A DNA stretch of 63,045 nt, filler included, from Dirinaria sp. TL-2023a (lineage: Eukaryota): the NCBI GenBank assembly GCA_051941275.1. It is 54 parts of 54 records of this genome, joined end to end, with 100 filler letters (N's around TTAATTAATTAA, not from the genome) between each part and the next. Parts side by side here need not be neighbours in the genome. Positions count along the whole stretch, not along the records: positions 8,364 to 9,455 come from JAVEBF010003001.1; 53 more parts are not named here. One strand, written 5' to 3'. Below the pieces are notes generated by a model that was given only the letters and a program-made list of their open reading frames with translations, searched no databases and was not told the origin of the DNA. This document shows positions 1 through 63,045 of this stretch, piece after piece. The translations under genes were made by a program, and so were the position numbers. Position 1 is the stretch's first letter. Every line of letters begins with the position of its first letter.

Positions 1-483
1 ACTTATTTCATATAGAAGATCGAGTTGCACACCAAATAGAGTTTGTTTCAAATACAGATTCATTGAAACTCAGATTTAATACTGTTTTCAAAACTCAAAA
101 CTATGACTAAGATAACGCTGATGTTCACTCAACACCGACTCAAAACCATTCTAAAATCAGGTTGAAAAATGACGTACTGCCCGTAAAATAAGTGTCTAGT
201 AGGACTAGGGGGAAGTGTCTACATGGCTACCAGGTGCGTTGCTGACATTGTCATCTAGGTCAATACATTGTTGATTTTTAAGCAATGCTTTGTTAATTTC
301 AAAGCATTGATTTCCAAGCATTAGATTTCCAAGCAATAATTGCAAAGCAATGCTATCAAAGCAACTTGCGCATATCGCATATCGTCAAGGTCTATCTCAA
401 TTCGATTAGCAGCATGAACAGTGAGGTTTTGGCAGTTGGCTTGGCAGTGTGTATTTAGGTCATCATGGGCCTCACCTTGAGTT

Positions 484-613
484 TGTCAAAGACCCAACCT
501 TGGTTAGATAGGTTTCCCAATGGTAAAAGTCCCGGCAGCGCCAAAAGACTAACTAAACCAAGTCAAGGGACTTGGTGCCTATCTTACTACTTAGGTGTTC
601 CAGGGTCGTAACA
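484..613 (-). mobile_element. Solo LTR, family A (130 bp), 5-bp TSD GAGTT
   Basis: TGTCAAAGACCC...GGGTCGTAACA termini; GAGTT at 479-483 and 614-618; near-identical copies elsewhere in window. Confidence 0.92.
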
Positions 614-1099
614 GAGTTGGCCATCAACATTACTTCATCGTCTGCTTCAACATCAAATCGCACTCGATTTTCGCATCGCAAAGCGCTTTTTCACACTAAA
701 TTCACTAGTTAGTTCATATCTCAGAACTACAATGCCTTCAATTCGACAGTTCGCTAGAGTCAGAAGAATCACTCGCCGCGCTCAGAAATCAACTGCATCG
801 ACATCCTCATCGACAACGGCACTCTCATCGTCATCGACAGTCGCGTCATTCTCTGCCACTCTCATTGACACGATGTCATCTTCTCTGAAGATTTCTGACT
901 CGCAACCCATCTCGTCGTCAACACGCTCGTCAGCACGCGTCGCGAATATTGAGGCATTACTAGCTGATATTGAAGTCGAAAAACGATATAAGACACTAAA
1001 GACAGAGTTTCTCGTCATTAGAAACGAGCACGGCTCTTTCTCAGAAACGTCATCGACGTCATCATCATTGTCAGTTGCGGCGTCGCAGTATCAGACTTC

Positions 1100-1199
1100 N
1101 NNNNNNNNNNNNNNNNNNNNNNNNNNNNNNNNNNNNNNNNNNNTTAATTAATTAANNNNNNNNNNNNNNNNNNNNNNNNNNNNNNNNNNNNNNNNNNNN
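1100..1199. other. Artificial contig linker (first of 53): N44 + TTAATTAATTAA + N44
   Basis: Identical 100-bp spacer with six-frame stop core recurs about every 1.15-1.2 kb; contig lengths decline from 1099 to 1043 bp. Confidence 0.99.
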
Positions 1200-2396
1200 T
1201 CTTTGATTGATGCACCCAAGACAGGCGGTGCTTGGCTTCAATGCGTAGATCGTATCCTAGACGGAACGCAAGCCCAAGTGAAAATCAATTCGTATTATTA
1301 AATTAGTCCCAATACGCAGTCTTACCACCTGGTAAGATCCAACAGCCATCTACTTACCGCCTGGGGCCAGCTATACATGACCATTGTCCTGTTTGAATCC
1401 CAGGAAACAGCAGTCGCCCTTCACCTCCTACTTATTAATAGCGATTCACGATTTGCGTGTCAACCATGCTTTGACGAATCCCACTTCTTGTTGGCAGCAA
1501 TGGCATCCCCGTTCGTTCGTGGAATCATTTCGAAAGACCATCAAAAATCTTTTTTGATTGTGAGAAGTAATTTGGATAAGGAGTTTCCAGGTGCTAGGAC
1601 TAATTGGGCATTAAGCTCGGCAGACTCCGGCGCCCAAGGGAGCCGAGGGAACCTGTTTGTGGCAATGTTGCGCGACTATACGGGTCTTGTGTACATTTCT
1701 GACTCCCAGTAAATAAGGAAGCTGTCACCTCAGACATTACAGAGCCCAGCCCGTGACATAACGCTGCAGCAGCCTCCGGGCAACAGTTGCCGAAACCTGG
1801 TGTCACTATAGACTTCAAAGATCTTTCTCAGCGTATCTCGTTTCTAGATAGTCCATTTCGGCGGCCGAAGCATCAGCGTCCAATTTCCTAGAACGTAGAT
1901 TTTTTGCCCGATACGCTCTGCCGCCCATATTAGGACCAAATCTTATCTAGCAATCCGGCAGGGGGGTAGACAGTGGCCGCCTTTTCCAGCTTGCATATTA
2001 TCGCCGAGCCTTTTAGAGCATGGCCTTTCTCAGCCACAACTGCATGGGAAATTGCCGTTTTCGACATTGATCTCGACAGGAAATTGATCGTGATTAGTGT
2101 TGACGGATGCTACTGCAAAAGAAAGGTTACCGATGACGCCTACTGATTTGTATGAAATCTGGAAAATGCGGGTCGAAGCCGCTCAATCATTATGAGCCGC
2201 ATAAAAATTTTAAGACGTTCTTGAGAATTAGAACATTTTGAACTATACACACTATTGAGATGTTTGAGAATACAAACACCGCCTTCCGTGATGTCANNNN
2301 NNNNNNNNNNNNNNNNNNNNNNNNNNNNNNNNNNNNNNNNTTAATTAATTAANNNNNNNNNNNNNNNNNNNNNNNNNNNNNNNNNNNNNNNNNNNN

Positions 2397-3493
2397 ATCA
2401 AAGACTTTGTGTTCAAACACGATTCTGTGAGGGTCATCCAGACAGCACTGAAATATGCCAACATCGACCAGAGGAAGATGATTGCTCGAGAACTCAAAGG
2501 CGAATACAGAGGTTTGGCCGAGAGCAGATACGCCAAATTCTTGATTGGTAAGCTTCTTGTCCGTGGGGACGAAGAGACCCGGGACCTAGTTTTGCCGGAG
2601 CTCTATGGGCACGTCCGAGGCTTCATTAAGCATCCAGAGGCCTCATGGATATTAGATGATATCTACAGAGGTGTTGCGACTCCGAAGCAAAAGTCTCTTT
2701 TGTTGCGGGAGTGGTACGGCGCTGAGTTTGCAATTTTCAAGTCGAAAGATCCGAGCGACATCTCCGCAAAGTTGACAGACATACTAGCAGCCCAGCCCGA
2801 GAAGCGTCAACCGGTTATGCATGCTTTGCATGACCTCATTAACCTATGTATACAGAAGAAGACGACTGGATTCACGATGCTTCACGATGCTATGCTCCAG
2901 TACTACCTCAACATTCAACCTGGAGGATCAGAAGCAACGGAGTTTATCGAGCTGCTCAAAGGTGATGAAGAAGGGGACCTTCTCAAGAATCTTGCCTTCA
3001 CCGAATCTGGGGCCCGAATTGTCTGCCTGGCCCTCGCTTATGGCAATGCGAAGGATCGTAAAACCATCCTTAAGACATACAAGAACACCTTCCAGATGCT
3101 AGCATACGACGCAAATGGCTACCGCGTGATACTGACCGCCTACGATGTTGTGGACGATACAGTGCTCATCGCCAAGTCCGTAATCTCTGAACTTCTTGGG
3201 AAGGATACCTCATCCGAAGATTCTCATGAAAATCTCCTTGCAATGGCCACGCATCTTAAAGCTCGCAAAACCCTACTCTATCCATTTTCGGGAAAAGCGA
3301 AATCGCTTCTCTCCGATGATGATCGAGCGCTTTTAGATGAGATACATGCCATACGTGCCACAACATCGAAGAAGGATCCTGAAGTGAGACGGAAGGAGCT
3401 CGTCGCTTCACTCTCACCACCTCTCCTGTCTCTCGTTCAAAATCGTACGGAGTCATTGATACAAACAAATTTGGGCTGCCAATTCATCAGTGA
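2397..3493 (+). CDS. PUF6: Pumilio-homology/CPL-domain nucleolar protein, internal fragment
   Basis: Open frame across contig; motifs VFKHDSVRVIQTALKY, HPEASWILDDIYRG, GFTMLHDAMLQY, SKKDPEVRRKEL. Confidence 0.9.
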
Positions 3494-3593
3494 NNNNNNN
3501 NNNNNNNNNNNNNNNNNNNNNNNNNNNNNNNNNNNNNTTAATTAATTAANNNNNNNNNNNNNNNNNNNNNNNNNNNNNNNNNNNNNNNNNNNN

Positions 3594-4374
3594 GATCCAG
3601 ATCGGCGAAATAATCATGCCCATCGAAGTCAACGTACTGGCTCGGTGTGATGACTCCTGGGACGTAGAAAGAACGGAAAAGTTCCTCAATGAGCAAGACG
3701 TAGATATCTTGAGGTATGCCCTTCTCACCGAATAGGTTTTCACGAAGGGAGAGAGCCAAGCTGATTTTTGGACCCTTTGGGTAGTCTTCGGCTTCAATAA
3801 CAGCCTCATAGTCATCGAGAGTCTGCTTGATTGCCGCATCTGCCAAACACTGCTCTTCTGTATTGTCAAGTTCATTCTCCTCGGAGTCGGCGAAACTTTT
3901 ACTGTCATCATCACTACTTGGTTCGTCTTCGTCTGATTTTTCCAGGACTTGGTAAACATCATCCCCGATGGTTAGCATTGACACAGAGTCTGTGGCAGTC
4001 TCAGCTCTGGTAATTGCGCGGTTAGAATCATCGACCGAGCCGTCCAAGGCAATATCATCACCCGAACAGGGAATCCTGGAATAATTTTGATGTGAAGAGG
4101 CAGCAATCATGATCCACAGATAAGAGTAGAACTTGTGTAGAGAAACATTTGCCAATGTTGCTACGAGAACCGCAAAGCGATCTTCTGACAGATCAAATAG
4201 CCGTGTCCTCATCCGATGGATTTCTTGCTGGGTGCACTCTTCGAGGAAGCTGTCAAGCGCTACCTCGTGACGCAAAGGGAGACCTTCCATCAAGTCTAGG
4301 ATTCGGCAGTATCCTTCAGACGACATTGAGGGTGTCATGTTCTCCAGAAAACAGGAGTAGGATTTCAATCAGAA
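3594..4374 (-). CDS. Hypothetical protein exon with acidic tract (fragment)
   Basis: About 258 open codons; upstream intron-like GTAAGC...CTGAC...TAG; no recognised domain. Confidence 0.45.
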
Positions 4375-7171
4375 GCTAGGAAAGAGTCAGTCAAGATGCA
4401 AGAATTCTCCATGCCTGCTTACCTGTGCTTATGGTGTAGGTAGACTAGCACGACAAAAGTTTCCAAATACGGGGTTGGTTCAAAATCAATGGTGGTGGCA
4501 AACCAGATACTGTTCTGGTCAGATATTCCTGGGCTACTCACGGATATATCATGTTAATTAAAGAGCAAGCGTGTTAGGAAGTCCCGAAGGTGATGCATGA
4601 CGCATACCAATAAAAGCTTTGTTCCACACTAACACGTTTGGCTAGCTGTGTTGCCAATAAAATCGGTGTTGCGGTAGGATAGATATNNNNNNNNNNNNNN
4701 NNNNNNNNNNNNNNNNNNNNNNNNNNNNNNTTAATTAATTAANNNNNNNNNNNNNNNNNNNNNNNNNNNNNNNNNNNNNNNNNNNNGCTCTTCTTCGTTT
4801 CTCACAATCCAGCAGCGCGGTGGATACAATTATCCTACATGCACCCCGAGCAAAAAGATAGTGGCGACGGAAAAGCACTGTTCCTTTTACGTGGTCCAGA
4901 AACTTGTCTCCAGTGCGCGTTTGAGGCTGTTATCCCCCACTGCGGTCAACCTCCTACTTATAGCACCCAAGATGACCATTTTCCCGATGCTTATGTTCTA
5001 CTTTGATGGCGTTCTAGGGCCTCGGAGCAGATACGACCAAGCAAAAACGTTGGAAAACAATGCCTTTTGGATTTAAAAGCGCCTGCCAGGAGCCACAGAT
5101 CACATCTGGAAAAGTACCGGCCAGCAGGAAGACAAGTGTGACTCTTGAACCAGGAGCCAATGCTGATAGGTCCCCGAAACTCCATAAAAACCTGAAGCAA
5201 GATGAAATTCTAATAAGTCAAGCCTCCTCTGATGCTTTCTTCCTTCCTTCTTCCTAAAATTGTCTAAGAAAAACTTCATAAGCGGGCAGTAGAACTATAT
5301 AAAGAAAGGCTAGATAGCGGACGATGATATCTCAGACACTGTACTGCCGTCCCAAACACAGTCATATGACCCTGTCGAAGAAAACCGAAGACTCCGAGTA
5401 ACAACATACCGGTATCGAAAGGAGGAACAGAGACCACCTCAGATTCTAGCGCATTACCGACAAACACTAACATCCTACACTTGAAGGGTGAGAGAACAAA
5501 GACTCTGAGCAATACAGTGGCCGCTCCGAAGACAGAAGCTGAAAAGGTCGTTGTCTGGGGGGTGGAAGCCTCATCTTTGAAGAGCATGGAGAAGGAATTC
5601 ATTTCCAAGCCTTGATCGAAATTCTGATACGTGTCTTTGGAGAAAGCTGAAAGGGGTAAACCTGGGTTTCCAATGAAGGTGGAAAATTAGACTGGAAGAA
5701 AATATAGCAAGAAGAGTCCATCCCACTTGTCTATCATTAAAAAAACCTCCATCATTGAAGAGGGGGGGGGGAGAAATAAGTTTCGTCCGCCTGCATTTAT
5801 GATTCAACCTCCTCCGTATCGAATGTTAGATATGTACTTTATATCTTCTCCCCTCTCCTCCTCACCCCACCAAAAACCGNNNNNNNNNNNNNNNNNNNNN
5901 NNNNNNNNNNNNNNNNNNNNNNNTTAATTAATTAANNNNNNNNNNNNNNNNNNNNNNNNNNNNNNNNNNNNNNNNNNNNAGCCGCAGTAGTGAAAGCCGC
6001 AGACAACAAGCAATGGAGAAAAGAAGAATGGACACGGAGAGATCGCGATCAAGTTATCCAGAGGTAAGGCTGCTTGGGCTGTGCCACGGATGTCACCGTA
6101 CCTATGGCGATCTGTCGCCCAACTCTGCGGAGCCATCTCATACTTCTTGGCTACGAACAGCTTACAGTCAGCAAGGCTGTAAACTGCGTGTAATCAACGC
6201 TCGGCGTGCATCAGGCTGGTGACAATGTTCAACAGTAACCAAATGGGCCAGTGCAGGTTCTGTGCCTCAATGATGCATTCGATGTCTTTGCAATTTGATG
6301 TCGAATGCCTAGGCGACACGGCATATTTTCTTCAGCTGCTGTGCTTGGCATTGTTGATCAGACATCAGACGATATTGCTCGACAATTAAATGAAAACCTT
6401 TCTGCGCTAACAGCAATGATGACTGCGATTTGGGGTCGAATCGAGCTACTTTTAGTTTCCAGGCTCGCGGGTTTCAAAACAAACCGGACACTGAATGCGC
6501 CAAGCCTCACCCAAAGTGTCCGGTTTTTGACACCCACGAGCCAGGGTCCTCCAAAAGGTTCGGCTTTTCTTCGGATTTCTCAATTCGAATGACTTTCTAA
6601 CCTGAATAGATCAGTCCTGAGGTGCACTTCCGTTCCAGTTTCCCACACCGTTACTCAGCACTTGCATTTCACAGATCATCTCGTGCCTATGTTAAGTAAT
6701 GCAAACCCACATAGAATCCATCATCCTCGTCTTTTGACTTGATCAGAAGTTCTGTAGAAGAACGATGCTTAAGAATCTCTACGGTTAAGAATCATTGTGC
6801 AACGAACTGATTTTCACATTCTGCCCTATACTTTAGGGTTAGGTCTCCATACGAAATTCACATGTGAAATTCATTCACCTCATGCGGTATCGCCAAGCCC
6901 GTCAAAACTAAAGTAGTAAATACCTTGTATACTCCCTTCATTAATTGAGTACAATATCAATATTCTCACAACCAAACAACCACCTCCCCAGACCTGCAGA
7001 ACCCCCACACCTCGAAACCATGGACGTAAGCCCTCTCTCCCTTTCCCCCCTTCCACAACCTTATCTAACCCNNNNNNNNNNNNNNNNNNNNNNNNNNNNN
7101 NNNNNNNNNNNNNNNTTAATTAATTAANNNNNNNNNNNNNNNNNNNNNNNNNNNNNNNNNNNNNNNNNNNN

Positions 7172-7188
7172 GTTCCAGGGTCGTAACA
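7172..7188 (-). mobile_element. Family A LTR end at contig edge
   Basis: GTTCCAGGGTCGTAACA identical to 597-613. Confidence 0.75.
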
Positions 7189-8363
7189 TTTCTCAAATTA
7201 TTGATGACGACAACGAGGCGCGTATATATATGCCGTGATACTTCAATCGTCATGCTGACGTTTAAAAAGAAAGATTGAATGATGAGCGAATTGTAAAATT
7301 TACAAATGTTTAGATTGAGAAGTCTGTAATTTAGAAGATTCTATCTGATATCATTCAATAGACTCTTGGCCTAAAATAAATCATATGAGGGTCGTCTGAA
7401 TAATTATTTCGTTTTATTTTTATTTCAATCAAGAGACATGAATAAATGCTGACTGTGTACGTAACGACTAGAAGAGAGTAGAAGACTAGTTCGTAAAAAT
7501 AATCATCTCGAGCAAAACATAATCTTTTGTCGTAAATTACGACGTGCGATGCTCGAATTTTATGTACAGATATTAAAAACTTATAGATTTGCTATCAGCT
7601 TTAAAAGGATCTTTCTCAGGAATTAACAATAGTCGATGACAGTTGAGAAATACTAAGAGTAATCATTAAGTAGTGAGCAAAAGACAAACTGTATAAAGTC
7701 ACAAATCGCACGCCTCGAGACGTTAAAGTTGATTTGTGGACATTTAGACTTTCTCTCGTTTACTCATTTTCATTAATCTTCGATATACATTTCGATGTGT
7801 CTCAGCGTTTTCTGCAACGTTTTGCGTTCTTCTCGATTCTCGAGATATTTTTGTACGCAGATCTTATGTCACAAAGCCTTCAAAAAGGCGAAAAACAGTT
7901 AATGATTCGCGTTCGTTATCTTATTAGCCTCAAGAAACTAAATACAAATGATTCGACAGTTAAAATGCGCACTACAGAGCTGACGTAGAAAAGGTGAGGG
8001 AGGGAAGAGAAATAGTTGTAAAGAAGCTCTTTTAAGTATTTTCCCAAATAGACTACTCAGATTCACCCCCCTATGCACGTTTTTCTAGGGCTAGACTAGG
8101 GTAATCCGGCTTTCTTTGTTTAGACTGAAAATTCTTATTATGTTTTGATAGGGGTCCTGATTATGAATGGTAAAAGGGTTGATAGTTCTAGCTACTGGAT
8201 GGTGATCTAATATACATGCGGTTGCCACGGTGACAAATAAGCCACCGTCCATGGTGGTACTTTNNNNNNNNNNNNNNNNNNNNNNNNNNNNNNNNNNNNN
8301 NNNNNNNTTAATTAATTAANNNNNNNNNNNNNNNNNNNNNNNNNNNNNNNNNNNNNNNNNNNN

Positions 8364-9020
8364 AATGAAGAAACGAATAAAATAGTCAACGAGATACACA
8401 AATATTCGCTGCTCGATCAATTGACGTGTGAATCTGCTGTCAGAGCAGCGCTGATTCAAGAATAAACTCGCGCAGAATGACGAAGAAAGTAAAAAGAAGA
8501 CATCAACGAAGCTCATTATCGCGCGTTGACGTTTACGATAATTTAGCGTCATATGCGATTTCACGATGATCGAACGAAATTACACAGCGTTTTGTTTACA
8601 CAGTTGAGGACGAGTAAAATAGAATTCAATCAATTTTTAAACGAGCGACTCGTCTCTGAAGTGATCACAGAGATCTGCGACTGCGAACAAGATCGCATAA
8701 CAGTCAGACACGTGTTATTAACGTGTTCTACGTGAAAACAGAAGAGATTAGAGATGCAACGAAGAATATCAAAGACCCAACCTTGGTTAGATAGGTTTCC
8801 CAATGGTAAAAGTCCCGGCAGCGCCAAAAGACTAACTAAACCAAGTCAAGGGACTTGATGCCTATCTTACTACTTAGGTGTTCCAGGGTCGTAATAAAGA
8901 ACGAATAATATCACAGATGTGAGAAAGCTGCTCGATAGCGTCACTGATGTCACAGCGACGATACGCATAATTTTATTCACTGATTTACTCAGTTAGTTTC
9001 AGACGACTGCTTTTTCTTCA
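8364..9020 (+). pseudogene. Tad-like LINE ORF2 C-terminus (Cys/His motif), mutated, interrupted by family A LTR
   Basis: QLRTSKIEFNQFLNER...CDCEQDRITVRHVLLTCST* resembles QLRTGKIG...CxC...HVLLxCP; Gly/Pro/Trp lost. Confidence 0.75.
8767..8896 (-). mobile_element. Solo LTR, family A, 5-bp TSD AAGAA
   Basis: 130 bp, 3 differences from 484-613; AAGAA at 8762-8766 and 8897-8901. Confidence 0.92.
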
Positions 9021-9039
9021 GAATCTTAGACCCATAGAG

Positions 9040-9158
9040 TCCTCGCATGAAGGATTTTCGAGTAACTGAGCATCTTTAACAAATATTTGCGATATAAAAT
9101 TCCTCTCAGCTCTCGAATCAATAAGACATTTAATCTCGCGAATATCATGAGACGTGTT
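9040..9158 (-). pseudogene. Ty3/gypsy aspartic protease relic
   Basis: CLIDSRAERNFIS resembles LIDSGAxxNFIS. Confidence 0.55.
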
Positions 9159-9455
9159 TGTTACGACCCTGGAACACCTAAGTAGTAAGATAGGCATCAA
9201 GTCCCTTGACTTGGTTTAGTTAGTCTTTTGACGCTGCCGGGACTTTTACCATTGGGAAATCTATCTAACCAAGGTTGAGTCTTTGACATTAAACCAAGTC
9301 AACCCGGTCGCAAGATTCTGAGTTCGATTCTCAGCTCGAACGCTTGAAGGATTTTCGGGTTTCGGCGAGGACTTGTGACTGAGAGCTTGTCTAAGCTCGG
9401 GGCGATTACTGTTCTCTGTCAATAACACTTTAGACTCTCTTTGAAACTCCGCGCG
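9159..9455 (+). mobile_element. Family A 5' LTR (9159-9288) plus start of internal region with self-complementary PBS (9290-9302)
   Basis: No TSD after LTR; TAAACCAAGTCAA is the exact reverse complement of LTR 9206-9218; hairpin CTGAG-TTCGATT-CTCAG at 9318-9334. Confidence 0.8.
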
Positions 9456-9555
9456 NNNNNNNNNNNNNNNNNNNNNNNNNNNNNNNNNNNNNNNNNNNNT
9501 TAATTAATTAANNNNNNNNNNNNNNNNNNNNNNNNNNNNNNNNNNNNNNNNNNNN

Positions 9556-10460
9556 CGATAGAGTTCTGAGCTAGTTCTTGCGATGCTTTATCAGCTTGGA
9601 GACGGTCCCAGATTGAGTTGGTGACACCTATGTCGCGTTCATCTGAAGCCTCGGACACATGTATAAGCTCGTCAACGGGCGCACTTGAATTTCTAAAAAC
9701 GTCTTGAGTCGATGCGATAGATTGCATCGTTTTCAGTGCATTCGGACGTTCGACCAGATCTTGTGTAGCCTGGTCATTCTGCTGTAGTCTTGTTGACTTG
9801 GAGCTGTTTATGACTGAGCGCGCTCTTCTTCCAGCCAAGAAGAATGTGAGGACGTCCACGATCTGCCAACGGGAAACAGTCAGTTTCGATGTCGAGCTGC
9901 CTGCGTTTCGAAACGTGGTGCTTGTGATCGATTTGGAGATAGTTTGGACGTCGCGGCCGTTGCCCCAAGAAGGAAGACTGGAAAGCTCTCGGAAAAGTGA
10001 GATTATTTCCGAGAACGACGCACGTGTATTTGTTGCATCAATAACGATTCCTGTCTTTTCGAGATATTGCTGAAGAAATTTCCAGCAGTCCTCTGGCTCC
10101 ATGTTAGTAAAGATAATCTCCTCTGAAAATCGGCTTGATAATCCCTGATTGACACTCAGGAGCTCATTCATGCTATCTTCATAGCCCGCAAGGATGACGA
10201 CAATCTTTCCTGCGAATCGAGGCTTTGCCAGGCTATCAACAAGCTCGTTAATTGCCTCTACAGCAAAAGCACCTTGTCCTAGCCGATAAGCCTCATCCAC
10301 AAAAAGCATCTTTCCAGGAGCCTTTTCGAGCAGCTGGATAGTCTTGGGTCCTGTCTGCCCTACATATCCAGCGACCAGGTCTGTAGCAGAGCATTCATGG
10401 ACATCCGACGTTGAAAGGAAGCCCATGTCGTAAAAGACTTTACCCACCTTTCGAACGGTC
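9556..10460 (-). CDS. CbbX/SpoVK-like AAA ATPase domain of a large fungal protein (fragment; Walker A region appears disrupted)
   Basis: DLVAGYVGQTGPKT, GKMLFVDEAYRL, VVILAGY, NQGLSSRF, WGNGRDVQT. Confidence 0.8.
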
Positions 10461-11049
10461 AGGCGTCGGTTCGATGCTTGATACATGACGGACTGTACAT
10501 ACCAGCTTGATTATGTGCTCCATCTTTCGACATTAGCATATTCCTTGCACAAGTCTTTTCCTGTAATGAAAGTCGAAATCATTGCTTACACCACTGGACT
10601 CTTTCTCGTCGCCTGCCACTTGCTCTCCCTCCCCCAAACATAGAATNNNNNNNNNNNNNNNNNNNNNNNNNNNNNNNNNNNNNNNNNNNNTTAATTAATT
10701 AANNNNNNNNNNNNNNNNNNNNNNNNNNNNNNNNNNNNNNNNNNNNGGATTCGATTTGCGAGGGTGATGGCGTGGGTGCGGTGTGTGAGGATGTAGGTAC
10801 GACGTCCTCGGACAGTTCGCCTATGTTGGATGTCGTCGTTGTCGTCGTCGAGGCCGCTCTTGCATAGGGGCATAGTCGCCAGCGCGAGATGCTGGCTGAT
10901 CGACCTGAAGGGATTATAGAGCTCCTTGAGCGTATTGGAAGCCGATGAGTGGCCATGTTTGTGTGGAATTGGAATGTTTTCTTCTGTTTTGGAAGCTTTT
11001 TGAGAATTCGAGATGTAGATTGCTGGTTAGCGAGTTCGATTGCGCGCTA

Positions 11050-11182
11050 CTCGTATTCACCTACTTTCTTGGTAGGGTTAGGGTTAACGCCCACCAGAAG
11101 TCTTCCAACCCTACATTACTTAGGGTTATGATGCTCTTAGTGCCATAACCCTAACCCTACCAAGAAAGTAGGTGAATACGAG
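11050..11182. mobile_element. MITE with 37-bp perfect TIRs containing GGGTTAGGGTTA; TA TSD
   Basis: CTCGTATTCACCTACTTTCTTGGTAGGGTTAGGGTTA and its exact reverse complement; TA at 11048-11049 and 11183-11184. Confidence 0.88.
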
Positions 11183-12789
11183 TAGAGTTTCTCGGCAATT
11201 CTTTCTCTTAAGGATGCGCTATTAAGGATGCGCTATTAGATAGTTGATTAGGTGTGCAACTACCACAGTACCGTATGTAAGCCTTCTTTATAAGGAATCA
11301 CATTATGAGGAGTATCGGATCGTAAGAAGTCAAACCCGTTCGTAGTCTCGAAGTCTCGTCACGAAAACGTATCAATGAGATGACGATGGACTAATAGTCC
11401 ATCAACGACGAGCCGTCGCCAATTCGACAAACCGTCAAAGCTGTTTCAGTCATCGTAAGAACATCGAAAAAGAGCGATTTTAGACCCGAATCAATGTCGA
11501 TAGATCAATTGAGATGACCGTAAAATCACTGAACTTGTTGTTAGGAGTGTCGGTCTATAGAAGGGTATTGGCCCTGGAGTTCCAAATCCAAGGTCCACTC
11601 TAAGCTAACGCAAAAGCTCCTATCCATGCATTCCTCCCCTATAAGAATAAGTATACAGGGTAGACGCTTATCCCAAAGCAAAGAAAGCAAAAAGCCCTCA
11701 TCCCTCCACCACCCTCACTACCTCCTACCATAATTCTCGAGTAATTGTTTGGCGGTGCACGGGTGCTGTGTCTCCTCCATAGCGTGCTGACGGGCTACTA
11801 CAGACCCGCGAGCTCTCTGTTGATCTCTTCCACNNNNNNNNNNNNNNNNNNNNNNNNNNNNNNNNNNNNNNNNNNNNTTAATTAATTAANNNNNNNNNNN
11901 NNNNNNNNNNNNNNNNNNNNNNNNNNNNNNNNNAGACAACGTATCGATCTCAAAAATTCGAGTTAGTGGAATTTGAGCCCGTGTGAAAATCTAAAACTTT
12001 GGAAAGTTATATAGTTTTACACGTTGTTTTAGTAGCTGTTTTGTAAGTGCGTAAGAGACGGGTTTTGGTGTAAAAAGGGGGTTGCGTGTAGACTTATGCG
12101 GATGTATCAGAGGATACCTTGATCGCTAGTTGTATCTCTACCATAGAGGCTCATCTTAATTATCGTAAATCTTATTAAATGAATTGAAGCTCATTATTGT
12201 GATCTAAAATGTCAGATATTTAGAAAGTGACGAGGCAGCAGACGAATGTACAGCATTTGATTAAAATACTTGGGAAATCAGGTAGCAGCTCACCCTAGAC
12301 TCTAAGAGGGGTGATCAGATAAGTGCCAACTTTTTTCCCTTCAATCTATGAATACTCTGCGACCTTTTTGCTGCCTTAGGATTAAATGTATCCGCTCTTC
12401 TTTAGCGAAAGAACATGACTCAAGCAGATAGCGTTTACACAAAGTGGCGATGAACCGATTCATCATGAAAATGCCACTGTGGATTCGATAGATCTGTAAA
12501 TGGTAAAGAACACTAGAGAAAGAAGATGACATTGCAACGCTGATCCTGAAACATCGAGTTGAGATTGAGGAAGAAGACGTTGATAGAAGACAGCAATTTC
12601 GAGATGTTCAAGATTTCCCAACCACATCAGATGCTTGGCACGCTTTCCCACAAACAGCACCTGCACATCGGCTATGCGGAACGAACGCCGCCATGACGCA
12701 GACCCACATTTGTATAAAACCTCACCCGAAAAAACCTCATGTAGACATATTATCACCATGCCGTGAAGCAACATAGGACTCCGCCAACT

Positions 12790-13008
12790 ATGGCGACCAA
12801 CTCTATTAAACTGCTAACCGGCAACAGCCACCCAGGACTAGCCAAGCTGGTCGCCGACCGGTTCGCAACCGCTCCCTCACTGACACCTACAATTTCACTA
12901 ATCAGCAATGACACAGACTGGGCATCGAACTCACCAAGATCATGGTGCTGCAATACTCGAACCAAGAAACCTCTGTAACAATCGGTGAATCGGTGCGAGA
13001 CGAAGATG
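12790..13008 (+). CDS. PRS: Ribose-phosphate pyrophosphokinase, first two exons (12790-12860, 12917-13008)
   Basis: Spliced MATNSIKLLTGNSHPGLAKLVADR/LGIELTKIMVLQYSNQETSVTIGESVRDED; GT...AG intron. Confidence 0.93.
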
Positions 13009-14302
13009 GTACACCCCCNNNNNNNNNNNNNNNNNNNNNNNNNNNNNNNNNNNNNNNNNNNNTTAATTAATTAANNNNNNNNNNNNNNNNNNNNNNNNNN
13101 NNNNNNNNNNNNNNNNNNGTCACACGTATATTAGAAAAAAAAAATTTTCAAACTACGACGAAGTCGATTTCATTCTCAGTGAAAAATCAAAGTATCTTCG
13201 ATCGACATTCGTCAAAAGCTTACAACTCACAACTGTTGTATCGACGAAAAATAAACATCAGTAGAAAAGAACCCAAGCCTTTATTTTTCTACATAAGATT
13301 GGAACAAAGGTCAAGGATCTTGAAAAGAGATAGAGCATAATCATAGCAAGAGAATAGCAGCGCTGTTTCCAAAAACCTCTTATAAAACCGAAAATCAGCT
13401 CATTTGAGCCAAAAAATCTCAATATCGAGTCCTTCAATCGCTTTTCGATTAATATTTCAATGAGAGCAGAGTCATCAATTGAAGAAACAATGCTTGGTCA
13501 ATATCATTGAAATTATTCGACGATCCTGCTATAGTTACGTATCTTGTTCGAACTGAACCAAAACAAGAGCCAAGAATTAATCTTTCATTTCAAGATGCGA
13601 ATAAGATAGAAGATTCAGAAACAGATCAATACGAGAAAAGAAGCTGAAGAGGAAAGCGTGCTGAACATCGACTCACACTCTTTAAACTTTAAAACCCTCT
13701 CCATCAAGAAGAACATACCTCGTACTCCTTTAAAAAAAATATGTCGCAGCAAACGCTCCCAACGTTATCCCTCCAAGCAGAAATAATACTCAAAAAGAGA
13801 ATCAGCGCTTCAAAAACTTCAACTAGTTAATAACATCCTTCTACACTATAACCGATTTACGAACTTGTTAACGACAAAAAATAGAGATAAAGCAGTTCTT
13901 AACAGATCGATACGATCAGATAAAGAAGTACGTCGATTGAGTGTATAGTTAATCAATTGCGGTTTGATTCTTGGATTCAAGAGAAATTTGAAGATAAATG
14001 GGTTGTGGATTCATGTAGTCAGAATAGTCTCGCGTGCATGAAACGTATGAGATGAAGGGACAGAGGAAAACCGTTGACTCGAGCGGCACCGTGTGCTACT
14101 GATCAACCGATATCGTCGAGAAACCCCCTCATCATTAGCGTCCAAAAAACCCAAAAAACAAACTCTCAAAAAAAAATCATTATTTTGATAATGATGAAGT
14201 GANNNNNNNNNNNNNNNNNNNNNNNNNNNNNNNNNNNNNNNNNNNNTTAATTAATTAANNNNNNNNNNNNNNNNNNNNNNNNNNNNNNNNNNNNNNNNNN
14301 NN

Positions 14303-15385
14303 GTATAAGATTTCTGATAATTCGAATTCGACTTTACAACGTTTATTTGATCTGAGTTTGACGTCGATTCAGCGATAATTTGCAATCGCTGAGAAGAAAT
14401 ATTCATCGTAGTATTGATCATTTTTTGCGAGTTCGCTCGAAAAGACTGAGAATAGTATTGCTGTTTTGACTGTAAATAATTGAACTGAAACTGATTTTGA
14501 CGATTATTGATATTATACTGATCGTAGAATGATCGATTGTCATCAGACTGTCTGTCTTATTCAGTGTGACTGTCTTGATCTTGAGCAGTATCACGCATGA
14601 CTTTAGCTTCTTTGACTCATCAATCATTTTTGAATTTCTTCATCTGTTTGAGAAATTCGTTCATCGTTGTGCTCTCGAAAAACATTCTCAGATTCTCGAG
14701 TCGAACTTTCATGTTTATATCATTGTAGATGATATCAAGCTGATTGAGAACGTTCATTTTGACATCTCTGACATTTCTCAATATCTTCTGAGCGTATTCT
14801 CTTGACTCTCTACGATTGACGACATCGCGAACGATGTATCGCTCGCGAAAAACATTTTGTAAAGCAACATTATGAGAGACTCGAAACTGTTCGAGCAAAA
14901 GACTCGATCATTTCGTCAACTCGTCGATTGCTTCGAGCATGATCATTCTAATCATTCTACGCTCATTGTTCGATAGCTTTTCTGTGTATCATTTCTGCGA
15001 TGTGTCGACTAAGCTCAATCACAGATTATTTCTCATCTTTTGTGTTTCTCTGATAACGATCATCTCTTTGACCCTGATAAAAAAGAGATGTATGTCTCTA
15101 AAATAGATATTCTTGTCGTCATATTCCATTTCTGAGACTTCGCTCGCCACGATCTTCTCATCATAATTGAGATCAAAGAATTCTAGCTTCGCAGAATTTC
15201 ATTTGATTTTATCGAAGTTATCACGATAAATCTCATCATCGTGATCGTTATCGAATTCGTCGTTATCGTCAGATTCATCGTTACTCGATGAATCATCAGA
15301 TGATCGTCGTTCTTGACGTAGAATGATGCTCTGCATTTCTTGTAGTTGCTGAGTGAACTGAGTCGTCATTTGTCTCATGATCGCC
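14303..15385 (-). pseudogene. Ty3/gypsy gag relic, hypermutated
   Basis: *NSAKLEFFDL...YFRDIHLF...RERYIVRDVVNRRESREYAQKILR resembles fungal gypsy gag; CC/GG nearly absent. Confidence 0.65.
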
Positions 15386-15809
15386 NNNNNNNNNNNNNNN
15401 NNNNNNNNNNNNNNNNNNNNNNNNNNNNNTTAATTAATTAANNNNNNNNNNNNNNNNNNNNNNNNNNNNNNNNNNNNNNNNNNNNGGGGCTCATGCCTTG
15501 CAGCTTCGTCAATGGTCCTTGCGGGAGCATGAAAGCCGTCATGGGACACATGGTAGTATTCTAGCTTTGGATAAATCAAATCCTCAGTCGAGAGTTGACC
15601 AGGCGTGGTGGTTGAGGAAGGCTCGAGGAATCGACGCGAAAGATCGACCAAAAACTCAAATGCGCGCGCCCGCTGTCAACACTAGCGTGGTATTATCTAA
15701 ATCAGATTCGAATATCAACACCACATTTGATAACTTCATTTTGGGTTGACAATCCCCACGAGATCTTGACTGATGCGCATCGCTGGGTTGAGGTGCGTAT
15801 CCCGACGAT

Positions 15810-16566
15810 ATGTTTTCTCCACCGGTCAATGTGCCAGCAAACACCACTTCGCGCAACTCCAAGAGACGACAACGCAACGGCTCAGACGACTCACTAGCTC
15901 TTCGACACAACCCCAAACGCTTACGACGATCAGGTCTTACTCAAGAGACTTTTCAACCTCCTGAAGCGCCGGAAGTGAATGGCCATACCGAGTCTGCTGA
16001 AAATGAACCTACCACAAACGGTTATACGAAAGCCTCAAGCCAGAAAGATGCGGCGGTCGATACTACAAGTCTCACAATTCGCGACCGAGGCGTCACGAGG
16101 CCGGATCGCGAGAATAGAAACACTCGTATTCAAGAGGGCAGAGACTTAGTAGGTGTCTTCGAGCAAGGAGATTTGAAATCGAAAATGCTAACGGAGCGGC
16201 TTCCCAGACCAAGAACAGTAATTACATCGTCACACAGCTACCTACTACCCCGGATCAATTGCAAGGACTCGATAATATTCGTGAGCAGGATCTCTAATAC
16301 CTCGCCAAGTTGTTGGAGCTGCTGACAAGGAACAGAACCTTGGAATGGTGAGATATCGACAAAGCTAGGCTACGCTCTCGCAACCACGCACGAGCATGCA
16401 ATAGTATGGCGCTACACTCAAAGCTCAAGATCCAGCCAGTACATGAAGCCGCTGATGATCAAACTTCTTCATGCTTCGACCAACACCCGCCAACCGCTAC
16501 CGCTTGGCCTCCTGGTCCCTTCGTCTGGGGAACCCTCACTTCTCGTGGTAATGCCCACGAGCGGCA
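15810..16566 (+). CDS. NUP133: Nucleoporin Nup133, 5' part with introns
   Basis: MFSP...SKRRQR...PKRLRRS N-terminus; downstream exons TKNSNYIVTQLPTTPDQL and GYALATTHEHAIVWRY. Confidence 0.75.
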
Positions 16567-19027
16567 NNNNNNNNNNNNNNNNNNNNNNNNNNNNNNNNNN
16601 NNNNNNNNNNTTAATTAATTAANNNNNNNNNNNNNNNNNNNNNNNNNNNNNNNNNNNNNNNNNNNNGAAATGGACTGCTTCTACTGGAAACATCGGCGTC
16701 AACTTCGGCACCTACCCGTACACCTTCTACAGCCTGCATTTATACTCGAGTGACGATTGCAAGGGGGATATGGGCACGATCTGGCCGGATAAAGGAAGGA
16801 AGTTGGGGCCCACGAGGCATGCGAACCACGGGCCGAATACGTGCAATGCGACGGTGGCCAATTGGCAGGGGATTAAGAGTGTGGAGAGGTGGAGGTAGGG
16901 ATGTGTACGGTTTGTATGGTGTTCGCTCTTCCTTTTTTTTTTTTTTGGTGGATGGTAAAACTTAGATATTCGTCCCCACCAAGCCGGAAAAACCGTTAGG
17001 GTTATCGCAGAATTAATATTGAATCACCGCACACACCATGATGTACTGTATCTTGCAGGCAGAAGCGGACAAAGCATCAAAACAGCAATTACACATCGCG
17101 GTCGATCTCGCGGAGGTGAAGCAAGAGGTGGAGCAGAAGAATGCCAGAATACGATGCTATAATAGGCAATGACCGAATTCGATAGAATAATAGATCGCAA
17201 GACACAAGATCTAAGATGGGCGCAAAAAAAAGAAAGCAGCGACGTATATGTGAAAGAGATTAATTGTCAGAGAAATGAATTTCAGCCACGAATGCTCCTC
17301 GTGATTTTTTCACAATGTATGCTGACGCGATTTCCGCGCCCAACTGAATAGTTCGTTCCCCCCCCCCTTTGATTCCTGCCTCTTGACTTAGATTAACATT
17401 TCCCTACCTCACATAGACCAACCGGTATCTATCTATCTATCAATCAGAGATAGCTCTCAAATTACACAGAAGCAGAAATTCCGTCATGCATGCATGCATG
17501 CATGATTCCCGAAGAACGAATCTTCTGAGAAATGTGAGCCGACTGTTTGACACGCCAAATGAAATTTTTTTTTTTTTTTTGGGGTGGGGGGGAAAGGAAG
17601 GAAGCAAGAGACGAAAAAACGAATCGATCGTTGATCTTCCTTTTGAAGCTAAAAAAAAGCAAAAGCAAAAGCAAAGCAGTAGTAAACAATGGAGAGGACT
17701 TGAAGAGGCATCATAATCATAGAGATATGCATTGCATTGCAATAACGNNNNNNNNNNNNNNNNNNNNNNNNNNNNNNNNNNNNNNNNNNNNTTAATTAAT
17801 TAANNNNNNNNNNNNNNNNNNNNNNNNNNNNNNNNNNNNNNNNNNNNGCCGGCGTCGGCGCCAGCGCTTCGCTGATGGCCCGGAACAAAGACCAAAACCA
17901 ACAAGGCAGCGCATTCGACTTCAGCCTGACATTCATGGGCGAAACGCTCAGCTACAAGAAAAACCAGGTCGTCTCCGTCGCCAAGGAGGTGGGGAAAGAG
18001 ATCAAAGATGGGGCTGCTGGGGCAGCGGCGGCGGCGGGGTCGAAAGCCGTTGGCGGAGGGCCGAAGTGAGGTTCTGCTGGGAAGGAGGCAATGGTGATGA
18101 TTACTTTATGGGGAGTGGTGGTTACGTTTAGAAGGATTTAATGTCGGTTGCGGGTTGGTGATTGGGGGGGGGTTTTATAGCGCTGGCGTTTTTCCCTTTT
18201 TTTCTCTTCTCCCTCTTTTTTTTTTGGGGTGATTCATAAGCATCCAGTATGAGCGAATCTTCAGTTTTTAAAGAGGAAAACAATTAGATTATAGACTTGT
18301 TTTTGTTTTCGCGAATGCATTAGATCTATCTATGTAGATACCCCGTCAGAGGGGCCGGGGCCGGGGGAACATACCTTATATATAATACCTTACCCTCTTA
18401 ACTTCCTATACAGTATCCAATCCAAATATAGATGTAATCTTTTGTTCCCCTCCCCTCTCTCTCTTATAAGCCAATTTATGAGATCTAGATCTTGATCCAG
18501 ATCCCCCCGTCCTACAGGAAAGGGGTTGGGAGAAACGAAAATTCCTTCCTCTCAATCTCACGATATTCACTATACTGTCGCTGTTCTGTGCTTTTCCCCT
18601 CTTATTAATTAAATCAGGTAGGTCCTCGTTCTCGATAACTATATTTTATCCAAGCAAATTTTCCAAGCGGGTTTTAAAAAAAAAAAAAAAAAAAATAAAA
18701 AGGGGGGGGAATATACCTCCATCTGCAATCCAGTCCTTCCTTGCTCCTCACCCCCTGCCTCTCTCCCAAAACCCCCCTCACGCACACACCAAAGCCAAAG
18801 TTCCCCAAACCGCGATATAAGGCGAACGAACCATCTGTTCATAACCACAGCACCACGTCCCCCCTTTAGCCCCCCAATACATACCGTACGTGATATTTAA
18901 AAGTCGAGTGCAGGGTAAACCTAGATCNNNNNNNNNNNNNNNNNNNNNNNNNNNNNNNNNNNNNNNNNNNNTTAATTAATTAANNNNNNNNNNNNNNNNN
19001 NNNNNNNNNNNNNNNNNNNNNNNNNNN

Positions 19028-19600
19028 TTTCATTAAACTTACTTTTAACAAGCATGTAGTCAAACACCAGGTGCCTGTATGTATTAAGTTATCCCATATA
19101 TAGATTCCCATTCACTAGAGATCATCCCATTTGTTAATAGGTTATGAGCGCTCGCGCAGCTTAAGCTGCAGAAAGCAGCAGAAAAAATGCTACAGAAAAT
19201 AGCAAGTTAGCTGCGGAAAACAGCAAAGCATCATCGTCATGAAATCAGATTTCTCAAATCTTTTATCCAACTCACAGAGCACAATTTACTCGAAATGATA
19301 CGTCGACATAGTAGACGCTCATTTGCGAAACAAGAGTTCTATGAATTTATACACAGTCATGGTCTGAAGATCTCAATGAGAAAGAAAAAAAGTGAACAGA
19401 GAACGCAGAGAAAATCGCGCATATTATGACATCTACAATTAGTTCTTTTTTCAAAAGAAAATTTTCCAAAAAAAAACTTCATCGACGATTATTTTATGCT
19501 ACAAAAAGTAACTTCTCTGTTGCAAGCATTAGAAGAGACGAATTTCATCGCTGAAAAAAAGCATTCTAAAACAACATCAAAATAGCTTCAAGAAAGATTA
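19028..19600 (+). mobile_element. Copia-type 5' LTR end, PBS GGTTATGAGC (19140-19149) and degenerate gag region
   Basis: TTAATA (likely mutated TTAACA) directly followed by GGTTATGAGC, typical start of fungal copia internal regions; related LTR sequence at about 19899-19967. Confidence 0.55.
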
Positions 19601-19704
19601 GCAAAGAAAAAAAAAACGAGAACGAAACTCAAACAATTGCGCATCATGTGTAGATTTTTTTTTTTTTTTTGGAGTCAGGATGACTTCTTTAGACTAAAAA
19701 AGTC

Positions 19705-19982
19705 TGTTAGGGTCTATGACCTGTTGTTAGGTCGGAAAGACCTGTTTTGGCGCCAGGAAGGTGCATACCCTACTTAGGGGGTGTCAGGAAGGTGCCCAAA
19801 TCGATGGGGGGTGTTTTTTTTTTTTTTTTTGGCGATTGTGATCATCTCCCCAGTATGATTTGCTTTCATAGAATTCTTTGATTTTTTTTCATTAGGTGAA
19901 CACCAGGTGCCTGTATGTATTGGGTATCTCATAGATAGATTTCCATTTATTTGAGGCCATCACATTCAGACAGTTTCCAATA
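19705..19982 (+). mobile_element. Putative LTR related to 19028-19139
   Basis: TGTTAG...CCAATA ends; shares AACACCAGGTGCCTGTATGTATT and following sequence; boundaries uncertain. Confidence 0.4.
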
Positions 19983-20889
19983 AAGCGTGGAGTATGATCT
20001 GACAACAGTGCATTCGCTACTGGCATGGGGAAACGAGTATAGTTGATGATAGGGGTGATGATGATCTAGGTAAATTTGCGCAGAGCCGTTCACTGTGACT
20101 AAGTGCCNNNNNNNNNNNNNNNNNNNNNNNNNNNNNNNNNNNNNNNNNNNNTTAATTAATTAANNNNNNNNNNNNNNNNNNNNNNNNNNNNNNNNNNNNN
20201 NNNNNNNTTTAATTAGTCATCATCAATAGTTAGTATTTTAGTTGGAGCTTTTGTTCCAAGAAAATGCATCCTGCTTCTACCCATAAGAACGTGCACCTTG
20301 CTTGGTACCAACCATTTTCTGACGATCTATCGATGCGATGACGATATGGCCCTGAAGCAGTGATCACGTTGTTATTAAGTTATTTGTCAATCACATTGTC
20401 AATCACATTGTACGAAATTCTGAGAGGCCACCGCTATACTGAGGCCCTTGTTGTTACCTACACCCTCCTTACCATACTTCTCCTACCGCTACCTACCCCA
20501 ATCCCCCTATCGAGGCCAATTGTATCTATTTCATACTAATAACCCTGAACTCTACATCATCACCGCATACTCCAAAGCCTTTGACCACGGAGCTGACTGA
20601 TGTTTTTAAAGAAATCCGATTTTACACCTTCTCTCTGAATTCCTCAAGTTCCTCATATTCCGCCTTCAGTTCGAATAACCCCGCATCTGCCGACCTTGTA
20701 CCTTTCGATTCTGTGAACTTGTGGACAGAATTGCCTTACAATCACCGTACCGTCTCAGAGAACGAGAAACGTCAATCTTATTTATCGTCGTTGTTAACGT
20801 TGAATTCAATTCTCAACTCAGCTAACATCACTTCTTCACTCAATTTAGCGAACACAATCTCGCTTTATTATTCGATTTCTATTATCTCA

Positions 20890-21286
20890 ATCATGACTGT
20901 TTACAATTTCACGAGTCTCACGTTCATTTTCTGTGAAACGTTTGCGAGAAATAACACGATATCTGCTGCTGGATGACTAAAAAAGTATGATCACGAGATG
21001 TCAAAATACAAATCGAATGCAATCTTCATAATATTCTCAGTCATTTATTTGAAAATCTTAGCATGTTTCTCATCGACGACGTCGCGAAATGATCAGAGTT
21101 TCATTCGAAGACAGTACGTCTTTTGAGTGAAGACTTATTTGATCAAATCACGATGAAAATCTTCAGATCTTTTCTCTGCGAACGATTTTCATTCAAAGCG
21201 ATTGAGATAATCTCGATTCTCTTCGACGTAGAGCTGAAGAGACTCAAACAAAAAAAGAATGAATCTCTACAAGCATACTACAAGAG
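20890..21286 (+). pseudogene. Ty3/gypsy gag relic
   Basis: FRSFLCERFS...LKQKKNESLQAYY resembles the gag LxQxxxESxxxY motif; in-frame TGA stops. Confidence 0.6.
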
Positions 21287-21386
21287 NNNNNNNNNNNNNN
21301 NNNNNNNNNNNNNNNNNNNNNNNNNNNNNNTTAATTAATTAANNNNNNNNNNNNNNNNNNNNNNNNNNNNNNNNNNNNNNNNNNNN

Positions 21387-22313
21387 GTAATTCGCTAATA
21401 TTGAATAGTGAATATCAATTCTTGATCGTGATAGCGTTCAGCTTTCGATAGTCAACACATAGACGTAATGTTTCGTTCTTCTTGAGTACAAAAAGAATCG
21501 AGTATTCTGTCGCTGATTGCGATTTTCGTATAAAATTCTTTCTTAGATTTTTCTTCAAATACTGTTTAAGAACTTCTAGTTCTTTTTCTGATAGAGCATA
21601 GATAGATTCAAACGTTGAATTCGTGTCTAACATGAGTCGTATTTCACGATCTCACGTTTGATGTTTAGATAAAATTTTGCTGTCTTTCTCTTTATGAAAT
21701 AGATGATCTTACTGTCGATAAATATTTGACACTCTGCGCGAAGATTTACGTTTCTTAGTCGTATCTTCATGATATTTCGAAGATGCGTTAATTTCTTTCT
21801 GAACTCTGATTTCTTGATTCTGCTGATCTTTGCTGATATCTGTCGAGTCGGATCCCTTTGAGTCATTCTTATTCGAAGCTGCTAGTTCGCGTCTAGTAGT
21901 CTTCTCATCTGTCGTCGTTCTCTGTTGACGTACAGATTGAGTTGTGATTACGCATTCACATCTCTCAAACTTGAGTACTCTCTTCTTTCAATCGATACTG
22001 AGATTGTGTTTCTTTAATCAAAACATTCTCAATACAATATCGTGACTAATCATGCTAACGATATCAAAAGTAAACTTCTCACGATGCTGTTGAATAGTCG
22101 TCGTTAGTGATATCGTTTCTCTATTCACTCTTTTTTTGTTGTTTATCAATAACTGTTCGTCGACTGTTACTAGATCGTAGACATCATTCTTGATCTGAGT
22201 AACGAATTCATGTTGCTCTGTCAGATGTTCTGTCATAAAATTCTCTGTTGCGTCTGAATCGATCAATATCACTGATCGTTTCTCGTGAATTCATATTAAC
22301 GTTTTGAGAATGT
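21387..22313 (-). pseudogene. Ty3/gypsy pol relic (protease and RT N-terminus)
   Basis: LIDSDATENFM protease; IYALSEKELEVLKQYL...ILFVLKKNETLRLCVDYRKLNAITIKN RT. Confidence 0.9.
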
Positions 22314-22403
22314 TGTCAAAGATCCAACCTTGGTTAGATAGGTTTCCCAATGCTAAAAGTCCCGGCAGCGTCAAAAGACTAACTAAATCAAGTCAAGGGA
22401 CTT
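22314..22403 (-). mobile_element. Truncated family A LTR abutting telomere
   Basis: Matches first 90 bp of 484-613 with 4 differences. Confidence 0.9.
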
Positions 22404-22406
22404 TTC

Positions 22407-22465
22407 TTAGGGTTAGGGTTAGGGTTAGGGTTAGGGTTAGGGTTAGGGTTAGGGTTAGGGTTAGG
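22407..22465 (+). repeat. Telomeric (TTAGGG)n array running to contig end
   Basis: 9 perfect units plus TTAGG; G-rich strand oriented toward contig end. Confidence 0.93.
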
Positions 22466-24343
22466 NNNNNNNNNNNNNNNNNNNNNNNNNNNNNNNNNNN
22501 NNNNNNNNNTTAATTAATTAANNNNNNNNNNNNNNNNNNNNNNNNNNNNNNNNNNNNNNNNNNNNAGCAAAACATGCAGATCAATCAGCTCAATATGAAC
22601 ATGGTGAATCAGACCCTTATGATGCAGAATCAACAGAATGTGGCGCTCAATCAAGCAAACATGCAAGCGATGAACAACCCGGCGATGAATCCTGCTGCTT
22701 TCGGGATGGTGGGGGGCGCTCCCATTGGCGCTATGTGTTGATCATAATCTGTTGCAAATCTCCGATTCAATAAGCATGTCCGTTTCTTCGGTTATCTGGA
22801 ATACACATGGATGGCGCTCTTTTCACGGAGGAATATTCTTGGTTAGAGATTCATCAAAATATTCCAATACCGATAGCAATCAAGCTAGCTCGAAACTCCC
22901 ACCAGTCCACCCATGCTTCCTCGTCAATCTACAGCCATAGAACCTCAATCTCTCCGACGTTGACGAGAATTACGAGACATGTGGTGGTAGACAAGCACGT
23001 CTCTGTACATAAGTATCGAATGATACTCATCTCTTGGTAGAGCACAACGCGCAACATTTCGCTTTCCCTGGCAGAACACAGTGCCTTGTTCGGTAACCCA
23101 ATAGAGAGACCACCAAAGTCCGCTTTCCAATCTTACGTACCGACTCATCGTTGAATTTCTTTCGCTATCGCCATTTCGTCGCGGGCTTACCTTGTCAGCC
23201 TTCACATTGACTGGGATAGCCTGCGACCGTATTTGGGCCGCCTTACTTGGTATGTCGGTGAGTTTTCTCATATCCATTAGTCCTACTCAGCCTCGTCCTC
23301 TCAAGTCTCGACCGCATAGCCGATCAGGCCTCCGAGGGCATGTTGGATTAATGTCGTTCCGTCAACGCATGATTGCGGACGGAGACAGCAGCCTAGTGAT
23401 AGCTGACGACGGCGATCACAACGGCGCCATCATCATCGACGATTGAGTCTCATTTTTTCCTCGACCATCACGTATCGTAATGTCTCGGATTCTGAGTGGA
23501 CATGATCTTCATGGGAAGCCATCGCTCCGGAGTTTCTTCTTTGGTCAATACACACACACGTACCTTCTTCTTCTGAATTCAGTGATCATTTGATCTATTT
23601 TAGGGAGGTCCTGGGCGTGGCGAATCGAGATCCACATACTNNNNNNNNNNNNNNNNNNNNNNNNNNNNNNNNNNNNNNNNNNNNTTAATTAATTAANNNN
23701 NNNNNNNNNNNNNNNNNNNNNNNNNNNNNNNNNNNNNNNNGCGTTCCTCAGTCCGTGATGATAAGAAAGATCAGTGAGAAAAGAGGCAGAGGCAGACGAA
23801 AATGCTTCAGGCCTATACCATTCTTCGCCGACTTCGTCTTGGAATGTTTCATCGGCGGAACTCCAGAGGCTGTTAGACTCCCTCCTGAAGCAAGTCGATT
23901 AGTTGGAGGTAGCAATAACGATGGCTGGAAACTGAGTGCCGTCAGTCTACTGTAACGCTATCGAGCAGAAATAGTTGGCACATATAAATCAGCCTGTGAA
24001 AGCCGAGGACGAAGGCAATGATGCAGTTGGATTAGAGAGCGATAATGATGAGGAAGATTATGTAGATGTGTATAAGGGTGATAAAGACGAGGATGAAGAT
24101 AGTAATGAAATATTCGAGAAAGAGTGAAGACGAATATGGAGATTGCGGTGAAGATGACGATGACAGTGAAGAAGTGAAAGAAGCCAAGGACGAAGATGAC
24201 CATGAAGACGACGAAATGAGTGAGGATGATTCTAATGAGAAAATCGAATGCGACAGTGCACAAAGTAAGCGGAGGAAAACAATAACGTAGTTGTGGCGGG
24301 TGAAGGATGATGTTGTGTTTGGTTTCCTGTCTAGGTTTGCAAG

Positions 24344-24557
24344 TGTCATGGTGCTAAGTTACATAGTCCTCGATGGAGTCTGCAAAGCCTAACGTGGTTT
24401 GCATGTGCGGCTAGGGGGGTTGCTAATGTTATATACCAGGGCAACACCATTCCCCTTCTTCTTTTCTGATCTTTCGTCTTGTACAATAAACCTAGTCATA
24501 CCTTAATAGTCAATCCCGATACCTTCTGTTTAGATGGTCCCAGCCCAGTCCCTGACA
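24344..24557 (+). mobile_element. Short LTR (214 bp)
   Basis: TGTCA...TGACA termini, TATATA and AATAAA in order; flanks GCAAG/AGAAA give no TSD. Confidence 0.65.
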
Positions 24558-24815
24558 AGAAAATATAAAAAACATAACTCGAACAGATAAAACTTTTTTT
24601 GAGATTTTTATCAAGATATTTCTTTAATTTCTGAAATTTATAATCAGAAATAAAATAAATTCGACTCTTGAATAATTGATTGAAATTATCGATAAGCTCA
24701 ATTTTGTGATCATAAAATTTATGAGAAAATAATTCTTTTGTTTTTTTAGAATCGAACGCTTTAGTTAAATTTTTATATTTCGAGAAAATTAGTTTAATAA
24801 TATCTTTCATTGTTA
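24558..24815 (-). pseudogene. Ty3/gypsy pol relic upstream of RT core
   Basis: ELFSHKFYDHKIEL...LKKYLDKNLKKSFI resembles LPPHRPYDHKIEL...LKKYLDENLxKGFI. Confidence 0.75.
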
Positions 24816-24915
24816 NNNNNNNNNNNNNNNNNNNNNNNNNNNNNNNNNNNNNNNNNNNNTTAATTAATTAANNNNNNNNNNNNNNNNNNNNNNNNNNNNN
24901 NNNNNNNNNNNNNNN

Positions 24916-25093
24916 CACCAAAGCCGCGTCCGATCCGGCTCAGCCCCGCAGGCCATGGCGGCCATCCGCCACACCACCCTGTTCGTGACCCGCGAGCAGG
25001 CCGGATCGCTGCGCACCACCCGCGCCGCCTCGGCCGGAGACCGATGCTCGACCACCGAACCAGCCCTCAGGAGGGCTTCTTCGAATGACCCTG
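24916..25093 (+). mobile_element. Bacterial ISAs1-family right end (transposase C-terminal remnant)
   Basis: QSRVRSGSAPQAMAAIRH resembles ISAs1 C-terminus; ends ...GAATGACCCTG (CCCTG terminus typical of ISAs1); high GC. Confidence 0.6.
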
Positions 25094-25112
25094 ACAACCG
25101 GGCCGTCGTCGG

Positions 25113-25141
25113 TTGACAGGTCGACCGGCTACGTTTACGGC
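25113..25141 (+). promoter_or_regulatory. Putative sigma70 promoter of tRNA gene
   Basis: TTGACA-17 bp-TACGGC just upstream of tRNA; -10 lacking the final T is common in Alphaproteobacteria. Confidence 0.5.
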
Positions 25142-25151
25142 TCCTTTGGCG

Positions 25152-25236
25152 GCCCTGGTGGCGGAATTGGTAGACGCGCTGGTTTCAGGTACCAGTGGGT
25201 AACACCGTGGAGGTTCGAGTCCTCTCCAGGGCACCA
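25152..25236 (+). tRNA. Bacterial tRNA-Leu(CAG)
   Basis: GCCCTGG/CCAGGGC acceptor stem, CTGGT-TTCAGGT-ACCAG anticodon arm, long variable arm, GGTTCGAGTCC, encoded CCA. Confidence 0.97.
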
Positions 25237-25330
25237 AGACTTCGGGAGTAATCTCGTTGTTTTTCGGTAGCTTAGCTATAGTTTCGAAGCCGTCTTGAGC
25301 ACCTCGTGGTAACACACAAGGTAGCACAGG

Positions 25331-25853
25331 ATGGCTTTTGTCGTTGAAAGAGGTCGGTCTTCGTTCCTTGTGCTTCGATATGTGGAACAGAAGCCTAATG
25401 GCTCTTTCCAATATCGGCGGAGGATTCCTGAGGACGTCCAGCCTGCCTATGGAGGCAAAGCATTCTTCGTCAAAAGTTTGAGGCGAGACGCTGATCAGAT
25501 ATCGAGACTCTCAGCTCGACTAACTGAAAGCCTTGATCATGAGTGGCACCGTCTTAGGTTACATACAGGGGCAGTAAATGAGCTAGCCTCAGCTCATTCT
25601 ATAACTGCCGATGACAATCAGAGTGTAAAAGAAGTTGCTCAAGAGACATGCGACAATCCTCTGCCTCGTTGTAGAACAAACAATTCTCCAGCTCTCCAGA
25701 ATGGTGTTTTGACGCTCTCTGAGGCCCTTACTATTTATCTCAAATACCATCGCTGTGGAGATGAAGAAAAATTCATTGCTGACAACAAACGAGCGATCAT
25801 GGCTGTAATCAACCAGATCGGTGATTTACCGATTGACGCCTACACACGCCTAA
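25331..25853 (+). pseudogene. DUF6538-type integrase N-terminus, truncated by IS insertion
   Basis: FQYRRRIPEDVQPAYGGKAFFVKSL motif; directly downstream of tRNA with GC drop; frame ends inside IS end. Confidence 0.7.
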
Positions 25854-25990
25854 GAGCCTGACCCAGAAGCCTACGATCGCGCGAGTCGCCGGATGCCGAA
25901 CTGGATGGCAGCGAGCGTGATGAAGGCCAGCAGGGTGGAGGCGAGGTTCTCGAAGTCCTTGGCCAGACGCCGGTTCCGGCCCAGCCAGGA
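25854..25990 (-). mobile_element. IS5-family element end with transposase C-terminus (25871-25990)
   Basis: Minus-strand SWLGRNRRLAKDFENLASTLLAFITLAAIQFGIRRLARS*; IR GAGCCTGACCCAGAAG preceded by TAA. Confidence 0.85.
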
Positions 25991-26924
25991 NNNNNNNNNN
26001 NNNNNNNNNNNNNNNNNNNNNNNNNNNNNNNNNNTTAATTAATTAANNNNNNNNNNNNNNNNNNNNNNNNNNNNNNNNNNNNNNNNNNNNTTACTTGTGA
26101 GACTTGAGATCGAACTCCGCTTATCGACGACTGCGTCTCAGCAATCTGCTCGCTCAAAAGATCTCCTGACTTCTTCACACAGCCAGGAGAGAAGGGCGCA
26201 ACGTGGTGCGCAGGTGTAAGTAACGCATCTCCTCTTCAAATAACAAGAAGGCCCCCCATACTAAATTGGAATGTTAATCCCGGACCTCAAGATCGACTTA
26301 TTTTGCGTAATACGCTGACAGCCGAGCTTTTGCTCTTCAGTATCGTGAGAACGGGACGGACACCTGCAAGGCCGCGCTTAAAGACGTCAACGATCACGCT
26401 TGATTCAGCTTTGAGAAGTGTCAGAGCTTGATTAACGGAAAATTTGAAAGTACGGTAGGTTTCATGACGAAGAATTGCAAAGCACAGATCGTGGTCATCA
26501 AATCCGTTGTTTTGCCGTCTAACGAATCGCTTGGGTGATTGGGAAAGATCGATGATCAACCTACGGAGGAGGCCCAGACATCTAGCTCATGTGAGTGAGA
26601 CACTTGCTGGGTTCAAGAATAAGTTGATAAGAGTAGCCATTCTTTTTATTCATTAAAGAGCTCGGTTCCTTTCACTATCTCACATTCTTGTCGCGACATA
26701 AGTCAAAAGTGAGGAAGATCTTTCGATGTATCTGCATTGTTAGTAGGTTTAAATCAAGACACCCGATGAAAGAAAACCAGCTTTGTGCGTGCAAGCTGCT
26801 TGATTTGATACCAGAAGCAGCGCATGATATGATCTATTGGGTGACAGCTTGCTGCAATTCTTTGCACGTTCAACAACGGATGACTCTGATGTTGAAGAAC
26901 TGCTTGGATTTGAACCAGCATCGA

Positions 26925-27162
26925 GTTACTGATGAAGATGAGCATTGAACTCTCCACCCGCCCATTCATTCAGTTCGTCGAGGATGTTTCGTGTTTCTAG
27001 AAAGTCCTTGACGGTACGATCCAAGAACTGAAGAGTGCGACTATCGCTGAACTCCAACAGATCTTGACAACGTGCCAGAACACGTGTTCGTGTGATCTCC
27101 TCAAGCTTGTCTACTACCTTTGCGTGCTTTGAAGAGACATTGTCATCTCTTAAATCGAATAA
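26925..27162 (-). pseudogene. NACHT/NLR-associated winged-helix segment, degenerate
   Basis: ARCQDLLEF...LQFLDRTVKDFLE resembles RCxxLLE...FLHRTVKDFL; stop follows shortly. Confidence 0.5.
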
Positions 27163-28434
27163 NNNNNNNNNNNNNNNNNNNNNNNNNNNNNNNNNNNNNN
27201 NNNNNNTTAATTAATTAANNNNNNNNNNNNNNNNNNNNNNNNNNNNNNNNNNNNNNNNNNNNGGATATCCCTAGCGACGATTGCAGGCATTGACGAGATA
27301 TCCAAGACTGATATTGAAGATAGGACTCTGAAACATCCTCCGACCAGCAGCTTCAAGATTGATACGACTAAAACCTTTAGGGAAATTTCTCGAACTCGAA
27401 ATACCATCCAAGCTAAGAAGATAATAAAGCCTATCGAATATGCGGTCATTTCAGTCTTTTCAAATGTATCATCGGACTTAGTCAATCGACTGTCGCGCTG
27501 ATCAATATGAGAATATACATTATTGGCAATTCGAAAGGGAATTACTCCTCGGTGTGGACACTATCGGTTCAGATTTAAAAAAAAATCGACTAACATCTTC
27601 CTTGTGCAAGGATTTCTTGACAATCATGGAACCAAAGCAAATTTCAAATCCTAACGTTCGCTGAACCATATATACTAAATAGACCCTCACCCTCGTCCTC
27701 GGACAATTGATAGAGGTCTCAGTCACCTAGCCCGGTGACATTTCAGACAATCGGGAGTTTTTCGAACAAAATTTTCCATTGATATAGGTCAAAACGGTAG
27801 CTGAAAATGCTCTTATGATTGTTTTAGGACTACACGAAGTACAAGCAAGGAATGCTAGCGCCCATGCTGCGACTCAACCAAGACAAGTGCGCCTAGGTAC
27901 TTACTTGAATAAAACTAGTAAATGTGCTATATATCTGGGGCAGACCAAGGAGCGTTGGTCACATGTGATTGGATGCCATCAAAAGGAAGTTCATAGACAT
28001 AAAGTCATTGCTTGTCTTATCTACAAGATACAATCGCAGAGTATTGACTCGATGCAACAATGGTCATGTCATCGATAATCTGAAGATTGATCGCGTCGAA
28101 AGATTCAGTTTCAATATGTTACGAGCAGATACGAAACTTTATCAGTTTCATTGCCCTGATTGAAATTACTATGTTTATGAAAAGTGATCAGTTCGAGACT
28201 CACTGATGGCACGTATATTTCTCACAAGAAAAGTTCTAACGATGAAGAATGTCATTGTCGTCCCGACTGCCGACGTTTCGAACGCGAGGACGAAAGAGTT
28301 CTTGCATCTATCATCAATCAATAAGACGATGAGANNNNNNNNNNNNNNNNNNNNNNNNNNNNNNNNNNNNNNNNNNNNTTAATTAATTAANNNNNNNNNN
28401 NNNNNNNNNNNNNNNNNNNNNNNNNNNNNNNNNN

Positions 28435-28478
28435 GTAGGTGGGTAGGTGGGTAGGTGGGTAGGTAGGTAGGTAGGTAG
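28435..28478. repeat. (GGTA/GGTG)n microsatellite at contig edge
   Basis: Direct reading. Confidence 0.85.
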
Positions 28479-30595
28479 TGTAGGTATCGAGGGAGAGTAG
28501 GACTGGACGTGGGTCGAGGGTGCAGCGATAGATGGAAATGGAACGGAAAAGACGATGTCGGTGAGTCGGTGAGTCGGTGTATCTCTGGAAGCTCGCTTGG
28601 TCGGATGGATCCGCCCTAACGCGATGTGCAATGACGCCAGTCCCAAGGCTTGGCGTGGGCGGGGTGTTGCTGACTGGTGGATATTAGAGGCTGCCGAGGA
28701 CAGAATAGTAAGGTACCTATAGGGTAGCCAGGGTAGGGTAAGGTAGGGTCAAGGAAGATAGGTAAAAGTATCGAGATTATTATCGTATTAAAGAAGATCG
28801 GTGGTACCGCAGCGGGAAGTTAAAAACCAGAGATGAAAGGTAACTTCGAGGGTCGATGACGGCAGTAAGGGACAAATGGTGGAACGAGCCAAAGATATTG
28901 ACAATGGCCAGGCTTGGCGCCGGCCATACGACTCCTGCTTGGGTGCTGGATGGGCAGGCGGAGTGGGAATCCCTGGCTGAGAATGTCTCTCGTTGGTGGT
29001 GGGGCTGACTTGGCCGAATGACCAGATCTGGCAGGCAGGAGTTCACTCTCCCCTTGGATGATCTCCTGTTCGAGCCACCGCTGACGGATGGAGCTTGGGG
29101 AGCTTGGGTGCAATAGCGAGAAGAAGGGAAAAAAGGATTCCTGCAAGACGGACGGCAAGCTTGCAGATGCGCGACGGGACGCTTGGACTTATGTCGTTTG
29201 AGCAGCCAGATAGAGATCGAACAGCGTCAAATGGTCGCCGCTGCAGCTGTCATTCGGTGGTTATTTATGGTTTTCTAGTTGGAATAGCTGCCTTCAGAGC
29301 CTTGGGACAACGCCACACCCTCTTCACGACAATTACGCGTAGACGTGACCGGTGTGAGTCATTCGGACAAGACACGGTCTCAGCAGGGCGAACTCGATTA
29401 CCCCATATACTTTTTCGCGCCGGAACATCCTCTGCCTACATACCTTACCGTACACCATGAAGAGCAAACAAACAGTTCAGGATACTGCTTAGGGTTACCG
29501 GGAGGANNNNNNNNNNNNNNNNNNNNNNNNNNNNNNNNNNNNNNNNNNNNTTAATTAATTAANNNNNNNNNNNNNNNNNNNNNNNNNNNNNNNNNNNNNN
29601 NNNNNNCTGGCCATAACTCCTTTGACTAAAGAAGGAATGAGCTCCACACCCAAAAACCACTTGGCAAGCAGGAATTCAAGACGACGAACGACCGCGTTCT
29701 TTACCAAGGTACAACAAAGCCATGACGAGCGGGAAGGGGGAGACTGAGCCTATTCTGGGCCTCGTGTCTTTTCTAAAACAATAATAAGGTATGTTCATGC
29801 CTCTTCCATCATGCTTCGAACGCTGCTGAAATCCATCAACAGCCTTTCATCAAACAACTGGACAAGCGAAGCTGAGGGGACTGCCCTTAGCATGTGTCCG
29901 CACAGGAGCGCCGAGGATGGCGCTGTAGCACAATACTTTTACCTTTAGCTTGTGGTGTTTTTATTAGTTACAGCATCCTCATTCACTTAATCCCCCCAAT
30001 TCTGTAACTACAGTTTTAGCAACTTAGCATTCATTATGTAGCTCATGCTTATCAAAATGCAAATAAATATGTTCCTTCCATGTTGAGTTGCCTGTGCACT
30101 TCGGTTAGCTGATATTTCCACAGCAGAGCGCGCTAAATGGATCTCTACGGTAATGTACATGTAGGTAAGCTACAATGAATCCCCTAGCAAAAAAAAAAAA
30201 AAAAAAAGACCCGAAAAATAGACTTCTCCCAGCCGGAGGTTAAATAAGTTTCTGTACCTGAAGTCCAGTTCGACTTCAGAAATTTCTAATTTCTGAAATC
30301 AATTACAAATCGCAAATTCCATAGTGTGTGATGGGGTGTGTAATATTTCAGCCTTACCTTGGTTCCACCGCGTAAGTTTCTACACGGGATTCAAGCTAGG
30401 TAGAGGCCTGACCTTGAATATCATGCTGCAAACGACCAGATGATGTCCTCCGTGATACAGCGCGGTCTCGGTAAAGCCAACTTGCCCCTTTTTCTGAGTG
30501 TGTTAGGTACGCCTGCCTCTTCAAGAGCTAAATAATGCTATTTGTGATAAGTGAATTCTTTTGCAGGGGGGTTTTTTTTTTTTCGTTCTAAGGTC

Positions 30596-30641
30596 ATGTA
30601 TGTATGTATGTATGTATGTATGTATGTAGGTATGTAGGTAT
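30596..30641. repeat. (ATGT)n microsatellite
   Basis: Direct reading. Confidence 0.9.
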
Positions 30642-31948
30642 CTGATGCTTTTCTGTCTGCTTTGTAAAGTAGTTGAGNNNNNNNNNNNNNNNNNNNNNNN
30701 NNNNNNNNNNNNNNNNNNNNNTTAATTAATTAANNNNNNNNNNNNNNNNNNNNNNNNNNNNNNNNNNNNNNNNNNNNTCCTCAACACCCCCAACAACATT
30801 TCTTAGATAGGTTGACCAAAACGGTCTAGCTTCTAGACTAGTCACCTCAACACCTCTAAGGGTAAATAGTGCCCACAAATGCTTTTCCATAGACTTTAGA
30901 CAATACATGCAACATACACATACACAGGTGCAATTGACTTGTTGGCCTACCAAAATCTGACACTTGCCCTAGCCCAACACCTCCCTGAAGGCTACCTCTC
31001 CCTTGACCTAAGTCTGTCCAGGTAAAAACCTCAAAGAATAGCAGCTTCTTCTTCCACGATTTAGTAAACCCGGCTCGCCCATATTGGGGTTTGGAATTGA
31101 GGTTTCAGAGAGAGAGAGAGAGGGAACAAAACACCTCTGAAGAAGCTAATGATCATGAATGTCAACCGGGACTAGGGTCTGTCGGGATGATTACTGTGGG
31201 ACAATTTGGCGGACGGTAAGGGAGGGTTGTTTAGGGAATAAGGTGGTTTGGTTCTGTGGGGGCTGGGGGCTGATTCTGGGTCGTTGCAGTAGTGGCGTGG
31301 CTTTGAAAATATGCTGTGGAGGTGGTGAGGGAGTCGCTTTCCAACGACAAGTTCATTGACCTTTCCCCCCTTAAGCTTAGGAACCGCTCCCGAGAATACC
31401 TTGTTTGTAGGTAAGCTGTTTGTGGTTCGAGTTATCACGTCGCACGGCGATGTTTCGCTATAAGAGCAAATATCCAGCGATGGAATTCTCAGCATTGTAT
31501 CTATCTAATATTTTTTATACCTTCTGAACTTTTATTCGTGCAACACACTCATGAGACTTCAAAATTATGAAAGCAAAACGATAGTGCTGACAAGCTCGTA
31601 CGTAATATCGACGTATATATCAAACACCCTTCTTTCACCATACTTTCCTAAAGTACTTATTATCGAATAAACCCTGATCGTCGTCCAGGAACTTGGAGGT
31701 ATGAAGGGACTGGTCTGAAGATCTGTTTTTCGTAAAATACATGTAGATAAGGGTCGGTGCAGTAGGTGGAGATTACTTTATTATATTTAGAAATTCTAAG
31801 CTAAAGAGAAGAATCGCAGAGAGGTTTATTTCATACATACTTGTACGTNNNNNNNNNNNNNNNNNNNNNNNNNNNNNNNNNNNNNNNNNNNNTTAATTAA
31901 TTAANNNNNNNNNNNNNNNNNNNNNNNNNNNNNNNNNNNNNNNNNNNN

Positions 31949-32595
31949 GGCATTTTTTGGCTTGGCATACTGTAATTACGACGTACGTCCATACTTGGAA
32001 GATCAGTCAGCTAACCATCGATTGAAGCTGTGTTGTCGCTGGCACAGTTCGCCTCTATTTTGGTTACCGGATCATTGCTACCCCAGCTTCTGTGCTCACC
32101 GACAGCGAATATTCCTGTGCGTTATCCGAGCGATAGATTCCCGAGTCGATTGCTGACACGATCTGGATAGACATATCGAGCAATCTGAGCATCTGGTCTG
32201 TAATTGAGCCTTGCATATCTATCATTGCAGCCTGCCTTCCAACTCTCGGTCCTTTGATTCGAGACGGGGTCTCGCTCCTGTCTCTTGCTCGACGCCTCCA
32301 GCAACGTTTCCTCAAGCGAAGTAGAGCTAATTATATCGAATCTGACCGCGGTACCGGCCCAGTCCACCGTACATTATCGTCCTCAGGAAGAGCATGGCAT
32401 AAATTCCAGGAAGATTGTTCGAATACGTCGTATTCGGTAGAGGTGGAGCTGGGAAAGCCCGCAAGACCCCAGGAAGCGTGCTTTCTGAAAGCGATACGAT
32501 TAGGCGATGGCATGGACGATGATGACTCAGAGGAGCCTTCGAGCATTAGAGTGGATAGAAGCTTCGGCACAGAATCAGAGCAGCGGCGGATTTAA
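31949..32595 (+). CDS. PTH11-like integral membrane protein, 3' exons
   Basis: Spliced GIFWLGI/CVVAGTVRLY.../ISSNLSIWSVIEPCISIIAACLPTLGPL; W-x-x-x-E...ACLP signature. Confidence 0.8.
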
Positions 32596-35455
32596 ATGCA
32601 TCACTACTATATATTGCACAGGCTGTTGCTGAATTGATGTTCAACATTGCCGTTGCCAATGACTAAACAACGAGACAGGCGAGAACAAACCAAACAATCA
32701 GCCATAGCGCAGCAAGCTCGGTCCATCCGGGCACTAGAAATATCTCCACCATGAAACCTCGTCTCAGTATCTCCAGCGTCACAATGGATAAAACAGCAAG
32801 TTTTCTTTATCAAATGCCAAATTCTGTTCCCCCATACCTTCCTTTTGTATGCTGATCTAGCGAAAAGCCAAGTATCTAACAGCCCGAAGACCAAAGTTTT
32901 CACCGCACGGGCGGGTTCCTCCTCGTTGAACCGTACATGATAGGGCAAGACCTCCGAGCGCCAAAACCTTAAAGAAAATCTCTCCACCCGTCCCACTCCT
33001 CCTCCTCCTCCTCCTGCTNNNNNNNNNNNNNNNNNNNNNNNNNNNNNNNNNNNNNNNNNNNNTTAATTAATTAANNNNNNNNNNNNNNNNNNNNNNNNNN
33101 NNNNNNNNNNNNNNNNNNGCTGCTCCTTCAGCTGCCTCCGAGATTTATGACGGGTGTAAGGGTACCAAATCGTGTCAAACTAGTCTCAGAGCTCCGTTTA
33201 CTAACCGATGCGAGACTGCTCATTGAACGCCAGGCTAATGAAGCTCGCAGTTGATTACTATGATTGTGGGGCGCGTATGAGACAACCGGTGTAGGTCGTA
33301 AGGTGGGATGTCAGGAAAGCAACATCTGCTCGATATCAGCAAAAGCGCTTCCGCACCGCAATCTGGAGTGTAATAATGGAGCTGGCGATAATGAAGCAGT
33401 TACGGGAGTCAAGGGTAGTGCTGGAAGTGCTCTACATACTCGTCTATACACGCTGCCATATACTTTGCCAAAACCACACTGTCCATGCTTCACGAAGAGT
33501 TCGCCACGGGCACTGAGCTGGGAATGGTACTGCTAGATCAGCAACTGTGCTCGATACATGTTTTGGACCAGAGAAATCTCACATATGGATCCGCTGCTCG
33601 GTAACACAGCTATCTGGCAAGAGCTCGAGACCATCTGAGTCTTTGCCAACCTCCCCAAACTGAACAGACATCCTCTATGGATACGCTAACTGCACTGATG
33701 GCAGTAGACCCTTTCGTAGCCTTGGGGCTCCGAAGATGACACACACTAAACCCAACGAACGAGTGAGCGATTTGGAAATGTTACCTAATCCACCAGCTCC
33801 GATTCATTAGAGAAATAATGGCGCGACGACGCCGCCAAATTCAAATATTGCCAGATGATCAAGAAGCAAATCACGGCCGATGAATCCTACGTGTATACGA
33901 GAAGTATACAACCTAGGCGTGTTTAGGGGATTGTTTGGGAAATTGACCAAGAAGTGTAGAGTTCGCTTGGGTAGGAAGTGCCTTCAAACAGAAGGCTCCA
34001 ACAAGAAACAAACCGCAGGACGGTCGAGGAGTTCTAACCCGCACAGAGATATCAGAGAGCGCTTCCTCACAGTGAAATGTTTCCTCCATAAGTTGGGATG
34101 ATGATGGCAAGAGATCGTTGCCGCGACCATGGGTTCACTGGCCTTCTAAACTCGATAATTTTCTTTAGCTTTTTAGAAAGATATATTNNNNNNNNNNNNN
34201 NNNNNNNNNNNNNNNNNNNNNNNNNNNNNNNTTAATTAATTAANNNNNNNNNNNNNNNNNNNNNNNNNNNNNNNNNNNNNNNNNNNNACTAGCATTTGAA
34301 TTTTTCTTCTTATTCCATCTCTATCGCTTCGCTTAGAATAGTCTTTTTCATCAATCTTCATTTAGTCTGTGGTATTTGAAGATCTTTCCTGTTGCTAGAA
34401 TGCCCGAGGGCAATTCGCGATTATGCGATCTGCATCTCCGAACTTGGCTCATTAGCAGTTCGGCCGGCCACATGAAAGGAAATGATTGAGTTGGGATATA
34501 TCTCTCTCTGTCATAGTGGCGATTTTTTGACTTGCTAATTACAGTTTATACTGATTTGACACTACGGGAGGATGACATTCCCAAGCTTCCCGATATTTTG
34601 GTGAGTATGCGGCAAGGTATGAGGAAGATAGGAGTTTGGCATTTGACTAGTGTAAAGTAAATGAATGGAGCTCGTAACTCGGGTTTTGTCCGTTGACTCT
34701 TGACCTTGGCCTGACACTATGGATCAATAGGCCGGATATGCAATATTATGGTCTTTCCAAGGTCTTAACGCTTGACTCCATCGGTAGTATCGCTAACGTG
34801 CTTGAGTCTGAGGAGGTCAGCTAAAGAAACTGTCAACTGCACATCTAAGCTCAAGGCCAAACGTCAGCATGTCGGGATAGAGCTGGTTTGCTAAATTGTT
34901 CCCCGTGCTTCCGAAATATGATTTGAATATACTTTTCCGCACTATTTTCCAGGTGGTTACCGTCCGCTCATCCACCTAGATTTGGTTTATCGTAGCCTTC
35001 AGCTTAAGCTTTCTCACGCTCTCATTATTGCAGCATCGATCGCAATGGAGATCCACACCAAAACATCTGCCGGACGAGGCAGCCTCTGCGTCTTCTATTT
35101 CCGTCCATGATTGTGTTCGAAGGTTTGAGAAAGGTATGATATGTGCGGCTCTCTGGCTGTCAAGAAAATGGCGTGGATGCGACCAACATCCAGGGAGTCA
35201 AAGTGCGATAGATTAGTCAATGCTGGCCACGACGGTGGACACTAGCCCACGCGACGTCTCGCTGTATTGGTACAAACACAATGATAATTTCCATCTCCAC
35301 GCACTCCCAAGCCGCCTCGAATCGCTGGAGCCATCGTCCTAGAGCTTCCCATTCGNNNNNNNNNNNNNNNNNNNNNNNNNNNNNNNNNNNNNNNNNNNNT
35401 TAATTAATTAANNNNNNNNNNNNNNNNNNNNNNNNNNNNNNNNNNNNNNNNNNNN

Positions 35456-36521
35456 TGGCAAGACTACTCTCGTAGAAACCTGCCTATCAGATCTGACCAC
35501 CGAACACAGAGAGTATTTTCATATCGTGCGATTGAATGGGTTCATCCAGACAGATGACAAGCTTGCCCTGCGGGAAATCTGGCGGCAACTCGGGCGGGAA
35601 ATGTCTTTAGAAGAAGACGAGGGGCAGGGACGGAGCAATTACGCTGACATGCTGCACTCTCTACTTGCTCTCCTATCACATTCTCCTGAAGCAGCAGAAG
35701 GAGAAGTGGCGCCCGATTTAAAGTCCAAAGCAATAGTTTTCGTGCTTAACGAATTCGATCTTTTCGCCTCACACCCGCGGCAGACATTGTTATACAACCT
35801 TTTCGACGTGGCGCAGTCAAGCCAAGCACCTATCGCTGTACTAGGGCTTACGACGAAGATCAATGTCGTAGAAATGCTGGAAAAGAGAGTCAAATCCCGC
35901 TTTTCGCAACGATACGTCCATCTATCTCTACCGAAGACATTCAGCACCTTCAACGAGACCTGCAAAGCAGCTTTACTCCCTCCCCCACCCTCACTCTCAG
36001 CGCGCCTGCAAAAACCAGACTCGGAACTCGAGACCCTGCACGAAGCCTGGAAAACCTACATAACCGACCTCTTCAGCACTCCCAGCATGGTGACGCACCT
36101 CCGAACAATCTACAGCACCACAGCGTCATTACAAACCTTCTATTCCTCCGCCCTGATCCCCATCTCCCTCCACTCCCCAATCCACCTCCCCATATCCACA
36201 GACTTCACCACACACTCTCTACTTCCCTCAGACAACAAACTCTCGCTCCTGCCCACACTCTCCGACCTCGCGCTCTCGCTCCTCATCGCCGCCGCCAGGC
36301 TAGACATCATCCTCTCCACAGACCTCTGCACCTTCGCCATGGCCTACGACGAATACGTATCGCTCGCCAGCAGACTGAAGCAGCAGACCAGCGCTTCCGG
36401 GCAACTGGCTCTTGGGAACGGAGGACGCGTTTGGAGTCGCCAAATCGCGAAGGGGGAATGGGAGCGGTTGGTGGATCTGGAGTTGGTGCTGCCTGCTACA
36501 GGAGGTGGTGGTGGTGGTGGG
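35456..36521 (+). CDS. ORC4: Origin recognition complex subunit 4, internal fragment
   Basis: GKTTLVE, RLNGFIQTDDKLALREIWRQLG, EFDLFASHPRQTLLYNLFD, LEKRVKSRFSQR. Confidence 0.93.
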
Positions 36522-36621
36522 NNNNNNNNNNNNNNNNNNNNNNNNNNNNNNNNNNNNNNNNNNNNTTAATTAATTAANNNNNNNNNNNNNNNNNNNNNNN
36601 NNNNNNNNNNNNNNNNNNNNN

Positions 36622-37309
36622 GCATCAAGAGCCCTTCATTCTGGAAGACTCGCATGGACGAATCAAGCCCATCTATTTGGACTGTATCAATTCATGGGAT
36701 GCTTTTGACGCCTGGCTCGAAGTGCAGTTTCGTGGCCTCAAAGGCCACAAAATGGTTCAGGACGATCAATATGTTCTTCACGATGTTGCTGCGAACCGAG
36801 ACATAACGCAACGAGTTCCTTGGGAAACTGCATTCCTGCCTGGGCATAGAATCGTGATGTGCATGCTTTTTGAAGAAAGGGTCATTTCTAGCCATTGTCC
36901 CAAATGCTTCTCGGAGTCGCCTGCTGTGAAGGACTCTGAGACTGAATGGTGAGTAAGTCAGAACTGTTCTTCATGCCAACCCAGCTAATCGGATCTATCA
37001 AGCACCGAATGCGGGCTATGGTATCGACGAAAATCGGGAACAGATAGTAAAGCATCCAAACTCGTACGCGGATTTTCGTATTACAAAACGGCGGACCTAC
37101 CAAGTTCTCTTAAAATAAAAAGATTTCTCGAAGATGAAGAAACTGTTAGTTCCTTTAAACGCGTACGCATGGTATCTGTAGCGCCACCCGGCCCATTACA
37201 ATACCATGCACTGTCCCCTCGACGACCGAATTTTTTTCGTTATTCGCCATTTGACCGCCAGCTAGATCCTTTTCAAATCTATCCACCAAGTTACAATTCA
37301 TTTAGATAA
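36622..37309 (+). CDS. Fungal ubiquitin-like-domain protein with Cys pairs, 3' fragment, one intron
   Basis: EPFILEDSHGRIKPIYLDCINSWDAFDAWLEVQF...WETAFLPGHRIVMCMLF...CPKC; GTGAGT...CTAAT...AG intron near 36949. Confidence 0.6.
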
Positions 37310-38014
37310 TTTTTGCCTTGAGGCTCCCACCCCTAACCCCATGTTCCGTGATAAATATTTAGTTCCGTTACGGATTTCGGGCCTGTCGTCGATTACTCAA
37401 GAGAACGGCCTCGAAAATGGGAAGGGAACCGACTTCAAAATACACAGGAGTATAGTGGCAATGGAGTCTTGTTCGAAGCTAGTGCTGGATCGTGATGCAG
37501 ATGAAGATGGATGTTTTGATGACAAGTTAGGGACGACTGCAACTAACCTCTTCAAAGAAATCCAAATTTGAGCTAGGCATCTGTTGCGGCCGACCTTGAC
37601 AGCCTGGAAAACTATATGTAAGAGCTCGGAAGCATTGGCATTGATCCTGAACTATGGATGTTCGTCTGAGGGAGTATCTCTACAAGNNNNNNNNNNNNNN
37701 NNNNNNNNNNNNNNNNNNNNNNNNNNNNNNTTAATTAATTAANNNNNNNNNNNNNNNNNNNNNNNNNNNNNNNNNNNNNNNNNNNNTGCTTCTATGATTA
37801 TATTTTTTTAATTTTTATGCTTTTATTTTGCTTTTTTTCGCATTGCTTTGCTTCAAAAATCGAACATCGAGCAGATCTTTGACTTTGTCGCTCTCTCTGC
37901 TCTCTTTCTATAATAACTCATTTCCGTCAACGTCGTCTTATTCTTAGTATTCAGAAAATCGTCATTAGAATCATGACAGATTTTTTTCTACAATCTAAAT
38001 ATTTTTTTCACATA

Positions 38015-38288
38015 TGTCATGGCCTGCACAGCGCTCATAGACATATGAGTACTACTAGACTAGAATACTAAGTATGAGAAAGAAAAAGAAGAAAAGAGAA
38101 AGAATACTAAGTACAGAAATCAAATAAAGGATCGAGCAATACACGGACCGAAGACGCTAACTCGATCAAGCGAAAATAGCAACATCACTGCCAAAATAAT
38201 CTGATATACCCAACTCAGGGTCCTCAGAGTCATGCTTCAGGGTTCAGACTAGTCACGTGAACTAATTCTCTAGGTCAGATTCATGACA
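38015..38288. mobile_element. Solo LTR, family B (274 bp), TSD ACATA
   Basis: TGTCATG...CATGACA termini; ACATA at 38010-38014 and 38289-38293. Confidence 0.88.
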
Positions 38289-39462
38289 ACATACGTTTAT
38301 ATTTTCTCAATTTCTCTGCGTCTTTCTTTGCGCATTCGTATCTCTCGCGTCTCGCGATTTATTTTATCGAACTCAGTTATGATGACATTGTATTTTTCAT
38401 TCTCTGTTTTTTTATCTGCTGTTTTTTCTTTTCTTTTTTTTTTTTGTTTCGCGAGATTCGCGAGAACGATCGCGAGAACGATCGCGAAAACGATCGCGAG
38501 AGATATTTTCTGCTTCTGTTTACGCATACTCAAAATCGAAAAACAATCGTCGTGTAAAACGTTTTAGCGTTTACTGACGTTTATTCAAAACATTTCGTGA
38601 ACGTTTTTTTGATCTCATTATTGCAGAGTTTTTTATGTTGAGTAAAAAATCTTTATCAGACTCTGATATTTGCAGTTCTGCATTTGCATTTGAGTCAGAA
38701 GAATAAATATAATGACGCTCGAGCTTTTTAAAATATTAGTGATAATGAACATTTGATAATTTCAATCGATTATCATCTGTCAGACATTGCTCGATTTTAT
38801 GAACACACGATAAATTTATAATAATTCTAAAAATGTGACTGCGTGAAGACANNNNNNNNNNNNNNNNNNNNNNNNNNNNNNNNNNNNNNNNNNNNTTAAT
38901 TAATTAANNNNNNNNNNNNNNNNNNNNNNNNNNNNNNNNNNNNNNNNNNNNAAGAACGTGCACGCTACGTAGTGCGAGTAATAAAAGCAGACCGCAATAC
39001 TGCAGAACGGAATTGCTCGTGAATAACGCTTTTCATCACGACTTCTGCTTCAGATATCGAATAAAGTAGCTTTGTCGCTTTCAAGTAGTCATTTATCTGA
39101 AAGACTTTCATCAATAGATTCGAGATGATGATCAGAGATGACGTGGATGTCAGAGTGACGGTGTGACAATGTCACGACGACAGCGAGATAAAAGAAAATC
39201 ATCAAACTTTAGAACACAGTACTCGAAACAACAATGAAATGCGGCAACACGATAGAATAAAAGTCAAATCGTGATGTATTTACAATGTCTTCGAAGAGAT
39301 ATGCAATCGAAGCGAAGTAGAACGGTGAAGCAGACGCGGAGTTCCCGACTCACTCAATTGACAACGAGAACTAATGTACTGAATAATTAGTACTGATGTA
39401 TGAGTTGACAATTACACTGATGTTAAGTTTAAAACAAAGAACGAACGTGTTGATGTTATCAA

Positions 39463-39684
39463 TGTTATGAGAGCCGATCAAAAGATACTAAAATTTGAGA
39501 AAAAGAAGATAAAGTTCAATTCCTGCTCAAAACTATCTAATATGCTATATGAACTAGTTACATGCGAAAGAAAAGGCAGTCACCAGGGACGAAAGTCCCG
39601 GGTCCATGGACCCTGGTCCTATAAATATGGTCCTGGTCCTATGACTAAAGTCCTTAGTGCCATAATACCCATGATATCATAATA
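39463..39684. mobile_element. Short LTR, family E (222 bp)
   Basis: TGTTATGA...TCATAATA termini; GC-retaining island in mutated DNA; no TSD. Confidence 0.55.
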
Positions 39685-40014
39685 ATTTCACTCTTTCGAC
39701 GATTCTGATTTTTTGTTTTTCAGTCTGTTTTTTAGAACCTTTGAGATCAATCGCTCGATGTTTGTTTTTGCATGTTTCGCATTTTTAGCTGTTCTTTTTC
39801 TTGATATTAGAGCAGATTTCTGTGCGATGATTCTGTGCGCAGTGAGCGCATTGTTGACTATTCTTGCACGCGTAGATTAGGTGCTCATATTCTTGACATT
39901 TCAAGCACTGCTTCAGTCTGCTCTTTTTGTCGTAGTACTGAATCGTTTTGATGTCGAATTCAATCGTTATATCTTATTGAATCAAACGATTTGCTATCTC
40001 AGCGCTCGTAACTC
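39685..40014 (-). pseudogene. Tad-like LINE ORF1 zinc-knuckle region, mutated
   Basis: Reverse-complement homolog of 51683-51970. Confidence 0.8.
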
Positions 40015-41404
40015 NNNNNNNNNNNNNNNNNNNNNNNNNNNNNNNNNNNNNNNNNNNNTTAATTAATTAANNNNNNNNNNNNNNNNNNNNNNNNNNNNNN
40101 NNNNNNNNNNNNNNGGAATAATGGGTGCTAGTTTTGTAGATTTGCAGATTGTGATAATAAGGGATCCTAGCTTTGATTTAGAGAAGCTCAGGCAGGCATC
40201 CATCCACATACGCGTCCGCACAAGCTTTTTTTTTTCTTGGCACCGTACCGATAATTAACCGTAGATTCGTCGCCCCTCTTAGCTCTTACCCTTAACCCTA
40301 CTTTACCCTAGGTACGAACGACGGGTAGAAAATTAGTGCAACTAAGGTACCTTACGTACTTACCGCAAAAAAGATGGTATGGAAGATGCCAAGTTCTCTC
40401 CCTCCAGCATCACAATCCTAGAAAATCTCCATCTCCACACAATGATCGTAAGGTATCCATATTCCGTAGACTATCCTGTCACCAACCGATCGATTCAATC
40501 CATCCATCATCCCTCTAACGCGAGAAACATGCATCCAAAATCTACAGATGGCTACAATATGTAATACATAATCCACTGCCCCCCAAAAAGAATCGCATGT
40601 TGCATTCAAAGACCCGCCTCCGAGGAGATTTGGTGAAAGGCAGAAAGTAAAAAGGCGCTGCTGCGGGCTCAAATCCCCTTATTGAGCTATGGACTGTAGA
40701 CTTTATAGATCCCAACATGATGAGAGTGTAAAAAAAAAAAAAAAAGAAGGATGTGGAAGGGGGGGGCGGCGAGAAGGGGGAAGCGTGATCGATCATGCAA
40801 GGCTGCTGCTGCTGCCAAAAAGCCTCACGACTCCGTCACGAGGGGAAGATGGCTTGGCGGCATTCCCGCCCTGAGCTACCTATATACATGAACTTACATT
40901 ACATGTAAATGATACCGTAGAAAAAGGCCGAGAAGGAAAATTCAGCTAAATACGAGCTCGCTTTCTCTTTCTATTATCTCTGGGATCTCATCGATCGATC
41001 CGCAACCCCATAGGTCCGCGAAAAACGAAGGTTTAGTAAGGCATCTCCGTACTCGGTCAGGCACAGAAACCCTTTTCCCCCCTTACTCCTTCTGTCCCGT
41101 GCAACAAAACCAAAAAAAAAAAGAAAAGAAAGAAAGAAGAATGTCCTCAGGCTGGATCGGTCCCGGCGCAAAGAGNNNNNNNNNNNNNNNNNNNNNNNNN
41201 NNNNNNNNNNNNNNNNNNNTTAATTAATTAANNNNNNNNNNNNNNNNNNNNNNNNNNNNNNNNNNNNNNNNNNNNGGGGGAAGGGTTGAAGTTTTTCTTT
41301 TTTTTTTTTTTTATATTTGATCTTGAGAGTTATTTGTGATGTGGGACACTAGAGAAGAGGGAGGAGGAAAAAGATGGAATATTATGACTGAGGCATGATG
41401 ATAG

Positions 41405-42236
41405 ACTTGATCTTTCCACGGGGACTCAGACTGTCCTCTCGTCACATACCGCAGGCGTCAAATCACTGGCCTACAGCTCGACCCATTCCTTACTCATATC
41501 GGCCTCCTGGGACTCGACGATCCACATCCAACACCCAGCATCCCCCTCCACAGCGCCAACAACGATCAAGCTGCCCTCGAAACCGTTCTCGCTCTCGCTC
41601 TCCCCCACCAAGCTCGTCGTCGCCATGTCTTCCCGCGCGCTGCATATCTACGATCTTGCGACCCTCGCCTCGGACTCTTCTTCCGCCGCTGCAGTCCCCG
41701 CTCAAGAGCTCGTGGGGGCTGGCGAGTACATGCCGCTAACGACAGAGCCGTGGCAGCGGCGCGAGAGCTCGCTGAAATTCATGACCCGCGCCGTCGCATG
41801 CATGCCCAACGACGCGGGTTACGCGTCGTCCAGCATCGAAGGCCGCGTCGCCGTCGAATGGTTTGATCCGTCGGAAACCTCCCAGGCGCGGAAATACGCC
41901 TTCAAGTGCCATCGGCAACCGGGCCAGGACGGGGTCGATGTCGTCTACCCGGTCAATGCCCTCGCTTTCCATCCCGTGCACGGCACCTTTGCGTCTGGCG
42001 GGGGAGATGGGTTTGTTGCGCTGTGGGACGGCGTCGCGAAACGGAGGATCAGGCAGTACCAGCGGTATGCGGCCAGCGTGGCTGCGTTGAGCTTTAGTGG
42101 CGACGGTAGGTTTCTCGCTGTCGGGATTAGCCCGGGCTTTGAGGATGGCAAAGAGGGCGAGGGCGAGGGCGCCATCAAGGTTTTCATTCGGGAACTAGGT
42201 GAGAGTGAGGCAAAGGGCAAGGCCGCGAAAGGGTGA
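41405..42236 (+). CDS. BUB3: Spindle checkpoint WD40 protein Bub3, last exon
   Basis: WQRRESSLKFMTRAVACMP, SSIEGRVAVEWFD, KYAFKCHR, VYPVNALAFHP, KRRIRQY; AG acceptor at 41403-41404. Confidence 0.93.
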
Positions 42237-42762
42237 GGGATTTCTGAACCCCTTTACGTACGCGAGTTGTAGAATGCATGAGGTAGTTTGATGTTTTGCT
42301 ATCGGTACTCGTACTTTTTGGAGAGGCTCGAGGANNNNNNNNNNNNNNNNNNNNNNNNNNNNNNNNNNNNNNNNNNNNTTAATTAATTAANNNNNNNNNN
42401 NNNNNNNNNNNNNNNNNNNNNNNNNNNNNNNNNNCATCAGTATCAGAGCAGTCAGACTGACAAGCAAAAATCGATGTCGATTGAGACGAGATCGACATTC
42501 TGACACTCAATTCGTCGATTTCGACTCATCGTCGAAAATTGACTTGACGTTCAGTTTCTCGAGTAATAGATCAAAATCTCTATTGACATGTGATTCGTAT
42601 CGAAGCATCAGATCGACAGATGGAAAGCTCGAGCGCTCGCAATATAAAATCAGTCATTTGTTAATAGGTCATGTACTTGTTCGACAGTTCTCTTTCTCTA
42701 GATTCTCGTTGCAAGCTGAAACTCTTAATTAATGTTCGTGCAGAGTAGAGAATTATCAAACT

Positions 42763-43009
42763 TATTATGACCTGCACAGCGCTCATAGGTATATGAGTAC
42801 TACTAGACCAGAACACTAAGTATAAGGAAGAAAAGAAGGAAAAAACCAGAAGAAGCAGAAGTATAAGTACAGGAGGTGCAAGCAACAAATAGGGGGTCGG
42901 GTATGCGAGTAACACGCCTAGGAGGGTATAGTGCAAAACCCCTTAATATCAGAGTCCTCAGGGTCCTCCAGGGTTCACACATAGGTGCTTTCAGGTCAGA
43001 TTCATGACA
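42763..43009. mobile_element. Solo LTR, family B (247 bp), TSD AAACT
   Basis: Homologous to 38015-38288; AAACT at 42758-42762 and 43010-43014. Confidence 0.88.
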
Positions 43010-44751
43010 AAACTCTGAAAGTCATGCGAGCTGAGTTTGATTGAAGCGAGTTAATCAATTCAAGCTCATCTATACAGGAAATATCAAAAGATCGATCAGC
43101 AGCTCAGTCTCAAATCATGTTAACGTGCATCGACAGCGCAGCAAATTGAAATTTGCTCACGAACGTATAACGTTTATTTAATTAATTTTTGTCGCGAGAA
43201 GCACAGCTTTAATCATGACTTTCTATCGTTGAAATTATATTCACAGTCATATCGATTGCTCACTGCTTGTGACAAGCAAGTGACTATATCAAATGAGTTA
43301 GAAAACGAGTCAAAGCGTCAATCAGATGTTAGCTGAAACACACTTAAAAGCAGTGGCAAAATGTAGAGATTTCGATGAAGCGTGAATGAGAAGACGACGA
43401 TTGAGAGATAGCGTAGAAAACGAGTCGTGAAAAAGAATGCAGATGATATTGTGCTGATGAAGATACGAAGCTAGAAGTAGAACATATCGTGATNNNNNNN
43501 NNNNNNNNNNNNNNNNNNNNNNNNNNNNNNNNNNNNNTTAATTAATTAANNNNNNNNNNNNNNNNNNNNNNNNNNNNNNNNNNNNNNNNNNNNGTATATA
43601 GCCTTGTAAAATAAATAAGAAGATGAAAATAAGGATGCGAAGGATTGAAAAGCTACGTCATCATACTGACTGGTACGCAAAATGCAATTCAATATGCACC
43701 TATTCGAACAAATGGCTATTCGTATCTCGGTGTTGTCTGCATTCCTTGCATCTTAGGTGATCGTATAAACTTCCTACAGCTCCACTTTTCGGGCTGCCTC
43801 CTTTTCGAGATATAGCCGACTGGCTCTGGTTAGTCCCAAATGCTGTGCATATTTCTGCGTGTCGAAGATCGAAAGTCAAAATCTTGGGCAGATCCCGAAT
43901 CCTGAGCCCTTGAAAAAAATCCATGACTGCTACTGGCTGAAGCCAGTAGGATGTGGATTGTGCCCGCTCTGATTGGGTATGCTACGATAAGGTGGGATCT
44001 CAGCAGCCCCGCCGAGGGGTACTTGTAGCCTGCATCTTGACGTTGAGCGCAGATATCGCTGCAGATTAGGATTCAACAGGTGGTGTGCAAGAGTCGAATC
44101 TACAGTACTTTAGCTTTCTGGCCCATGTTGGCCCATGCTGCCAAGCCTCCGCTGCCAAGCCTCCTCACCGCAAGCCTAACCGTTTCGAGTGGCATAACCA
44201 ACATCAGGTCCAAATCCTTCGATTGTGCCGACCTAAGGTACTCAGCATCACTACTCAGCATTAACTCGTCAGTCCTCAAATCGCGATGAAAAAAAAAAAG
44301 AAAAAAAAAAAAGAAAAAAAAAAAAAAGATGAAAAAGGCTATGAAGCGTTCTGGAAACGAGCTACGTGCTAGTTTGCCAATGAGATTTCATGTCCTTTCC
44401 AAAATTTCACGACAGTAACGAATGTTGCCGTTCTATCCGGTCAATCCCATGTTTCATGTTCAAAGCTCTAGGGCTTTCTTGTCCCCTCGGCGTACTTGGA
44501 GACATCCTCCAAAAGCGCCTGTATGAGAACTACTTTGACTTTTGTACCCCCAAATCACGTTCCCGAGCGCGCAAGTCTGTGGTTACCCCATGACAGATTC
44601 TTCAAGTTCGCAATCGTGATCCACTGTTGCGGTTCGGGCTGCGTATTGAGCNNNNNNNNNNNNNNNNNNNNNNNNNNNNNNNNNNNNNNNNNNNNTTAAT
44701 TAATTAANNNNNNNNNNNNNNNNNNNNNNNNNNNNNNNNNNNNNNNNNNNN

Positions 44752-45076
44752 CTAGTGACTTATTACGTGAGATGAGTGAAAGCTTTCTCAAGGTTCTCTG
44801 AGGTCAGTAAAACTCAAGCGAATACTCGGAAACTTTTAGATGATTTAATGTCATCGCTCTATAAGCGCTGCGTAGGCTTCAGTACAATATATCCGCAATA
44901 CTGTCAAGTGATTGCGGGGTCGTATAGAATAAAGAGATCATTCTCATCCCGAGGACTTGAGTTTCTCAGTAATTAGTCTTGATAGTCATAGACTTCTTGT
45001 TTCTCATACTGTTGCACATTGTCACACAACCTAGCTAGTACTTGATTTTCATAAGGAACTTCTTACTAGCATAACA
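44752..45076. mobile_element. LTR family D, truncated by contig edge
   Basis: Reverse complement of 51971-52295; ends CATAACA. Confidence 0.8.
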
Positions 45077-45809
45077 CAGCGATGCGACTCAGAAACGAAA
45101 AACTTCGAGACAAAACACATCAATGTTAAATCGAGAAAATGCGACTATAGAACTACAGAAATGAACGACGTGCTGCGAATATCACTGCTGAATGCATCAA
45201 CAAAAAGAGTGCGACAATACGATCAATCAGTTAATACATGACGCAATCGACGACATGAAATTACTCACAGAACAGTGTTATGAGAACAAAACGTGTCGAT
45301 TGACGTACATAACATGAGTCTCAGAAGAAATATATAGTCAACAAAAATACAAAAATCGAACAATCAGACACACGATAAATAAATTACGAAAAGCAGTACA
45401 AAAAAACAATTGAAACATTTCAAAATCGCAGCGATCAGATGTTACGACACAGAATGTGCAACACATCAACAGAAAAAGATCAAACACGCAAACGAACATT
45501 GATCAAATTGCTACGACGACGTATGTATGATTCATTATCAAGAAAAACATGAAGTCAACTTATTTTCGCGCGAATCACGAGAAAAGAACTTGAGAAACGA
45601 TAAAATTTTTCAGTAAAAAACGTACTGAGAGAGTGCAACGTAATAGTTTAGAAACAGATTAATATAACAGAGCATGTTTACACTCTCAAAACGTCAATAT
45701 GAATTAACGAAAAACGATCAACGACAATAATCGATTTAGACGCAACAGAAAATTTTATGACAGAACATCTAGCAGAGCAACACGAGTTCGTTACTCAAAC
45801 TAAGAATAA
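45077..45809 (+). pseudogene. Ty3/gypsy gag C-terminus/protease relic
   Basis: CYDDVCMIHYQEK His/Cys repeats; IIDLDATENFMTEHLAEQHEFVTQ nearly matches 22018-22272. Confidence 0.75.
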
Positions 45810-45909
45810 NNNNNNNNNNNNNNNNNNNNNNNNNNNNNNNNNNNNNNNNNNNNTTAATTAATTAANNNNNNNNNNNNNNNNNNNNNNNNNNNNNNNNNNN
45901 NNNNNNNNN

Positions 45910-46827
45910 GTGGTGTGGCGTGCTGTGGGTTGCGAGGGGAGGGAGGGGTTTTGGGGGGATGATGCGGCAGTGCTTGACATTGTTGGTGGTTGTGGTTTCT
46001 GGGGTTTGGTAAGAGAGGTGGTTGAGGGTGGTGGTGATCGGGGTTTGCTGGAGGAGTCTTTTGTCGAAAGGACAGACGCTGCGTTTCCCAGAGCGGATTT
46101 GTTGACGTTCCGTGCCGGGTCCTTGCGCTGCCGCTGCTGCTCCGGCGTGAGCGTACTGACGCCCTCTCGGAGGTATTTGAACGAGCTCAGGTTGCGCGCC
46201 TCGATGTTTTGAGGGTCTTGCAGCGTGATGATGTCCTTGCGCCCGAACTCCTCGTCGCTCACCAAATCCTTCCAGTTCTTCGCCTTGATGTTCAGTCGCT
46301 CCACCGTGTCCCAGGCGAACACGTTGCCCGTGGGTTTCAGCGCGACGATATGCGTGTTATCCGTAAACACTTTGTATGTGACTGGATCCACCATCTCGCC
46401 ATCGTCGTTCTTCAAAAAATGCAGCTTGATCAATTCGTCTGATTTCAGGTGGGAGCCGTTGACGGGGTTGGTCCCATGTTTGAGCAGCCAAGGCAAGATG
46501 TTGTCGATGTCGAAGATGGTGCCCTCGGGGGTGCACACAGGGGTTTGGAACGGTTGGAGCGAGATCGCGCAGAAATTGAACGGGAGACGTTTGAAAGGTG
46601 CGGCGCCATCGGCGGAGGCTTTCGAGACCCCCGAGCCAGCGCTGGCAGAGAAGGCATCGGAAGACGACCACTCGCTGTGGGTTATCTAGGAAAATCCTTT
46701 AGACGAAGAGCGACGAGATGGGAAAGGGGAGCTTGGGACATACGTAGAGCTTATCGGTACCTGGGAGTCACGCACTTGGTCAGCTGGAACTTGTACGGAG
46801 GGACAACGGTGACCCACCTTTCCCCAT
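45910..46827 (-). CDS. PPIL2: U-box cyclophilin Cyp60/PPIL2, 5' part (exons 46827-46818, 46760-46744, 46685 onward)
   Basis: Spliced MGKGTDKLYITHSEW...FKRLPFNFCAISLQPF...PVTYKVFTDNTHIVA...DIITLQDP. Confidence 0.92.
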
Positions 46828-48253
46828 CTTTTCAGTCAGGATAGAGAGGTCTAGCTGCTATGATATATCAGTAAACGCTAGACCGCATTTGGCGGAGCAT
46901 TACTGAACTAGAATTCAAGGGTCTAGTCAGGGTTGCAAGTATGCATTTTACGAGGGGAAAGAAAGANNNNNNNNNNNNNNNNNNNNNNNNNNNNNNNNNN
47001 NNNNNNNNNNTTAATTAATTAANNNNNNNNNNNNNNNNNNNNNNNNNNNNNNNNNNNNNNNNNNNNCAAGAAAATGGTCAAGACTGGCGAATGGGAACCT
47101 ACCTTCCTCAAGTCGCAACGTCCAAGGTCCTCCGCCCTCTCCTATGCACGAATTGCATGCCTAATCCAGATTGAATGCTTAATTTATGGGTTGAATGCCT
47201 CAATGAACATCCAGCTTACTGACTGGCTAATTTGTACTGAAAGCTATGTATTTTAGTTGCCGGTAAATTTCAAGTCTTTTGGAAGAAGTCATGCTTGTGA
47301 GCTTCATAAACATTTCTCTTAGAATCGTATTCCACAAATCGCCCTCATCCTCAGAAGGATATATAATTTCCATTCCATGCGTATCCCAACTTCAAAGAAT
47401 ACGCCTAATGCAAGCTCTATCCATCGTGCATTGACATGTGGTCTTCCTTCATTTCGGATAAATATTGGTTTGCCGAATGGGACAGGACTGCTTGATAATC
47501 AACTAAATCCACTATTTACATGAGCTTGCACATATCTTAAGCACACAGAATTCCGCTGCTTCGCACTATACTCAACATGGACTCCCTGTTCAGACCGATT
47601 GTAGTAATACATGAGCTCGGGTGGATAGGATTGATTGCTGCTGCTTGTCGCGCATACAGGAATTGTATCGTGATGATACCTACCTTATATGCTTCTTATC
47701 TTTTCCCCCCCGCTTAGAACTGCCATCATAATTCGTCATATATGGTATAACTCCAAACCCCCCCAAGATTCAAACCTTCCTACTCTCCCGCCAGCAAGCG
47801 TGGCCAAAAACCATCCATAGGTCCATATATGTATGTAACCTTTCGATTCCATAACCCCCTTCATCTAGTCCACCTCATCTAGAAATATCCCCTCCCCTCG
47901 CCAACCATAATTAAACCCTAGCCCCAAAAGAGCGGAGCTTAGCAAATACCTTCCATCACAAACATCCCTTCACTTCACCCTTCTCCTCTCGTATCTCATC
48001 CACCTTATTTCGAAACCGTACACCTCCATTCACCCATTCATTCATTCATGCCTAACAACATATAATCCTTCACCCGTGTCAACAATTTCCATAATAAATA
48101 ATAAGATCTCGTAGATATATATCNNNNNNNNNNNNNNNNNNNNNNNNNNNNNNNNNNNNNNNNNNNNTTAATTAATTAANNNNNNNNNNNNNNNNNNNNN
48201 NNNNNNNNNNNNNNNNNNNNNNNCTTTCATACCGTGCGAGCTACCTAGGGTTA

Positions 48254-48408
48254 CTCGCATTCACCTAGTTTCTTGGTTCACCTACCTTAGTTTCTTGTTA
48301 GGGTTAGGGCTACAGGGAATTTTTAACCCCATTAAAACAACTCCCATCAACCCTAAGTAAAAAACTGTGGGTAACCCTAACCCTGACAAGAAACTAGGTG
48401 AATGCGAG
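48254..48408. mobile_element. MITE related to 11050-11182, TA TSD
   Basis: CTCGCATTCACCTAGTTTCTTG and exact reverse complement; TTAGGGTTAGGG / TAACCCTAACCC inside. Confidence 0.85.
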
Positions 48409-48746
48409 TATGTATCGGCCTCCCTAAATTATTCTGGTGCGACAAGTTGGGCCTCGGCCATTCTTACCGTTCTCCTCAATATCTCTATCAATTATAAATG
48501 CAAACGCGAGTTCTTATCCAAAGCGACAGACCCCGGAATGACATCAAATACTATTAAATCTGTGGGAATACTTGAGAAATCTGGTATAAGTTCAAATTTG
48601 ACAATCTGAAGTCGGCATGCCTCCAAAATTGTCAAACTATACCCCTTGGACATCTGTGTAAATCTTGCTGTAAAGGTTTTTTTATTCAACCTAAATGTAA
48701 ATTTCATTTTGCAAATTTGAAGCTTGGGTACTATGGGATGGAAATA

Positions 48747-49276
48747 TTACAAACACCGTGAGAGGAAGCAAAAGAATATGAATCTTCGTGAGGCGCAGGT
48801 AAGAAATTTGTGGTCAAACCCGTGGCAAGTGTTCTGGGACATCAGGCCCCATTTGGAGCTTGCGGCAATGGTATCTTCTAGCTTCTTGAAGCCACCGGGA
48901 CCAAGTCGGTCCAAATCGTCGTTCTGCTCGTCGCGTCGGGACCATACCATACGGCCGGAACTGGTAGAAGTGGTTTCTTGCGAGATTTCAGAATACATAG
49001 TTGGTCTACAATGCGCGCCCCGGATAATGAAGGAGAGTACAGGGCGCAGGGAGGGCAGGCACGCTGTAACGACGCCGATGCAAGGCTCAGAGGCGGACCA
49101 GCTGCCTGAGTCGACGTAATTCCACGTTGAGTCAAAATTCGTGGGGCAAGAGAGGACGATGATATGGACTATGGAGATGATACAGAAGCTACGAAGTTGT
49201 TAACTATACGCAGGTTGCACAGATAATTATAGCCCTTCGGTTAACCGAGCGTGAAAAGCTTCAAGGTGAAAAAGGC
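48747..49276 (-). CDS. PTH11-like integral membrane protein, 3' part
   Basis: FCIISIVHIIVL...DSTWNYVDSGSWSASEPCIGVVTACLPSLRP, in frame with ORF 48747-48998. Confidence 0.75.
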
Positions 49277-49776
49277 NNNNNNNNNNNNNNNNNNNNNNNN
49301 NNNNNNNNNNNNNNNNNNNNTTAATTAATTAANNNNNNNNNNNNNNNNNNNNNNNNNNNNNNNNNNNNNNNNNNNNCATAGGTAGAGGGAGTTGTTGACG
49401 CTGGGGGCAACATGTTCTGTGACCTTGCTCTTTTTGCTTGCTTGCTAGATAGACGCCTCTGGCGCCGAAGAGACCAAACCAATTCACTTTGTTGAGGCAA
49501 GTTGCGAGGCATCGAAAGCTCTTTCAAAAGTTACCGCTCCATGCTCCATACCCTGCTCCGAAATGTGGTACTTGAGCACAGAAGCTCAAAGATTTAAATC
49601 AAACATCGGCATGTGCAAATTTCCGTATTCTCATTGTAAAGCTCTTCATTCAGTGGACGCCCATAGTACATTTCTACCTTTTTGGAAAAGACGTTTGGGT
49701 ACCTAAACTTTAGTCATGGACTAGGGTTATCCCACCAACGCCCCTTCGGACGGAAATCCAGTAACCCTAGATCCCA

Positions 49777-49984
49777 CCTTACCTACCTTAGCGAAGATAT
49801 ACGATTCCCTGAGACCGAGAAGGCGCGGTGGCTCCTGAGAAACAGTATCGTAACGATTAATAAGGTGTTTATACAGTATCTACACGGTAATTTTCGACTA
49901 ATAAGGGTGTCTATACTGTTTTTCAGGAGCCACCGCGCCTTCTCGGTCCCAGGGAATCGTATATCTTCGCTAAGGTAGGTAAGG
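49777..49984. mobile_element. Foldback/MITE with 72-bp inverted arms (49777-49848, 49913-49984)
   Basis: Arms are reverse complements with 2 mismatches; 64-bp spacer. Confidence 0.85.
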
Positions 49985-50529
49985 ATGCCGGAATTTAGTT
50001 CAGGATGTAAGCTTGGGTTTTCGTGCACAAGCAACATCAACGTCTACCATGCTTCTAGATACGGACACTAGTAGTACAGATGCCAGCTCCCTCGCCGTGA
50101 GTAATGCAGCCGCTTCGCTTAGGATTAACTAATGTTTGGGAAGTGCTTTCGATGCCTCATTGGGACTAGCCTTGACGAAGTCATATATATTAGATTTTGG
50201 GCCTCGCCGGCGCCAAAGGCGTCTATCTAGCAGGCAACAACTGCCTCAAAACATGCTGCCTCTAGCGCCAACAACTCCATCTACCTATGCGGCCGATACC
50301 TGGAGTGGGTGGGTGGGAAAGCGCTTCCGCAGTGCGATATCGAGTGCGATAATCAGCAGGCGATGAAGCAATTGTGGAAGTCAAAGGTGGTGCCGATGGG
50401 GCATTATATGCTCACCCATACACACTGTCNNNNNNNNNNNNNNNNNNNNNNNNNNNNNNNNNNNNNNNNNNNNTTAATTAATTAANNNNNNNNNNNNNNN
50501 NNNNNNNNNNNNNNNNNNNNNNNNNNNNN

Positions 50530-50670
50530 AGTATAGATACAGAAGGTGCAAGCAACAAATAGGGGGTCGGGTATGCGGGTAAACAAATATCAGGGTCCTC
50601 CAGGGTCCTAAGGGTCCTCCAAGGCAGGCACGTGACCACACATAGGTGCTCCCAGGTCAGGTTCATGACA
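50530..50670. mobile_element. LTR family B, truncated
   Basis: Matches 42870-43009 region; ends GGTTCATGACA. Confidence 0.8.
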
Positions 50671-50879
50671 CAGATGATAGTCGAGAATGAATATCGAAAT
50701 ATCGCGACGTTGAAGAATAAAAAAAAGACGATTCAGAGAAACTCTGTCTCTGATTTTTTCGAAATGTCTATTTCAGATTCTTTGATTGACGTCGCGTCGA
50801 AATAATTAATTTTTCTCGATCTTGATAACAATTGATCGCTTATCTCTTTTGCTCCCTTTGATGAAATTGTCACAAGAGA

Positions 50880-51582
50880 TTCTGACAGTTCTCAAGATTC
50901 TTAAATGATTTTCACGTATTGTCTTTCGTAGATCATCTCTTTTATTTAACAAGATATTTCTGATTTCTCTGTTTCAATATTTTTTCGATTTCGAATTCGT
51001 TCTTCTTTTGTGATTCGAAAAAAAAGATGTTCTGTATAAACGTACTGAGATCGACTGATTTCAATAACGATATATGAAATACATTGTTAATTCGTGCGTC
51101 TTTCGACAATTTCAATTCAAACGTTATCGATTCTCTGACTCGTTTAATGAAAAATGATTCTATTTTAACATGATCAAGTTTTTTGTTTGATTTTCTAGTT
51201 TTTAGATTTTTGATCAACAAATAAATCTTATCTCTCTTTTTCAGCTGAGATGTCATTTTTTTTTCTTGTTTTGATAATAGAATAATCGATTCTGTATTTT
51301 AACGATATTTTTATGTATTTTTCTAAATGTTTCGACTCTTTTTTTCGTCGCATTCGTAAACACATTTGTTTTCTGATGTTCGAATAAGTTTGATTCTCTG
51401 TCATAATTCGCAAAGAATGAAGTCGTTTTCGTAATATCGAAGTGCTTTGAGTTGAGTGTCAATTGTGCCATAAATAACAACGATATTCAATTGCTATACG
51501 TGTTGTTGATATAATGTCGCAAGTACTATTTTAGACTCTGGTTCGTTCTATTCGTTTATTCATCAGTCTCTGAATGATATGT
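50880..51582 (-). pseudogene. Chromovirus integrase C-terminus and chromodomain relic
   Basis: LFMAQLTLNS, KKLDHVKIESFFI (GPF-like), INNVFHISLLK, EFEIEKILKQRNQKYLVK*. Confidence 0.9.
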
Positions 51583-51682
51583 NNNNNNNNNNNNNNNNNN
51601 NNNNNNNNNNNNNNNNNNNNNNNNNNTTAATTAATTAANNNNNNNNNNNNNNNNNNNNNNNNNNNNNNNNNNNNNNNNNNNN

Positions 51683-51970
51683 AACGATTGAATTCGACAT
51701 CAAGACGATTCAGTACTACGACAGAGAGAGCAGACTGAAGCAGTGCTTGAAGTGTCAAAAATATGAGCATCTAATTTACGCGTGCAAGAATAGTCAACAA
51801 TGCGCTCACTGCGCACAGAATCATCGCACAGAAATCTGCTCTAACATCAAGAAAAAGGACAGCTGAAAATGTGAAGCATGCAAAAGCAAACATCGAGCGT
51901 TTGATCTCAGATGTTCTAAAAGACAGACTGAAAAACAAAAAATCAGAGTCGTCGAAAGAGTGAGATCGAC
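51683..51970 (+). pseudogene. Tad-like LINE ORF1 with three Cys/His knuckles, mutated
   Basis: CLKCQKYEHLIYAC, CAHCAQNHRTEIC, CEACKSKHRAFDLRC. Confidence 0.85.
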
Positions 51971-52321
51971 TGTTATGCTAGTAAGAAGTTCCTTATGGAA
52001 ATCAAGTACTAGCTAGGTTATGTGGCAATGTGCAACAGTATGAGAAACAAGAAGTCTATGACTATCAAGACTAATTACTGAGGAACTCAAGTCCTCGGGA
52101 TGAGAATGGCCTCTTTATTCTATACGACCCCGCAATCACTTGACAGTATTGCGGATATATTGTACTGAAGTCTACGCAGCGCTTATAGAGCGATGACATC
52201 AACCCATCTAGAAGTTTCCGAGTATCCGCTTGGGTCCTACTGACCTCAGAGAACCTTGGGAAAGCTTTCACCCATCTCACGTAATAAGTCACTAGATCGT
52301 AAGGGTCAAAGTATCATGACA
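51971..52321. mobile_element. LTR family D (351 bp)
   Basis: TGTTATG...CATGACA termini; second copy at 44752-45076; no TSD. Confidence 0.8.
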
Positions 52322-52946
52322 AACATGCAGCGAGACGTTTATTATTTCAAGTATCGTAATTGATGACGAGAGGGTCAGATATGAGTTCTTCTACATAATG
52401 CATTCGGCGCTGCCGTTCTATTACTCATTCCGACAGAGCAGCATACTCAAGAAGGACATTCGATTAGCAGCAAGCAGTAAGAATTTCTTCTCGTCTGTGA
52501 AGTATCATTGTTAATGTTGCTTGATAGATACGTGAAAATCAAATCTAGCGACCGTGAGTCGTTCGTCAGAGCTCTGCAGAGACTACGGCTCGATCTAAAA
52601 AAGATGATTTTCGAGCTAGATTATTCTATCGAAATTCTCAAAGATGACATTGCACACTTACTTGAACGACTTCAGCAGCCGCGTATGTCTTCAGAAGCTG
52701 AAGGTCGAACGAGCTCAAGATAATTCATGATGCNNNNNNNNNNNNNNNNNNNNNNNNNNNNNNNNNNNNNNNNNNNNTTAATTAATTAANNNNNNNNNNN
52801 NNNNNNNNNNNNNNNNNNNNNNNNNNNNNNNNNCACAAGGGCAGAGAAACATCATGTTGCGGCAATTGCGAAGATTATACTCGTCCGCAAGCATCGCGAG
52901 TGTGATCTGAAGTTTACATTCTCAGCTAGATGAAGTGATAATATAG

Positions 52947-53163
52947 TGTTAGAACCGGTGCAGAGCTCTGGTCAACGCAGATATGATTAACTAAGGATAT
53001 TATTACTAAGGAAAGAAGAAGAAGGAAAACTAGATACAATAGAGGGTCCCGGGTATATATGCGTGTGTGCGGGTGTCGGGTAAACACCCCGGGTTAGCGC
53101 ATTACCCCTGAGAACCCTGAGAGGTGTTGCCCCAGGTAGTATACCAGGTGCATGCTCGTAACA
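52947..53163 (-). mobile_element. LTR family C (217 bp)
   Basis: TGTTA...TAACA termini, TATATA; partial copies at 54885-55030 and 58330-58470; no TSD. Confidence 0.85.
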
Positions 53164-53982
53164 ATCTGAGGACTTCTGATAGTTACAAATCTCTCTCGAC
53201 GACAACGAACCTTTTTTTCGATGAACTGAATTCGTCAAACGTTTATCAATATTGCACAATGCTATTATACAACAGAGTTTCTCAGAAGAGTCGCTGTCTG
53301 TGACGACTTTAGGGGAATTTGGCCTCAGGAGCGTCGCACGAAGCCTCGTCTGCTTGAAAGACAAGGTAGTTCTCGTGATAACTGACCTCGCTTGCTATTG
53401 AAGCGCGAGCTAGGGCCACGTCAATCTCGTTTAAGACGTTTCGATAGAGTCTAGCGCGAGGTCGGATTTAGGAATCAAGGTAGCAAAGAGAGAGCAAGCG
53501 TATTCGAAAGAAGAAACGAGTCGCTCATTTCTTTGGAGCTCCTCAGTTATTAGTCTTAGCAATAGAAGCAACCTGCTCTTTTGTCCCTCTCACTCATTAG
53601 CAAGAATCGTCGTCCGCGTTTGTAAGGTCGTATGCGCCGATTACCAGCCGACGCAGTACTTGTGTGAAAGACGTGGCAGTGTAATAGATTATATAACTAC
53701 CTGATACTGTAGTTTCTGCTAGAACTAATCACTAAGAACTTCTTTCGAAAAGATGAGTGATCCTCTATACTTAATCGCGAGCGTTAACATTGTCTCATCG
53801 TGACGAGCTTCGCGCTAACGAGTCACGAACGCTCGTAGACACAATGCTCTATAAGCGTCAATCGCTCACTGACTTCTAGTTANNNNNNNNNNNNNNNNNN
53901 NNNNNNNNNNNNNNNNNNNNNNNNNNTTAATTAATTAANNNNNNNNNNNNNNNNNNNNNNNNNNNNNNNNNNNNNNNNNNNN

Positions 53983-54544
53983 ACGAAAAAATCGCGCTGT
54001 TGTTGATATTAAAGAACTCAACAAGATAACAGTCATTGATTTTTATTCGTTATCTCTGCAAACAGATATCATCGCACAGATAACAGAATGCAAATACATA
54101 ATCGTCATAAACGTCGTCGATTAGTTTTATCAATGACGCGTGCGCGTGACAGATCGATACAAATTGACAGTAGTATCGCATCGAGATCAGAAGCAATACA
54201 ACGTTGCATTTATGAGATTCAAAAATTCATCTTCATATGTACAACGGCAAATCGATATCTTATTACAATCTTATCGTGTATTTGTCAAGACATATATGAA
54301 CGATTTAGTTATATTCAGCGAAATTTTCGAGAAACATTTAAAGCATTTGCGCGTTGTATTTACATTATTGAATCGTAAAAAGATTACATTGTCGCTCAAA
54401 AAGTCGTTTTTAGATTACTCGTCGATAATCTTACTGAGTCAAAAGATTGATGTCTTTGATTTGATCATCGCGACGAACAAAATAGTCGTTATTTAACGTC
54501 TTCAATTCTCGCGCAAACTTGCTGATTTAAAGCTCTATTTGAGA
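53983..54544 (+). pseudogene. Ty3/gypsy reverse transcriptase core relic
   Basis: RAVVDIKELNK, KLTVVSHR, FKNSSSYVQRQID, YMND (mutated YxDD). Confidence 0.9.
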
Positions 54545-54884
54545 TGTCACGAGTTTAATGCGATAGTGTTGAAACTCTCTCGAAGGAATCTCGAAAACGT
54601 TAACGAACGAGATTTCTATTTAAATCTCGCTCTCATGTATCTTAGTTCTGCATAGCTAATATTCTCGACAATATCATATTTATTTATGCAGTCTAAATAT
54701 CTGACATAATATTAGCTATCTCTTCAGAATCAGTCGACGAACTGTACTCTAAAAAAAGTTTTTCCGTCAATCTCTCGAGTCAGATTGCTAAAATATCACA
54801 GTAAACTTTTGCAAATGAGCTCAAATTTTTTCTTCATGTCGTCACTGCGTAAGTCGACAGCTTCGAAAAAATCAGTTTCGAAAG

Positions 54885-55030
54885 TATTAGAATCGGTGCA
54901 GAGCAAGTCAATGCAGATATAGTTAACTAAGAATATTATCACTAAGAAAGAAAGAAGAAGAAAAACTAGATACAATAGAGGATCTCGAGTATATATGCGT
55001 GTGTGCGAGTGTCGGGTAAACATCTCAATC
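54885..55030 (-). mobile_element. LTR family C, truncated, mutated
   Basis: Homologous to 52947-53085. Confidence 0.8.
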
Positions 55031-55376
55031 NNNNNNNNNNNNNNNNNNNNNNNNNNNNNNNNNNNNNNNNNNNNTTAATTAATTAANNNNNNNNNNNNNN
55101 NNNNNNNNNNNNNNNNNNNNNNNNNNNNNNCACGAACCCTCCGTAGACCCGAGGCAAATGCAGGTCCCCATTCACTCCAGCCGCTGCCATGTGCGACCTC
55201 ACATATTTGTATGACTCCCGCTGCAGTCATCGCTAGGTAGATGTCGACTTCCACTTGTCTCAGCCCACAAGGAACAATGATGACAGCTCACCAAGTTCCT
55301 GTCAAGCCTCCTTCTTGACCGCCTTCACAGCTCCAGGTCTCCAAAAATCTTTCTTCAATCGTTCAATAATCCCACC

Positions 55377-55380
<4 letters not shown>

Positions 55381-55408
<28 letters not shown>
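55381..55408. repeat. (CA)14 microsatellite
   Basis: Direct reading. Confidence 0.9.
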
Positions 55409-55411
<3 letters not shown>

Positions 55412-55458
55412 CAGTAAACCCCTCTTCTCGCCGTCCTCATCCCAGTTTCCCCAGAAGA

Positions 55459-56103
55459 ATGCCCGCCTCACTACACCTTTCCCCGAAACGCAAACGCTCG
55501 GACTACAACCTGCACACCCCACCACCGACATCGCGGCTAAGGACGAGCAACCTGCCCCCACGGAGCGAGATCGAAGACGACGGCGCCGGCCTGGATCGGA
55601 GCCCGCGCACGACCGTCGCGGGACATTTACAGAACCTCGACCTCGACCTCGACGACAACGACGACGGGAATGAGATGCCCAGCCTGCACGAATTGCAGAA
55701 CCCTCCAGCAGTACCACATACAACTACCCTAGCGGATGATCCTTTACTCTCCAACCCACCACATCACCACCCTGTCGTTTCATTCTCACTTGACACTTCC
55801 ACCCATCAGTTCAATAGCGGACCCCAACAGCAGCAGCAGCAGATCCCACTTACACCGCCCAAGGACGAAGGAGAGGGAGGAGGGGAAGAGCTCGAAGTCC
55901 CCGAGACACCGCGGCTCAAGCCGGTCTCATCGCCTCTCCTGAGCCCCAGCCCAAGAGGTGGCGGAGCAAAGATTAGCTCGCCGCTGCCGAGTCCGCGGAA
56001 GCAGGCGCTGTGGTGGAGCGAGCGGGAGATTACAGGGCATGAGTTGAGCGATAAGGATGATGACGGGGAGGGGATCAATGGGGTTGGGTTCTTGCCGGTA
56101 TGA
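55459..56103 (+). CDS. Fungal hypothetical protein, Pro/Ser-rich
   Basis: Long ORF with SPKRKR and WWSEREITGHELSDKDDDGEGINGVGF segment; possible intron at 3' end. Confidence 0.6.
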   Translation: MPASLHLSPKRKRSDYNLHTPPPTSRLRTSNLPPRSEIEDDGAGLDRSPRTTVAGHLQNLDLDLDDNDDGNEMPSLHELQNPPAVPHTTTLADDPLLSNPPHHHPVVSFSLDTSTHQFNSGPQQQQQQIPLTPPKDEGEGGGEELEVPETPRLKPVSSPLLSPSPRGGGAKISSPLPSPRKQALWWSEREITGHELSDKDDDGEGINGVGFLPV

Positions 56104-56477
56104 TATTTCTATTTCATTCCTCCCGATTCTTATCTCTTTTTTTTTGGCAGGCAACTGCTGTTACAACCACTATCTATCNNNNNNNNNNNNNNNNNNNNNN
56201 NNNNNNNNNNNNNNNNNNNNNNTTAATTAATTAANNNNNNNNNNNNNNNNNNNNNNNNNNNNNNNNNNNNNNNNNNNNAGACTGCACCTTATCAAATGCT
56301 TGTTTCACGTCGAGTTATCTTACTTTGCCAAGTTGAAGAATGGATGTGTGCATGCTGAGACTATTGATAAGCTTTTCAACGTGAGACAATCTTGCATGAG
56401 TGCGCTTTCGCGGAAGATGATGAACTCCATGCTCACCAGGCAGGTCAGCCATACTAGCTGCTTGAGTAGAGGACAGT

Positions 56478-57325
56478 ATGGATTCTGGTCCCGTAGATGC
56501 CGGCCCCAATACAGATGCGCAATACGATGATCCTACACAACCGCCATCTCCTTACTCCGAGAGGCGACAAGGGCAAAGAGAGGCTTACTTCCGAACAGCT
56601 TCACCCAGACGAAGTGGCGATCGCAATGGCTGGACTGTAAATAGCCACATCAAAGGTGACGGTTCTCATGAGTCAAGAGGGCGGCAGCGTAATCGACATG
56701 GAGAACCTGTAGAAACACCTGATCATCCGACTTACTACACCGTTGGCGCCACCTCTGACAAGGCCAATGGACATGCTTTCGTCAAAGACGAGAGTACGGC
56801 CAATTCCAGGACTAAGAAGATTGAATCCGAGAAACGGGATGTAGGTGTGCAACGGCTGTACAGATTCACACTATACGAAACGAATGCCCGATACTGGATT
56901 ACTGGCTCAGACCTTGCAGAGAAATACTTCCGCTTGCTGAGAATCGATCGCACCTCTCCGCCAGGCCAGATGACGCTATTCGAAGATGAGACTACTTATG
57001 ATCGCGGGCAGTTGCACGATGTACTCTCCACCATTGACGAGGGAAATCAATCGACTGGCGGCTTGCGCATGAAGTGTACCTTTTGGGGTCTGCTTGGATT
57101 CATACGGTTCACGGAAGATTATTACATGCTTCTCATTGCGAAACGACAGCACGCAGCTATGATCGGCGGTCATTATGTCTATCAAATTGATGGAACAGAG
57201 CTTGTGCCATTGACGACGGGCTCCAGTAATCGTTTTGTACAGAACCGAAATCCGGAAGAGTCGAGGTTTCTCGGCATACTAAATAGCCTCGATTTGACCA
57301 AATCCTTCTACTTCAGCTACTCGTA
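56478..57325 (+). CDS. FIG4: SacI-domain polyphosphoinositide phosphatase Fig4, 5' part
   Basis: FTLYETNARYWITG, WGLLGFIRFT, GGHYVYQIDGTELVPL, LDLTKSFYFSYS. Confidence 0.92.
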
Positions 57326-57425
57326 NNNNNNNNNNNNNNNNNNNNNNNNNNNNNNNNNNNNNNNNNNNNTTAATTAATTAANNNNNNNNNNNNNNNNNNN
57401 NNNNNNNNNNNNNNNNNNNNNNNNN

Positions 57426-57457
57426 TCTTACTACTTAGGTGTTCCAGGGTCGTAACA
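57426..57457 (-). mobile_element. Family A LTR end at contig edge
   Basis: Identical to 582-613. Confidence 0.85.
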
Positions 57458-57779
57458 CTCTCTTTCTTCTCTCCTCTTCGTCTCTCACGATCGATGCTGC
57501 ATGCAAATTCTCGATCGATCGATCGCGTTCGCAGTCTTCATCTCGTTCGTCTCATTCTCACCAACACAAAAAAAGAAAAAATTCACGTCGCAATCAAAGA
57601 CTCAAGAGCTAACAGAGCGAGAAAAAATGAAAAAAAAAAAAAAAAAAAGAATCGAAAAAAACTACGATTTCTTGTTGCGGCCCTGTGCTGTGACCTATCT
57701 TTATGCGGTAGTCTGAGGAACAGAGACGCACCATAATCAAGGAGACGCATCTTCCTGGCGTTTGAACTTGATAATCACG

Positions 57780-57914
57780 TGATCAGTTCAAGTAGTCCAA
57801 GAGGATCTGATGCTTAGACATCTTGATCAGTTCAAGTAGTTCAAGAGAACCTGATGCTTAAACATCTTGATCAGTCCAAGTAGTTCAAGAAGATCTGATG
57901 CTTGAACATCTTGA
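57780..57914. repeat. Three 44-bp tandem units inside a probable 5' LTR (about 57673-58049) upstream of a gag relic
   Basis: TGATCAGTTCAAGTAGTYCAAG...GATGCTT..ACATCT at 57780, 57824, 57868; KIKINKSNVYKNEREELVD*LL at about 58260-58329. Confidence 0.8.
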
Positions 57915-58329
57915 GCACTTAGCGCAGAAGAATTACTATATAGATCCTCAACACGACGTCTTTCTGACATCGTGTTCAATCTCAGTTAACTTGTTTACTA
58001 CTGTTACAAGTACTAAATATCTATCTTGTGTGATACTTGCTCTATCACATTGACATCCGTCGCTTCTGAACTGAATCTTTTCAACAGATCAAACTCTAGC
58101 ATCTATTATTAGATATCTGAAAATCTAGATTAATAGTAAAAGACGCAACAACATTGAACACTCATAGAATGTCTGTCTCAGAACAACGTTACTCTGTTTC
58201 AAACATCACTCACTTAGCAATCTCTCGCGACTCAATCAACAATGAACGTAACGATGATGACAAAATTAAGATCAACAAATCTAATGTTTATAAAAACGAG
58301 AGGGAAGAACTTGTTGACTGACTTTTACA

Positions 58330-58470
58330 TGTTACGAGCATGCACCTAGGTATACTACCTGGGGCAATACCTCTCATGGTTCTCAGGGGTAATGCGCTAA
58401 TCTGATCGGGGTACGCGACACCCGCACGCGTATATATCTGGGACCCCCATTGTATCTAGCTTCTCTTCTT
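58330..58470 (+). mobile_element. LTR family C, truncated
   Basis: Reverse-complement homolog of 53020-53163. Confidence 0.8.
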
Positions 58471-61400
58471 NNNNNNNNNNNNNNNNNNNNNNNNNNNNNN
58501 NNNNNNNNNNNNNNTTAATTAATTAANNNNNNNNNNNNNNNNNNNNNNNNNNNNNNNNNNNNNNNNNNNNTTCTTCCTACTTTTCATCTTCCCCATATTT
58601 CGAATCTAGCTTCTTTCATCTCTCTCCGAGCCATTTCAGCTCTAATTTGTCGTTGCTTTTTGCAGTAATCAGCCAATAGTGATGCTGTGACAGTCAGAAT
58701 TTCGCTTTCTCTCTGTTTTTTGGAGATCGCTTTTTCCTTCTGCTCCTTTATGACATTTCATTGCTTCTCCAGCTTTTTCAACTGCCCGCGCGTTGATCTA
58801 TTTCATGCAGTCATCTCTTCTTCTCTCTGCTTCCTCGCGGCCGCTTCGTCCTCCTTTTGCTTGGCATTCAATTCCTTCTGCAAATTCTCAGTCCGTGCTA
58901 TAAAATAATGCTTTTCGCGCAGTGAACTCTTCCTCACTTCGCCTTTTGGGGCGCCGGGATTTCTCTTCTCACGATTATTTGTTTTCACTCGTTCTTGACA
59001 GGTTGAGCTGAGCTTCATTTCCCTCGTCGCGCGTTTTTGCTCTATGCGCAACTGATTGAAGCCTTTCTTTGAGGCTTTTTGTGGTCTGAAGAGTTTTCTG
59101 ATAATTTCTTTTTCTTCTTCTCAACCCTCTTTGACTTGTTGTGACGCTGACAGTCTTTGGACTTGGCACGATGTTTGGAGGTCTTTGATAGTCGATCTTG
59201 CGCAGAAGTCGGCTGTACTTGAAGAGCGGTTGAAGCTGATAAAAAGGGGAATATAGCTGTGTACGACGACTTGAACGAATTGTATCTGTTGAGATACGAG
59301 ATTCATGCAAATCTCTGCTGCATTCGTATCAGCTGACGCTATCAAGCTGTCTGACCCTAAGCTGCCGGGAGAATGGTTGCTACTTGCGCCGCAAACTTCA
59401 TCTGCTCGTTAGACAATCTTTCTCCGCAAGTGTAAATGCCGGAATCTTACTCCATGAAGGAACCAGTGTTGAACTCCAGTTCCAGTTTCCAGTAGCACTC
59501 AGAGCTTTATTTCATATTGGGAAGTCAGCAGCAGCTTAGGTCAGCTAGATGATCTTTCTGTGAGTAAAGCTGGGAAGTTATTTTTTTGTCTGTTTGCTTT
59601 GTGTAAAATATACTNNNNNNNNNNNNNNNNNNNNNNNNNNNNNNNNNNNNNNNNNNNNTTAATTAATTAANNNNNNNNNNNNNNNNNNNNNNNNNNNNNN
59701 NNNNNNNNNNNNNNCATTACGATTTCTCCATATGTGTTCCTTGTGTCACTGGAGATCCTGCAGCCTCTTCAAATTTCTAATCGTGGCTTTGGGATCCGCG
59801 ACCTTTTCTAGCAGTCTCTTCATGCAATGATCTAGTAAACGATTAGTTTCTAGAATCGTGATATGGCATGTCTAGCAGTCTTTATCATGAGCTCTCAATA
59901 CGTATCTTATGATGAGATCAACCACTGAAAAAATATCATTGATATCAAGATTTTCCTCATCGCCGTCTGAGCGCTACTTTGATTCACTTTTCTTTCATCT
60001 CTTCACTACTCTAGATATCTGTAGAGCAGAGAGAGATAGATATGTGGCATTGTTTGGTGTTGAACTCGCTGAGCTAGACCACTCGACGCTGATGAGATAC
60101 GAAGCATCAAATGATCAAAGTATTTCTGATTTAATTGCGAAAATGTCGCTTAGAGACTCAGATGCATCGATCTCGGCCATAGAGTCTGAGATCGTGATGG
60201 ACTGGAGCGCATGAGATTCTGTACAGAAATTGGCTGTGTGTAAAATATATAATCTTCGAGCGGGAGGTGAGAAAGAGGCTCGGGCTGAGGGAAGAAGAGA
60301 TGTAATAGCGTGATGAATCTGAAGCGATATGGCACGTATGGCGATGAGTATTTAAACGATGTATCATTACCTATAGCTAGAATGTGAGTTCGTTCGGCCA
60401 TGCTATTTCTTCGCTGAGAAAAGAGAATATGGTGCCGGAAGCTATTCAGGCATGTTTTTTGGACGCAATTCAGGCTTTGGTCTTTTTCTCTTTTTCTTGG
60501 TGATGATTGTGCGTGGACGGTGCTGGAAGAGAAGGGAATATGAGAGGTATCTGATAGAGATTCCTGTAGACCTTGGTGGGTAGCGGCAATTAAAACCGAG
60601 ATTTTGGAATTGGTGGAATGGTTGGAATACCTTAGAGTTAGCAGTACTAATGTTTGTCTCTCGGATGAGAGACTTCAATATGGCCAGACATCGGAAGACC
60701 AGATTGAGACACGGTTAGAAATGTATAACGTTCGCCAGACCAAGATCACCATGTATACNNNNNNNNNNNNNNNNNNNNNNNNNNNNNNNNNNNNNNNNNN
60801 NNTTAATTAATTAANNNNNNNNNNNNNNNNNNNNNNNNNNNNNNNNNNNNNNNNNNNNGACGTCCTCTGGATAAGCATGTCGTGACGGAATTCGCCGGCG
60901 AGGTGCCGAATGGGATGGTAGACGTGGTCATTGCCGAAGAGGAGCAGGAAGTGCAGAAGGCGACGTTTCTGCTGAGGTTGGTGAAACTGTGATAGCAACC
61001 CGATTATGTGCCCTTGTGCTTGCGCGCAGGATGAGAGATGAGGCGCTCTAATTGCAATCAATAGACAACAAGTGGAAGAGATCACAAGGAACACATACCC
61101 AGCCACTACAATAATACTCGAACCTGCACTGCACCAAAAAGCAAAAATGCGCCTCGTTCTATTTCTTCTTCGCATTCCTCTAACCGTACCCATTAGCCCC
61201 TTTTCCCCACATCTCACAAACCACCCGCTCATGCCAATACTATTGCAAAATACCTACCAAGTAACAATCCTTCAACACCAGAAACTCCCTCGCGCACATA
61301 TCCTTATGCACGGCGTTGTAATCCGCCAGTATGCATTTGCCGTATGCGGAAGCCTGTTTCCCTCCTCCCGCCCAATCAATGTCAGCCAGCCCATATCATC

Positions 61401-63045
61401 ATCACACACTCTGCGTTTTTCCTTTGTCCGATAAATTTTATATATGGTCTTCATTCAAGTTGAAGGAAAGTACGGTCTAGGTATTACTGACTACTGACCT
61501 CGGCAGTACATTTTGATACGGCAGTGGCGAATTTATCGATTGGCCGGGTGCGGCCTGGCATTTTTTCCCGAATACTTTACTGATGCTGCGCTGGGGTTTC
61601 GGATTAGGATCGATGAGGGTTTGAGGGGAGTGATATGGTTCGTTGGGGATGTTATGGGAATATGATGGATTGATGGATACTGTACTGTACGGTAGAAATG
61701 GCATGCCGATGTCTATCCGAGCTTTAGCGCATGTCCATCCGAGCTTCAAACGGAAGGCGGTGTTAGGAGGTGCCTTTGCACCTTCCCGAAAATGTATCTA
61801 GCATGCTTTAGTCAGCGAGTGAGGGGGACTGCCCCTTCACCTTTAGCTTTTAGCTTTTTGCCTTTGCTTCTACAAGCAACTTAAGCCAGGTAGTCAACAA
61901 CANNNNNNNNNNNNNNNNNNNNNNNNNNNNNNNNNNNNNNNNNNNNTTAATTAATTAANNNNNNNNNNNNNNNNNNNNNNNNNNNNNNNNNNNNNNNNNN
62001 NNGGCCCAAATCCAGTTCACTCGTTTGTGCCTATATTTGCTAGTCCCATGAGGCATCGAAAGCACTTCGACCGAACGCCTGCCTTGCTGCGGCTGGGGAA
62101 AAAAAAAAAAAAAAAAAGAAACAGTGACTAGCAGCCCAACAACCTTTCCAATACAAAAGAGAAGCATGCTCGACTCCACCTTCAAAACCATCAATCATCG
62201 CTCGTCCGACGATGATGACCTTCATAGCTACCTTATTATCGCCTACCTTAGGTAGCCAGAGCGAACCCAACCATCGTCTCAACCCTAGAAAAACCCTGAT
62301 CCTGAACCGGCTACTGAAAACCTCTTAGCCTTTCCAGTACACATCAACGCAGCTCCAATAATCCACCAACCTAATCACTCTCCATCTTAAAGTCCGCAAA
62401 AAACAAGAAGAAAAAGAAAGAAAAAAGCTTTCTCGACGAGAGCGGAACATAAGGTCCAGAACAATTGGAACAGAGCGAGGGGGAATTTTCAAAACTGAGG
62501 TGCTCTTAGACGCATGAGTCTAGCGAGTTTCAGGCCGGCTTCGAAAGAACAACGTTGGGAATATGCAATGAGATGTACTACGTGGCGATTTTTGTTTGGA
62601 GGCAGATGGAGGGATATCTAAGGAAATCTCAGATGTGCCGCTTGTTCAAGATATTAATTTTCCTGGTGTATTTTTTTTAGAAGTTGGTCGGATTTCAATC
62701 ATGCTGATAAGATTCCATGACCCTTTACAGAGAATATCTATGTAGTTACAGGCAGGCAGGCCTTCACATAAGGCGGTGTAGACGCGAGCTCTTCTCGTGC
62801 GGATTTCGATCTTTATAGTCTATCGGAGAGGAGGTAGAAGTAGTACCCAGTGAAAGGAATGTCTTTGTGGGCTGCTAATTGCTACACTTGGAACAGAAAA
62901 CATGCGTTAGAGCTGCTACTCTTCTCGACTATTACTCTATCCGTGGCCATGACGTTTGCTCAGTCTCCAAGAAAATTCTCCCAGCTTTGTTCTAATCGAC
63001 AGAAATTACTTTGCCAGAGCTTAGATTGACGTGGTACATTCTACC

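Follow-up and report, generated by a model that had tools for sequence, protein, structure and literature searches.

RIP is the textbook genome defence of fungi, and its extent is gauged by CpA-based indices. RIP of the Neurospora type, with the RID- and DIM-2-dependent pathways of Neurospora crassa and most Pezizomycotina, prefers CpA, and CpC is the context used least in Neurospora. A change inside CC is brought about by APOBEC3G, which alters the 3' C on one cDNA strand only, so that TGG becomes TAG. In the accessible portions of the published accounts, a kingdom-wide survey of 1,239 fungal genomes concludes that RIP-like defences have the CpA preference in common and operate in a small number of clades (PMC12543289). 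CpG and then CpA are named there as the targets in MATE of Aspergillus nidulans (cited in PMC2621366) and CpA as the target in Paecilomyces variotii, as demonstrated in crosses (PMC6300479); a CpC dominance in the Eurotiales is not reported in these portions of the two papers. The same portions mention TpCpG hypermutation in Microbotryum and other Pucciniomycotina (Hood et al., cited in PMC2621366) and a GC content of 10-20% in Cladonia (PMC12542154). No species with a CpC-dominant RIP was found in the part of the literature that was searched. Clutterbuck's 2011 survey in Fungal Genet Biol is said to cover the dinucleotide contexts of 49 ascomycetes and could contain prior art.

The DNA analyzed here, a stretch of 63,045 nucleotides with filler included (“the window”), probably carries relics of Ty3/gypsy LTR and apparently LINE-type retrotransposons that were hypermutated from CpC to TpC by a RIP-like defence in a fungus of the Pezizomycotina. 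The window is composed of 54 contigs of 1043 to 1099 bp each (about 1.05 kb) and is not one locus. The contigs are connected by linkers of the form N44-TTAATTAATTAA-N44, and a 1.18-kb periodic “repeat” was discarded because it is this linker and has no biological meaning. Most of the contigs are of Pezizomycotina origin. The assembly is mixed: in one contig, a tRNA-Leu precedes an ORF that encodes a DUF6538 domain, and this was read as bacterial. A recognizable conserved fungal gene was not found on any relic contig within the window, and the host of the relics was therefore assigned by co-assembly and by related loci, which counts against the interpretation given above.

CC plus GG was strongly depleted in nine of the 54 contigs (z = −5.2 to −9.9, 500 mononucleotide shuffles), and these nine carry retrotransposon relics with a near-total loss of CC and GG on both strands (Table 1). 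The initial annotation had described the long relics as almost devoid of CC and GG but with CpG and CpA retained and TGG turned into TGA, and the counts agree with this description. Despite 207 C and 192 G, the contig 14303-15385 contains 5 CC and 0 GG compared to about 73 to 74 expected (z = −9.9); there are 2 CC and 1 GG at 21387-22313 (57 expected) and 0 CC and 1 GG at 53983-54544 (32 expected). In these three relics, CG occurs at 1.7- to 2.3-fold the expectation and CA+TG approximately at the expectation, and 0 to 2 TGG/CCA stand against 29 to 89 TGA/TCA. Both CC and GG were down in every strongly affected contig, for instance with the 5 CC and 0 GG mentioned above or with 1 CC and 6 GG in 53983..55030 (z = −8.3).

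The gene contigs (ORC4, Puf, WD40, AAA) gave z values between −3.0 and −0.7, so that transposon relics but not gene contigs were depleted when the dinucleotide observed/expected ratios (O/E) were compared. Four gene ORFs encode 7 to 17 Pro and 17 to 25 Gly residues, compared to no Pro and no Gly at all in relic frames of 275, 195, 175, and 133 codons. AT content alone, named beforehand as one of the findings that could undo the interpretation, was rejected as the cause because the O/E values are normalized for base composition and the shuffles nevertheless gave the z scores above; an AT-rich contig at 23741-24815 (GC 0.39) is close to the expectation, with 76 CC+GG versus 84. The borders of the depletion fall inside single contigs, as judged by sliding O/E values in 300-nt windows. 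The contig ending at 21286 is normal in its first 500 nt with the border inside the contig, and 50530..51582 is free of CC from about 50830 onward.

Table 1. Positions of relics and repeat copies in the window. O/E, observed/expected ratio of CC+GG.
Position	Strand	Feature	Remarks
484..613	+	Family A, solo copy	Least mutated
8364..8764	+	LINE-type retrotransposon, C-terminal part (relic, read by eye)	Adjoins the family A element on its upstream side
8765..8898	+	Inverted-repeat element of 526 bp, left arm formed by a family A unit	Inverted repeat of 134 nt, 96% complementary
9157..9290	-	Right arm of this element, an inverted family A unit	More mutated than the other two full copies
14303..15385	-	Gag-like retrotransposon relic (our own reading, no Pfam match)	Most depleted contig
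20700..21286	.	CC-free part of a contig, start approximate	300-nt sliding O/E from 1.1 to 0.1
21387..22312	-	Ty3/gypsy protease-RT relic	RVP_2, E = 4.6e-6
22313..22403	+	Family A copy, shortened, telomere-capped	(TTAGGG)x9.8 at 22407-22465
37787..38851	.	CC-depleted relic without recognized domain	O/E 0.24, z = −6.8
38952..40014	.	Mosaic relic	CC-normal patch between CC-free stretches; 284-nt repeat in common with 51683-51966
42435..43493	.	Mosaic relic	O/E 0.40, z = −6.6; sliding profile
44752..45809	+	Relic with family D at its start	O/E 0.19, z = −7.7
First 325 nt of contig 44752..45809		Family D, mutated copy	Motif at 44771
50530..51582	-	Ty3/gypsy relic (chromovirus) with chromodomain and C-terminus of the integrase	Chromo, E = 2.3e-7; SH3_Tf2-1, E = 2.2e-6
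51683..52733	.	Mosaic relic	Holds the 284-nt repeat and family D, each in its less mutated copy
51971-52295		Family D, less mutated copy	Motif at 52269
52971..53086	+	Family C, less mutated copy	Family C motif at 53042
53983..55030	+	Ty3/gypsy reverse-transcriptase relic	RT in 53984-54508; RVT_1, E = 5.8e-8
54907-55022		Family C, mutated copy, at the end of contig 53983..55030	Motif at 54978

The direction and the context of the change can be read from the neighbors of the lost dinucleotide. In the four most depleted contigs, the O/E of NCC was 0.14 to 0.17 for every 5' base and that of CCN was 0.06 to 0.24, with CA at 1.07, CT/AG at 0.99, CG at 1.73, and TC/GA at 1.50. This indicates that the 5' C of CpC is the mutated base, and that CpA and CpG, both of them said to be retained in the earlier description, and also CpT were spared. 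The most over-represented trinucleotide of the relics was TCG, with an O/E of 2.57. The stop codons of the relics are mostly TGA, and reading TGA as Trp extended relic ORFs from 95 to 275, 92 to 251, and 68 to 195 codons; read-through of TAA or TAG did not result in such a gain. The 275-codon frame of 14303..15385 contains 6 TGA, no TGG, no Pro, and no Gly, the 195-codon frame of 44752..45809 likewise no Pro and no Gly, and the frame of 21387..22312 has 5 TGA, 1 TGG, 2 Gly, and no Pro in 315 codons. In the LINE-like relic, 0 Pro, 0 Gly, 2 TGA, and 0 TGG were counted in the 133 codons of the read-through frame. A rule of CC>TC can create TGA stops only, from TGG; two TAA/TAG stops in the 175 codons of the RT relic frame and three in the LINE-like frame thus count against the CpC-RIP interpretation.

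Comparison of the relic RT with 13 intact homologues led to the same direction of change. All five conserved Pro were altered (TCN in four cases, CTC in one), as were all seven conserved Gly (GAT three times, GAA, AAT, AGT, AGA), and the single conserved Trp had become TGA. In total, 13 of 13 conserved Pro/Gly/Trp columns were altered versus 71 of 98 other conserved columns retained. These replacements belong to the spectrum that CC>TC would yield, which is Pro to Ser, Leu, or Phe and Gly to Asp, Glu, Asn, Ser, Arg, or Lys. Four intact Ty3 elements were converted in silico by CC>TC, which resulted in a GC content of 0.378 with CA at 1.08, CG at 1.69, TC at 1.74, and TA at 0.52, compared to 0.353, 1.07, 1.73, 1.50, and 0.65, respectively, in the window relics. 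As a single rule, CC>TC reproduces the composition of the relics. The change is a C:G>T:A transition on both strands that is set by the 3' base only, and it approaches saturation at CpC with other types of change being rare, affecting transposon DNA and sparing genes.

Repeat copies inside the window allowed a comparison site by site. Over all pairs, with 71 transitions and 5 transversions, 32 of 87 CpC sites differed, in contrast to 39 among the 386 C sites in other contexts (odds ratio 5.2, p = 1e-8). The agreement of families C and D with family A, as proposed initially, was found again, with CpC accounting for 9 of 13 transitions in the C pair and 12 of 16 in the D pair. The preference is not absolute, a point against the CpC-RIP interpretation: two pairs in which CpC had already been lost showed 12 CpT plus 2 CpA among 17 transitions and 6 CpT plus 6 CpA among 16. 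Family A was aligned from 484-613, 8765-8898, the reverse complement of 9157-9290, and 22313-22403. The nine variable sites reported before were recovered as six CC>TC or GG>GA changes, two CpA>TpA changes, and one G/C transversion. CpC represents 35% of the C/G sites of this unit, which has a length of about 131 nt and TG...CA ends, and six of eight transitions at CpC (p = 0.025) are suggestive, the spectrum of family A alone not being decisive. All four differences between 9157..9290 and 484-613 are at CpC.

The region that had been flagged as hypermutated, 8767-9288, exhibits the CpC bias but not a heavy mutation, since it contains 41 CC+GG versus 43 expected, compared to 0 CC plus 1 GG versus 32 expected in the adjoining relic 8364..8764. 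Family A, with at least four copies, is barely mutated, which is compatible with a length threshold and also with a young age of the element. This low degree of mutation counts against the CpC-RIP interpretation, which requires the assumption of such a threshold.

Related proteins and metagenome loci extend the pattern beyond the window. Pro and Gly are each below 0.5% in 65 of 85 homologous polyproteins of 612 to 2000 aa, with Trp at 1.0 to 2.5%, and likewise in 61 of the best 150 hits from a search of 1.84 billion representatives. The O/E of CC+GG was 0.10 or lower in 15 of 79 metagenome loci and below 0.4 in another seven. ORFs in these loci comprise 364 to 2147 codons when TGA is read as Trp versus 122 to 278 codons with the standard code, except for a gene of 503 codons under the standard code in the flank of locus L050; the longest TGA-read-through frame is that in L011. 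On metagenome contigs, CC-free blocks of more than 12 kb with sharp edges adjoin normal fungal genes. In L050, 4 kb of normal sequence are followed by 12 kb with an O/E of 0.02 or lower, and in L046 a CC-free block encloses an element of about 10 kb that is only lightly mutated.

L006 and L050 differ by 307 transitions and 11 transversions at 4342 compared sites, and differences were found at 141 of 165 CpC, 105 of 347 CpG, 46 of 593 CpT, and 15 of 555 CpA sites, with the C on the side of L006 at 294 of 314 C/T sites. CpG is thus a clear second target in the metagenome relatives, down to a CG O/E of 0.00 in L025 and L026, and since it is lost there but spared in the window, the spectrum differs between lineages, a further point against the CpC-RIP interpretation. 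On one of the contigs with CpG as second target, a gene was found to share 84% identity with a protein from Penicillium. Strand-specific patches were not evident in the partly mutated elements. Polarization of singletons in two metagenome families was misleading: most copies are saturated, so that the majority state at CpC is the derived T, and less mutated copies falsely appear to carry “T>C” changes. Contexts were counted from pairwise comparisons with the 3' neighbor restored instead.

With RIP of the Neurospora type, the relics share the C:G>T:A transition on both strands, the specificity for the 3' neighbor, ruined transposons beside spared genes, a gradation among copies in which young elements sit inside saturated blocks, and sharp borders. 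They differ in the context, which is CpC here with CpA left untouched (O/E 1.07). The nine most depleted contigs had a TpA/ApT of 0.43 to 0.80, a substrate index of 0.95 to 1.41, and a composite index of −0.15 to −0.98; because the latter is negative, these relics are missed by the standard RIP indices and count as not RIPped, an under-calling that had been predicted. The GC content of the relics stops near 0.32 to 0.38, the range in which it would settle under CC>TC, in contrast to the 10-20% given for Cladonia in the accessible part of that report. The Eurotiales process is, as far as the available text goes, also that of an ascomycete, transposon-directed and C>T, and the metagenome relatives lose CpG in second place, but its targets are CpG/CpA, while CpG is fully spared in the window relics. 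The TpCpG process of the Pucciniomycotina, in the available portion of its description, shares a RIP-like character, a context other than CpA, and the failure of standard indices to detect it. It differs as a basidiomycete process with CpG as target and a required 5' T; here, TCG is enriched and a dependence on the 5' base is absent. CpG loss does not occur in the window relics (CG 1.73, TCG 2.57) and is solely the second target in the metagenome relatives.

Other processes could have removed CpC. A dedicated DNA deaminase outside the DNMT family, AID/APOBEC-like or another enzyme of double-stranded DNA, may have been directed to transposons or to heterochromatin whether or not the sequence was duplicated. 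Targeting by chromatin would likewise yield saturation with sharp borders, but the two strands are affected equally and the 3' neighbor decides without any effect of the 5' neighbor; AID/APOBEC enzymes recognize the 5' side, which makes this explanation unlikely. An APOBEC3G-like activity that edits the cDNA of retrotransposons in the course of reverse transcription would agree with relics that are mostly retroelements, with a C>T change within CC, and with Trp codons turned into stops. It is nevertheless very improbable, for the 5' C and not the 3' C is mutated, as the initial annotation had correctly pointed out, TGG becomes TGA and not TAG, and CC and GG are both lost from one and the same strand. 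The equal bias in the non-coding family A repeat and 12 kb of CC-free element flanks also disagree with a process confined to cDNA.

Alternatively, CpC methylation of transposons may have been followed by slow spontaneous deamination to T, as an ordinary decay. The additional loss of CpG in the metagenome relatives, down to a CG O/E of 0.00 in L025 and L026, would be in line with this, but such a decay should also have produced frameshifts and other stops. With TGA read through, a frame of 275 codons in the window and frames as long as 2147 codons, reached in L011, remained intact, and the comparison of L006 and L050 revealed saturation of CpC next to 11 transversions, so that decay is quite unlikely as well. 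Causes other than a mutation process of this kind, such as a native composition, an artefact of sequencing or assembly, or UV damage, could be considered because these are small contigs of mixed origin from the tail end of a draft assembly. This hardly deserves any credence: the frames are free of indels and yet specifically conserved Pro, Gly, and Trp are replaced, gene contigs from this assembly have a normal composition, the borders lie inside single contigs, independent public assemblies display the same pattern, and UV damage acts genome-wide, on the 3' base of dipyrimidines.

The favored process, a RIP-like defence acting on CpC, is probably of the RID/DNMT type, a RID-like system having been suggested in the initial annotation as well. 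The target is a cytosine with a cytosine as 3' neighbor, so that CpC>TpC appears as GpG>GpA on the other strand. The enzyme would be a homologue of the RID/Masc1-type (or DIM-2-type) cytosine methyltransferases with a target-recognition part that reads CpC and not CpA. A dependence on the 3' base only seems easier to reconcile with a DNMT-type than with an AID/APOBEC-type enzyme, given that the signature is set wholly by this neighbor. Duplication of a sequence may be the trigger, the process may operate before meiosis and across repeated sexual cycles, and short repeats such as the 131-nt unit of family A may largely escape by being below a length threshold. A RID/DIM-2 cytosine methyltransferase homologue was not among the ORFs scanned in the 54 contigs of the window.

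Whether these cases add up to a widespread but unrecognized form of RIP that reads CpC is a question with evenly balanced chances. It would operate in at least two distant lineages of the Pezizomycotina, those of the fungus in the window, which would be nearest to the Lecanoromycetes, and of the Eurotiales-like metagenome fungus, would be invisible to CpA-based indices, and would be the source of at least 61 clusters of Pro/Gly-free pseudo-polyproteins. If a lineage is essentially CpC-specific, RIP is underestimated wherever this variant operates, AT-rich compartments that halt at about 32 to 38% GC are explained, and a natural switch in specificity is available to learn how RID-type or other enzymes read their targets. 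This CpC kind might also include the GC-poor isochores of Blastomyces; context data for them are not given in the accessible portions of PMC4595289 and PMC11540331. For annotation, saturated relics represent a trap, as they reside in protein databases as Pro/Gly-free “proteins.” Because only TGA stops are created, relic frames of up to about 2000 codons are open solely with TGA as a sense codon, and saturated relics imitate a genetic code with TGA for Trp.

Compared with 500 mononucleotide shuffles, the CC+GG content of 9 of the 54 contigs was 5.2 to 9.9 standard deviations below expectation, for example, 5 observed against 73.3 expected, 7 against 61.4, or 13 against 68.9. CC and GG were lost alike, indicating an effect on both strands. 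In the four most strongly depleted contigs, the observed/expected ratio (O/E) of CC was 0.14 to 0.17 whichever base (A, C, G, or T) was located 5' and 0.06 to 0.24 across the 3'-following bases A, C, G, and T, with CT at 0.99, TC at 1.50, and TCG at 2.57; the O/E of CC in 34 clean contigs was 0.99. The initial annotation had stated that the relics, dead retrotransposon sequences stripped of CC and GG, keep CpG and CpA, which agrees with O/E values of 1.73 and 1.07 in these four contigs, and that standard indices for repeat-induced point mutation (RIP) would under-call them: the composite index was indeed −0.15 to −0.98 in all nine depleted contigs (TpA/ApT, 0.43 to 0.80; (CpA+TpG)/(ApC+GpT), 0.95 to 1.41). 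The ratio (CC+GG)/(TC+GA) was 0.02 to 0.09 in the four worst contigs versus 0.46 to 1.33 in 31 contigs with z > −2. AT richness was rejected as the cause of the CC loss since the values are normalized to composition and the AT-rich sequence at 23741-24815 keeps 76 of these dinucleotides against 84 expected.

In several contigs, CC-free sequence changed to normal sequence within 1 kb, making these contigs mosaics. CC-normal patches of 300 to 400 nt inside CC-free relic contigs are located at approximately 39350-39750, 42635-43035, 50530-50830, and 51900-52300. Some of these are short repeats of 77 to 325 nt common to different contigs and 70 to 95% identical; the patches could represent LTR fragments or short, recent insertions that escape the process.

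The sole stop codon that CC>TC can create on either strand (GG>GA when read on the other) is TGA, from TGG. When TGA was read as Trp, the longest frame of 14303-15385 increased from 95 to 275 codons, that of 21387-22465 from 92 to 251, and that of 44752-45809 from 68 to 195, and read-through of TAA or TAG gave no such lengthening in these three regions. The lengthened frames contained 4 to 6 TGA and 0 or 1 TGG, bearing out the proposed change of TGG to TGA. Pro and Gly were both zero in relic frames of 275, 195, 175, and 133 codons, compared to 7 to 17 Pro, 17 to 25 Gly, 2 to 5 TGG, and no TGA in four gene ORFs. Pfam matches in the read-through frames (RVP_2, RVT_1, Chromo, SH3_Tf2-1) identify these as Ty3/gypsy relics. 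The reverse transcriptase (RT) relic at 53984-54508 was compared with 13 intact homologous polyproteins: all five conserved Pro columns are now Ser (TCG, TCT, TCT, TCG) or Leu (CTC), all seven conserved Gly columns are Asp (three times), Glu, Asn, Ser, or Arg, and TGA replaces a conserved Trp, while 71 of 98 other conserved columns were kept. Conversion of CC>TC and GG>GA in silico in four intact Ty3 elements yielded a GC content of 0.378 and O/E values for CA, CG, TC, and TA of 1.08, 1.69, 1.74, and 0.52, respectively; the same measures in the window relics were 0.353, 1.07, 1.73, 1.50, and 0.65.

Shared repeats were few among the 54 kb of contigs. Six pairs were compared, with the 3' neighbor reset to C where either copy has C, and the differing sites were 32 of 87 CpC, 21 of 160 CpT, 14 of 144 CpA, and 4 of 82 CpG, plus 5 transversions (CpC versus the rest: odds ratio 5.2, p = 1e-8). 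Two pairs speak against a strict CpC reading: both copies were already without CpC and differed chiefly at CpT and CpA (12 CpT and 2 CpA of 17 transitions; 6 CpT and 6 CpA of 16). Together with TAA/TAG stops, two in the RT frame and three in a LINE-like frame, this indicates a weaker background of other transitions.

Family A, a short repeat with a unit of about 131 nt and TG...CA ends, forms the inverted arms of the interval 8767-9288. Alignment reproduced its nine variable sites as initially listed (six CC>TC or GG>GA, two CpA>TpA, one transversion); six of the eight transitions are at CpC, which represents 35% of the C/G sites (p = 0.025). The interval itself is hardly depleted (CC+GG 41 versus 43 expected), but the 401 nt directly upstream of the family A element (8364-8764), interpreted by visual inspection as the C-terminal portion of a LINE-type element, contain no CC and one GG versus 32 expected. 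The strongest evidence is therefore located beside and beyond this interval. A near-intact short family A would fit a Neurospora-like length threshold; alternatively, the repeat could just be young. The telomere repeat capping the truncated copy marks the contig terminus as a chromosome end, apparently one that was healed within a repeat. This GGG-rich telomere is itself unmutated.

Coordinates of family A copies and other features in the window
Feature	Position	Remarks
Family A inverted arms	8765-8898 and 9157-9290	134 nt each, 96% complementary, 258 nt spacer
Family A further copy	484-613	
Family A truncated copy	22313-22403	capped by (TTAGGG)x9.8
Family A further match	57426-57457	
Telomere repeat (TTAGGG)x9.8	22407-22465	contig end, mid family A unit, adjoining Ty3/gypsy relic
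tRNA-Leu (CAG)	25152-25236	contig 24916-25990
ORF with DUF6538 domain	25325-25858	after tRNA-Leu, contig 24916-25990

A search with the relic RT retrieved 85 polyproteins of 612 to 2000 aa, 65 with Pro < 0.5%, Gly < 0.5%, and Trp 1.0 to 2.5%, 6 intermediate, and 14 normal. Among the best 150 matches of an exhaustive HMMER search of 1.84 billion representatives, 61 proteins were Pro/Gly-free, 17 were intermediate, and 72 were normal. Among the public proteins P0122-P0205 and P0338-P0483, dozens of up to about 2000 aa essentially lack Pro and Gly at normal Trp. The Pro/Gly-free database proteins represent Ty3/gypsy relics saturated with CC>TC changes; their frames remain open only with TGA as Trp, and they were apparently called under such a code. 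Saturated relics can mimic a recoded genome.

With 13 Pro/Gly-free proteins as query, 79 metagenome loci were fetched; the element CC+GG O/E was ≤0.10 in 15 and <0.4 in a further 7, proportions that do not estimate prevalence because the search patterns derived from Pro/Gly-free proteins. All 22 depleted loci are on contigs named JAABU... or JAABVA.... Nine loci with the canonical CpA pattern (CA O/E ≤0.27, composite index >1.2) served as positive control for the method, and other loci were intact, with standard-code ORFs of >2000 codons. Seven related Ty3/gypsy loci (L048, L049, L052, L055, L059, L062, L074) carry canonical CpA-type RIP with CA O/E 0.04 to 0.09 and composite >1.2, some in the same contig series as CC-free loci; fungi of both hypermutation kinds appear to occur among similarly named contigs. 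The CC-type loci have frames of 364 to 2147 codons with TGA as Trp versus 122 to 278 under the standard code, except for a 503-codon standard-code gene flanking the element of locus L050. These frames contain 5 to 31 TGA and, in saturated loci, ≤1 TGG and ≤3 Pro or Gly codons. DNA identity to the window relic was 67 to 71%, so these loci belong to other species.

In L050, 4 kb of normal sequence (O/E about 1, GC 0.42 to 0.51) with an FAD oxidoreductase gene 84% identical to a Penicillium protein is followed by 12 kb with O/E ≤0.02; as judged from this single gene, the host is tentatively Eurotiales-like. The element of about 10 kb in locus L046 shows light mutation (O/E 0.5 to 1.0) and is nested in a CC-free block. 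Between L006 and L050, which are 92.5% identical, 141 of 165 CpC, 105 of 347 CpG, 46 of 593 CpT, and 15 of 555 CpA sites differ, with 11 transversions, and L006 has the C at 294 of 314 C/T sites, giving a target order in this lineage of CpC >> CpG > CpT > CpA. L025 (JAABUJ010000940.1) and L026 (JAABUU010006856.1), with O/E values for CC of 0.03 to 0.05, CG 0.00, and CA 1.40, represent a combined CpC and CpG variant of the signature. L075 (CC 0.00, GC 0.20, CG 3.0) is a further variant.

A transition process acts on double-stranded transposon DNA with specificity from the 3' base; saturation precedes other damage, genes are spared, borders are sharp, and copies are graded and nested. RIP has these same features, and the finding is classified as working like RIP. 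Canonical RIP, however, is recognized by CpA preference and the indices, which the process in the window does not show. In Neurospora, the context order of RIP is CpA > CpT > CpG > CpC. DNMT-type enzymes depend on the 3' neighbor and are indifferent to the 5' neighbor; AID/APOBEC deaminases, by contrast, recognize the 5' context. The 3' dependence with 5' indifference consequently favors the cytosine methyltransferases RID/Masc1 or DIM-2 as the enzyme type. We infer enzyme, trigger, and timing as follows, and consider this fairly probable: a CpC-reading enzyme of this type would recognize duplicated DNA, and the CpC>TpC mutation would take place in the sexual phase.

The accessible text of the RIPCAL paper (PMC2621366) defines a CpC index, the cases named there being only CpA, CpG, CpT, and TpCpG. 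As far as the accessible parts of these sources go, a kingdom-wide survey (PMC12543289) describes CpA preference as common to RIP-like defenses, CpA was demonstrated in crosses of Paecilomyces variotii (PMC6300479), ripped DNA of Cladonia rangiformis has 10-20% GC (PMC12542154), and CpC dominance is reported neither for Xanthoria (PMC13486527) and Endocarpon (PMC3897900) nor in a survey of ascomycetes with RIPper (PMC7882544) or in work on rDNA pseudogenes (PMC5555474). No report of CpC-dominant RIP was found in full-text searches of the literature; Clutterbuck 2011 might hold prior art.

The window of 63,045 bases does not represent a single locus; it samples 54 kb as 54 contigs of 1,043 to 1,099 bp each, ordered from longest to shortest and joined by 100-nt linkers (N44-TTAATTAATTAA-N44), the first at 1100-1199 and then every ~1.18 kb. 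An apparent periodic repeat of ~1,185 bp is this linker and no genomic repeat; repeat finders return these linkers as a family of 91 copies, along with hundreds of inverted pairs. Several contigs have long ORFs with domains of eukaryotic housekeeping proteins (ORC4_C, CPL/PUF, WD40, Rtf2, Syja_N). The best named relatives of the ORC4 fragment are lichen fungi from metagenome assemblies (Circinaria, Pyrenodesmia, Xylographa, Psora; 53-58% identity, versus 44-46% to Aspergillus). As judged from these domains and relatives, the main organism is a Pezizomycotina fungus nearest to Lecanoromycetes, without a close database relative. Because no recognizable fungal gene was found on any relic contig of the window, the relics are assigned to their host by co-assembly and by analogy to the metagenome loci. 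Contig 24916-25990 (GC 0.55) carries a tRNA-Leu and a DUF6538 ORF, interpreted as a bacterial integration site; the assembly is therefore mixed and contains more than one organism. In contrast to the relics, contig 17848-18927 has an excess of CC+GG (178 versus 120 expected, z = +7.1).
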